Source of the DNA: Eledone cirrhosa
Lineage: Eukaryota
Direction of reading: 5' to 3'
Length of the DNA: 64,000 bases
NCBI GenBank assembly: GCA_964016885.1
Contig: OZ024740.1
Location: forward strand, 63,922,001 to 63,986,000
The position numbers and the translations under genes are program-made. Below the pieces are notes generated by a model. The model saw only the letters and a program-made list of their open reading frames with translations, searched no databases and was not told where the DNA came from. Shown in pieces: positions 1-64,000 of the stretch. Positions within the stretch are counted from its first letter, which is position 1; each line of letters starts with the position of its first letter.

Positions 1-821
1 GACAACCGGTGTGGGCCCCGTTCGTGAGGCGAGCCTTCCCACGACTCGTCTCGCTGACCGAGCTGCAGTCCTGGGTCAAGCAGAGACCGAGGAAAATGGG
101 CGACTGGCACATCGAATGTGCTCAGGCGCTCACAGCCCTCTGGCAGGCGGACCCGGCGATCAGTGGAGACTCCACTTCGTCATTCTATAGAGGGTTGGTC
201 CGCAGCAAGTGCGACGACGCGCTCGGTGAAACTCTAGGCGTGGAGGAAGATGAACTGGCCAGTCTGTTCGGTAGGACCTTCCGCCCGGGACCGATGGACA
301 ACTTCCAAAAGTCCCTGGCCTGGCAGTGCTACCGAGGAGCTCTACCAGTTCGAGACAAGCTCTACAGACATGGGCGCCCGGGCAGGGACCCTGCAAAAAA
401 GATCTGTCCGAGGTGCGTGCGAGACGAAGAAACCGTCGCGCACGCATTCATACACTGCCCGGGCGTCACTGACCTGTGGGGCTATGTGGAACGACTATTG
501 TCGCGGGTGGGACCAATCCAGTTGACCACCGAGTCCATTGTCATGATCAAACCGCCACCCTCCTTCAAAAACGAAGGAGAGGCGGTTTTCCTTTGTGTGA
601 TAGCTATGGCGAAAGAGGTTGTATGGTGGACAAGGTTGAAAGGGCTGAGGTCAGACACCTTTCTCTCCGGCCAACAACTGATTCTTTTTTTCAAATACCA
701 CTTTGGAAGAAGAATCAGGATGGAGAGAGAGGTGCTGTACCCCAGCAAGTTTTATGAAAGGTGGGTGAAAGTGGCGAGAATGGCCCGAGTGAATGGGCCT
801 TCTCTCTATATCAGCCTGTAG
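1..821 (+). CDS. ORF2 C-terminal part of copy A0 (partial)
   Basis: 270-aa translation matches the end of the 1145-aa ORF at 3288-6725. Confidence 0.9.
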   Translation, partial: QPVWAPFVRRAFPRLVSLTELQSWVKQRPRKMGDWHIECAQALTALWQADPAISGDSTSSFYRGLVRSKCDDALGETLGVEEDELASLFGRTFRPGPMDNFQKSLAWQCYRGALPVRDKLYRHGRPGRDPAKKICPRCVRDEETVAHAFIHCPGVTDLWGYVERLLSRVGPIQLTTESIVMIKPPPSFKNEGEAVFLCVIAMAKEVVWWTRLKGLRSDTFLSGQQLILFFKYHFGRRIRMEREVLYPSKFYERWVKVARMARVNGPSLYISL

Positions 822-1060
822 GTTGAGGAAAAGGAGGAGGAGAGGAAAGGAGTACAAGCTCTTCGTACTCCTGGAGATGAGGGTTGCACATTTTTTTCGG
901 GGGTCTGTGTTACCCATATAAACTGTCTCCCTCTATTGGGGAAAATCGACTAACTTTTAAATTCCATCTGTGATAACATTTTACACGTTTTTATTGTATG
1001 TAAACTTCCCCCTTTGTATTTGTCCCCTTCTTTTGTGCCCCTGTGGCTAATAAAGAAATA
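1..1060 (+). mobile_element. Tx1-like non-LTR retrotransposon copy A0, 3' part (cut by window edge)
   Basis: ORF2 C-terminus 9-821 with zf-RVT-type CPRC..ETVAHAFIHCP, 3'UTR, AATAAA at 1049-1054. Essentially identical to 5905-6964 (offset 5904). Confidence 0.93.
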
Positions 1061-1109
<49 letters not shown>

Positions 1110-1120
1110 CTCTCTCTATC
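1061..1120 (+). repeat. (TATC)n microsatellite grading into (TC)n, spacer between A0 and A1
   Basis: Directly visible. Confidence 0.98.
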
Positions 1121-1337
1121 AGTCGTGTGTCACTTCGCGGAGAAGTTTCCGTTAATTTATGTAAGGAAAAAACGTGAGTTTTTAGTTCAATTTTATATCA
1201 TTGTGTAACTTGACCACCCGTCTGGACCTTCAGGTGGTGGGTCAACTCATTTTCGCCCCTTCAGGGGCGGAATATCCATTTAAAAAATTTTTCTCCATCG
1301 AATCTTGGAAAAAATATTGTAAAATTTTGATTACGTT

Positions 1338-3254
1338 ATGAACGCTGCGTCCAACGATAATGGTGGTGGAGAGGCGGTAAGACTACAAAGCTCGCAGTCA
1401 ACAACGTCTTCTTCACTAGATACTATAGAGATGGAAAGACAAAATGAAAATAAAAAAACGAATTCACATCCAAACAACACAAATGACACCAAACAGCTCA
1501 ATGACAACAAAAATAACAGCAAAACCAATAATGATGATAAAAGCAACAATGATAACAACAACAAAGAAAAAAATAAAGACAACGCCAATAACACCAGCAT
1601 CAAAGACAACAACAACACCAAGGAAAATACGGATGATACCAACATCGGTGACAACAAGAATAACAACAAGAATAACAACAATAATGACAACACCACCAAT
1701 ACGGATTCCACAAAGAAACCAAAAATCTCCTTTGCGGAGAAAGTTCAAAAGAAAGAACAATTGATATATCTCGACATAACAAATGCTGAACACCTTTTAA
1801 AGGACGCTAAGAGATATGTCACCTTCGAAAAAAATGGTGCTTTCAGCATCAATTCTCCGGTAGAAATTCGCAAGGAAACTGCTCTCAAAACGATAGTTTT
1901 TAGGACAGTTTCCAATTCTACCCGAAAACCAGTCCAATTGTCACAGAAAGATATTGAACTGGTTTTCAAAGATTCAATGAATGATATTGCATTCATTCAA
2001 AGAAGCAAACTTTTTGGGAGTATTTCGGTACTGATGAAGGATCAATTGACGGCCCAAAATTACTCTGTGTCGCCAATTGTATCCAACCTGTACACCTTTT
2101 TCCCTACATACATGGGAAAAAGGACACAAAAGATCAGAATCACAAGTGTCACACCAAAGGTGAACATATGGTGGATACTGTGCGGCTTCATCAATTTTGA
2201 TGAAGACAGAATACTGTCAGTAGGCAAGTCCCCCAGAGATGTATTCAATGGGACTAGCATTGAAGTTCTGGTGCAAATGAGCCCAGAGCGAATAGCTATG
2301 ATCCCACAGCGTGTACTCCTGGACGGACTTACCTACATAAACCTTTCGGTTGAGGGTAGGCGGCCTTCATGTTACCATTGCTTTAGCAGGGGTCACCTGA
2401 GGGCTTCCTGTCCTAAACTAATGAACCAAAAAAAGGCTCTTCTGCCAACACCCATCAAAACAACACAACCACCAACACCACCACTACAACAACAACACCA
2501 ACACACAAAAATAACCACAACAAACACAGTCCCACCCAACCTCACTCCACCTAAAACCACTGCAAAATCACATACAGACACAACAGCTCCCCAAGACATA
2601 CCCCTCCCCAATCACACAGACGATACAACAGATGAGGCTATCTCGCCATCACCCAGTGAAGACGAGGGAGAACCCCATCGCTCGAAAAGAAAGAAAAGAC
2701 ATCACAAAAGCAAAAAACCAGCAAACACTACCACAAACATACAACCACCAACACAAACAACAAAAATATCACAAACAAAACCCCCACCTCCTGAAAACAA
2801 AATACCTACAACAAAACGAAAGCACACACAAGAACTACAGACAAAAACAAACACAACACAAGAAAATTACACTTACACTTACATAAACACTGAAAACAAA
2901 ACACTAATGGAGACCATTACGAACGACCCTTCGGTTTTCACCGAAGGGAAAACTTTCGCCCACTCTATAAAAAATAGCAAAAAAATGAACCTAAAACTGA
3001 TTAGGGTCCCTATACAAACTTATAGGTCCCTAAAAGAAACATTTGAGAAGGATGTGGGGAATTCCTGCGTGAAACCACTCAACCGCGTCCTTCTCAAATG
3101 CCTCCCCACCCCAGACACCCCCATTCCACCAGACCCCACCCCACCAAACATCTGCGTCCCCACCCCGCCGGAAACCACCACCCATCCAGACAACCCCTCC
3201 AACACCCCCATGGAAATCGTGCGGCCTGGTCCCCAGGAGGCGAAGGGTGAGTGA
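1338..3254 (+). CDS. Tx1/L1-type ORF1 gag-like nucleic-acid-binding protein (638 aa)
   Basis: Asn-rich N-terminus, zinc knuckle CYHCFSRGHLRASC preceded by LSVEGRRP, Pro/Thr-rich tail. Lies directly upstream of the APE-RT ORF. Confidence 0.9.
   Translation: MNAASNDNGGGEAVRLQSSQSTTSSSLDTIEMERQNENKKTNSHPNNTNDTKQLNDNKNNSKTNNDDKSNNDNNNKEKNKDNANNTSIKDNNNTKENTDDTNIGDNKNNNKNNNNNDNTTNTDSTKKPKISFAEKVQKKEQLIYLDITNAEHLLKDAKRYVTFEKNGAFSINSPVEIRKETALKTIVFRTVSNSTRKPVQLSQKDIELVFKDSMNDIAFIQRSKLFGSISVLMKDQLTAQNYSVSPIVSNLYTFFPTYMGKRTQKIRITSVTPKVNIWWILCGFINFDEDRILSVGKSPRDVFNGTSIEVLVQMSPERIAMIPQRVLLDGLTYINLSVEGRRPSCYHCFSRGHLRASCPKLMNQKKALLPTPIKTTQPPTPPLQQQHQHTKITTTNTVPPNLTPPKTTAKSHTDTTAPQDIPLPNHTDDTTDEAISPSPSEDEGEPHRSKRKKRHHKSKKPANTTTNIQPPTQTTKISQTKPPPPENKIPTTKRKHTQELQTKTNTTQENYTYTYINTENKTLMETITNDPSVFTEGKTFAHSIKNSKKMNLKLIRVPIQTYRSLKETFEKDVGNSCVKPLNRVLLKCLPTPDTPIPPDPTPPNICVPTPPETTTHPDNPSNTPMEIVRPGPQEAKGE
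3247..3252 (+). promoter_or_regulatory. Candidate 5' splice site GTGAGT overlapping the ORF1 stop
   Basis: Consensus match. GTAAGT occupies the same place in A2 (9151-9156), B1 (50911-50906), B2 (56998-56993) and B3 (62914-62909). Confidence 0.6.
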
Positions 3255-3287
3255 TCTCTTTTCCTCTTTTAACTTTTCAGCACCAAC

Positions 3288-6200
3288 ATGGCCAATATAA
3301 GAGTTGGATGTGTGAACGTACGCGGCCTGGGGATGCCCTGGAAACAGGGCAAACTCTTAAACGACCTCAGGTCGCACAGTTTGGATGTGGTAGCCATTTG
3401 CGAGTCCAGGATCCACGGCGAGCGACAGCTGGCCCCCATCTTCGATGACTTTGAGATCTACGCATCTCTCTGTCAACCGGGGGGTGGGGGCGGAGTTGCC
3501 GTTTTGCTGCGGAAACACCTGGGCCTCGTAACACAGACGGTACATCTGGACCCGGAGGGTCGACTGGTGGTCCTAGACGTTGACGGTAGTGAAGGTGGAG
3601 CGTTCAGGCTGGTGGCCGCATATGCCCCATCCGGGACACCGCGGCCAGACTTCTTCAAACGTCTAGAGACTTTTCTGGGAACGTCCCGCTCCTTGCTTTT
3701 AGTGGGGGACTGGAATGGAATCCTAGATGCACGTTGGGACTATGTGGGAGCATGTCCCGATAAAGGGGGGTGTAACAGCCTCAAACAGTTAATCGACCGA
3801 TTTGACCTGGCCGATAGATATCGACTAGATTTTCCGACTGCGCCACTGTGGACGTGGAGTAATCGTAGCGGAACATCTAGATCGTACCTAGATAGGGTTC
3901 TAGTTAGAAATAAGGATAGGGACATGTTAAGCTGTCCACAAATGTTCATGGTTGCCTATTCAGATCACAAACTAGTGACCTGCATGGCCAACCTTGATAG
4001 AACCCATAGACAAGGACCCGGCTACTGGAAGCTGAACTTGTCGTTACCGACAAGCAAAGCCTACAGTAGACGGATTAGCACTTTAGTTAAACAGCACTTG
4101 ACAGGGGCCATTGTCAACAACAGATGGTGGTACTCTCTCAAGAGGGCAGTTAGATTAGACTCGATAGTTTTTAGTAAAGAATTAGCGTTAGATAGAAATA
4201 GAACCGAGAAGGAACTGGTAGATAAAGTAGAAGAGGCTATTAGAAGTGGCAACGTAGCCAGCGTGCTAGCAACGAGAACGGCCTTGGACCAGTTCTTCGA
4301 CGCAAAGCACGAGGGCTGCGTTGTCAGAAGCAAAATACGTGCTCTGGGAAACGAGGGAGCCAAAGCTGTTAGCTGGGCCCGAGTGACGGAGGCAAAAAGT
4401 GGCAACAAGTCCACGATTCGGTCTTTGAAGGACCAAAACGGACGCGTGATACGTGAGCCGAAGCAGATGTGTGCGGCTTTTCAGCGGCACTTTGCTCGGC
4501 TGTTCGGGGGGAGCGGCGCGCCGGGAGAGGCTATGGATTTCGGTCCATACCTCGACGGCCTACCGCGACTCTCGGACAGCGAGGCGAAGTTCTGCGAAAA
4601 GCCGATTTCAGCCACTGAGATAGGGGACGCGCTGAGCCAATGCGGCAAACGCAAATCTCCAGGTCTCGACGGTCTACCCTACGAATTTTACGTAGCAATG
4701 CCGGACTTATTCTCCGGTCTCCTGGAAGCGGTCTACTGCAACTGGCAACAGAACGGGAGAATTCCCAATTCTGTAACCGGGGGCGTGGTCACACTAATCA
4801 GGAAGGACGAGAATAAGGGGGATGACATAGGCAACTTCCGGCCCATAACTCTGCTAAACACAGAGTTACAGATTTTGGCCAAGGTGTTGGCAAAGAGGCT
4901 GGCGCTTGTCGTCGAGAACCTGGTGGGAGAAGCGCAGACATGCGCGATCCCGACCAGGTCCATACACGACAACCTCCACCTCATGCGATACATCATAGAG
5001 AGGGTAGGGTGTAAACCCGGCTTCGGTGGGGCCCTGATCAACTTGGATCAGTCTAAGGCTTTCGATAGGGTTGACCATCGTTACCTGGATGCGGTGCTCG
5101 AGGCGGCAGGCTTCGGACCCGTGTTCAGGGGCTGGATTGCTGCAATGCACAACAGCAACATCTGCTCAAGGGTCAAGGTGAACGGTTACCTCTCGGAGCC
5201 GTTCCATATTACGCGATCCATTCGACAGGGATGCCCTCTCTCCTCCCTTCTGTACGTACTGACTCTCGAGCCACTACTGCGGAAGCTGGAGCTATTGCAG
5301 GGCATCCCTCTGGAACCGGGACTGCGGAAAGCGGCGTCGGCCTACGCCGACGACGTGACAGTAATGGTGTCGAGCGCCTCGCAAATCGAGGAAGTCGGCA
5401 CCTTACTAAAGGAATACGAAAGTCTCACAGGAGCGAAGCTGAACCGGGACAAGTCCATCGGTTTGCAACTCGGATCGTGGAGAGGCAGACCGATGCCTTC
5501 CGATGGCGTCGTCGGACGCTGGACGGAAGGACCGGTAAAGCTGCTCGGGGTCTGGTTTGGTCCGGACCTCCAGGTGGAGAAGAACTGGAACGAAGTGACG
5601 GCCAAGGTGTTTGCACTCACCCAGAAGTGGGCCGAGTGCAAACTATCCTTGAAAGGTCGAGCGGAGGTGGCGAACACTTTTATAGCGTCCGCCATCTACT
5701 ACCGCTTGACCGTCGTGCCTTGTCCAGCCAAAACGCTCGCCAAAATGGAGCGCGCCCTCTTCCGATTCCTTTGGAAGAGGCGGGCTCCTTTGGTAAGAAG
5801 ATCCATCTGCTGCCAACACCCTTCTAACGGAGGGCTGGGGATGCCGTGGTTGACGATGCGCAAACACGCGCTCAGGCTGCGGCATCTCTACGTATTCCTC
5901 ACCGGACAACCGGTGTGGGCCCCGTTCGTGAGGCGAGCCTTCCCACGACTCGTCTCGCTGACCGAGCTGCAGTCCTGGGTCAAGCAGAGACCGAGGAAAA
6001 TGGGCGACTGGCACATCGAATGTGCTCAGGCGCTCACAGCCCTCTGGCAGGCGGACCCGGCGATCAGTGGAGACTCCACTTCGTCATTCTATAGAGGGTT
6101 GGTCCGCAGCAAGTGCGACGACGCGCTCGGTGAAACTCTAGGCGTGGAGGAAGATGAACTGGCCAGTCTGTTCGGTAGGACCTTCCGCCCGGGACCGATG

Positions 6201-6725
6201 GACAACTTCCAAAAGTCCCTGGCCTGGCAGTGCTACCGAGGAGCTCTACCAGTTCGAGACAAGCTCTACAGACATGGGCGCCCGGGCAGGGACCCTGCAA
6301 AAAAGATCTGTCCGAGGTGCGTGCGAGACGAAGAAACCGTCGCGCACGCATTCATACACTGCCCGGGCGTCACTGACCTGTGGGGCTATGTGGAACGACT
6401 ATTGTCGCGGGTGGGACCAATCCAGTTGACCACCGAGTCCATTGTCATGATCAAACCGCCACCCTCCTTCAAAAACGAAGGAGAGGCGGTTTTCCTTTGT
6501 GTGATAGCTATGGCGAAAGAGGTTGTATGGTGGACAAGGTTGAAAGGGCTGAGGTCAGACACCTTTCTCTCCGGCCAACAACTGATTCTTTTTTTCAAAT
6601 ACCACTTTGGAAGAAGAATCAGGATGGAGAGAGAGGTGCTGTACCCCAGCAAGTTTTATGAAAGGTGGGTGAAAGTGGCGAGAATGGCCCGGGTGAATGG
6701 GCCTTCTCTCTATATCAGCCTGTAG
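3288..6725 (+). CDS. Tx1-type ORF2: AP-like endonuclease + reverse transcriptase + C-terminal zinc finger (1145 aa)
   Basis: APE motifs NVRG, GDWN, YLDR, SDH; RT motifs KSPGLDG, FRPITLLN, DQSKAFD, QGCPLS, YADD; C-terminal CPRC-x-HAFIHC. Confidence 0.96.
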   Translation: MANIRVGCVNVRGLGMPWKQGKLLNDLRSHSLDVVAICESRIHGERQLAPIFDDFEIYASLCQPGGGGGVAVLLRKHLGLVTQTVHLDPEGRLVVLDVDGSEGGAFRLVAAYAPSGTPRPDFFKRLETFLGTSRSLLLVGDWNGILDARWDYVGACPDKGGCNSLKQLIDRFDLADRYRLDFPTAPLWTWSNRSGTSRSYLDRVLVRNKDRDMLSCPQMFMVAYSDHKLVTCMANLDRTHRQGPGYWKLNLSLPTSKAYSRRISTLVKQHLTGAIVNNRWWYSLKRAVRLDSIVFSKELALDRNRTEKELVDKVEEAIRSGNVASVLATRTALDQFFDAKHEGCVVRSKIRALGNEGAKAVSWARVTEAKSGNKSTIRSLKDQNGRVIREPKQMCAAFQRHFARLFGGSGAPGEAMDFGPYLDGLPRLSDSEAKFCEKPISATEIGDALSQCGKRKSPGLDGLPYEFYVAMPDLFSGLLEAVYCNWQQNGRIPNSVTGGVVTLIRKDENKGDDIGNFRPITLLNTELQILAKVLAKRLALVVENLVGEAQTCAIPTRSIHDNLHLMRYIIERVGCKPGFGGALINLDQSKAFDRVDHRYLDAVLEAAGFGPVFRGWIAAMHNSNICSRVKVNGYLSEPFHITRSIRQGCPLSSLLYVLTLEPLLRKLELLQGIPLEPGLRKAASAYADDVTVMVSSASQIEEVGTLLKEYESLTGAKLNRDKSIGLQLGSWRGRPMPSDGVVGRWTEGPVKLLGVWFGPDLQVEKNWNEVTAKVFALTQKWAECKLSLKGRAEVANTFIASAIYYRLTVVPCPAKTLAKMERALFRFLWKRRAPLVRRSICCQHPSNGGLGMPWLTMRKHALRLRHLYVFLTGQPVWAPFVRRAFPRLVSLTELQSWVKQRPRKMGDWHIECAQALTALWQADPAISGDSTSSFYRGLVRSKCDDALGETLGVEEDELASLFGRTFRPGPMDNFQKSLAWQCYRGALPVRDKLYRHGRPGRDPAKKICPRCVRDEETVAHAFIHCPGVTDLWGYVERLLSRVGPIQLTTESIVMIKPPPSFKNEGEAVFLCVIAMAKEVVWWTRLKGLRSDTFLSGQQLILFFKYHFGRRIRMEREVLYPSKFYERWVKVARMARVNGPSLYISL

Positions 6726-6964
6726 GTTGAGGAAAAGGAGGAGGAGAGGAAAGGAGTACAAGCTCTTCGTACTCCTGGAGATGAGGGTTGCACATTTTTT
6801 TCGGGGGTCTGTGTTACCCATATAAACTGTCTCCCTCTATTGGGGAAAATCGACTAACTTTTAAATTCCATCTGTGATAACATTTTACACGTTTTTATTG
6901 TATGTAAACTTCCCCCTTTGTATTTGTCCCCTTCTTTTGTGCCCCTGTGGCTAATAAAGAAATA

Positions 6965-7050
<86 letters not shown>

Positions 7051-7066
7051 CCTATCTCTCTCTCTC
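6965..7066 (+). repeat. (TATC)n microsatellite grading into (TC)n, spacer between A1 and A2
   Basis: Directly visible. Confidence 0.98.
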
Positions 7067-10000
7067 TGCCTGGCGCGTGGAACATCGCCGGTAAGATCTT
7101 TTGTAAATTTATATACGAAAAACAGAACAAATTGTTTGAAAAAACATATTATTTTGTAGATTAACCCCCAAGCTGAATTGTCAGCAGGGTGGTAATCCCA
7201 TTTTTCGCCCCTTTAAGGGCGAAAATTTAATTTAAGAATTGTTTTAAAATATCAAATTTTGCCAACTATAAAACATGAATAACACGAAAGGAACGCTGAA
7301 GAACGTCGACAGAGAAAAGAGAAAGTAAGAGGCAGATTTTAACGTTATATCTGCTTCTGCTACTATGGACGTCACCATAGATACGACTGTCAACAAAGGG
7401 AAAAAAATATTGCCACTTGAAGATTGTACAATTTCTACCGTCGAAGCAGTAAAAAAAAAATGAAAACACAGGAATTAAACCCATTAACATACATACACAT
7501 GAAAAAAAAAACATCAACTGATACATCTACACATAAAGTTTCACCTCATCAAGGAACTGAGATTTCCAACACCGAGGCTAGCAACGATAACAACAACAAC
7601 AACAGCAACACCACACACACACAAAAAATGTCTTTCGCTGAAACAGTGAACAAAAAACAAGATTTTATAAATCTTGACATCTCCAATGCGAGAGATATGC
7701 TCCAACAAGGGAGAAAATTTGTAACTTTCGAAGAAATGGGTGGGTTTAGAATTAACTCACCCCTTGAAATAAAAGAAGACACAGTTCGAAGATCAGTGAG
7801 CTTTAGGACTGTGTCCAATACCACGAGAAAGCCGATATTTGTTAGCCAAGGAGATATAGAAAATACCTTGAAAGAAATTCTAGCAAATATCGAATTTCTC
7901 CAACGAGGAAAACAGTACGGAAGTGTTTCCGTACTGTTTAAAAGCGAGGCACTCGCTCCAAAACATTCTGTGACACCAATAGTGTCAAAAGCATTCACCT
8001 TTTCCCCTACATACATGGGAAAAAGGACACACAAAAAAAATATACCACCAAACATTAACATCTGGTGGATCTTAGCTGGCTTCGTAGAGCCAGAAACTGA
8101 TATGATTCTTTCGATACAAAAGTCTATTCGACAAAGGTGGGCGGGTACTGATTTGGAGATTCTGTTGAAAATGAGGCTGGAGAGAATCTCCAAAATACCC
8201 GAAAGAGTCGTCATTGATGATAACAACAAAATAAACATTTCGGTAGAAGGACGAACATTTCATTGCTTTCGCTGTGGTAGCACAGCACACCTAAAAGCCT
8301 CTTGTCCTTCACAAACACACCACAACAACATCATTAAAAAAACACTATTACCAACACCAACACCAAAACAACCACCACCACCACAAGTACAACGACAGAC
8401 GAAACGAGCAACCACACCAAAACAAACAGCCACTCAACCAACAACAACAGGAAAAACAGAGACAACACCCCTGAAGAACACATCCCCCACCCCATCCCAC
8501 TCCATCAAACACTACCATAAACACACATACCGAAACACCACCACCACACAACATACCCCTACCCCACACTCCTGACGATGATTATTCATCGACGGATGAA
8601 GCTGCTTCTCCTTCTTTAAGTGAAGAAGAGGGAGAGCTGCGGAAATCTAAAAAAACAAAAAAAGAGACACCACTAACCCCCAAAACTCCAATCACCAACA
8701 CCAACACACAACCACAGACACAAACAACACCACAGTCAAAAATACCCCTACCAGCAAAACCAACATCAACACCAACACCAACACCACCCCAAACACAAGC
8801 ACCCACCATAAAAAGAAAACTCCCGGACGAACAACAAACTAAACAACACAACAAAAACACAAACAACAATACGCATACATCAACACAAACAACAAGAGTT
8901 TGATGGAGGTCATCTCCCAAAACCCCAAGGTGGAGACGGAGGGCAAAACTTTCGTCAAGGCAGAATCGTCTCCACACCTTAAACTTATAAGGGTTTCTAT
9001 GGAAACCTATAATAACCTGAAAAATAAATTTTCGCAGGACGTGGGCAACCCCTGCAAGAAACCCATCAACCGCGTCCTGTTAAAATGTTTCCCCACCCCA
9101 CCCAACACCCAAATGGAGATTGAAGAACCCGATATCCAGGAAACGAAAAGGTAAGTGCGTCTTTCGTCCCTTTTCTCCAACTCTTCTTCACCAACATGGC
9201 TAGTTTACGAGTTGGAAGCGTGAATGTGCGTGGCCTAGGGATACCCTGGAAACAGGGCCAACTTTTAAACTACCTTAGGTCACATGGTATGGATGTGATA
9301 GCCATCACCGAGTCCAGGATCCCCAACAGGCAGCAACTAACTCCCATCTTCGACGACTTTGAGATCTACGCATCTCTCTGTCAGCCAGGAGGTGGAGGGG
9401 AAGTGGCTATCATGTTTCGGAAGAACCTGGACGTCGAAGTACAGCAAGTACACTTGGACCCGGAGGGTAGACTGGTAGTCCTAGACGTGAACAGTATTGG
9501 AGGTGGAGCCTTCAGGCTGGTGGCCGTTTATGCCCCGACCGGGCAATCGCAATCACGGCCAGACTTCTTTAAGAGTCTAGAGTCTTTTCTGGGAACGTCT
9601 CGCTCCTTACTTTTAGTGTGGGACTGGAATGGTATCCTAGATGCACGATGGAACTATGTGGGAGCATGTCCCAGTAGAGGGGGGTGCAACAGCCTCAAAA
9701 CTTTAATCGGCCAATTCCAACTGGCCGATAGGTATGTACTGGATTTCCCGACTGCTCCACAGTGGACGTGGGAAAACCGCAGCGGGACATCTAGATCGTA
9801 TTTAGATAGGCTCTTCATTAGAGAAAAGGACAAGGAGATGTTAAGCTGTCCACGAATGCACATGGTTGCCTATTCAGATCACAAATTAGTCGTCTGCAGA
9901 GTCAACCGTGATAGAATACATAGACAAGGACCCGGATACTGGAAGCTGAACGTGTCGTTGCCGGCACGTAAAGCTTACAGTGAACGGATAAGTAGACTAG

Positions 10001-12773
10001 TCAAGCAAGTTAACGGGAGCCATCGTCAACAATAAATGGTGGTACTCTCTCAAGAAAGCAATTAGAATAGAATCGATAGGGTTTAGCAGAGAGTTAGCCT
10101 TAGAGAAAAACAAACTAGAAAGAGAACTAGTAGCCAAGGTAGAGGAGGCACTTAGAAGTGGAAACGCGGCTAGAGTGTTAGCGTCGAGAACGGCACTGGA
10201 CCAGTTCTTCGATGCAAAACACGAAGGCTGCGTGGTCAGAAGCAAAACACGTGCTCTAGGAAACGAAGGAGCGAAAGCTGTCAGCTGGGCCCGAGTGGCG
10301 GAGGCGAAAAGTGGCAACAAGTCCACGATTCGGTCTTTGAAAGACCAAAACGCGTGCTACTTGACCCCAAGCAAATGTGCGCGGCTTTCAGCAACACTTT
10401 GCGCGACTGTTTGAGCAGAATGACGGTGAAAGACAGATCACTGACACTGAGATACGGGACGCTCTGGGCCGCTGCGGGAAACGCAAGTCACCTGGTCTAG
10501 ATGGTCTACCCTATGAGTTTTACATCGGCATGCCGGACTTGTTCTCTGGCGTCCTTGAAGCCGTCTACTGCAATTGGCAGCAGAACGGGAGAATTCCCGG
10601 TTCTGCAAGCAAGGGCGTAGTAACGCTGATCAGGAAAGACGAGAACAAGGGGGACGAAATTAACAACTTCAGACCCATAACTCTGCTCAACACAGAGTTA
10701 AAGATTTTGGCCAAGGTGCTAGCGACGAGGTTGGTGCTTGTCGTCGAGACCTGGTAGGGAAAGCGCAAACGTGTGCAATCCCGACCAGGTCCATACACGA
10801 CAACCTCCACCTCATGCGATACATCATAGAGAGGGTGGGTATTAAACCCGGCTTCGGTGGGGCTCTGATAAATTTAGATTAGTCTAAGGCATTCGATAAG
10901 GTCGACAATCGATACTTGGAAGCGGTTCCCAAGGCGGCCTGTTTCGGTCCCGTTTTCAGAGGATGGATCCAAGCGATGCACACCAGCATCTGCTCGAGGG
11001 TCAAGGTGAACGGCTACTTATTGGAGCCGTTCGCAATCACGCGTTCCATTCGACAGGGGTGCCCTCTCTCCTCTATTCTGTATGTATTGACTCTAGAGCC
11101 ACTACTGCGGAAATTGGAGCTGTTGCAATGCATCCCTCTAGAACCGGGACTGCGCAAAGCGGCGTCGGCTTATGCCGACGACGTGACGGTAATGGTGTCG
11201 AGCACCTCGGAAATCGGGGTGATTGGCAACTTACTGAAAGAATAAGAAACGCAGACGGGAGCAAATCTAAACCCGGACAAGTCTGTCGGTTTGCAACTCG
11301 GTACGTGGAGAGGCAAACCGATGACGTCCGACAGCGTCGTTGGACGCTGGACGGACGGACCGGTGAAATTGCTCGGGGTCTGGTTCGGTCCAGACCTCCA
11401 GGTGGAGAAAAACTGGAACGAGGTCATGGCCAAGGTGTTTGCACTCACCCAGAAGTGGGCAGAGTGCAAACTGTCCTTGAAAGGTCGAGCGGAGGTAGCG
11501 AACAATTTCATAGCGTCCGTCATCTACTACCGCTTGACTGTCGTGCCTTGTCCCCGTGAACACCTCGCCAAGTGGAACGCATGCTCTTCCAGTTTCTGTG
11601 GAAGAAGCAGGCTCCGCTGGTGAGGAGATCCGTCTGCTGTCAGCACCCTTCCAACGGGGGCTGGGAATGCCGTGGCTGATGATGCGCAAACATGCGCTGA
11701 GGCTGCGGCATCTCAAGGTATTCCTCACCGACCCCCAACCGGTATGGGCACCGTTTGTGAGAGAGACTTTCCCACAGCTCGTCTCGCTGACGGAGCTGCA
11801 GTCCTGGGTCAAGAAAAGACAGAAAACAATGGGCGCCTGGCACATTGAATGCGCTCAGGCGCTCACAGTCCTCTGGCAAGAGGGCACAGCAATCAGTGGA
11901 GACTCCACTACGACATTCTATAGAGGGATTGTACGTTACAAGGGCGACGACGTGCTCGGAGAGACTCTAGGCGTCGACGACGATGAGCTCACCTGTCTGT
12001 TTGGTAGGACTTTCCGCCCGGGACCTATGGACAACTTCCAGAGGTCCCTGGCCTGGCAGTGCTACCGAGGAGCTCTACCGGTTTGTGACAAGATCTACAG
12101 GCAGGGATCCTTCCAAGAGGATGTGTCCAAGATGCGTGCAGAACATTGAAACAGTCCTGCACGCAATTGTACACTGCCCGGGCGTAACCGACCTGTGGAA
12201 CTATGCAGAACAACTGCTGTCGCGTATGGGACAAATCCAGTTGACTGCCGAGTCCATAGTAAGGATCAAACCGCCAGCCTCTTTCAAAAACGAAAGAGAG
12301 GCGGTTTTCCTCTGTACGGTGGCTTTGGTAAAAGAAGTTATATGGTGGACGAGATTGAGAGGACTGAGGACAGATGCCTTTCTCTCCGGACAACAATTCA
12401 TTCCCTTCTTTAAGTATCACTTTAGAAGGAGAATCAGAGTGGAGAGAAAGGCACTGCACTCCAGTAAATTTACTGAAAGGTGAGTGAATGAAGCGAAAAT
12501 GGCCCGAGTGATTGGGCCTTCTCTGTTTATAAGCCTGTAGGTTGAAGAAGAGAGCAAAAGGAAGAAGGGAGCACTTGCACAACACGCTCCTGGAGTTGAG
12601 GGTTGTTTTATTGACGGGGTATTAAACAACCCATTTGTGGTGCTTCCCCCCTATTGGGGATTTCGATTGTTGTAATTGTTTGTTTTTATATTTTTTACAC
12701 GACTGTATGTAAAATCCCCGGCATGTCTTTGTATTGTCCCCCTTTCTTGTGCGCCCTTGTGGCAAATAAAGAA
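7067..12773 (+). mobile_element. Full-length degraded Tx1-like retrotransposon A2 (different subfamily from A1)
   Basis: ORF1 fragments 7424-8575 (CFRCGSTAHLKASC) and 8900-9154; ORF2 from ATG 9196 broken by frameshifts and stops, ending at TAG 12540; AATAAA at 12765-12770. Confidence 0.93.
9196..12540 (+). pseudogene. Disrupted ORF2 (APE-RT) of A2
   Basis: ORF pieces 9196-10035, 10175-10414, 10377-10757, 10916-11245 (YADD), 11291-11623, 11556-12149, 11983-12483 are collinear with A1 ORF2. Confidence 0.92.
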
Positions 12774-12809
<36 letters not shown>

Positions 12810-12810
12810 C
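12774..12810 (+). repeat. (TATC)n spacer between A2 and A3
   Basis: Directly visible. Confidence 0.98.
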
Positions 12811-15800
12811 CGGATGGTATAGACGTTCTTCACATCGGCTCCGCGATTATTGGATATATTACGTGTTAACAGTAAGTGTTTGTCTGTATTCTTGCGTTAT
12901 TGTGTTAATTAACCACCTTGCCTGGGTCTTCGGACATTAGGGTTAATCTATTTCTCCCCTTTTGGGATGAAATTTTTCATCCTAAAAATCTTGTGATTGT
13001 CTCTACGCTAGTGGTAATGGAAGCCATTACCACAGGCAACGATGACACGCCCACTAAACAAACCGAAGGAGAGCGGGTAGCGGAGGCAACAAACCTCCCT
13101 ACTGAAAGAATAATGATTATTAGAAACATTGAAAAAAATGGAGCCTAACCCTAATGAATAAAATGTGAAAAAAATTGACTCGGAGAAATTGCCAAAATTA
13201 ATGGATGCCGTTTCGACTTTTCACGGCGCCACGCCCACCAGCAAAGTTAAAAGAGAAGTAGTAGCTGTGACTACAAGTCTCAAGTATACTGAAAATATAA
13301 GTGAACATTTTGAAAAAATGGAGTCTAACCCCAACTTTGAAAAAATGTGAACGCATACACAAACAACAAAAAATGATAATGGTAACAACAAAAACACAAG
13401 GAAACAACCACATGTCGACAAATATAAACAAAGAGGGGGCGAACAAAATGACGTTCGCTCAAACTACGAAAAAACTCATTGTGTATGAACCTATTGACAT
13501 TTCGAACATGGCCCAGCAAATGGAAAATGCACGCAAGTATATAACTTTGGAGGAGAATGGTCTATTTTCTTTAAATTCTCCCCCAGAGCTAAAAAAGGAA
13601 AATAGCTTAAAACTATTATTTATAGGACAATATCCAACAAAACCCGTAAGCCAGTACAACTCACACAGACAGAGATTGAACTGGCTTTAAAAGATCATCT
13701 GAAAAATATTGTATTTATTCGGAAGGATAGACTCTACGGTAGTCTATCCATCCGAATGAAAGATAAATTGACGGCCGAAAAACATTCCCTGGCCCCAATT
13801 GTGTCCCCCTTATTTACCTTCTTCCCCACTTATTTGGGAAGAAGAACACAAAGATTGACCATACACAGTATCGATCCAGATATTAATTTCTGGGCGGTAC
13901 TGTGTGGCCTCTTCGACTTGAAAGAGGATGCAGTAATTTCGGTAGCTAAGTCTTCCAGCAACGTGTTCGATGGAACTAGCCTGCAAGTTCTGGTGCAAAT
14001 GCAGCCAGAACGAATTGCTAGGATCCCCGACCGCATATTGCTGGATGGGCTTGCCTACTTACACATCACAGTGGAGGATAGACGACCCGCTTGTTACCTC
14101 TGTGGTGGCAGAGGTCACCCGAAGGCTGCCTGTCCCCAAGCAAACAAAAAAACACCGAGTTTGCCCACACCAATAACTACAACACTACCAACACAACCTC
14201 CACCACCACCACAAAAACCACTAACACCACAAGTTAAAACACAACTGAAAACAATCCCACCCATTCCCACACACAGAAAACACATACAATAACACCCACA
14301 CCACAAACACGAGCCGAAAATGAACCCCTCTCCTCGAATACGGAAGACGACCCCTTTCGTCGTCAGACGAGGGGTGGGGTGGGGGTGGGGAACACTTTCA
14401 TAAAAAAAGAAAACACACCACAGGAACACAGATACAAACAACCCCTCCCAAATACATAACACAGACATCAGCACAAAAAAACACAACAACAGCAAACAAA
14501 AAACATCACACAAAAAGAAAAATATGCTTACACGTACATAAACACAATAAACAAAAAACTGTTAAACATTATTTATAATAACAACTTAATAAAAACGGAA
14601 GGTTCGAATTTCGCACAAGCAACGGGGCTTCCCCATCTAAAAATGATAAAAGCCCCAATGGACATTTACAAAACGTTAAAATACACTTTTAAAGAGGACG
14701 TGGGGCCCCCCTGCGTCAGACCCATTAATCATGTCCTCCTAACCCCCCCAGACACCCACACAACTCCAAACACCTCAACCCCACCACACACTGATGCCCC
14801 TACATTTCCACAACCCCCCCCCCCCCCCCCACCCCACCCAACAACCCACCCCCCACCCCCATGGAAATTGTGCGGCCCGGTCCCCCAGACGCAGACAGGT
14901 TGGTGCCTTTCTCTTTACCCAACATGGCTGTGTTGAGAGTAGGTTGTCTAAATGCGCGTGGCCTGGGCTCACCCTGGAAGCAAGCAATGCTTCTAAATGA
15001 CCTCAGGTCACGATGTATAAATGTCATGGTTATTTGCGAGGCCCGGATCAGCAGCGTGTGACAGCTGGCCCCCACCTTTGATGACTTTGAGATGCACGCA
15101 TCTCTCTGTCAGCCCGGAGGTGGGGGTGGGGTTGTCGTTCTGCTGCAAAAACATCTGGGTCTCGCTACACAGACGGTACACTTGGACCCGGAGGGTCGAC
15201 TTGTAGTTCTGGACCTTGGCAGTGGTAAAGGCGGCGCTTTTAGGCTGGTCGCCGTCTACGGCCCTTTTGGGTCAACGCGGCCGGACTTCTTCCATCATCT
15301 GGAGACTTTTCTAGGGACGTCCCGCTCCTTGCTTTTAGTGGGGGACTGGAATGGTATCCTAGATGCACGTTGGGACTATGTAGGGGCATGTCCTGATAGA
15401 GGCGGTTGTAACAACCTCAAGGGGTTAATCGGCCGATTCGACCTGGCCGATAGATATCGACTAGATTTTCCGACTGTGCCAACCTGGACTTGGAGAAACC
15501 ATAGCGGTCAATCTAGATCGTACCTAGATAGGTTCTTAGTTAGAAATAAAGATAGGGACTTTTTAAGTTGTCCAGAAATGCTCATGGTGGGCTATTCAGA
15601 CCACAATTTAGTGACCTCCATGGTCAACCTTGATAGAACGCTTAGACAGGGACCCGGTTACTGGAAGCTCAACTTGTCCTTACCGGCAAGTAAAGCTTAC
15701 AGGAACCGGATTAGTACTTTAGTTAAGGAGCGGTTGACGAGCGCCATCGTCAACAGCAGGTGGTGGGGCTCTCTCAAAAGAGAGAATAGAGTAGTTTCAA

Positions 15801-18661
15801 TAGGAGTTAGTAAGGAGTTAGCCTCAGATACAAATAGGAAGGAAAGGGAGTTGGTAGATAGTGTAGAAGAGGCAATTAGAAGCGGCGACGTAGCCAGAGT
15901 GCTAACGTCGAGAACGGCCTTGGGCCAGTTCTTCGACGCGAAACACGAAGGCTGCGTTGTCCGAAGCAAAATACGTGCCCTGGGAAACGAGGGGACCAAA
16001 GCTGTTAGCTGGGCCCTCGTGACAGAAGCCAAAAGTGGGATCAGAACCACTATCCGGTCTTTGCGAGACCAGGATGGACGGGTGATACTTGAACCTAAGC
16101 AGATGTGCGAGGCCTTTCAAAGGCACTTTGCCCGATTGTTCGGAAGGGACGAGGGGCCGGATGGGGATGTGGACCTAGGTCCATACCTCGACGGCCTGCC
16201 GCGTCTTTCGGACGAGGAGGCGAAGTCCTGCGAGAGGCCGATCTCAGGTGCTGAAATACGGGACGTGATGAGCCAATGCAGCAGACGCAAATCTCCGGGC
16301 CTTGATGGTCTTCCATACGAACTGTATTTAAGTATGCCGGACTTGTTCTTCGATCTCCCAGAAGCGGTCTACTGCAACTGGCAACAGAACGGGAGAATTC
16401 CCTGTCCTGTGACCACGGGCGTAGTCTCGCTAGTGAGGAAGGACGAGAACAAGGGGGATGAAATAAGTAATTTTAGGCCCATAACTCTGCTAAATGCAGA
16501 GTTAAAGATTTTGGCTAAGGTGTTAGCATAGAGGTTGGCGCTTGTCGTGGGCAACCTGGTGGGAGATGCGCAGACATGCGCCATCCCGTCCAGGTCCATT
16601 CACGACAACCTCCACCTCATGCGATACATCATAGAGAGGGTTGGCAACAAATCCGGCTTCGGTGGGGCCCTGATCAACTTGGATCAGTCTAAGGCGTTCG
16701 ATAGGGTCGACCATGGTTACCTGGATGCGGTGCTAGTGGCGGCAGGTTTCGGACCCGTTTTCAGGGGCTGGATCACTGCCATGCACAGTAGCCGCATCGG
16801 AGCCGTTCGAAATCACGCGGTCCATCCGACAGGTATGCCCTCTCTCCTCCCTTCTGTATGTATTGGCCCGACCTGAAAACGGACCCGTTTTCAGGGGCTG
16901 GATCACTGCCATGCACAGTAGCCGCATCGGAGCCGTTCGAAATCACGCGGTCCATCCGACAGGTATGCCCTCTCTCCTCCCTTCTGTATGTATTGGCCCT
17001 AGAGCCACTGCTGCGGAAGTGGGAGTTGTTACAGAGCATCCCTTTGGAACCGGGATTGCGGAAAGCGATGTCGGCCTACGCCGATGACGTGACAGTAATG
17101 GTGTCAACCGCCTCGGAAATCGGGGTGATCGGCACCTTACTGGAGGAATACGAAACGTTTACTGGGGCTAAGCTGAACCGGGATAAGTCAGTCGGTTTGC
17201 AACTCGGCGAGTGGAGGGGCAAACCGATGGCCTCCAACGGCGTCGTCGGACGTTGCTCGGGGTCTGGTTCGGGCCAGACCTCCAGGTGGAGAAGAACTGG
17301 GGTGAGGTATCGAACAGGGTGTTTGCGCTGTCGCAGAAGTGGGCTGAGGGCAAACTATCCCTGAAAGGTCGGGCGGAGGTGGCGAACGCTTATATAGCGT
17401 CCGTCATCTATTACCGCCTGACCGTCGTGCCTTGCCCAAGGGAAACGCTCACCAAAATGGAGCGCGCACTCTTCCAATTTCTTTGGAAGAAGCGGGCTCC
17501 TTTGGTGAGGAGATCCATCTGCTGTCAACACCCTTCGAAAGGAGGGCTGGGGATGCCACGGCTGCTGATGCGTAAACACGCATCAAGGCTACGGCACCTC
17601 CAGGTATTCCTCACCGGTCAACCGGTGTGGGCCCCGTTTATGAGGCGAGCCTTTCCGAGACTCGTCTCGCTCACCGAGCTGCAGTCCTGGGTCAAGCAAA
17701 GACCGAGAAAAGTGGGCGCCTGGCACACCGAGTGTGCCCAGGCGCTCACGGCTCTCTGGCAGGCGGACCCGACTATCGGTGGAGACTCCACCTCGTCATT
17801 CTATAGAGGGCTGGTGGTTAGTAGGTGCGACGACGCCCTCGGACAAGCTCTAGGCATGGAAGAAGACGAACTGGCCAGCCTATTCGGGAGGACATTTGGC
17901 ACGGGACCTATGGACAACTTCCAGATGTCCCTGGCCTGGCAGTCTACCGAGGGGCGCTGCCCGTTCGAGAAAAGCTCTACAGACAAGGGCGCCCGGGTAG
18001 GGACCCCTCGAAAAAAATCTGTCCCAGATGCGTGCGCGACGAGGAAACCGTTGCGCACCCATTGGTACACTGCTTGGGCGTTGCCGATCTGTGGGGCTAT
18101 GTCGAACGACTGCTGTCACTTGTGGGACCAATCCGGTTGACCACTGAGTCCATTGTAACGATCAAGCCGCCTCCCCCCTTCAAAAATGAAGGAGAAGCGG
18201 TCTTCCTCTGTGTAATAGCCATGGTGAAAAAGGTGGTATGGTGGACACGTTTGATAGGGCTGAGGTCGGACACCTTTCTCTCCGGCCAACAACTGGTCCT
18301 TTTCTTTAAATACCATTTTAAGAGAAGGATCAGAATGGAGAGAGAGAGAGGTGCTCTACCCCAGCAAGTTTTATGAAAGGTGGGTGAAAGTAGCGAGAAT
18401 GGCCCGTGTGAATGGGCCTTCTCTCTTTATCAGCCTGTAGGTGGAAAGGTTCAAGTTCAAAGGAACACCCCCTCTCTGTGCTCCTAAGGAAAAGGTTGCA
18501 CACTTTTTCGGGGGTGTGTGTAACCCCCAAAACGCCTCCTCTCTATTGAGGACTGTATTGTTAATTTTATATTTTTTATTTGTTTTTTACTCGTTCCTTT
18601 ATGTAACCCCCCCTTGTATTTGTCCCCTTCTTTTGTGCCCTCGTGGCAAATAAATAGAAAC

Positions 18662-18662
<1 letters not shown>
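12811..18662 (+). mobile_element. Full-length degraded Tx1-like retrotransposon A3
   Basis: ORF1 fragments (CYLCGGRGHPKAAC in 13756-14292); ORF2 fragments 14924-18440 with deletions and a 120-bp internal duplication; AATAAA at 18649-18654. Confidence 0.93.

Positions 18663-18732
<70 letters not shown>
18663..18732 (+). repeat. (TATC)n at the 3' end of the left array
   Basis: Directly visible. Confidence 0.98.
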
Positions 18733-18919
18733 CCGTAGTTAAAAGGCACATCATCGATGATTGATGGATATTTAAACAATTGTATAGAAAGATTTTCCGT
18801 GGCAACTGGCATAAACTTTATAAAAGACTAGTCCGACCTCCTTCTTTCTTCTTCTTTTCTCCATAACCATACCTTCCCTACCCACGGAAAAAATAGCGGC
18901 AAGTAGAAAACGGAAAGCG

Positions 18920-18939
18920 AAACACACACACAGATAGAG

Positions 18940-18978
<39 letters not shown>

Positions 18979-19398
18979 GAGAGACGAAGAGTAAAAAAAA
19001 AGATAATAAAATGGCTGAAACGAAGAGAGACAGAAGAAAGAAGGAGAGAGAAAGGAAGAGTAGGAGGGTGACTTTGCTGATGGTAGATATCGATCAATAG
19101 TCAATAAGGGCTATACAATTTTTAAGAAGATGAAGCATAAACATCGTCAGCTTGCCGTGTTCCTTCTTCCATTTCCACCAAATACACACACAATGACGTA
19201 TACACACACACACACACACACAATGACGTATACACACACACACCCACACACTAAAACTCGCATACATAAACACATACATACACACACAGATGCACATACA
19301 CAAGTTCAAGCATGCAAAGATATACAACTCTCAAATCTCTCTCTCTCTCTCCCAGACACATACATACACTTTCTCAATCACTTTCTTACTCTCGGACA

Positions 19399-19480
<82 letters not shown>

Positions 19481-19499
19481 CGCGCACACACACACACAC

Positions 19500-19557
<58 letters not shown>

Positions 19558-19559
19558 TG

Positions 19560-19630
<71 letters not shown>
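18920..19630. repeat. Compound microsatellites (GATA)n, (CA)n, (TA)n
   Basis: Directly visible. Confidence 0.95.
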
Positions 19631-19634
<4 letters not shown>

Positions 19635-19850
19635 ATACTTTGGGAGGGTCATGTAAGACAGAAGAAAGAAGAGACACAAAATAAAAACAAAAGTAGTTAC
19701 TGAGGAGGTCACAGAGTGTCTGACGAAAGTGCTTTGACAATCAACAACTAAACAATCATCCGGTTATTGAATTAACCAACTGGGCAATTATAATAACAAA
19801 TTGAAGTGAAATCCAACCGGTGCGTGTGTTTTTATTGGCAGCATGACCCT
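19629..19850 (+). mobile_element. Degenerate Penelope-like pLTR fragment with hammerhead motif (19696-19738)
   Basis: Diverged copy of 20720-20940: gtta-CTGAGGA-stemII-GAAA-gtgc-TT-tgac. Confidence 0.65.
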
Positions 19851-20185
19851 CTTTACGTAGAACCTAATCCGTTTCAACTCACGTTTTCAGATAAAAAATC
19901 TTGCAAAACAAATACAAAAATGAAGTACACACATATGCGCGCGCACGCACACACACACACACACACACATGCACACACATACACACACACACGCACACAC
20001 AAAATTCTTTATCTGAAAACGTGTGTTGAAACCGATATTGTTATGCTTTGGGAGTGTGATGTTGCCAATAAGAAACACATGCACCAGTTGCTTTCACTCC
20101 AATTTATTATAAATTAAATTTAAAAGTTTAAGAATTTATAAATTTCCGGTTGGTTGGTTTCACAACCGGACGGTTGTCATATATT

Positions 20186-20228
20186 GTCAAAGTTCTTTCG
20201 TCACACATTCTATGACCTCTTCAGTGAC
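20186..20228 (-). ncRNA. Minimal type I hammerhead ribozyme motif (PLE pLTR)
   Basis: Reverse complement reads gtca-CTGAAGA-g-gtca..tgac-GAAA-gaac-TT-tgac. Confidence 0.65.
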
Positions 20229-20757
20229 TGGGATTCTTTTCTTTGTTTTGTGCCTCTCCTTTGCTCTGTCGTACGCCATCTTGTTTTTGTGTGTGTTGTG
20301 TGCTTAGTTTGCGCATGTGTTAATCCGGGTGTCTGTGTGTGTTTTTATTTGTTTATTTATTTGTTTATTTACATGTTACTGGTTGGTTGTTTGTTTTATG
20401 TGTGTGTGTGTTTTCATTTTGTCCTTAATTGTAAGTTGTGATGTTGCTATTCCATTCATGTTTTCTATTTAATTTTGGTTGGAGTTCATATATGTTTATT
20501 GCCTCTGTGATTTGTCTAAACATTGCGTCTTTTCTGTGTGTAGATTTTATTTTTATTTCTATGCTCTCTAATTTGCCCTTATGTTCTATTTTAGCATGTT
20601 GGTGGAGTATTGATAATTCTTTTTTATCTTGAAGCTCTCGCCAGTGTTTATTTAACCGGATGTAACACATGCGCAAACTAAGCACACAACACACACAAAA
20701 ACAAGTTAGCGTAGGACAGAACAAAGGAGAGGCACAAAACAAAGAAAAGAATCCCAA

Positions 20758-20800
20758 GTCACTGAAGAGGTCACATAATGTGTGACGAAAGAACTTTGAC
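20758..20800 (+). ncRNA. Minimal type I hammerhead ribozyme motif (inverted pLTR)
   Basis: gtca CTGAAGA g gtcaca-taatg-tgtgac GAAA gaac TT tgac; stem I is gtca/tgac. Confidence 0.68.
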
Positions 20801-20977
20801 AATATATGAACCACCGCCCGGTTGTGGAACCAACCAACCAACCGGAAATTTATAAATTCTTAAACTTATAAATTTAATTTATAATAAATTGGAGTGAAAG
20901 CAGCTGATGCGTGTGTTTCTTATTGGCAACATGACCCTCCCAAAGTATAACAATATATATATATACTAATATATACA

Positions 20978-21013
<36 letters not shown>

Positions 21014-21879
21014 TAATATATATATATATATATATATACTAATTCAGGCTGTTTGTTTACAAACAAACCGAGCATTATAATAAATGTTCGGTAAACCCAT
21101 ACGTACATATATATATATGTGTGCATGTATGTATGTATATACATACTACTGTACGTCTGTATACATATATGTATGTATGTATACATACTTATATTTAAGT
21201 ATCAGCCGTACTAAGAGTGAGAAATGAAATTTCATTTTTTCCATTTATATATATATATATATATATATATACTCACACAGTTTCATCGTCTAAAAGTGGC
21301 CGATTCTATGAGAACTAGATTCCACAAAAAACAACAAAAAACCCACCAATATTGTTTATAGACAAGACAAGACTAGATGAGTTGCAGTATAAGAGAATAG
21401 CAGTATAAGAGAATAACGAACACATTATAATACGTCATAGCAGGAGCAAGTATATTGATCTGAACATCTTATTGCCTATTTGGCAACGATCTTTAGAATA
21501 CTTGTTGTGCTGAGTGTTCAACTTCTACTTCCGTTTCTTCTGTTTTGTATGGGAGTGAGGGAGCTTAACGATCTGCATGAGTACCAGTCATTCATCAATT
21601 TACATAAATTAACTATATCTGGTCCTATACAATGACCAACTCTACTGTTAGGCAAACTAAGCAGCCGCATAGGCTGCATACTCCACGAGGGCGCTTTATT
21701 AAAACTTAAAGGGCCATAGTTTAGTACGACTTAATAATTTCCTGCGATCAATAAATATATCACTGAACATGTTTTCCATGTTGCAACGCTGTGGAAATAT
21801 CAAAAGAGACAGAAAGGGTCATAAAAAGTTATAAGCTGTAACATAATTTTACGTGAGTGAGCGTGAATTGTGTGCTAGA

Positions 21880-22570
21880 AAATGCGAGTTTAGACCGCCT
21901 CGCCTGTCTCCGCTCCACTTCTCAGCCCAAGAGCGGCGCGTGGGTTCATTCGGTGCCCTCCTCATCAACTGGTACCCTTCTTGATGATGAGTGCATCCGG
22001 ATCGGCGTAGCCCAACGCCTTGGCCTCCACGTGTGTGAGCCACATATATGCGGCTGCGGGGCGGTTGTTGACAAGTTCGGCCTGCACCCTCTGTCAAGCC
22101 GCCAGTATGCAGGCCGGTTCCCCCCGACACGCCACTCTCAACGACATATTGAGAAGAAGCTTGGACGCAGCTGGCTTTCCATCTCAACTGGAGCCAGCAG
22201 GCCTAACCGCGGAGATGGCAAGCGCCCCGACGGAATCACCCTCTTCCCAGGTAGATCCCTCATCTTGGACGCCACCTGCCGCGACATGTTCTCCGCCTCC
22301 AACTTAGTCGCTTCGGCCACAAACCTCGGCATCGCAGCCAACCTCGCAGAAGAACGTAAAATAAACAAATACCGAGGTTTGTCCGGCCGCTTCCTCTTCG
22401 CACCGGTTGCCTTCGAGACCTCAGGCGTACTAGGACCCCATACTGCCGAGCTTCTCCGCAAGATCACAACGTCGGCGACCAATCTGAGGAAGTAGCCCCG
22501 AGAGGTGGCATGGCTGCTGCAACGGGTGTCACTGGCTATCGTCCGGGGAATGCCTTTGCCGTCTCGTCAG
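21880..22570 (+). mobile_element. 3' fragment of a CRE-like non-LTR element (zinc finger + restriction-like endonuclease)
   Basis: SGAWVHSVP, CGCG..HPLS, GDGKRPDG, DATC, EERKINKY, PVAFETSGVLG, WLLQRVSLAIVRG; frameshifted. Confidence 0.82.
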
Positions 22571-23019
22571 TGGGGCGCAGCACTTCTGCCATCTTGCCCT
22601 AGGCCCAAAGCCCAATCACCCTCCCCTCACCCTCTCTCTTCTGCGACACCAGAGCTCTTGCCATCCTCTCACTTTCCCGTTCTTTTTCTTCTTTCTTTCT
22701 CTCTTTTTCTTTCTATATTTCCCTATTCTTTCTTTTTTTGAAAATTTTTTCTTACTAAATTTTATTTTAAAAATAAACAATTCTTATAGTAATTTTCTTA
22801 GTGTGGTCAGAGTAAGAAGTATCAAAATCTATTTGTCAGCTTTCCACACTTTAATTTCAAATTATTTTCTTTGGGAGAATGGTGGTGATAACATGGAAAC
22901 AGAGGTTCATATAGTATGACTAACTTACGGCGCTAAATATTCAGGTGCTGGCACTATCATGTCCCGGTATCTGTTTATAATTAGTTGTTCATGAATAATT
23001 AAAAAGATATTTTTTGTAC

Positions 23020-23110
23020 CATTAGTGTACCATTAGTATTTTAGTACTATTAGTATTAGTATTAGTACTATTAGTATTAGTACTATTAGTATTTTTAGTA
23101 CTACTAGTAT
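23020..23110. repeat. Degenerate (ATTAGT)n repeat
   Basis: Directly visible. Confidence 0.8.
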
Positions 23111-23847
23111 TTTCAAATTTCCCCTTTGTCGGTTGTTCTAATACGGTTGAGATGTAAACAAAATTTACAGAACAATACAGAGCGGGTTGGGAGAATTTAC
23201 TTTCGAAAAATAACAACAAGTTAAACGGGATGAAAACGGTTAGAAGCTCCTGGTCTAGAGACATTCTCAGAAATATCACAACTCATTTCACATCATAATA
23301 CGAATACATTCTTTTATCATTTTATGATTTTTTTTTACTGGTTTCAGTTGGGGCACACCTTGAAGAGTTTTAGCTGACTCTATCGACCCCAGTGCTTATT
23401 TCAGTCTGATACATATTGTGTATCGATCTCTATTTATTGAAACGCTAGAGAAACGGCTAGATTGTAACAATGTTTGCCAATACACACCCACACATACACA
23501 TCCACAGACACACGCACACATACACACTCAGACACTCCTGTATATATACTAGCAACGTTGTCCGGGTTTATTAATACTTGTTTTGGGGGAAACTGGACAT
23601 CTATGGAGGGGAGAGTGGGCTGGATGTTCACAGGGTGGAGGTCGAGTTGGTTCCATGTCATGTAGGCTACATTGCACTCCTCGACGACAGAAGGTTCAGT
23701 TGTGCTGTGGAGAACTCTGTTAATGAAGATATGTGAGGGTGGTAGTTGGAAGTATCACCATGTCGTCTACAAATTCCAGCCGACTGATTTTACACCCGCC
23801 AGTCATGATACCACTTCCGGCCTGACTGCATGTGCCAATCCTGTAAA

Positions 23848-24268
23848 TAATTGTTTCTACTTTAGGCACAAGGCCAGCAAATACCCAGTGCATTACTGGT
23901 ACTTTATTTTATCGACCCCGTAAGGATGAAAGGCAAAGTCAACCTCGGCGGGATTTGAACTCAGATCGTAAAGGGACGTAACTATGCTGGAAAGCATGGC
24001 GTCCGACCCTCTATCGATACTGCCAATCCACCGCCCTTCTACCAATCCTGTAAATATTGATTTCTAGTATAGGCCAGTAATTTTGGGGGAGGGGAAAGTC
24101 GATTAAATCGACCCCAGTATGTTACTGGTGCTTTATTTTATCGACCCCGTAAGGATGAAAGGCAAAGTTAACCTCGGCGGGATTTGAACTCAGACCGTAA
24201 AAGACCGTAACTCTATGCTGCAAAGCATGGTGTCCGACTCTCTACCGATACTGCCAATACACCGCTCT
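23848..24268 (-). mobile_element. Two tandem tRNA-derived SINE copies
   Basis: Minus strand: TGGCAGTATCG (A-box-like), GAGTTCAAATCCC (B box), body GCCTTTCATCCTTACGGGGTCGATAAAAT. Same family as 41670-42530. Confidence 0.82.
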
Positions 24269-24269
24269 C

Positions 24270-26420
24270 CAATCCTGTAAATAATGAACAGAAGAGGTGA
24301 CAGTACGCACCTTTGGCGGAGTCCGAATGGTTTCGATTTAGCACCATTTATCCGAACACAAATACTCGAGTATTCGTATACAGGCAGGGAAGCAAAAAGC
24401 TGACCATTTATCATATTCTCCTGCATAACCTTCCACAGCAGCTCCCGAGGAACGCGGTCATATGCCTTCTCATGGTCGACAAAGCGAAAATATACTTCCT
24501 GGCTATACTCCCACGATTTCTCAAATACCTGTCGGAGTGTGAATATTTGGTCAGCTGTGCTGCGCCTGGGGCGAAAACGGCGCTGTTCATAAGCTACTTT
24601 GGACTCGACAATATCCCTGCATCTCTTTGCCAGACATTTAGCATAGACCTTACCGGGGAGGCTTAACAAAGAGATCCCTCTATAATTGGAACAATCTTTC
24701 GTCCCCCTCTTTGAAAATTGGGATTATCTCTCCCGATTGCAATTGCTTAGGTGCCCTTCCAGAGATCCAGGCTACCCTACACACAGATATCGGATTGGAT
24801 TTTATCTTCCCCAGCGGCTTTGCCACATTTGAGCTCTTTGACTGCTCTTGCAGACTCAGCCTCCGAGAGATTAGTCACCGCTCCCAGATGCACCTCGTGT
24901 ACATCTGAGGATGCTGTTGTGATTGGGTTTAGGAGATCAGCAAAGTATTCTCTTCAACTCCGAAGAGAGGAGAACCAAGACGGGTTCTTGATAGCAGGTG
25001 TGGAGGAAGGCTTCTTATTACGAAGTTGGCGGATGGTCTGCCACAACACTTTGTTTGCTGATCTGAAGTCGGATTCCTGCTTAACTCCAAAGTCCGCTCA
25101 TATCTTAACGCTGGACACTTTTACTGTCTCTGCTGCGAATTTTCGTGCCTCCTTATACCGCAAGTGCACGAAGGAGGACTTATTTCCAAGCTAAGATTTG
25201 TAAGCCTCCTTCTTTTCTTGGATGGAATTTTTGACCTCTTGATTGAATCAAGGGGTCTTCCTGCCATTCGGCGCCACACAAAGTCTCTTTTACCCGCAGC
25301 ATTTTACAGCCAAAGCAGAAACGGCTGAGCTGAACAATCTCCACACTGTCTCAACGTCCTCAGTTTGTTCAGGGACTTCTCAGAATTTGTATGCAATAGT
25401 ATCTGCGTACCTGGTCCTGACATCCTTATCCACCAACACTTCCCATTTTATCTTGCCTGGACCTGCTAGTTTTGTGGGCTTCTTTGGATTTAGGTAGTCT
25501 CAAGTTGAGGATAATTAGATGGTGATCAGTTGACAGCTCAGCTCCTCTCTTAACACGTACATCCAGCACAGCGTCAAAGAGATCAGAGACCATTACAAAA
25601 CCAATTATTGATTTCTGTCCTTGATTACCATGTATATTTATGGATGTCTCTTTGCTGGAATAAAGTGTTCATAATAGAGAGTCCATTGCTAGAACAGAAA
25701 TCCAGCAAGGCTTCTCCATTCGTATTTAGATCGGGATCACCATTCCTTCCAATCACTCCTTACCATGTCAGGTTGTCAGTGCCAACATATGCGATGAAGT
25801 CTCTCATCAGTATATATGACTCAGTCTTAACTGCATCTAATACTGCAGTGACTTTATCAAGGAAGGACCTATATTCAGACTCCTTGTTTGGTGCATAAAC
25901 TTGCACCACCACAGAGACATATCTTTCAACCTAAGCTTCAAGAGGCAAATCATCCCACCTAATGGGATCCTGTCCATAACACATCCTGACAGCCGGGGGC
26001 TTGTAAGTATCCCAACTCCCGCCTGTGCAGTCATTTCTGTCGCCACATCTGAATAGTGGAGTTTCTATCCCTCATTCAAATCTACAGTATCAGAGCCATG
26101 GAACTTTGTTGAAGAAACCCCGAATATATCTATTCGGTAGCATCTAGCCTCCTCCACTAGTTCCTGCTTCTTAACCTGTAAGGGTTGTGATGTTCCAGAT
26201 TCCAACGGTTGCAGCTTTTCTCCCTTTCTGACCCTCTTTGAGGTCTCGGGACACGCAACTTTTGTGTGTCCATCCCTCGCCTCCCAGGAGAGGTCGCAGG
26301 CCCATCGCCAGTTTTTGCGGCATAAAATGGAGATTGCAATATATTTTTCGAACAGGCCCGAACGTGTCCCTTGTTAACCCGCGCAAAGGGCGGTGCGGTA
26401 TGGAGAAAGATGTTGACAAT
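24270..26420 (-). mobile_element. Degraded RTE-clade LINE (APE + RT N-terminal half)
   Basis: VGIWNITTLTG (~26200), AGVGIL (~26020), LSLPGKVY..FRP.RSTADQIFTLRQ.FEKSWEY..FVD.EKAYDRV (24670-24400); many stops and frameshifts. Confidence 0.82.
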
Positions 26421-27245
26421 CTTTCTTTCACCATGGAATGTTGATTCACAAAATTGTTGCATCTAAATAATCCAGAAGAAGGTTCCAGTCGAACTTCGTA
26501 CAATATGCAGAAAAAAAAATCTTCAAATATTTTAAGGCCATTTTTATTGCTAGCCATGCAGGTTCTTATCGGCAGAGAATGACTGAGCTTGCATGGGTCT
26601 CTTGGCTGAACATATCATCGGAGCCATAACATTTATGGTAGCCCCTCTTCCCCTCCCCCAAAATTGGCCTCCTTTAAAAATGATGGGTCCCTGACTACAG
26701 CTCACTCAGCCCACCCCTTAATCTGCAACTAATGGAGTCCATACTGAAGCAATATTTTACGATTCCTTAGCGTTAACCCTTTTAGTCGCCTTTTACAGTG
26801 AGTCTACTGTATTTTAAACTGGATACTCATGGCGAAAATAAGAAAACAATTATAGAATCTAAAATGAAATTTTACTGTACCATCTTTGTTTTATGTTTTC
26901 CAGGGAAACATGCTTTTTAAAAAAATACTATTCTAATTTGCATAATTGCACTAAACATGGTTGTATTTTTTTAATTAGTAACCTTTTCCAATTTCTGTTG
27001 CAGTGCTTAGGGTTATGCAATATTCTTGTTTGTTTTTTTACAGTCAGCTGTTAAAAATAACGAATTCCTACTGATTCCAACTAAAAAAAAAAGAAAATAA
27101 TCTTTTTCTAGAAAGTATTACGAAAAGTTACAAAGTCTCTCATTTTCTTAAACAGACAGAATTTCAGCTGTCTTGCTACAACATGGCCTACAGCTTGGAA
27201 GTACATAAAACATACATTTATTCACATGTATATATGTATGTATGT

Positions 27246-27492
27246 TATCTCTTTCTCTTAATTTCGAGTATTTTTTTTTGACCGGCCATCTTCCTGGTGG
27301 CAAGGTTGTAAAAGAAAAGAAATTGTCATCCCTTGAATCGCAAGAATCTTTTGCAAATTTTGAAGGTGCCATCTATCGCAGCCATTTGTAGACTATGAAT
27401 TAGGGAGCTGCGCTTTTTGTCCGCAAATCCAAGTTCAGTCATACTTTGGTCCAAGCGGGTTGGTATATAACCCGTAGCTCCAATAATGATGA
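27246..27492 (-). mobile_element. Short 3' fragment of an R4-like RLE element between (TATG)n tracts
   Basis: IIIGATGY...LGF...LQMAAIDGTFKICKRF is homologous to the C-terminus of ORF 36125-37765. Confidence 0.75.
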
Positions 27493-27493
27493 G

Positions 27494-27562
27494 TATGTAT
27501 GTATGTATGTATGTATGTATGTATGTATGTATGTATGTATGTATGTATGTATGTATGTATGT
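27494..27562 (+). repeat. (TATG)n microsatellite
   Basis: Directly visible. Confidence 0.98.
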
Positions 27563-28020
27563 ACAAAGGGCAAAGGAGCTCTTAAGAGTCAATGGCCATC
27601 CAAAATCACCGGGAGAGATGACCCCTTAGCCTTTGTCAAGGCAGAATTCTAGGAGAAGGAAAACTCTGATATAACACCTGCAACCCTGATGGTATCCAAT
27701 GATGTTGACTTGTTCTTCTTTTTGGTAAATATCATCTTGGTTAAGAGAGTGGGACTGGCTTTGTGCAGTGCCTTTGCTCACTATAAAAGCTTCACGGCAC
27801 AGGCATTGCTTTATATCTGGAGATCTCTCTGCACTTGTCGTCACATGGTACCATGGGCCCAGCACTATGTGTCAGTAATTGTCACAAGTGTAGTGTTTGT
27901 ACCAGAGTTTTCAAGTCACTGGCTGAGACTAAAAAGTCACACTCGTTCAGCGCATCGGTAGGGGTTCTCCTACATGGATATAAAGTAGTGGCCGTACTCG
28001 AAAACGAGTTGGCAGCCACC
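27563..28020 (+). mobile_element. Probable internally deleted non-autonomous RTE derivative
   Basis: 5' part contains CTAGGAGAAGGAAAACTCTGA (recalled RTE 5'UTR motif). 3' part encodes CSVCTRVFKSLA/LKSHTRS, like the end of ORF 28025-30424. Ends in a CTCG-AAAA-CGAG hairpin plus (TATG)n. Confidence 0.6.
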
Positions 28021-28049
28021 ATGTATGTATGTATGTATGTATGTATGTA

Positions 28050-30424
28050 TAGAAGACTTGTTGGCTGATAAGAGGCGTGCTCTGTCACGCTACTTGACGG
28101 CAAAACCACAGGAGAGGAATACGTTGCATGAGGAACTCAGGGATGTAAAATCACGTGTTAGGCGGAGTCTTTCTCAGATGAAGGATCAGTGGTGGAGTGA
28201 TAAGGCTAGTGAGATACAAACTGCGTCTGATTCCAATAACACAAAGCTGTTGTACAGTCTCTTGCGTGAGGTTTATGGACCGTCTTCTTCTCTTGTGACA
28301 CCGCTTCGCAGCAAGGATGGCAAAGAACTTCTTCGTGACTCACAAGGAATTCTACGAAGGTGGCGAGAGCACTTTGATGATCTTTTGAATCAGCCGTCTG
28401 TCGTCAGAGAAGATTTCCTCAATCTCATTCCAGAAAGTCCTGTGAAAGTAGCTCTCGCAGAACCTCCGACGCTTGTGGAGGTTGCAGTGGCTATTTCGAA
28501 GCTGAACAGTGGAAGATCTCCAGGTATGGATGGCATACATGCTGAGCTCCTACAATATGGTGGTGTGAGACTCCTGCAACATCTTCACTCTTTGTTTGGC
28601 AGGATATGGGCTAATGAATCCGTACCTGAGGACTGGAGAGATGCAGTAATGGTGGTCTTGTACAAGGGAAAGGGTAACAGGAACGATTGTGGGAACTACA
28701 GAGGTATATCATTGCTTTCTGTCGTAGGGAAAGTTTTATGTAGGGTGCTTCTGGACCGTCTGCTGACACACATTGCAGATTGTGTTCTTCCTGAAAGTCA
28801 ATCTGGTTTTCGTGCTGGACGCGGCACTACTGATATGATCTTCTCAGCTAGACAGCTCCAGGAGAAGTGCATTGAACAAGGCTTGGATCTGTATCAGGTT
28901 TTTGTCGATCTGACAAAAGCTTTCGATACTGTTAACAGAGATGCATTATGGAAGGTTCTCCAGAAACTTGGTTGCCCTGATAAGTTCCTTGCTTTAGTTA
29001 GGTCTTGGGTTAATGTCGGAGGTAACATGTCGGAGCCTATCTCAGTAAAAAATGGAGTGAAACAGGGTGATATTCCAGCACCGACCCTGTTTGCCATATA
29101 CTTTGCAATGGTTTTCTGTATTGCATTCAGGAATTACGAGCATGGTGTTTACATCCGATATCGAACCTCAGGCAGCATATTTAACATCAGGCGCTTTGCT
29201 GCGAAGACAAAAGTATTTACATCAATCATAAGAGACCTCTTGTGTGCAGATGATTGCGATCTTGTAGCGCACACAGAGAGTGATATGCAGCACATTTTGA
29301 ATGCATTTTCTGACGCTTGCACTGCCCTAGGTCTGACTGTCAGTCTCAAGAAAACCGTCGTCATGTACCAACCTGCCCCTGGTAAGCAGTACACTGAACC
29401 AAACATCTATGTGTATGGCAAACGACTTGGAGTGGTTGATCAGTTTGTCTACCTGGGAAGCACTGTCAATCGATACAGCAACCTTGACAGTGAAATCTCA
29501 CTTAGGATTAGGAAAGCAAGTGATGCTTTCGGAAAGCTAGAAAGGCGACTCTGGGGTCGGCGAGACATATGCAGGAGGACAAAGGTAAAGGTGTACAGGG
29601 CATGTGTGCTCTCTTGTCTTCTTTATGCTTGCGAGACCTGGGTCACATATCGACACCACCTTAAGCAATTGGAGAATTTCCATCAGATGTGTCTCAGACG
29701 GATCCATGGCGTTCACTGGAGGGACCACATCAGTGATGTCGAGATTTTGGATAGCTCTATGTGTGACAGTATAGAAGCTCTTGTGCTTAAGCAGCGACTG
29801 CGTTGGAGTGGTCACCTTGCCAGGATGAAGGATTCTAGAATACCAAAACAACTCTTTTATGGAGAGTTGGTTAAAGGAAAACGACCGCCACATAAACCAA
29901 AAAAGAGGTATAAGGATTCCTTGAAAGGCTCTCTGAAAGACGCTAACATCTCTGCTGATACATGGGAAAATATTGCTGCTGATCGTAATAAATGGAGAAA
30001 GACTGTATATGAGGGAAAAGTTGCTTTTGAGGCATCTCGAATCGCATATGAGAAAGTAAAGCGGGATGTGAGGAAGGGCATTGCTGTTGCACTTCCAGAC
30101 GGCGAGAGTCCTCCTATGGTGCTGACATGCAGCGTATGTGCGAGACTTTGCCTAAGCAAAGCTGGACTCGAAAGTCATCTTCGCAGTCATAAAGTAAGAC
30201 CAGTGGTTGACTACCAGGCTGCTGTTGGAGATGCTACTCATCATGCTTGCCAAACATGTGGTAGAGAATGTAAATCAGCAGGAGGGCTCAAGCGACATGC
30301 AGAAGTACACGAACTCCAACCACAGCCGACTATTCCCAGTAAATGTTTTGGATGCCGACTCTGTGCAAGACATTTTAGATCATTGGCTGGGCTAAAAAGC
30401 CACATTCGATCGCAGCGCTGTTAG
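28050..30424 (+). CDS. RTE reverse transcriptase with three C-terminal C2H2 zinc fingers (5'-truncated; the annotated start lies in the microsatellite)
   Basis: SPGMDG, YRGISLLS, QSGFR, FVDLTKAFD, GVKQG, LLCADD, YLGS, LRWSGH; fingers CSVC..HLRSH, CQTC..HAEVH, CRLC..HIRS. Confidence 0.88.
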
Positions 30425-30432
30425 TTGCTATC
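28050..30432 (+). mobile_element. 5'-truncated RTE-clade LINE
   Basis: Begins right after (TATG)n, lacks the APE domain, ends in (TG)n. Confidence 0.9.
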
Positions 30433-30732
30433 GTGTGTGTGTGTGTGTGTAGTTATGCTTATGTGTGTGCGTGTGTGTGTATATATATATGTATATGTAT
30501 ATTATTATTGTTGTTGTCGTTATTATTATTGTTGTTATTATTATTATTATTATTATTGTTATTAATGTATGTGTGTGTGTATATGTGTGTGTGAGTATGT
30601 GTGTGTGTGTATGTGTGTGTATATATGTATGTATATGTATATATATATATATATATATTTCTTTTTTTTTTTTTAAATTTTTCTTTTCTTTTCATTTATT
30701 TATTATTATTATTATTATTGTTATTGTTATTC
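30433..30732. repeat. Compound (TG)n/(TA)n/(TTA)n microsatellite block
   Basis: Directly visible. (TTA)n at ~30695-30732 abuts the 3' end of the R4/Dong-like element. Confidence 0.95.
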
Positions 30733-33700
30733 CTTGAATCTCAGTCATTGATGTTGGTTAACTGGAAAGTCCGTTGGATTGAATATCAAACCACTACCTG
30801 CAGCCTCAGATATTCAGGACGTATCGGAGGGTTCTTGCTGTTCCAAGCAAGCATGCCTTTTGAAGCGTTCCAAAAAGCGTGAAGGGGCCGATTTTCTTCA
30901 ACCATCCCTGGAAACCTTTGGAGATAGTCCCCAGTGCGCCTATGACAATCGGGATCACTTTGACTTCATGGCAGTTCCAAATCCTTTTCACCTCCCACTT
31001 TAGGTCCTGGTATCGGTTAATTTTCTCCCTCTCCTTCTCTTGCACTCTCGTGTCGAACGGGCAGGCCACATCCACAATCAGGCACGATCTTTTTTCTTTG
31101 TCCACAACCACCAGGTCAGGTCTATTGTGTTCCAGTTTTTTGTCCGTCTGTATCCTAAAATCCCACAGCACCTTCACCTGACTGTTCTCCATCACCGCCT
31201 CTGGCCTATGCTCATACCATTTCTCAGAATGTGGTAGATTGTTTACTTTGCACAGGTGCCAGTGGATCACCTTGCCCATCACATCGTGTCTCCAGCCCTT
31301 ATAGTGGGTCTGGGCTAGGTGTTTACACTCGGACACAATGTGAGCCACAGGCTCCTCTCTCTCTCCACAGATCCTGCACAGTGGGCTAGCCTCCTTGTAA
31401 ATATGGTGCTTCAACCACTTCGTTTTGAGGGCCTGCTCCTGCGCAGCCATTAGCATTCCTTCTGTAGCCCATTTGAGGTCTCCTCTTCTCAACCAGTTCC
31501 ATGTCTGTGGATCTCTAAATTCAGTTTTCTCAAAGAAGGTACTATGAAGGGATTTTCCCTTAAGGCTGCTCTTCCTCCTTGATGTTATTTCCTCCTTGGA
31601 CATCCCCTGGCCTACTGTCCCCTCCTTCAGTACAGTTCTGAGCATTGGCTCCTTACTATAGGTCACGTATTTGTATAGGTTGTTTTTCTCCATCTGAACA
31701 CAGTCCTCTATGCTGATAAGACCTCTTCCACCCTCAGATCTCCTTAGGTAGAGTCTATCGACATCACTCCTCTTGTGGAACATGTTGTAGATAGTCAATA
31801 GCTTCCTAGTCTTCCTATCCATTTCTTTTTGTTCAGCAACATTCCATCTCAGAATTCCCGCACTGTACCTAATAATAGACACAGCTCGGGAATTTACTGC
31901 GCTTATGGCATTTCTGCTGTTCAGATGTGACTTCAATACGCTCCTTACTCTCCGAATGTATTCAGTTCTTAACAATTCCTTCATTTTTTTGTTCTTTATG
32001 CCATCAGCCTCCAGAACGCCCAAATACTTGTATCCTTCCTCAGAGTCAATTTCCTTTATCATCTCACCTGTTGGTATCTGGATCCCGTTACTTCTGCTCA
32101 ACCTACCCCTCTTCATCACAATGACTCCACATTTACCAATACCAAACTGCATACATATATCACTGCTGAAAATACGGACAGTGTCAACAAGCACATCCAA
32201 CTCCTTCTCACTTTTCCCGAAGAGCTTAAGATCGTCCATGAAGAGGAGGTGATTGATGGTAAGCTCTCCCCTTCCCAACTTGTATCCTGCTCTCACTTTT
32301 CGCAGCATAATGGTCAAGGGCATCAGGGCAAGGACAAACAACAGAGGGGACAGGCTATCTCCCTGGAAGATACCTCTCTTGATCTTCACGCTTCCCAAGG
32401 ATACTCCAGTTGATGTCAACTCTGTCTCCCAGGACCCCATACTCCTGCCCAGCAACTGTCTGATGTTATCTGCCACCCTGAAGATCTCCAGGCTTTTGGT
32501 GATCCAGGAATGAGGCACCATGTCAAATGCCTTTCTGTAGTCTATCCATCCCATGGCAAGATCAGTGTGTCTCCTCCTGCAATTCCCCATTACCATCTTA
32601 TCAATAAGCAACTGGTCCTTTGTACCACGTGACTTCTTTCGGCATCCTTTCTGTTCGTCCGGTAACAAGTTGTTTGTGTGGAGGTGATGGTAGATTTCCT
32701 CAGACACAATGCTCGTCAACAGTTTCCACATTACGGGCAGACATGTGATAGGTCTATAGTTGGTAACATCATTACCCTTGATTCGGTCTTTCATTATCAG
32801 AACTGTGGTACCCTTTGTCAACCACTCTGGCATCTCACCCGACACCAAGCAGTCATTGAACATGGCCGTCAGCTTCGGGTGGAGGGATGTTAAATGTTTA
32901 ATCCAATACCCCTGCACACCATCTGGGCCTGGTGATTTCCAGTTGGTTAGTTTTTTGGCTTGCCCCTTAAGAGTTTCAACTGTGATACTCAAATCAGTCT
33001 GTTGTTGTGCCTGCTCACCGATCTCTCTCTGTACTGTCTCAATCCACCCTGCCTGGGCATTGTGTCTAACATCCTGCTCCCATATTCCTCTCCAGAATGT
33101 TTTAGCTTGTTCCGCCCCAGGGATCAAGTCGTTGCCTCTTTGTTTCCCCTCAAGCTGTCCAAACAGCATCTTCTGGTTGTTGTCGAACATGCGGTTCTGT
33201 TTATACTGACTGACTCTGTTCTCGTATCGCCTGATTTTTGCACTCTTTGCTACAATGCGTTGCTTCAATTCCTCTATGATAATATTTAGCTTTTTACTCC
33301 TAGTTTTGTATTTTATTTCCAGTCTATTTTTAGTGCCTATGTTTTTTAGTGTCCCATTCAGTAGTGACTCAAGCTTTCCTATGTCATTTCTCATTTCCCC
33401 GATTTGCCCACTCAGTCGCTTCTTCCACCACGGCTCTGCTCTTTCTTGTCTGTTGTTTCCTCTCGCTTTTATACCAAGTAGTTTCCTCACCGTATTTGCT
33501 GTTGCTTTGAGGATATTGTTGCACTGGTGAAGGCTCCTCGCCTCAAGGTATGGGATGACTTTGTTTACCTTAGCTGTTGTTTCTTTTAACTTTTTCCTGT
33601 CTACAAATCTTAGGTTCATAGGTCTCCCACTATCATTGTTCAATTCATCTACCACTAAATTTAGGATGTCAACCGAATCTTGTCCTAGCCCGTCAGCATT

Positions 33701-34269
33701 CATCTCCTCAGTGGCCGTATCTCTGTTCCAGGTATTATTTATCTCAGTATTCAGATCATTGTCTGCTTCGGGTGGTTCCTCCGTTCTCAGGACCTCCTCA
33801 CCTTCATTTCCCACCGGCTCGCTTGTCTGGCATACTACACCCGCCATCTCCAAGCCATTCTCTCTGCTCAGTTCCTCCAGTTCCAGCTCGCTTATCCACC
33901 CATTAGTTCTTATTACCCGAGCCTGCCCGGCCAATTTTTGTTCATCTAATTTAAATAAACCAATCTCGTTCCAGATGTTATGCATCCGCCTCCTGTAGCC
34001 CCTCTCCTTGGGGTTACTTTTCAGGTAGCATTGCATAACAGTTCTATTCAATTCTTTCGTCCAGTTGGTTCTGGCCCCTTTCCTTCTTCTTCTTCCTCCA
34101 ACATCAGCAGTATTTGGTTGACAGTCAGGTTCCTGCTGCTGAGCCAGGGGGCACCTGTTGGGTGAGAGTCTGTCACATGACGTTCTAGTCTCCATTTCAC
34201 CGTTATTCGAACTGTTTATGTTCGATATTTAAACACTCTTATCGAGGATTGGCGAATGTATAGTTACAT
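30733..34269 (-). mobile_element. Intact R4-clade (Dong/Rex6-like) non-LTR retrotransposon
   Basis: Single ORF with RT + CCHC + RLE, short UTRs, 3' end running into (TAA)n. Dong/Rex6 elements are known to associate with TAA repeats. Confidence 0.88.
30806..34195 (-). CDS. RT + zinc knuckle + PD-(D/E)xK restriction-like endonuclease (1129 aa)
   Basis: KSPGPDG, YRPITCL, IDYRKAFD, GIFQGDSLSP, FMDDLKL, YKYLG; CRIC..HIVSEC; RHD; NRPDLVVVD..IVDVACP..EKINRY. Confidence 0.95.
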   Translation of the reverse strand: METRTSCDRLSPNRCPLAQQQEPDCQPNTADVGGRRRRKGARTNWTKELNRTVMQCYLKSNPKERGYRRRMHNIWNEIGLFKLDEQKLAGQARVIRTNGWISELELEELSRENGLEMAGVVCQTSEPVGNEGEEVLRTEEPPEADNDLNTEINNTWNRDTATEEMNADGLGQDSVDILNLVVDELNNDSGRPMNLRFVDRKKLKETTAKVNKVIPYLEARSLHQCNNILKATANTVRKLLGIKARGNNRQERAEPWWKKRLSGQIGEMRNDIGKLESLLNGTLKNIGTKNRLEIKYKTRSKKLNIIIEELKQRIVAKSAKIRRYENRVSQYKQNRMFDNNQKMLFGQLEGKQRGNDLIPGAEQAKTFWRGIWEQDVRHNAQAGWIETVQREIGEQAQQQTDLSITVETLKGQAKKLTNWKSPGPDGVQGYWIKHLTSLHPKLTAMFNDCLVSGEMPEWLTKGTTVLIMKDRIKGNDVTNYRPITCLPVMWKLLTSIVSEEIYHHLHTNNLLPDEQKGCRKKSRGTKDQLLIDKMVMGNCRRRHTDLAMGWIDYRKAFDMVPHSWITKSLEIFRVADNIRQLLGRSMGSWETELTSTGVSLGSVKIKRGIFQGDSLSPLLFVLALMPLTIMLRKVRAGYKLGRGELTINHLLFMDDLKLFGKSEKELDVLVDTVRIFSSDICMQFGIGKCGVIVMKRGRLSRSNGIQIPTGEMIKEIDSEEGYKYLGVLEADGIKNKKMKELLRTEYIRRVRSVLKSHLNSRNAISAVNSRAVSIIRYSAGILRWNVAEQKEMDRKTRKLLTIYNMFHKRSDVDRLYLRRSEGGRGLISIEDCVQMEKNNLYKYVTYSKEPMLRTVLKEGTVGQGMSKEEITSRRKSSLKGKSLHSTFFEKTEFRDPQTWNWLRRGDLKWATEGMLMAAQEQALKTKWLKHHIYKEASPLCRICGEREEPVAHIVSECKHLAQTHYKGWRHDVMGKVIHWHLCKVNNLPHSEKWYEHRPEAVMENSQVKVLWDFRIQTDKKLEHNRPDLVVVDKEKRSCLIVDVACPFDTRVQEKEREKINRYQDLKWEVKRIWNCHEVKVIPIVIGALGTISKGFQGWLKKIGPFTLFGTLQKACLLGTARTLRYVLNI

Positions 34270-35292
34270 AGCCGTCTGTGGATCCGCCATCCCACTTGGC
34301 CCTTGTGTGGCATTATCGCCACGCTGTATACGAACACACATAAACAAACAAACACACAGGCAGAAAGGGCCCCAAAAATGAATAAGCATAAGTTTCATTG
34401 TAATGTAGTATTCGAATGTCTGACTTAGTTTTTGTTTTTTAAGTTTTACTCCCCCCCCCCCCCCCTCTTCTCTGTCCGTCCGCCTGCTTCTCTCTTCATT
34501 CTTATTTTCTTTACGTTTTTGGGGTTTCTTTTTTTGTTTTTGTTTTTCTCTGTTTGTTTTTCTCGTTTTTGCTGTTGTTGCTGTGCTGCTTTGGTTTTGT
34601 TGTTTGTTTTTTCTTTTTTCTTTTGAGTCTATCTATATATTTTGATGCCTTCCTCTTTGTTAGTAGTAGGAATTCTATAATGTGGAAGTAGCAGCCAGCA
34701 GGGGGAAGTGGGAGACTGGCGGCGGTAGCGATACTGAGACAGTGGTGGTGGTGATGTCGATACCGAGGCAGTGGTGGCGGTGATGTGACCGTATTACTGT
34801 AGTGATGGTGCTGTAGCGGTGGCAGTAGTGAAGGAGTCAAGGGGTGGTGGCGGCGGTGATGGGATAGTGGTGGTAATGATGGCCGTAGTGAGCGGTGGCG
34901 GTGAAGGTGAAAATGTCGTTATCTGGCTGTTGTGTTTAGTGTACACAGATGATGGGGTGGGTGGTGTATCTAGTTTCTGGTGTTGGTGAGTTTAGCTGTC
35001 CTATATAGTGTAGCCAGAGGAGAGGAGGGTGGGGGGTGGGGGGGGGTTCTTCTTCTTCCATTTATAGCCATTTTCTTTTTTGGATATACAGTGTACAATA
35101 CAAAGTTGAATATTTGAATATTTGAGCCTTATAACAATATATTTTGGGTCCGAATTTTTGGGGGCTCAAGCCGGGTGCTTTACGTAGCATTTGTACTAAG
35201 AGTTGTTATTTCACAAATGATTTAAATATGTTAAAAATTCAAAACTTACGGGAGCGATTTCATGACCTCCGTCACCTCGTGCGTCTTCTTCC

Positions 35293-35653
35293 CTTATTAC
35301 CCGAGCCTGCCCGGCCAATTTTTGTTCATCTAATTTAAATAAACCAATCTCGTTCCAGATGTTATGCATCCGTCTCCTGTAGCCCCTCTCCTTGGGGTTA
35401 CTTTTCAGGTAGCATTGCATAACAGTTCTATTCAATTCTTTCGTCCAGTTGGTTCTGGCCCCTTTCCTTCTTCTTCTTCCTCCAACATCAGCAGTATTTG
35501 GTTGACAGTCAGGTTCCTGCTGCTGAGCCAGGGGGCACCTGTTGGGTGAGAGTCTGTCACATGACGTTCTAGTCTCCATTTCACCGTTATTCGAACTGTT
35601 TATGTTCGATATTTAAACACTCTTATCGAGGATTGGCGAATGTATAGTTACAT
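35293..35653 (-). mobile_element. Duplicate 5' end (361 bp) of the R4/Dong-like element
   Basis: Matches 33909-34269 (offset 1384) with one substitution seen. Preceded on the minus strand by (TAA)n at 35654-35741. Confidence 0.93.
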
Positions 35654-35673
35654 TTATTATTATTATAGTTACA

Positions 35674-35742
<69 letters not shown>

Positions 35743-35897
35743 TTTTTTTTTTTTCTTTCTTTCTCCTCGTGCAATGGCCATACTCAATAACGAGGGGGCA
35801 GCCATCATGTATGTATGTATGTATGTATGTATGTATGTATGTATGTATGTATGTATGTATGTATGTATGTATGTATGTATGTATGTATGTATGTATG
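35654..35897. repeat. (TTA)n, poly-T, a 40-bp RTE-like 3' stub (35768-35807) and (TATG)n
   Basis: Directly visible. Stub TGGCCATACTCAATAACGAGGGGGCAGCCATC resembles 27988-28020. Confidence 0.85.
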
Positions 35898-38800
35898 TTC
35901 TTCTGGGTTTATAATTTCACAAAGTTTTACCAATAGAGAGAGAGTCGGTTTCCAACATAGACACAAGACTCTCTCATTGGAATTTACACAACATCAACTA
36001 GGTAGATATGTATGTATGTCTGCATGTGTAGATATGGATGTTATTGTATGTGTGGATGTGTATGTTTGAGTTGTATGTGTGCATGTGTATATGCTTTGTA
36101 TCTGTACATGTGTATATGCAGTTATTAGATGCAAAGTTTTGGGAATGTTTTACATATTTTTACTGTTCCATTAATGGATTGTACTTGTAGTTTCCTAACT
36201 AGTTGTGTTCTTTCTGTTCTTGTGAAGCCTAGCTTCTCAAGATTTGTATTGAGGCAGTTACTAACATATCCCAGTGCCCCAATAATCACAGGCATAAATC
36301 TGAAGGTGTAATCAGGGTGGAGCATCTGCAGATTTCTCATCAGTTCTGCATAAATATTCTCCTTTTCACTAATCTTTGATATTATATTGGCATCTGCTGG
36401 GCAGCTAATTTCCACTACTGTGCATGTTTTCTTCTCCCTGTCCCATATCATAATATCTGGTCTGTTATGCCTGCATTTTATTGGGGTTTTTACTGGAACA
36501 TTCCACCAGTACTCTTTCATATTATGTACATGGATTTCTTCCACATTGTTGTAGCTTTTAATGTGTTTATTATCGGGGCTATCTTTTTTACGAACTGCAT
36601 TGTACAGTGTTTTGGCCACTACATCATGCCTCATAGGTAGATAGTACCGCGATGACATCTTTGGATAGCAGCTGATGACATGGGTGATATCCTCGATGTT
36701 AGTTCTGCAGAGTCTGCACTTGTTATCACATCTAGGTGTTTTGCCTGCATCCCTATCTCTTTTGTGAATCAGGTATTTCGTGCTAATCTCCTGTTCTTGG
36801 TTTGCAAAAGCGTATCCTTCAAAGTGGGAGTCAATATAGCGATTGTTGGTCCAAGATAGACTACTTTCCTTATCTATATTACTCTCACTCTGGAGCTTCC
36901 CGGCAACATAACCATGCATGATATTTTGCTGATAAGCATGAAGTTTTTCATCCAAGGATTCACTGCGATACTGCTGAGCGACATCCCTGGGTGTGAGTTT
37001 CTGATTATCACACAGGGAATATCTCTCAAGTAGTTCCTTCCCAACTCTCATGATCTTATCTGTTTCATGCAGATAGACTTGCTCGAGAAGCGGGCTCCTA
37101 CGCTTCGAGGAGTCTATGTCACTGTTGATGTGGAAGTTTCCGGTGTTGTTCAGTATTTTTCGAGTTCCAACATCAACTGTTCGGATTTCGTCTATCGTCC
37201 AATTGAGTATTCCAAACGTTGGTGTTAGGACATGCACAGCAAACACATTGTGAGCCACTGTTTTGTTTTGCGCAGAGAGTTCCGATGACCAGATCTTTCT
37301 TAATCGGGGGTAGTATTCCCTGGTTACGCGTTCTTTATTACAGATACCATTATAGGATATGTTCTCATCTATCCCCAGGTATCTGTAGCAATCCTCATCA
37401 GATAGCGGTGAAACAGTTAGACCATTGATGACAATGTTACTAGATTGGGTTGTTGTTTTTCTCCGCTTTAGAGTCATGTATGAGCATTTATCTTGGCCAA
37501 ACTCCATTCCTATATCCTTTGAGAACGTTGTAACCAGGTCAAGATTTTTCTTCATCCCATCCATGTTCTTGGCATAGAGTTTCAGATCGTCCACAAAGAA
37601 GTTATGCGTTAGGTTCGTATTTCTGTCCTCCCGTGAGCCAATGATGTATCCCTCACATTTCTTGAGCAGAAAGGACAAGGGGTTTAATGACAAGATGAAC
37701 AATATCACAGAGAGACTGTCCCCCTGAAATATACCTCTGTCTTTAACATTAGGATAGTAGCCCAAGAAGAAGACAGCTTCTATATGGCTCTGACAATAAT
37801 GTCTGAGACTTTAGCAAGTTGGAGGGCCTCTATCATCCAAGAGTGGGGAACAGAATCGAAAGCTTTCTTGTAGTCCAGCCAGACTGTAGTCATATTCCTC
37901 CTAAGTTGTCGCACCTCCGACATCGCAGTTTTGTTGATTAGGAATTGTTCAAACCCTTTTCTTTCCAGCTGCTTGTTCATCTGTGATGATGTTATTATTT
38001 TCACAGTGATCTCGGAGGAATAGGTTCAGGCAGGCTGTATACATCCTATACATCAGGTTCTGGCATGCAATGGGTCGGTAGTTTTATGCCAAGTGGGTGT
38101 CTTTGTTTTTGGGGACCAGTAACGTTTGTGCTAATGTCAACCATTCTGGTATAAGTGTATCCCCCTTAAGAACTTGTTGGTAGAGGTCAGTAAGATACCT
38201 CCGATAGAATATTAGTTTTTTGTACCAGTAGCCGACAATCATGTCTCTTCCTGGTGTTTTCTTATCTTGGAGTTTTCCTATCACAGTCTCTAGGGTACCC
38301 TCACTTATTTCGTATGTTTTTGTTGTAATGTAGGAGCAATAGTTCTTTCGGATTTCTCTTAGCCACACTGCATCTTGGTTGAAATTCTTCTTTTCACCCC
38401 ATATTTTTCTCCAAAAGGAATCTATGTCGTTCTGGGATGGGGCCTCAGTGACACTTATTATTTTGCCCTTCATATCTCTATAGACTGATGTTTGGTTTCG
38501 TCTGAATCTTTTATTAAGCATTTTTCTCTCATCTATCTTCTTCAGGTATCGGCGTTTTTCGCTAACAGCTCTCAATTCTTGTTTGAAGGTGATCAGCTTA
38601 TATTGGAGAGTTCTGGTTCTACCGTTACCAAACATCGTCTCTATTTTATTTTTCACTCTTTGTTGGTGAGGAATGAGGTTTTTTTGTGTTTGTTTGCATG
38701 TAAGGAGCATTGCCACATGTCCTATGTTTTTTCGTAGGTCAGCACTCTTTTTTTCTATTTTAGTTATATATGATGGTATTTTTGGTGGTGTTTTGTTCTT

Positions 38801-39507
38801 GTTAATATCTCTGTTATCACCATGTTCTTGGCATAGAGTTTCAGATCGTCCACAAAGAAGTTATGCGTTAGGTTCGTATTTCTGTCCTCCTGTGAGCCAA
38901 TGATGTATCCCTCACATTTCTTGAGCAGAAAGGACAAGGGAATTAAAGACAAGATGAATAATATCAGAGAGAGACTGTCTCCCTGAAAAATACCCCTGCG
39001 ATATTTTATTTTATCAGTGAAAATAGAGTCCTCCTTCTCTATCTTTAACCTTCGGATAGTAGCCCAAGAAGAAGACAATAATGTCTGGGACTTTAGCAAG
39101 TTGGAGGGCCTCTATCATCCAAGAGTGGGGAACAGAATCGAAAGCTTTCCTGTAGTCCAGCCAGACTGTAGCCATATTCCTCCTAAGTTGTCGCACCTCC
39201 GACATCGCAGTTTTGTTGATTAGGAGTTGTTCAACACATCCCCAAACCCCTTTCTTTCCAGCTGCTTGTTCATCTGTGATGATGTTATTATTTTCACAGT
39301 GATCTTGGAGGAATAGGTTCAGGCAGGCTGTATACATCCTATACATCAGGTTCTGGCATGCAATGGGTCGGTAGTTTTATGCCAAGTGGGTGTCTTTGTT
39401 CTTGGGGACCAGTAACGTTTGTGCTAATGTCAACCATTCTGGTATAGGTGTATCTCCCTTAAGAGCTTGTTGGTAGAGATCAGTAAGATAACTCCGATAG
39501 AATATCA
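35898..39507 (-). mobile_element. Degraded second R4-like RLE family, unit 1, with a duplicated RT segment
   Basis: ORFs 38084-38716, 37780-38004 (LDYKKAFD), 36125-37765 (GIFQGDSLS, FVDDLKL, CRLC..HVISC, NRPDIMIWD). About 37560-38215 is repeated at 38821-39505. 3' end runs into (CATA)n. Confidence 0.88.
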
Positions 39508-39528
39508 GTATATATATATGTATGTATG

Positions 39529-40738
39529 TTCTCTGGTTTTATAATTTCACAAATTTTTGCCAATAGTGAGAGAGTCGGTTTCTAACATAGGCACAAGACT
39601 CTCTCATTGGAATTTACACAATATCAACTAGGTAGATATGTATTCATGTCTGCATACATGCATGTGTGTGCAGGTATGGATGTTATTGTTTGTGTGGATG
39701 TGTATGTTTTGAGTTGTATGTGTGCATGTGCATATGTTTTGTATCTGTACAAGTGTATATGCAGTTATTAGATGCAAAATCTTTTTTTACTGTTCCATTA
39801 GTGGATTGTACTTGTAATTTCCTAACTAGTTGTGTTCTTTCTGTTTCCGTGAAGCCCAGTTTCTCAAGATTTGTATTGAGGCAGTTACTAACATATCCCA
39901 GTGCCCCAATAATCACAGGCATAAATCTGAAGGTATAGTCAGGGTGGAGTATCGGCAGATTTCTCATTAGTTCTGCATATATATTCTCCTTTTCGCTAAT
40001 CTTTAATATTATATTGGCATCTGCTGGGCAGCTAACTTCCACTACTGTGCATGTCTTCTTTTCCCTGTCCCATCTCATTACATCTGGTCTGTTATGCCTG
40101 CATTTTATTGTTTTGTTTTACTGGAATATTCCACCAGTACTCTTTCGTATTATGTACATGTATGTCTTCCACATTGCTGTAGCTTTTAATGTGTTTATTA
40201 TCGGGGCTATCTTTTCTACGGATAGCATCGTACAGTGTTTTGGCCAATACATGATGGCTCATAGGTAGATAGTACCGCGATGACATCTTTGAACAGCTAC
40301 TTATGACATGGGTGACATCTTCGATGTTAATTCTGCACAATCTTCACTTGTTGTCACATCTAGGTGTTTTGCCTGCATCCCATCTCTTTTGTGAATCAGG
40401 TATTTTGTATTGATTTCCTGTTCTTGGATTGCAAAAGCGTATCCTTCAAAGTGGGAGCCAATATAGCGGTTGTTGGTCGAGGATAGACTACTTTCCTTAT
40501 CTATACCACTCTCACTCTGGATCTTCCTGGCAACATATCCATGCATGATTTTTTGCTGATAGGCATGCAGTTTTTCATCCATGGATTCACTGTGGTACTG
40601 CTGGGAAACTTCCCCGGGTGTGAGTTTATGATTATCACACAGGGAATATCTTTCAAGTGGTTCCTTCCTAACTCTCATGATCTTATCTATCTCAAGCAGA
40701 TAGACTTGCTCGATAGACGTGCTCCTACGCTTCGAGGT
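39529..40738 (-). mobile_element. Second R4-like RLE family, unit 2 (3' fragment)
   Basis: Homologous to 35898-37110, same 3'UTR, followed by short (CATA)n. Confidence 0.88.
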
Positions 40739-40758
40739 TCGTAAATGTATGTATTTAT

Positions 40759-41117
40759 GTTCTTCTGGTTTTATAATTTTATAAATTTTTTACCAATAGA
40801 ATGAGAGAGAGAGAGCCGGTTTCTAACATAGATTCAAGACTCTTTCATTGGAATTCAGACAACATCAACTAAGTAGATATGTCTGCATGTCTGAATGTAT
40901 GCATGTGTATGCAAGTATGGATGTTATTGTATGTGTGGATGTGTATGTTTTGAGTTATATGTGTGCATATGCATATGTTTTGTATCTGTACATGTGTACA
41001 TGCAGTTATTAGATGCAGAATGTTTGGAATGTTTTACATATATTTACTGTTCTATTAAAGGATTGCACCTGTAATTTCCTAACTAGTCGTGTTCTTTCTA
41101 TTCATGTGAAGCCCAGC
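40759..41117 (-). mobile_element. Second R4-like RLE family, unit 3 (3' end only)
   Basis: Same C-terminus and 3'UTR as units 1 and 2, followed by short (CATA)n. Confidence 0.85.
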
Positions 41118-41660
41118 ATTCTTCTTTCCGTTGTTGCCAGTATCTCTGCCGGAACGTTTAGGTTGGCCATGGTCTTTTCTCTTGTTATGATTTTTGCTGC
41201 CTGGGCCAAACTTTCTTGTCAGAAATGTCCATAGTGTAAAGAGTTTGTGCTTTTGCATTTGGTAACGTTGGTAACGTTGTAGTTGTTGCTGCTGGTGTTG
41301 TCACTCCTTTTGTTGCTGTTTTGCTGCTTTTCACGTTTTGTTGTTGTTGTTGTCGTTGTTAGTGTTGCCGTTGTTGATGTTGTTGGTATTGTTGTCTTTG
41401 TTACAGTTGTTGCTCTCGTTGTTTTCGCTGTTCTTGCTGTTGACGTTGTTGTTGTTGTTGATGCAGTTGTTGATGCTGGCGATGATGCCTGCAGAGGTAG
41501 TTGTGGTGAGGGCGATATCACTCCTCTCAACGTTTGAGCTGCTATCACGTGCTTTATTTCAACTTATCAACAAAACATTTAACCAAATACTAATTTAATT
41601 AACTTAAATCCACAAACCTATTATAGCTCAGAATCGCACGTCTTACACTTTCGTCGCCAA
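41118..41660 (-). mobile_element. Probable 5' stub of a Tx1-like element (5'UTR + ORF1 N-terminus)
   Basis: Thr-rich N-terminus, then MDIS/AKIITREK..LNVPAEI, similar to A1 LDIT..AKRYVTFEK..INSPVEI. Preceded by (ATT)n on the minus strand. Confidence 0.5.
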
Positions 41661-41671
41661 TGATAATAATA

Positions 41672-42530
41672 ACAAATCCCGCCGAGTTTAGCTTTGCCTT
41701 TCGATAAAATAAAACACAAGTAAGTACTGGGGTTGATTTAATCGACTTCCCTCTCCCCCAAATTGCTGGCCTTGTGCCTGAAGTAGAAACAATTATTTAT
41801 AATTGTTTCTACTTTAGGCACAAGGCCAGCAATTACCCAGTGCATTACTGGTACTTTATTTTATCGACCCCGTAAGGATGAAAGGCAAAGTTAACCTCGG
41901 CGGAATTTGAACTCAGACCGTAAAGGGACGTAACTACACTGAAAAGCATGTCCGACCCTCTACTGATACTGCCAATGCACCGGCACAAGGCCAGCAATTA
42001 CCCCAGTGCATTACTCGTGCTTTATTTTATCGACCTCATAAGGATGAAAGGAGAAGTTAACCCCGGCGGATTTGAACTCAGAACGTAAAGGGACATAACT
42101 CTCTGCTGCAAAGCATGGTGTCTGAAGTTCTACCGATACTGCCAATTATAATAATTGTTTCTACTTTTAGCAAAAGGCCAGCAATTATTCCAGTGTATTA
42201 CTGGTACTTTATTTTATCGACCCCGTAAGGATGAAAGGCAAAGTTAACCTCGGCGGGATTTGAACTCAGATCATAAAGGGCTGAAACTCCATGCTGTAAA
42301 GCATGGTGTCCGACCCTCAACCGATACTGCCAATAATAATAATAATAATTGTTTCTACTTTTGGCACAAGGCCAGCAATTACCCAGTACATTACTGGTAC
42401 TTTATTTTATGGACCACGTAAGGATGAAAGGCAAAGTTAACCTCGGCGCGATTTGAACTCAGACCGTAAAGGGACGTAACTATGCTGGAAAGCATGGCGT
42501 CCGACTCTCTACTGATACTGCCAATCCACA
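41672..42530 (-). mobile_element. tRNA-derived SINE cluster: one + partial copy (41672-41795) tail-to-tail with four tandem - copies
   Basis: ~180-bp units at about 41800-41980, 41983-42146, 42152-42333 and 42348-42530, each with A/B boxes; (AAT)n at several junctions. Confidence 0.88.
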
Positions 42531-42569
42531 ATAATAATAATAAAAGTTTTTCGTTTACAAATATTCCCC

Positions 42570-42692
42570 CTCTACAGTACTGGTCAATACTAGGCTACAG
42601 TAGTCACCTGTCCAAAGTATCGTGTAGTAGGATCGAACGAGGAAGCCTTTGGTTGTGAAGCGAACCTCTGAACTACGGCTATTCTTGCACCT
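42570..42692 (-). mobile_element. Second, diverged tRNA-derived SINE
   Basis: Minus strand TAGCCGTAGTTCAGAG...GTTCGATCCT...ACTTTGGACAGGTGACT (tRNA-like head plus CORE-like start). Confidence 0.5.
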
Positions 42693-43217
42693 GGTTTACA
42701 AATTTCACAGAGTTCTTAATAGCAAGTATATTTGATTTAAAGTAGGTACCCGAAGGTGGCATTGGTCTATCGTAGTAAACAGTAGCCTTTAAGTAATATT
42801 ACTATAATTTCTACTCGAGTGAAAGGCGATCTGTGACAGACTAGTACCTTATCCAGGGAGAAATTTATATCTCATCCATTTAACTTAGTAGATATTAAAC
42901 TTATGTAATTTATAAAGTTTAGTATCTTTCAATATAACAGCAATAAAAGTATATTTAATCACAACAATAAACTTATCTTTCAAGCCATAAAATTATTTCT
43001 ACAGTGCTAGTTACATTATAATATATTTAAATTTTTGAACTATCAACCATTACTTTAATGCAAATCAAATACACTGTCAACGAGGAATTAAATTTTCCGC
43101 ATTGTAATATATATCATATGTGTGTATGAAAGTTTATACGATATGATTATGTAAAATAAATGTACGAGAGTCTCAATATGAATTGTTTTTTAAAAACTGT
43201 GATCATGTCCCAACTGT

Positions 43218-43360
43218 CTCAGTTACGGTCCTTTACGTTCTAAGTTCAAGTCCCGCCGAGGCTAGCTTTGCCTTTCATCTTTGCGGGGTCGATAAAATAA
43301 TTTAATCAACTTTCTCCTCTCCCCAAATTACTGGCCTTGTGCTTAAATCAGAAACCATTA
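43218..43360 (+). mobile_element. 5'-truncated copy of the main SINE family
   Basis: AAGTTCAAGTCCCGCCGAGG...GCCTTTCATC...GGCCTTGTGCTTAAATCAGAAAC. Confidence 0.8.
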
Positions 43361-43856
43361 CAAATAATTTGCATACACTTCATCACTAACCTTTAGCAAG
43401 ACAGGTTTTCTTTATAACAACCAATGTATAAAATGAAGAAAGAATATGTTATATCTTGTGGATTTCACTGCGAGGAAACTAACTTTAAGAAATAATTGGA
43501 AAGGGGTATGAATAAAATTGACTAAACAACATAATCTTGACTAGCTGTCCAATCGAACATCCTAGTGAAATTCTGTTGAATAAATTTCAAGGAAGCATTC
43601 ATAAACGTCTTTTGTATACTAGTGTTATTATCGTTTTAGTGAGAAATAAAATCAGTATGAATAACGTCTGTACTTGACTTACCATTTACAATACCGAAAA
43701 GAGGGTCACAGCTAGCAAAAGGTAAGAAAATGAGCACATACATACACATCTACTGACTCTTTCTCGCTCTCGAACACATACACATGCATACACATGTTCA
43801 TATATAGGCAGTATGTGTGAAAGCGAGTGTGAACGTGTATATGTGTGAGTACCTTC

Positions 43857-43899
<43 letters not shown>

Positions 43900-43987
43900 A
43901 TAATAATAAATTTGAAGACTAAAATCCAAAGAGGGCTCGATGAGGATAAATATATATCAAATATATAAGAACTGTAAAGCAAATATT

Positions 43988-44046
43988 TATTAAAATAACA
44001 GATTAAAGTTTAAGCAAAGAATCTTTGCTTAAACTTTAATCTGTTA

Positions 44047-44054
<8 letters not shown>
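43988..44054. repeat. Perfect palindrome, 33-bp arms with 1-nt spacer
   Basis: TATTAAAATAACAGATTAAAGTTTAAGCAAAGA-A-TCTTTGCTTAAACTTTAATCTGTTATTTTAATA. Confidence 0.95.
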
Positions 44055-44128
<74 letters not shown>

Positions 44129-44311
44129 TATATATATGGAATCACACATGTAAATATATATATATATATATATATACACATACAAGCGTATGTATAAATA
44201 TTGAAATTATATGCATATATATATGTAAATACAAAGCTATTTAGTTTTTCTGGCACAATGCAATATACTCTATGCTGATAGATACACAGATAGAAATACA
44301 CGTATACGAAA

Positions 44312-44525
44312 TATCCGCTTCTGGCAGTGGAGACTTCTGGTGTCGTCGGCCCCAGGGCTACCTCCTTATTCACCACCATAGGCGCTGAGCTGGCCAGCCG
44401 CAGGTATGGGCCCCGCTAGTTGGAGTGGCTTTTCCAGCGCGTCTCCCTTGCCGTCCTCCGGGGAAACGCCTTCTCCATTCTGTCCGCTGGGACTGTGGGT
44501 GGGCCCCATCGCGTACCGTTGTAGT
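44312..44525 (+). mobile_element. Small 3' fragment of a CRE-like RLE element
   Basis: YPLLAVETSGVVGP...WLFQRVSLAVLRGNAFSI is homologous to 22400-22560. Confidence 0.72.
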
Positions 44526-44960
44526 TGTTGTAGAAGAAACAGGTAAACAACAACTGGAAAGTTTGATTTTCTACTTTATTATTTATCTACCAATAGAAAG
44601 ATAGACTGATGGAAGCTAAATATAGAGAACATTTGATAAGTAATATAGATACAGATAAATGTATAATGGGGAATGGATAAACGAAAAGAACAAGAATAAC
44701 AACATCAATGATAGATATCTAAAAATGTAATATATCTCAGAGAGAAAGAAAGCCAAAGAAAAAAAATCCGAGTAGAAATCCACTCTAAAATAATTGGTTA
44801 TTCTTGTCGTTAAGTCGTGTCTGAGAAAGAACATTTTTTTCTACTTCCGTCATGAGACATCGCCGAAAGAGGTTCTCGCGAATACGTTTTGGAAGTTATC
44901 AAGTGGAGTGTGATTTGAAAGCGAAAAGTAAACGTGCTAACGTCTGGAATTTCATTCAAC

Positions 44961-45504
<544 letters not shown>

Positions 45505-46225
45505 CAAATAAATAATCGAAAATCGGAATCTCGGCCCACGAAATAACGAAACACAATCTTCGAAATGCATGGCAAAGGGCTCAATAGTTTGGATAAACCA
45601 GAGCTATAACTATCGTTTAAATACCAACACATAGAGACAATGCTTAAAATCATTCGCAGAGCCGAAAAAACGACCAGGAAAATTCGGGTCACACAAATAA
45701 TAAATTAATAAATTAATAAATTAAATGAATGTAAAATCTTACCCGGACCCGCTAGAATGCTGTTAAATTCTAGCTTTTTGGGTTTCTGCAGTTCCTTAAT
45801 CAATTACCGTCAGCCCACATAAAAAATATATCTGACTTCTGGTAAAGAGACGAACGAGGAAACTGCTTTCTCAGCAGGCATTTCGTTCAAACATACAGAG
45901 GCACCCGTTACTAAACGCACGTGGAGTCAAGCAAGGGAGGGAACCCCTATATTAGGCGAATGAATTCAGTAATGTGTATATTTTTGTAAAAATACAAAAT
46001 ATCACATATCGAATTAGAGTTCTCAACAGACGTGTTAAAATTAACAAGAGCTATTCATCATTCAATAAGATCAACTAAAAAATCAATAAAATTAACTGGT
46101 CAATAGCTAAAGACTGGAGATAAATACAAATAAATAATCGAGAATCGGAATCTCGGCCCACGAAATAATATATATATATATATTAATTCAAAATATTAAT
46201 AAATGTAGACATTCACGTAATCAAA

Positions 46226-46297
46226 ATATATCTTATTATATATATTTCGGAGGTACTGTGCTGTTTTTTCAGTACGTCCTCATCAGATAAAATACAT
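46226..46297 (-). ncRNA. Type I hammerhead ribozyme motif (mirror copy)
   Basis: Exact reverse complement of 46407-46478. Confidence 0.78.
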
Positions 46298-46406
46298 AAA
46301 TTGATGTATGACATACCTCAACTGTGCTGATGGTTCAATTCCAGTCTTGGCAGTCAACACTGGAATTGAACCATTAACCCAGTTAAGGTATGTCATACAT
46401 CAATTT

Positions 46407-46478
46407 ATGTATTTTATCTGATGAGGACGTACTGAAAAAACAGCACAGTACCTCCGAAATATATATAATAAGATATAT
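46407..46478 (+). ncRNA. Type I hammerhead ribozyme motif, PLE-type minimal stem III
   Basis: Stem I atgtattttat/ataagatatat (2 GU), CTGATGA at 46418-46424, stem II ggacgtactg/cagtacctcc, GAAA at 46456-46459, palindromic TATATA, then UA cleavage site. Confidence 0.78.
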
Positions 46479-46619
46479 TTTGATTACGTGAATGTCTACA
46501 TTTATTAATATTTTGAATTAATATTAATAACTCCAGAAAACTCACTGTTGAGTGCTTCTAATCTATTGTAAAACTATATTCATTGATTAATCAATGAACC
46601 TTGTTTAACTTTTGGTTAT

Positions 46620-46793
<174 letters not shown>

Positions 46794-47136
46794 TTAAGAT
46801 ATATCAAAGTTTAAGACTAGAGACAATCTACACTGAAACTAAGACTACATAATTCGTTGAATATCTTATTAAAATTAATAAAAAATTTATACAAAATACC
46901 TGATAACAATCAATATATTTCCTTCATATGTATTCTCCACAAAATCAGAACACATTTCACCAAAAATTATATATTTTAAAACGGATCATCAGTGAGGGAA
47001 TTTTAAAATCATCTAATCTCACTCAATACAGGTTGATTAAGGCTCGATTTTACTCTCTAAATTCTATCTTGAGTTGTTTTTAGAGCCAAGACATGTTTGA
47101 TTTTGTATCATTCATGACACCCTTCACTTTGAAAGG

Positions 47137-47137
<1 letters not shown>

Positions 47138-47190
<53 letters not shown>
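47138..47190. repeat. (AAT)n = (ATT)n flank at the 3' end of B1
   Basis: Directly visible. Confidence 0.98.
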
Positions 47191-47192
<2 letters not shown>

Positions 47193-47452
47193 TTTCTTTA
47201 TTAACCACAAGGGTTTACATAAAGTAGACATTAAGGACAGTGCAGGACAATGCAGGACGGTACAAATGGGCATTTCTGCGTGTAAAAAAACAAAAACAGA
47301 GGATGTAACAAAAATAACAATGAAAATAACAATGAAAAATTCCCCAATAGGGGGGAGACTTCGGAGGGACATTTGTGGAGAAAGCCCAGTAAAAAGCCAC
47401 AATGACCCTGACCACCAAGGCAAGTGCCCTCTCCCAGTTTTCCACCTTTAGT

Positions 47453-50400
47453 TTACAGATATATACTCAGAGTCGGCCCATTCACTCGGGCCATTCTTGC
47501 TTCTCTCACCCATCTTTCAACAAAATGCTGGGAAGAGAGCACTTCCCTTTCTACTCTGATTTTCCTTTTCAAATGAAATTTGAAAAAGTCAATCAGAGCA
47601 TCACCGAAGAGGTAAGTGCTCGTCTTCAGCCCTTTCAAACGTGTCCACCATACTATCTCTTTCGCCATGGCCACCAGACAGATAAAAACTGCCTGCCCTT
47701 CCCGGCTAAAGGAGGAGGGCGGGGCAATCCTCACGATGGACTCAGATGATAGCTGGATCCGTCCTAAACGCGACAGCAGGTGTTCGACATAAACCCACAA
47801 GTCAGCAATTTTCGGACACTGGACGAGTGCGTGCAGGACGGTTTCGTCGCCCTGCGCGCATCTCGGACATGCCCGGCTGACGGCACCTCCATGCCTGTAG
47901 AGTTTATCCCGAACTGGCAAGGCTCCTCGGTAGCACTGCCAGGCCAGAGATTTCTGGAAGTTGTCCATAGGCCCTGGCCCGAAAGTTCTTCCAAAGAGAT
48001 TGGCTAGTTGATTTTCGTCGACGCCTAGAGTTTCCCCAAGTACGTCGTCGCTCTTCCCCTCCACTAATCCTCTATAGAACGCCGAGGTGGAGTTTCCACC
48101 GATCACATTGCCCGATTGGTCGAGGGCTGTGAGCGCCTGAAGACATTCCAGTCTCCAAGCGCTCCCTCTCGGTCTTCGCTTGACCCAGGACTGCAGCTCC
48201 GTCAAGGAGACGAGCTGGGGAAAAACGTGTCTTGCAAACGGCGACCACACCTGATCACCGTCGAGGAAGAGGTGGAGATGTCGTAGCCTGAGCGCGTGTC
48301 TGCGCATCATCAGCCACGGCATGCCCAGCCCTCCACGTAGCGGGTGTTGACAGCAGATGGACCGCCTGACCATCGGAGCGCGTCCCTTCCACAAGAAGCG
48401 AAAGAGCAAACGCTCCAGCGCAGTCAGGCGAGGCTTAGGACAAGGTACGACGGTCAGGCGGTAGCAGATGACAGACGCGATGTACGCGTTAGCCACCTCC
48501 GCTCGACCTTTCAGGGATAGCTTCCTCTCCGCCCATTTCTGGGTGAGAGAAGCCACCCTGCTCGTCACCTCGTCCCAGTTTTTGTCCGTCTGGAGGTCCG
48601 GACCGAACCAGACCCCTAGCAATTTAACCGGTCCGTCCGTCCAGCGCCCGACGACGCTGTTGGACGGCATGGACCTGCCTCTCCAGGTGCCGAGCTGCAG
48701 GCCCACTGACTTTTCCTGGTTGATCATTGCTCCTGTCACCGCTTCGTATTCTCTTAGTGTAGTGCCGATCGCCTCGATGTGTTTGGCGTTCGACACCACT
48801 ACGGTGACATCGTCCGCATATGCTGACACGGATCATCCGCATCCTAGTTCGCGCGGGACTCCCCTCAACGTCTCCAGTTTGTGCAGTAATGGCTCGAGAG
48901 TCAATACGTACAAGAGGGACGAGAGGGGACATCCTTGGCGGACCGAGCGCATGATGTTGAACGGTTCCGACAGGTGACCGTTCACTCTCACCACAGAGCA
49001 GATCTCGCTGTGCATGGCAGCGATCCAGCCTCTGAAGACGGGCCCAAAGCCAGCCGCCCTCAGGACGGCCGCTAGGTAACGATGGTCGACCCTATCGAAA
49101 GCTTTCGATTGATCTAAATTGATCAAGGACCCACCCGTTCCAGGTTCCTTAGCTACCCTCTCTATGATGTATCGCATGAGGTGGAGGTTGTCGTGGATGG
49201 ATCTGTCGGGAATGGCGCATGTCTGCGCCTCTCCCACCAGACCACCAACGACAAGCGCCAACCTCTTTGCTAGCACCTTGGCCAAAATCTTGAACTCTGT
49301 GTTTAGCAGAGTTATGGGCCGGAAATTGTCTATGTTATCCCCCTTGTTCGGATCCTTTCTCAGCAGTGCCACCGCTCCTCGGCTCACAGAACTGGGAATT
49401 CTCCCGTTCTGTTGCCAGTTGCAGTAGACGTCCGCCAAGAGGCCTCCGAACAAGTCTGGCATCTGTACGTAAAGTTCATAGGGCAGACCATCCAAACCAG
49501 GCGATTTACCCCTTGTGCAGCCAGTCATTGCCTCCCTTACTTCAGCGGCTGTTATCGGCTTTTCGCAACACTTCGCCTCAGTGGCCGAGAGCCGCGGCAG
49601 TCCGTCGAGGTAGACACTAAAGTCCATCCCTCTACCCGGCCCCCCGCTGCCCCCGAACAGCTGAGCGAAGTGTCGCTGAAAAGCTTCACACATTTGCCCG
49701 GGATCGAGTAGCATGCGCCCGTCGTGGTCCACCAAAGACCGGATCGTGGCTTTGTTGCCACGACGCGCCTCCGCCACTCGGACCCATTGAACGGCTTTCG
49801 TCCCCTCGTGTCTGAGAGCACGCACCCTAGCTCTGACAACGCAGCCTTCGTGCTTTGCATTGAAGAATTGGTCAAGGGCCAATTTCGCCGCAAGCACGTC
49901 GGTCGCAATGCCTTTGCTAAGCGCCTCGTCTAATTTTCTAACTAGTTCTCCCTCTGCTCTATTTTTCTCTATTGCTAAAGCCTTACTAAACCTAATCGAT
50001 TCTATTCTTATCGCTCTTTTCAGAGCAAACCACCACTTGTTGTTGACAATGGCCCCCGTCAACGCCCGCTTAACTAGTTCGCTAATCCGGTCTCTGTAGG
50101 CCTTGCGCGCTGATAAGGACGCGTTTAGCTTCCAGTAGCCGGGTCCTCGTCTATGAAGCCTATCTAAGTCAAGCACACAGGTCACGAATTTGTGGTCCGT
50201 GTAGCTGACTATCTTGAATTGTGGACAGCCTATGCTAGACCTATCTATTTCCCTACAAAATACTCTATCTAGATATGATCTGGATGACCCTATGCGGTTT
50301 GTCCAAGTCCACATTGGCACATTCGGGAAATCCAATCGGTACCTGTCAGACAGTTCAAAACGCCTGAGCAGGTTGGTGAGGCTCTTGCACCCTCCACCCC

Positions 50401-50872
50401 TATCCGCTAATCCCACACAGTCCCAGCGTGCATCTAAGATCCCGTTCCAGTCGCCCACTAACACTAAAGAGCGGGACGTTCCAAGAAAGGTCTCCAGACG
50501 CCGGAAGAAATCAGGCCGCCCTGCTCCTGTCGGGGCATAGACGGCCACTAGCCTGAAAGCTTGCCCGTCTCCGCTGGTCACGTCCAGCACCACCAGCTTA
50601 CCCTCTGGGTCCAGGAAGATGGCCCGTATGGCGAGATCCAAACCTCTCCGAAAAAGCACAGCAACTCCTCCACCGGATCCAGGACGGCTGGGAGATGCGT
50701 ACACATCGTAGCCGCCGAAGATCGGTGCGAAGGCCCGTGCTTCGGAGATTCTGGTCTCGCTGATGGCCACTACATCTATGTCTAGTGACCTGAGGTCGTT
50801 GAGCAGGTGACCCTGCTTCCATGACGACCCCAAGCCACGCGCATTTATGCTGCCTATTCTGAGTGAGGTCAT
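47453..50872 (-). pseudogene. B1 ORF2 (APE-RT-zf) with a single nonsense codon just before YADD
   Basis: The 679-aa and 458-aa ORFs are in frame; B3 has AGA at the same codon. Confidence 0.92.
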
Positions 50873-50907
50873 GTTTAAAATAGAGTGGAAAAGATGGGAA
50901 AGACCAC

Positions 50908-53006
50908 TTACCGTACTTTTGGTAGAGGAGGGATGGTTTTTACATCCCTTTTCACTTGATCGTCTGGTGAAGGGACCGTTGAATCGTCCCTTCGGCTGGT
51001 CGTCGGCTCTTCTAAGAGAATGTCTGAGTATACTCTTCGATTGATGGTTCCTCCTAGGTCCCTGAAATCACCAACTGCGTTGGGGAATTTCGTTTTAATG
51101 TTTGTGTATTGTTTCTGTGCTATTTTTAGCAGTCTTATGTTAATTGGCGTTTTGATTGGTGCTGGTATTATGTAGTCCTGTTGTGAAATGTCTGTGTGTT
51201 CAATTATGTAAGTCATTAGTTTCTTGTTGTGTGTATTTATTGCCGTGCATTTGTTTTTCTGGGGGTGGGGTGTGGTTCTGCTATTTTCTTGTCGTTGTTG
51301 CTGGGTGTGTGTGTTTTGTTGTTGTGTTTGCGATGTTGGTGCTTGTGGTGGTGGTGTTGAAGGTGTTGTTGGCGGTGGGGTTGTCGCCGGTGGTGATGGT
51401 GGTGCTAGTGTGGGTGGTGATGGTGTTGGTGTTGTTGCTGCTGTGGGTCTCTTTGCAGTAGACTTTACCCTTTTCTCATTTCTTTCCTCCCTTTTCAAAG
51501 GCGACGATGCGCTGCTTCTGCGTTTGTGCCTTCTTACGACCTTTTGCCATCTCTCTCCCACCTCACACTCCATGTCTGATTCTGTGAGGTCGGGGAGGGG
51601 TACCAACTCCACTCTTTCACTTGTTGTTGTTGGTGATGTTGGCACTGGAGTCTCTGTTGCAGCTGCATTTGGTATTGCTGTTGTTGTTGTTAGTATTTCC
51701 ACTGCTGCTGCTGTTTTTGATTTCCGTGGAGTGGGTATGGGTGCCACGGGCCTATCGTTCCTGGTTGCCGCTTGTCCTGTTGCTGGTAGCCGTGGAGCCG
51801 GATTCGGAAGGAGGGGGGTTTTCTCCTTTCTCAGGGTCTTCTCGTTGCAGAAGGCCCTGAGGTGAGTCTTCGATCCACAGCGAAAGCATTTCGGGCGTTT
51901 GCCCTCAACACTTATGGGCAGTTGAGTGCCGTTATCGAAGTCTATCACATCCGGGATAGCTTCGATGCACTCCTGGTTGGTTTGGATTAGCATCTCAATG
52001 GAGGAGCCGACCCAATCTTCTCTTACTTTTTTCTGTACTTGCAGTACAGTTGTTTTGTCCTCGATTCCGACGAGGACAGACGCGGCCAGCCAAGAAGGGG
52101 TCATTCCGGGGGGGGGACGTGGGTCAGTTTGACCCTCACAATTTTTTGCCCACAGTAGGAGGGCACCAACACCATTTCCTCGCTCCTTAGTGTCACTACT
52201 GATTGGGCCTTTGCCTCCTGGGGTGTGGCAAAAAGTACGTCTACGGTGGCATATTTTTTGCCTCGGGTGATGTGCGTTTTCCGCTGCCACACAGACCCCA
52301 AGGCTTTTTGTATTTGGGCCTCTGTGGCTCTTTCCACCCTACGGGATTTTGTACTTACTGTACGGTACGTGACCGTACAGTGCTCTTGGGTTTCGAAAAA
52401 TGTTTCCGCTGCCTTGCAGATTGCTCGGTGTCCGTTCTTTGTCACCATCTTCTTCGCTTCCTCTAATTCCTCATTTGTTATGAGGATTGTTTCCAAGTTT
52501 TTCGCAATACCTGCAAATGAGATTGGTTTTTCTCTGCTGTTGTTGTTGTCGTCAGAGCTGCTGGTACTTTTGTTGTTGCTGCAGGTACTACGACTACTGC
52601 CTCCGCCGCTGTTGCTGTGGTTGTTGTTGGTGTTGCTGCTGCTAATGCTGTTGTTGTTTATGCTGCTGGTGATGCTGTTGCGGCTGCTACTGTTGTTTTC
52701 ATTGTCACTGTTGCTGTTGTTATTACGGCTGCTACTGCTATTATTCCTGACGTCAGACGAATGAACTGGGTTTTCGTATTTCCCGCACACCTGTTTCGTC
52801 GCTGTCGTCGTCGTCGTGGAGAAATCTTGCACGCTTTGCACGAGACTTTTCTTTTCTTTCGTCACTTGCGAAAGAGAAGGGAGGGAGAGAGACACATTTA
52901 AAGAAGGGAGGGAGAGAGACAATCTTCTCTCTGCTGTAGTGATGATTGAGGAAGAAGAAGACGGAATGAGTGGGAGTGACGTATGAAATTTCTTTTTCGT
53001 AGCCAT
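50908..53006 (-). pseudogene. B1 ORF1 (CCHC knuckle CFRCGSKTHLRAFC), one frameshift
   Basis: ORFs 52101-53006 and 50908-52290 join at THVPPP/PPPGMTP. Confidence 0.88.
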
Positions 53007-53221
53007 GTTGTTTTTTGTTTAAAATGAAATTTTGGGTACAAAACCCCAATAACTGGTTATTTAACCCCGAAGGGCCAAATAACGGACAGAAAGACCCCTC
53101 TCACGAGGAGGAGGGTGTCTTTATCAACAATTTGGTTCAAGTTTTAAACAATTTACAATTGTTTTAACGGTTAAAAATTACTATACCTTACAGAGCCGAG
53201 CCTCCGTAAACCATGGCATTC

Positions 53222-53251
<30 letters not shown>
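53222..53251. repeat. (AAT)n spacer between B1 and B2
   Basis: Directly visible. Confidence 0.98.
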
Positions 53252-53253
<2 letters not shown>

Positions 53254-56200
53254 TTTCTTTATTGGCCACAAGGGCTGACATCAAGAAAAACATCACAGAC
53301 GGAACAGAACGGTACGATGTGGGTTTTGTGCGTGTAAATATTTTTATTATTTATATAAGAAAAGAAAAAAGACATAAAACATATATATATATAAACAATA
53401 AAATGAAAATTGAAACAATGAAAACTTCCCCAATAGGGGGAAACCTCCGAGGGTTACTCGTGGCGAAAACCACACAAAAGACCACGGCCACCCTGACTAC
53501 CAGGGCAAGCGCCCTCTCTCAATTTTTCCATCTCTCAAACTACAGACGTATATTCAGAGTGGTCCCGTTCACTCGGACCATTCTCGCTACATTCACCCAC
53601 CTTTCAACAAACTTGCTAGAAAGCAGCACTTGCCTCTCCACCCTGATTTTCCTCTTCAAGTGAAACTTGAAAAAGTTAATCAGGGATTCGCCGAAGAGGA
53701 AAGTGTTTGTCTTTAATCCTTTTAACCTTGTCCACCACACAATCTCTTTCGCCATGGCCACCAGGCAGATGAAAACCGCCTGCCCTTCCTCCTCAAAGGA
53801 AGACGGCGAGACCATCTGCACAATGGACTCAGTCGACAACCGGATCAGTCCCACACGTGACAGCAACTGTTCGACATAGCTCCACAAGTCAGCAATGCTC
53901 GGGCACTGAACGAGTGCGTGCACAACGGTTTCGTCGCTATGCGCGCATCTCGGACAGGCTCGGCTGACGGCACTTCCGTGCCTGTAGAGCTTATCTCGAA
54001 CTGGCAGCGCTCCCCGGTAGCACTGCCAGGCCAGGGATTTTTGGAAGTTATCCATAGGCCCCGGGCTGAAAGTTCTCCGGAAGAGAGCAAGCAGCTGATC
54101 TTCTTCGACGCCCAGGATCTCTCCGAGAACGTCGTCGTTCTTCCCCTCCACTAGTCCTCTATAGAACGCCGAGGTGGATGTTCCACCGATACTGGTGCCC
54201 AACTGGGAGAGGGCAGTGAGCGCCTGGAGACATTCCAGTTTCCAAGCGCTATCCCTCGGTCTTTTTCTGACCCAGGACTGCAGCTCCGTCAAGGAGACGA
54301 GCTGTGGGAAAATGTGCCTGGCGAACGGCGACCACACCCGTTCACCATCAAGGAAGCACCAGAGATGTCGCAGCCTCAGCGCATGTTTGCGCATCATCAG
54401 CCATGGCATGCCCAATCCTCCACGCAAGGGGTGTTGACAGCAGATGGATCGTCTGACCATGGGAGCGCGTCCCTTCCACAAAAAGCGGAAGAGGAGGCGC
54501 TCCCTTTTGGTGAGAGTTGGGCTGGAGCAAGGGACGACGGTGAGGCGGTAGCAGATGACGGATGCGATGTACGCATTCGCCACTTCCGCCCGGCCTTTCA
54601 GGGACAGCTTCCTCTCAGCCCATTTCTGGGTGAGGGAGGCCACCCTGCTCGTCACCTCGTTCCAGTTTTTCTCCATCTGGAGGTCCGGTCCGAACCAGAC
54701 CCCGAGCAATTTAACCGGTCCGTCCGTCCAACGCCCCACGACGCTGTCGGACGGCATGGACTTGCCTCTCCAGGTGCCTAGCTGCAAGCCCACCGACTTT
54801 TCCTGGTTTATCTTTGCTCCTGTCACCGTTTCGTATTCCTTGATAGTGGTGCCGAGCATCTAGACGTGTCTGGTGCTCGACACCACCACGGTGACGTCGT
54901 CAGCGTAAGCCGACTCGGATTTCCCGCATCCTAGTTCGCGTGGGACGCCCCTCATCGCCCCCAGTTTGTGCAGTAACGGCTCGAGAGCCAATACGTACAA
55001 GAGGGACGAGAGGGGACAACCCTGGCGGACTGAGCGCATGATGCTGAACGGCTGCGACAGGTGACCGTTCAGCATCACAACTGAGCAGATGTCGCTGTAC
55101 ATTGCTGCGATCCAACGCCTGAAAACGGGCCCGAAACCGGCTGCCTCGAGGACCGCCGCCAGGTACCGATGGTCGACCCTATCGAATGCTTTGGATTGAT
55201 CCAAGTTGATCAGGGCCCCACCCTTGCCAGGTTCCTTAACCACCCTCTCTATGATGTATCGCATGAGGTGGAGGTTGTCGTGTATGGATCTGTCCGGGAT
55301 GGCGCATGTCTGCGCCTCTCCCACCAGACCCTTGACGACAAGCGCCAACCTCGTTGCTAACACCTTGGCCAAAATCTTGAACTCTGCGTTTAGCAGAGTT
55401 ATGGCCTGAAATTATCAATAACATCCCTCTTGTTCGGGTCTTTTCTCAGCAGCGCCACTGCTCCCCGGCTCACAAAACTCGGAATGCTCCCGTTCTGCTG
55501 CCAGTTGCAGTAGACGTCTGCCAAGAGGTCACCGAACAAGTCTGGCATAAATGCATAAAGCTCGTAGGGCAGACCATCTAAACCTGGCGATTTACCTCTT
55601 GTGCAGTTAGCCATCGCTTCCCGTATTTCACCGGCTGTTATTGGCTTTTCGCAACATTGTGCTGCGGTCGTCGAGAGCCGAGGCAGTCCGTCGAGGTATG
55701 CACTGAAGTCCATGTCCCGATCCGAGCCGCCGCCGCTCCCGAACAGTTCAGCAAAGTGCTGCTGAAAAGCTTCACACATCCGCTCGGGTTCGAGCATCAC
55801 GCACCCGTTTTGGTCAGACAAAGACCGAATTGTGGCTTTATTGCCACGTCGCGCCTCTGCCACCCGGGCCCATTGGACGGCTTTTGTCCCCTCGTGTTTC
55901 AGAGCACGCGCTTTAGCTCTGACAACGCAGCCTTCGTGTTTTGCGTTGAAGAATTGGTCGAATGCCAATCTCGCCGCAAGCACGTCGGTTGCGATGCCTG
56001 TCCTAAACGCCTCTTCTAGCTTTCTGACTAGGTCTCCCTCTACTCTATTTTCCTCTATCACTACTCCTTTGCTAAACCTAATCGACTCTACTTTAATTGC
56101 CCTTTTCAGGGCGAACCACCACCTGTTGTTGACGACCGCCCCCGTCAACACCCGCTTAACTAATACGCTAATCCGGTCTCTGTAGGCCTTGCGCGCCGGG

Positions 56201-59184
56201 AAAGACGCGTTCAGCTTCCAGTAACCAGGCCCTTGTCTATGAAGTCTGTCTATGTCGATCTCACAGATCACAAATTTGTGGTCTGTGTAGTCGACTATTT
56301 TAAATTGTGGACAACTTATACTAGCCTTATCTAGTTCCCTGCAGAATACCCTATCTAGATACGATCTGGATGACCCGATGCGGTTTGTCCATGTCCACAT
56401 TGGCACATTCGGGTGATCCAGTCGATACCTGTCCGACAGTTCAAAACTTCTGAGCAGGTTGGTGAGGCTCTTGCACCCTCCTCCCCTATCCACTAGCCCC
56501 ACACGATCCCAGCGTACATCCAAGATACCGTTCCAGTCGCCCACTAACACTAAAGAGCGGGACGTTCCAAGAAAGGTCTCTAGACGTCTGAAGAAATCTG
56601 GCCGTCCTGCCCCTGTTGGGGCGTAGACGGCTACTAGCCTGAAAGCATTGCCTTCGCTGCCGGTCACGTCCAGCACCACCGACTTACCTTCTGGGTTCAG
56701 GAAGATGGCCCGTATCACGAGATCCAAGCCTCTCCGAAAAAGGACGGCAACCCCTCCCCTCGATCCTGGACGGCTGGGAGATGCGTATACATCGTAGCCG
56801 CCGAAGATCGGTGCGAAGGCCCGTGCCTCGGAGATTATGGTTTCACTGATGGCCTCCACATCTATGTTTAGTGACCTGATGTCATTGAGCAGGTGACCCT
56901 GCTTCCAAGATGACCCCAGGCCACGTGCATTTATGCTTCCTATTCTGAGTACAGCTATGTTGGATGAGAAACGGGGCAAATGAGAAAGGGTCACTTACCT
57001 TGTTCGTGTGGTGAAGGGACAGTAGAACCGTCCCTTTCGCTGGTCATGGGTGTTTCCAAAAGGATGTCAGTGTATATCCTCTTGGTAACCGTCCCTCTGA
57101 AGTCTCCAACTGCGTTGGGGAATTTTTGTTTTAAAGGTTTGTATTGTTCTAATGAGATTTCGATGATGCTTATGTTTGACGGGAGAGTTCTTGGTGTTTG
57201 TGGGATGTAGTAATTTTTTTCCGTGATGTCTGTGTGCTGCTTTATATATTTTATGAGTTCTTTTTTTGCTATGTTTATGGCTGTGTACTTTTTGGGGGGA
57301 GGGGTGATTTTGTTGCCGTTTTCTTCTTGTTGCTGTTTGGTGTGTGTGTCTTGTTGTGTTTGCGTTGTTGGTGTTTGTGGTGGTGTTGCTGCAAGTTTCC
57401 TTGCTGCCTTTACCCCTCTTTGTATGCCTTCGCTTTTGGAGGGTGAATCTAAAGGTTTTTTTGTTTTTTGTTTTTTTGTGGCAGACTGTTTGCCATGTCA
57501 CTCCCGCCTCAAACTCTATGTCGGATTCTGTGGCGTCTGGGAGGGGTATGTGCTCCACGGCTGTTGGTGGTGGTAGTGGAGCCCTCTTCGGCAATGTTGT
57601 TGCTGGTGAAGCTATTTCAAATGTAGCTATTGGTGTTGCCGCTACTGATGATGCTGCTTTAGTTATCCGTGGCCTTGGTACGGGTGCTACGGACGTTGCC
57701 CTCCTACTCACCGTGGAAGGGGCTTCTTCGTTTGTTGCCTGTCCTGCTCTTGGTAGCAGCGGACCAGGTATTGGAAGGAGAGGGGCCCTCTTCGGTGTCT
57801 TCTGCGGGCAAAAGGCCCCGAGGTGACCTTTCGATCCACAGAGATAACATTTTGGCCGTCTTCCTTCTACACTTATAGGGAGTTGGAGTCCTTGCTCAAA
57901 GTCTATGATATCGGGGATAGCCTCGATACATTCCTGGTCAGTTTGTATAAGCATTTGCATGCCTATACCTGACCAGTTCTCTCTCCCTATTTTTTCTACT
58001 TGCAGCATGGTCGCCCTGTTCTCAATTCCAGTAAGGACAGACGCGGCCAGCAAAGGTATGGGCACGTCGGGTGGGACCTGGGTCACTTTGACCCTCACAA
58101 TTTTCTGCCCGCAGTAGGAGGGCACCAAGACTAACTCCTCACTCTTTAGGGTTTCCAAAGAGGGGTGGCGAAAAGTACGTCTACTGTGGCGTACTTTCTG
58201 CCTCGGGTGATGTGGGTTTTGCGTGCCCAGACGCACCCCAAGACCTTTTGGATTTGAGCCTCCGTGGTTCTCTCCACTCGATGTGAGATTTTGCTTACGG
58301 TGCGGTAAGTCACCGTTCGTAGCTGCTGGTCCTTGAAAAAATCGGGTGGAGGTTTCAGGGAAACTCTATTTGCGCTTCTTGTCCCATGGCCCTTGCGACT
58401 GCCATCTTCTCCTCTGTGACTAACACTGTCTCGATATTTCGGGCGACACCTGCAAAAGAAGTGGTCCCTTTTTCAGCAGCACCACTATTGCTGCCGCTAC
58501 TGGTCTTACTGGTGGTGCTGAGGTCACTATTACAGGTATCGGTGTCATTGTTGTTCTTTTCGCTGGTACAGTTGTTGGGGTTGTTTTCGTTGATAATGTT
58601 GCTGCTGTTACTGTTATTGTGGCTGTTGTTATTATTGTTGTTTTTGTTGATACTGTTCCTACTATTATTGTTGTTGTGGCTGTTGTTATTGTTATTGTTA
58701 TTGTCGTTCTCGACCTTACCGCTGTTATTTTTGTTATTGTCGTTCTCGACTTTACCGCTGTTATTTTTGGTGTTGTTGTTGGTGATGTTGTTGGTGTTAT
58801 TGTTGGTGTTGTTTGTGTTAGAAATATTTGTTAATTTTAAATCTGTAACAATCTTTTTTTCCTTTGTAATATTTTCGTTTATATTTACCTCCGCTGGAAC
58901 GCTGTCTTGTTGACATGCTGATAAAGTCTCCCTCTCTCTGTGTTGTCTGACAGCGCTCTCTCTCTTTTTTGTGTTATCCATGTTGAAATTTTTCAGAAAA
59001 TATTTTTACACAAATACGAATAAAGGGGTGCCGTATTATTTACTAGTGAACCCCTGTATTAGGTGGGTCACTTCTTCTAAACTTTTATCAAATTTAAAAC
59101 TTGAATAAAAGGTTTAGAACGGTTGAAAAAGAGGTAAAACGTTGAAAAAGACTGGAGGCGATAAGAAGCGTGGCTTCACCGACC
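53252..59184 (-). mobile_element. Full-length degraded Tx1-like retrotransposon B2 (distinct subfamily)
   Basis: ORF1 pieces 58355-58981 and 57067-58236 (CYLCGSKGHLGAFC); ORF2 pieces 55399-56958, 54860-55372, 53540-54859; ORF2 start reads ATA where the others have ATG. Confidence 0.93.

Positions 59185-59217
<33 letters not shown>
59185..59217. repeat. (AAT)n spacer between B2 and B3
   Basis: Directly visible. Confidence 0.98.
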
Positions 59218-59218
<1 letters not shown>

Positions 59219-62200
59219 CTTTCTTTATTAACCACAAGGGTTTACATAAAGTAGACATTAAGGACAGTACAGGACAATACAGGACGGTACAAATGGGCAT
59301 ATCTGCGTGTAAAAACAAAAACAGAGGATGGAACAAAAAATAACAATGAAAAATTCCCCAATAGGGGGAGACTTCGGAGGGACATTTGTGGAGAAAGCCC
59401 ATTAAAAGGTCACAGTGACCCTGACCACCAGGGCAAGTGCCCTCTCCCAGTTTTCCACCTTTAATTTACAGACACATACTCAGAGTAGGCCCATTCACTC
59501 GGGCCATACTTGCTTCTCTCACCCATCTTTCAACAAAATGCTGGGAAGAGAGCACTTCCCTCTCTACCCTGATTTTCCTTTCCAAATGAAATTTGAAAAA
59601 GTTAATCAGGGCATCACCGAAGAGGTAAGTGCTCGTCTTCAGCCCTTTCAAACGTGTCCACCATATTATCTCTTTCGCCATGGCCACCAGACAGATACAA
59701 ACTGCCTGCCCTTCCCGGCTAAAGAAAGAGGGTGGGGAAATCCTCACGAGGGACTCAGCTGATAGCTGGATCCGTCCTACACGCGACAGCAGGTGTTCGA
59801 CATAAACCCACAAGTCAGCAATACTCGGACATTGGATGAGTGCGTGCAGGACGGTTTCGTCGCCCTGCGCGCATCTCGGACATGCCCGGCTGACGGCACC
59901 TCCATGCCTGTAGAGTTTATCCCCAACTGGCAAAGCTCCTAAGTAGCACTGCCAGGCCAGGGATTTCTGGAAGTTGTCCATAGGCCCCGGCCCGAAAGTC
60001 CTTCCGAAGAGATTGGCTAGTTGATTTTCGTCGACGCCTAGAGTTTCCCCAAGTACGTCGTCGCTCTTCGCCTCCACTAATCCTCTATAGAACGCAGAGG
60101 TGAAGTTTCCACCGATCACATTGCCCGATTGGTCGAGGGCTGTGAGCGCCTGAAGACATTCTAGTCTCCAAGCACTCCCTCTCGGTCTTCGCTTGACCCA
60201 GGACTGCAGCTCCGTCAAGGAGACGAGCTGGGGAAAAACGCGTCTAGCAAACGGCGACCACACCTGATCACCGTCGAGGAAGAGGTGGAGATGTTGTAGC
60301 CTGAGCGCGTGTCTGCGCATCATCAGCCACGGCATGCCCAGTCCTCCACGTAGCGTGTGTTGACAGCAGATGGACCGCCTGACAATCGGAGCGCGTCTCT
60401 TCCACAAAAAGCGAAAGAGCAAACGCTCCAGCGCAGTCAGGCGGGGCTTAGGACAAGGTACGGCGGTCAGGCAGTAGTAGATGACGGACGCGATGTACGC
60501 GTTAGCCACCTCCGCTCGACCTTTCAGAGATAGCTTCCTCTCCGCCCATTTCTGGGTGAGAGAAGCCACCCTGCTCGTCACCTCGTCCAAGTTTTGTCCG
60601 TCTGGAGGTCTGGACCGAACCAGACCCCTAGCAATTTAACCGGTCCGTCCGTCCAGCGCCCGACGACGCTGTTGGACGGCATGGACCTGCCTCTCCAGGT
60701 GCCGAGCTGCAGGCCCACTGACTTTTCCTGGTTGATCATTGCTCCTGTCACCGCTTCGTATTCTCTTAGTGTAGTGCCGATCGCCTCGATGTGTTTGGCG
60801 TTCGACACCACTACGGTAACATCGTCCACATATGCTGACACGGATCTTCCGCATCCTAGTTCGCGCGGACCCCCCTCAACGTCTCCAGTTTGTGCAGTAA
60901 TGGCTCGAGAGTCAATACGTACAAGAGGGACGAGAGGGGACATCCTTAGCGGACCGAGCGCATGATGTTGAACGGTTCCGAAAGGTGACCGTTTACCATC
61001 ACCACAGAGCAGATGTCGCTGTCCATGGCAGCGATACAGCCTCTGAAGACGAGCCCTAAGCCAGCCGCCTTCAGGACTGCCGCTAGGTAACGATGGTCGA
61101 CCCTATCGAAAGCTTTCGACTGATCTAATTTGATCAGGGACCCACTCGTACCATGTTCCATAGTTACGCTCTCTACGATGTATCGCATGAGGTGGAGGTT
61201 GTCGTGGATGGATCTGTCGGGAATGGCACATGTCTGCGCCTCTCCCACCAGACCACAAACGACAAGCGCCAACCTCATTGCTAGCACCTTGGCCAAAATC
61301 TTGAACTCTGTGTCTAGCAGAGTTATGGGCCTGAAATTATCTATGTTATCCTCCTTGTTCGGATCCTTTTTCAGCAGCACGACCGCTCCTCGGCTCACAG
61401 AGCTGGGAATTCTCCCGTTCTGTTGCCATTTGCAGTAGACGTCCACCAAGAGGCCTCCGAACAAGGCTGGCATCTGTACGTAAAGTTCATAGGGCAGACC
61501 ATCCAAACCAGGTGATTTACCCCTTGTGCAGCCAGTTATTTCCTCCCGTATTTCAGCGGCTGTTATCGGCTTTTCGCAACACTCCGTCCCAGTGGCCGAG
61601 AGCCGCGGCAGTCCGTCGAGGTAGACACTAAAGTCCATCCCTCGATCCGGCCCGCCGCTGCCCCCGACACGGCTGACCGAAGTGTCGCTGAAAAGCTTCA
61701 TACATTTGCCCGGGTTCGAGTAGCATGCGCCCCTCATGGTCCACCAAAGACAGGATCGTGGCTTTGTTGCCACGACGCGCCTCCGCCACTCGGGCCCATT
61801 GAACGGCTTTCGTCCCCTCGTGTCTGAGAGCACGCACCCTAGCTCTGACAACGCAGCCTTCGTGCTTTGCACTGAAGAATTGGTCAAGGGCCAATTTCTC
61901 GAAAGTACGTCGGTCGCGATGCCTTTGCTAAGCGCCTCGTCTAATTTTCTAACTAGTTCTCCCTCTGCTGTATTTTTCTCTATAGTTAAAACGTTACTAA
62001 TCCTAATGGACTCTATTCTAATCGCTCTTTTCAGAGCAAACCACCACTTGTTGTTGACGATGGCCCCCGTCAACGCTCGCTTAACTAGTTCGCTAATCCG
62101 GTTTCTGTAGGCCTTGCGCGCTGGTAAGGACGCGTTTAACTTCCAGTAGCCCGGTCTTCGTCTATGAAGCCTATTTAAGTCAATCACACAGATCACGAAT

Positions 62201-64000
62201 TTGTGGACCGTGTAGCTGACTATCTTGAATTGTGGACAGCCTATGCTAGACCTATCTATTTGCCTACAAAATACTCTATCTAGATATGATCTGGATGACC
62301 CGATGCTGTTTGTCCAAGTCCACACTGGTACATTCGGGAAATCCACCTGTCAGACAGTTCAAAACGCCTGAGCAGGTTGGTGAGGCTCTTACACCCTCCT
62401 CCCCTATCCGCTAATCCCACACAGTCCCAGCGTGCATCTAAGATCCCGTTCCAGTCGCCCACTAACACTAAAGAGCGGGACGTTCCAAGAAAGGTCTCCA
62501 GAAGCCGGAAGAAATCAGGCCGCCCTGTTCCTGTCGGGGCATAGACGGCCACTAGCCCGAAAGCTTGCCCGTCTCCGCTGCTCACGTCCAGCACCACCAA
62601 CTTAGCTTCTGGGTCCAGGAAGATGGCCCGTATGGCGAGATCCAAACCTCTCAGAAAAAGCACAGCGACTCCTCCCTCCGATCCAGGACGGCTGGGAGAT
62701 GCGTACACATCGTAGCCGCCGAAGATCGGTGCGAAGGCCCGTGCTTCGGAGATTCTGGTCTCGCTGATGATCACTACTTCTATGTTTCGTGACCTGAGGT
62801 CGTTGAGAAGGTGGCCCTGCTTCCATGACGACCCCAAGCCACGCGCATTTATGCTGCCTATTCTGAGTGAGGTCGTGTTGAAATGGAGTGGAAAAGATGG
62901 GAAAGACCACTTACCGTACTTCTCGTAGAGGAAGGATGGGTTCTCCATCCCTTTCCACTTGATCGTCTGGTGAAGGGACCGTTGAATCGGCCCTTCGGCT
63001 GGTCGTCGGCTCTTCTGTGAGTATATCCGAATATACTCTCCGGTTGAGTGTCCCTCCTAGGTCTCTGAAATCACCAACTGCGTTGGTGAATTTCGTTTTA
63101 ATGTTTGTGTATTGTTTCTGTGCTATTCTTACCAGTCTTATGTTCGTTGGTGTTTTTATTGGTGCTGGTATTATGTAGTGGTGCTGTGAAATGTCTGTGT
63201 GTTCAATTATGTAAGTCATTAGTTTCTTGTTGTGTGTATTTATTGCCGTGCATTTCTTTTTCTGGGGGTGGGGTGGGGTTCTGCTATTTTTTTGTCGTTG
63301 TTGCTGGGTGTGTCTGTTTTGTTGTTGTGTTTGCGATGTTGGTGCTTGTGGTGGTGGTGTTGAAGGTGTTGTTGTTGGCGGTGGGGTTGCCGCCGGTGGT
63401 GATGGTGGTGCTAGTGTGGGTGGTGATGGTGTTGGTGGTGTTGCTGCTGTAAGTCTCTTTGCAGTAGCCTTTACCCTTTTTTTCATTTCTTCCCTCCATT
63501 TTCGAAGGCGACGATGCGCTGCTTCTGCGTTTGTGCCTTCTTGCGACCTTTTGCCATCCATCTCCCACCTCACACTCCATGTCCGATTCTGTGAGGTCGG
63601 AGAGGGGTACCAGCTCCACTCTTTCACTTGTCCTTGTTGGTGATGGTTGCAGTGGAGTCTCTGTTGCAGCTGCAGTTGGTATTACTGTTGTTGTTGTTAA
63701 TACTTCCACTGCTGCTGCTGTTCTTGATTTCCGTGGCGTGGGTATGGGTGCCACGGACCTATACTTCCTGCTTGCCGCCTGTCCTGTTGCTGGTAGCAGT
63801 GGAGCCGGTATCGGAAGGAGGGGGGTTTTCTCCTTTCTCAAGTTCTTCTCATTGCAGAAGGCACTGAGGTGAGTCTTCGATCCACAGCGAGAGCATTTCG
63901 GGCGTTTGCCCTCAACACTTATGGGCAGTTGAGTGCCGTTATCGAAGTCTATTACATCCGGTTGGTTTGAATTAACATCTCAATGGAGGTGCCTACCCAA
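59218..64000 (-). mobile_element. Degraded Tx1-like retrotransposon B3, same subfamily as B1 (5' end beyond window)
   Basis: Collinear with B1; multiple frameshifts, YVDD, ORF2 start reads ACG. Confidence 0.93.

Follow-up and report, generated by a model that had tools for sequence, protein, structure and literature searches.

In the window analysed here (a stretch of 64,000 nucleotides), two arrays represent related retrotransposon lineages that occupy different simple repeats. The B lineage sits in (ATT)n and its sister lineage A sits at TATC repeats, likely through endonucleases that have diverged in nicking, and A has undergone a further switch to a MITE; we put the probability of this reading at about two in three. 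The association of clade with repeat, the sister relationship, the presence of ATT at either end of full-length B copies and the fixed orientation are observed directly, and the endonuclease is the likely driver of the switch between ATT and TATC. In such a process the B endonuclease would nick the AAT strand, the nick would prime reverse transcription at the 3' end of the RNA, and another nick, some 15-19 nt from the first, would duplicate part of the tract. As each insertion would leave two usable tracts, later copies of any ATT subfamily could enter, with unchanged orientation, between older copies, so that polar, mixed arrays would build up.

We begin with the right array. The minus strand carries three L1/Tx1-like copies (E4, E3 and E2, Table 1) separated by pure (AAT)n as read on the plus strand, as an earlier note on this DNA had described, and the coordinates and identities confirm its order B1-B2-B1: E2 and E4 share 93.7% identity across 4.9 kb, and E3 reaches 80-82% with either of them. 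In the neighbouring DNA (AAT)14 occurs at 65306 and again at 71423, and the extended array has four copies in the order B1-B1-B2-B1 (E1-E2-E3-E4), of which the B1 copies are mutually 94-95% identical. Stops or frameshifts are present in every copy. An R2-like element on the opposite strand (about 71465-76550) adjoins the 5' tract of the array and is followed by (AAT)30 and then by a SINE-like tail in reverse orientation; the B-type stack may have been seeded in this tail past the R2-like element.

Table 1. Coordinates of the arrayed copies, their repeats and coding features (window positions unless stated)
Feature	Position	Strand	Remarks
(ATT)17+AT tract	47138..47190	-	53 nt; 3' end of the right array, unique flank beyond
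Copy E4, subfamily B1	47191..53221	-	full length, 6,031 bp; ORF1 split across two frames; one ORF2 stop
E4 ORF2	47453..50872	-	start at 50872; APE endonuclease PF03372, reverse transcriptase (RT) PF00078, C-terminal CCHC zf-RVT PF13966 (Pfam)
E4 endonuclease hairpin WTWTNRIGSSRS	50280..50311	-	aligned to the L1 betaB6-betaB5 loop
E4 ORF1	50908..53006	-	one CX2CX4HX4C knuckle, about 51850-51888
(ATT)10 spacer, E3/E4	53222..53251	-	
Copy E3, subfamily B2	53252..59184	-	full length, 5,933 bp; ORF2 with a frameshift and a stop
(ATT)11 spacer, E2/E3	59185..59217	-	
Copy E2, B1-type	59218..64000	-	continues to 65305 past the window end; several frameshifts
Copy E1, subfamily B1	65348-71422		beyond the window, in neighbouring DNA
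A-type comparison array joined by (TATC)n	1..18732	+	extends upstream to about -11,900
A-type copy A0		+	end of the copy
A-type copy A1	1121-6964	+	
A-type copy A2	7066-12773	+	
A-type copy A3	12810-18662	+	

The left array holds the A-type copies, of which A1 has both ORF1 and ORF2 open. Long identical ORF2 stretches common to the two arrays had been reported, and two of them are indeed found in both: IHDNLHLMRYIIER in three left copies and two of the three right copies, and PGPMDNFQKSLAWQCY at two left positions and in all three right copies. Two further claims hold in part. The mutual exclusion of the repeats stands in that the right region is without TATCTATC and the left array without ATTATTATT, but isolated TATC tetramers do occur inside elements; the supposedly identical 3' terminus is reduced to the last 25 nt or so (CCCYTGTGGYYAATAAAGAAA), as DNA alignments of A to B end at about the end of ORF2. 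Within its ORF2 (window 16750-16999), copy A3 also carries 120 bp duplicated perfectly in tandem, together with a short deletion.

The copies of the right array are supported as independent insertions. On other contigs, 13 copies match the 3' 712 bp of E4 at 99.7% identity, and one dispersed copy matches E3 at 99.3%, so E4 and E3 are far closer to dispersed copies than to their array neighbours, which are 80-95% alike; the argument against tandem duplication that had been drawn from the alternating subfamilies is thereby upheld. That the arrays grew by tandem duplication or unequal crossing-over, with the repeat inherited along with the copy, is barely credible: A0 and A1 of the left array, at 99.95% identity, would be in keeping with it, but the identities just given contradict it for the right array, and solitary copies show the same flanks. 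Adjacent sampled matches less than 8 kb apart on one strand belong to the same class in 23 of 26 pairs.

We turn our attention to the genome (3.0 Gb), for which the counts come from motif and pattern searches plus copies fetched by position. The 3' flank is ATT in 30/30 of the nearest B1 copies and in 30/30 of the nearest B2 copies (one with two units only), and it is TATC in 30/30 of the nearest A1 copies, in each case for the first 30 of about 40 matches. A motif common to all lineages has 13,166 matches genome-wide; the first 100 of these, which all lie within the initial 27 Mb of a single contig and over-represent the MITE clade (18/100 versus about 330 ends genome-wide), were placed on a tree built from coding sequence alone. 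The 37 sampled copies of the B clade comprise 32 with ATT tracts, 3 with a single ATT, 2 with no junction and none with TATC. Among the 44 sampled A copies, 43 junctions are TATC-like (scored loosely), one copy has no junction and none has ATT. All 18 MITE-clade copies lie at the 72-bp repeat described below, and the one remaining copy is without its 3' end.

Genome-wide, the B end joined to ATT3 gives 4,742 forward rows and 8,746 mostly doubled reverse rows, which amounts to about 9,000 sites, and the A end joined to ATCTATC is found 8,642 times. The B end joined to ATCTATC occurs 15 times (by upstream sequence 10 are A-type and none is a verified B, with the other 5 too short for assignment), and the A end joined to ATT3 occurs at 17 sites (3 true A, 6 of the ATT lineage D and 8 unassigned). 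One of the three true A copies, L271, sits at TATCATTATT, which is similar to both targets. These counts rule out a chance association. The earlier note had proposed to look for a strict clade-repeat association on a tree, and the association is near-strict in both the 100-copy sample and the genome-wide counts; A copies commonly at ATT or B copies at TATC, which would have spoken against its claim, are not found, because none of the 15 is a verified B copy and only 3 of the 17 are true A. The consensus of the TATC-class junction is TATCTAT, with three perfect TATC units in only 11 of the 44 sampled A copies. Some A-type copies (L149, L174, L175, L203) are embedded on both sides in other TC/TA-rich minisatellites, and the specificity of A is loose.

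The repeat (ATT)n is most likely the target of B rather than merely its tail, since ATT is present at both ends of full-length copies. It lies at the 5' junction in 33/33, the 5' ATT is at least 18 nt long in 32/32, and a duplication outside the tracts is seen in 0/32; full-length A copies have a TATC-like 5' flank in 16/16. We consider it distinctly improbable that ATT is instead made by the elements (a 3' tail together with 5' read-through from an upstream tract), with later elements entering these tails and no pre-existing target. Such an origin would suit the 5'-truncated B copies, where ATT is at the 5' junction in only 6/24 rows (a few of them repeated or mis-chained) and missing from 18/24, against its presence in all full-length copies; at the solitary copy L067, reads and contigs of four runs yield no joint across the element and hence no empty allele, which favours neither view, the contigs being too short to span it. 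Such an origin fits poorly, however, with the 0/32 duplications outside the tracts in a family that does make duplications (L191), with 5' tracts that continue into unrelated SINE tails and compound microsatellites, and with the short truncated copies L080, L239 and L268, which have the repeat on both sides, and the arrays would still require ATT targeting.

The truncated A copies, like the truncated B copies, tell against a pre-existing target, with a 5' TATC in 11/29 rows, some of which are not true truncations. Interruption of truncated B copies by later insertions was considered as the reason for their missing 5' ATT and rejected, as the missing 5' part is absent within 10 kb upstream in 13/14 of the copies fetched. 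Long duplications at truncated B copies were likewise sought and are found in none except L104. Deletion of the target, or a later deletion, could explain truncated junctions without the repeat. Unique duplications with a length of about 15-19 nt, which start at the TATC/ATT junction, are present in L191, L160, L227, L241 and L271, and a shorter one in L104.

The elements are L1-group non-LTR retrotransposons. They have two ORFs, an APE endonuclease, RT and C-terminal CCHC in ORF2, AATAAA near the 3' end, 5' truncation and target-site duplications, the last of which are clear in single cases (L191) and weak in bulk (22 candidates versus 6-13 across 20 shuffles). Among solved structures, the endonuclease is best matched by L1 EN variants. 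ORF2 has its closest named relative in a hypothetical protein of Argonauta hians (58%), which suggests an octopod host, and another named match is an auto-named grape 'Transposon TX1' protein (22%). The Tx1 clade features an ORF1 with a CCHC zinc knuckle. Here ORF1 has no match in Pfam, and a CX2CX4HX4C knuckle is visible in the ORF1 of A1, E3 and E4; with the repeat-directed target preference, which is also a mark of that clade, both A and B probably belong to Tx1, an assignment made by these features.

Between A1 and B1 the endonuclease is 63.5% identical and the RT 76.3%. A comparison of 17 A and 16 B open-frame sequences gives 33 fixed endonuclease differences, among them the tip of the hairpin, which is I in B and S in A. 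Grafting of the betaB6-betaB5 loop is reported to alter L1 specificity, point mutations in human L1 left the nicking pattern unchanged, and additional factors contribute to human L1 targeting (PMC1950540).

A rival reading, which we regard as unlikely, is that the endonucleases of A and B are similarly loose and that the 3' end of the RNA, with read-through AUU or UAUC repeats, pairs with the nicked strand, so that the switch is one of the RNA tail. Transcripts from an array would carry the lineage's own repeat, and the 3' tract is exactly 53 nt long and ends in ATTAT in 4 of the 30 youngest B1 copies (L001, L005, L008 and L010, at unrelated sites), so the RNA may supply some of the tract. The degenerate A junctions point the same way, and 3' microsatellite-like repeats have been proposed to act in RTE site choice (PMC6007223). 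Against this stand the fixed clade-specific changes in predicted DNA-contact loops, and the MITE clade joins one fixed phase of the 72-bp unit despite other TA-rich sites within it. Divergence of the endonucleases is still the reading that we prefer, and since there are open-frame copies and, as a read-out, thousands of insertion sites, swaps can test the enzyme against the RNA end.

The phylogeny agrees with two sister groups. In the whole-ORF2 tree, SH-aLRT support is 99 for A with the MITE clade, 89 for the ATT lineages (B and D) and 100 for both together; this tree and the RT tree are quick trees without bootstrap, and in the former, which includes outgroups, the ATT/TATC split is basal. 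The endonuclease tree agrees (A plus the 72-bp clade as sister to the ATT lineages), and the two trees together bear out the claim that A and the ATT lineages are sisters. In the RT-only tree the chimeric copy L196 (a lineage D element with a 3' part from B3, both of ATT type) groups with A, so that the monophyly of the ATT lineages rests on the support of 89. Natural A/B recombinants or endonuclease swaps are not found among the 100 sampled copies. Subfamily B3 (L170, L171, L186, L238 and others) has a B1-like ORF2 with an unrelated ORF1 and 5' region, and subfamily A4 has two 5' versions; these patterns suggest exchange of 5' modules.

The segregation of lineages by repeat is real. The niche partitioning that had been proposed for it is not supported: TATC is used by at least seven A subfamilies and ATT by at least four (B1, B2, B3 and D), and these ATT tracts also serve an unrelated element of R2-like type. 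With many subfamilies coexisting on each repeat and ATT shared by an unrelated element, avoidance of competition is not indicated.

A clade nested in A has a third target, absent from the earlier note: it sits in a piggyBac-like MITE, at one fixed position of the 72-bp repeat inside it, which would represent a second switch within A. Exact matches to the 72-bp unit number 29,356, and the unit makes up the interior of an element that is flanked by TTAA and has inverted ends of sequence CCCTTTAGCATTTA. The piggyBac-type arrangement, with TTAA on either side and the inverted termini CCCT...AGGG, is complete in an empty MITE (L275), and one or both ends are present in L141, L143, L181, L204 and L221. 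One 5' phase and one 3' phase are common to 18/18 sampled copies, and among the roughly 330 clade ends genome-wide a single phase is seen, by eye, in 93 of the first 94 listed. Relative to A1, the clade is 81% identical in the endonuclease and 89% in the RT, with 19 clade-specific residues. Its copies cluster near contig ends (at 0.6-31 Mb and 431-434 Mb on the 443-Mb contig C1). It is possible, and we propose it only tentatively, that a single octopod LINE radiation made both switches (ATT versus TATC, and TATC to MITE) through few changes in endonuclease loops, with open-frame copies on each side; if so, the targeting of microsatellites and of transposons would be open to reprogramming and to mapping per residue.

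Several known systems can be compared. Kibi in (TC)n and Koshi in (TTC)n are elements of teleost fish, both present in fugu and in Tetraodon, and crocodilian Tx1 families insert into (TTCC)n/(TTTC)n (PMC4494074; PMC3812793). The present elements resemble these, as described there, in that related APE-type Tx1 families use different microsatellites. They differ in their targets, with junctions at ATT, TATC or the MITE repeat and not in (TC)n or (TTC)n, in a mollusc-like genome, in thousands of copies each, in young copies and in polar arrays of multiple subfamilies, the comparison being one of targets. With the fish elements published, the phenomenon is of a known kind; the (ATT)n and TATC targets are new. 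Microsatellite recognition by APE-type retrotransposons is, by one account, not well understood (PMC3812793). Most of the known relatives with a specific target are distant from one another, whereas here three targets occur in one genome with endonucleases 56-81% identical. The system also explains the multi-copy LINE stacks of this genome, in which microsatellites are split and multiplied by insertions.

For the MITE clade, the counterparts are Xenopus Tx1L, which inserts in Tx1D, a non-autonomous piggyBac element, and the crocodilian Tx1-Mar, which inserts in a Mariner MITE (PMC4494074). Like Tx1L, the clade uses a fixed site within a non-autonomous transposon that has TTAA flanks and CCCT ends; unlike Tx1L, it derives from TATC-associated relatives, and the two cases would represent convergence. 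Dong belongs to the R4 clade, with a C-terminal restriction-like endonuclease (RLE) and no APE, an architecture not found in B, which has an N-terminal APE domain. B does share its microsatellite with Dong elements, which are described in (TAA)n of silkworm, mosquito and snail (PMC3812793). For Octopus vulgaris, one account lists 13 L1-Tx1 families with recent activity along with 5 Dong-R4 families, and the word 'target' is absent from its main text (PMC13282606). We find no description of octopod Tx1 target specificity in the literature searched; Repbase, supplements and subscription journals lie outside this scope and may contain such families.

Other elements lie between the two arrays. An open RT of 1,140 aa at window 30806-34228 (minus strand) has its best matches among R2 proteins and is flanked, in its own reading direction, by (TAA)n; a second copy of a 361-bp 5' segment lies at 35293-35653. 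Elsewhere its 3' end is often found reversed, directly after B-type ATT tracts, and the R2-like elements at ATT lie opposite in strand to B. A second, broken RLE-like element (36125-38860 on the minus strand, and 39508-41122), with partial duplicates, lies beside (ACAT)23 at 35807-35898 and is possibly a further microsatellite-associated family. At 27989-30424 (plus strand) there is an RT with C-terminal C2H2 fingers, which we take to be RTE-like, whose 5' part is replaced at an (ATGT)n tract. Finally, a SINE-like repeat of about 190 bp (41790-42549, 23846-24290 and many loci) ends in GGCCTTGTGCC...AGAAAC/AATC plus (ATT)n; it bears a loose likeness to the Tx1 3' end, and it often adjoins B-type ATT tracts by its head or its tail.
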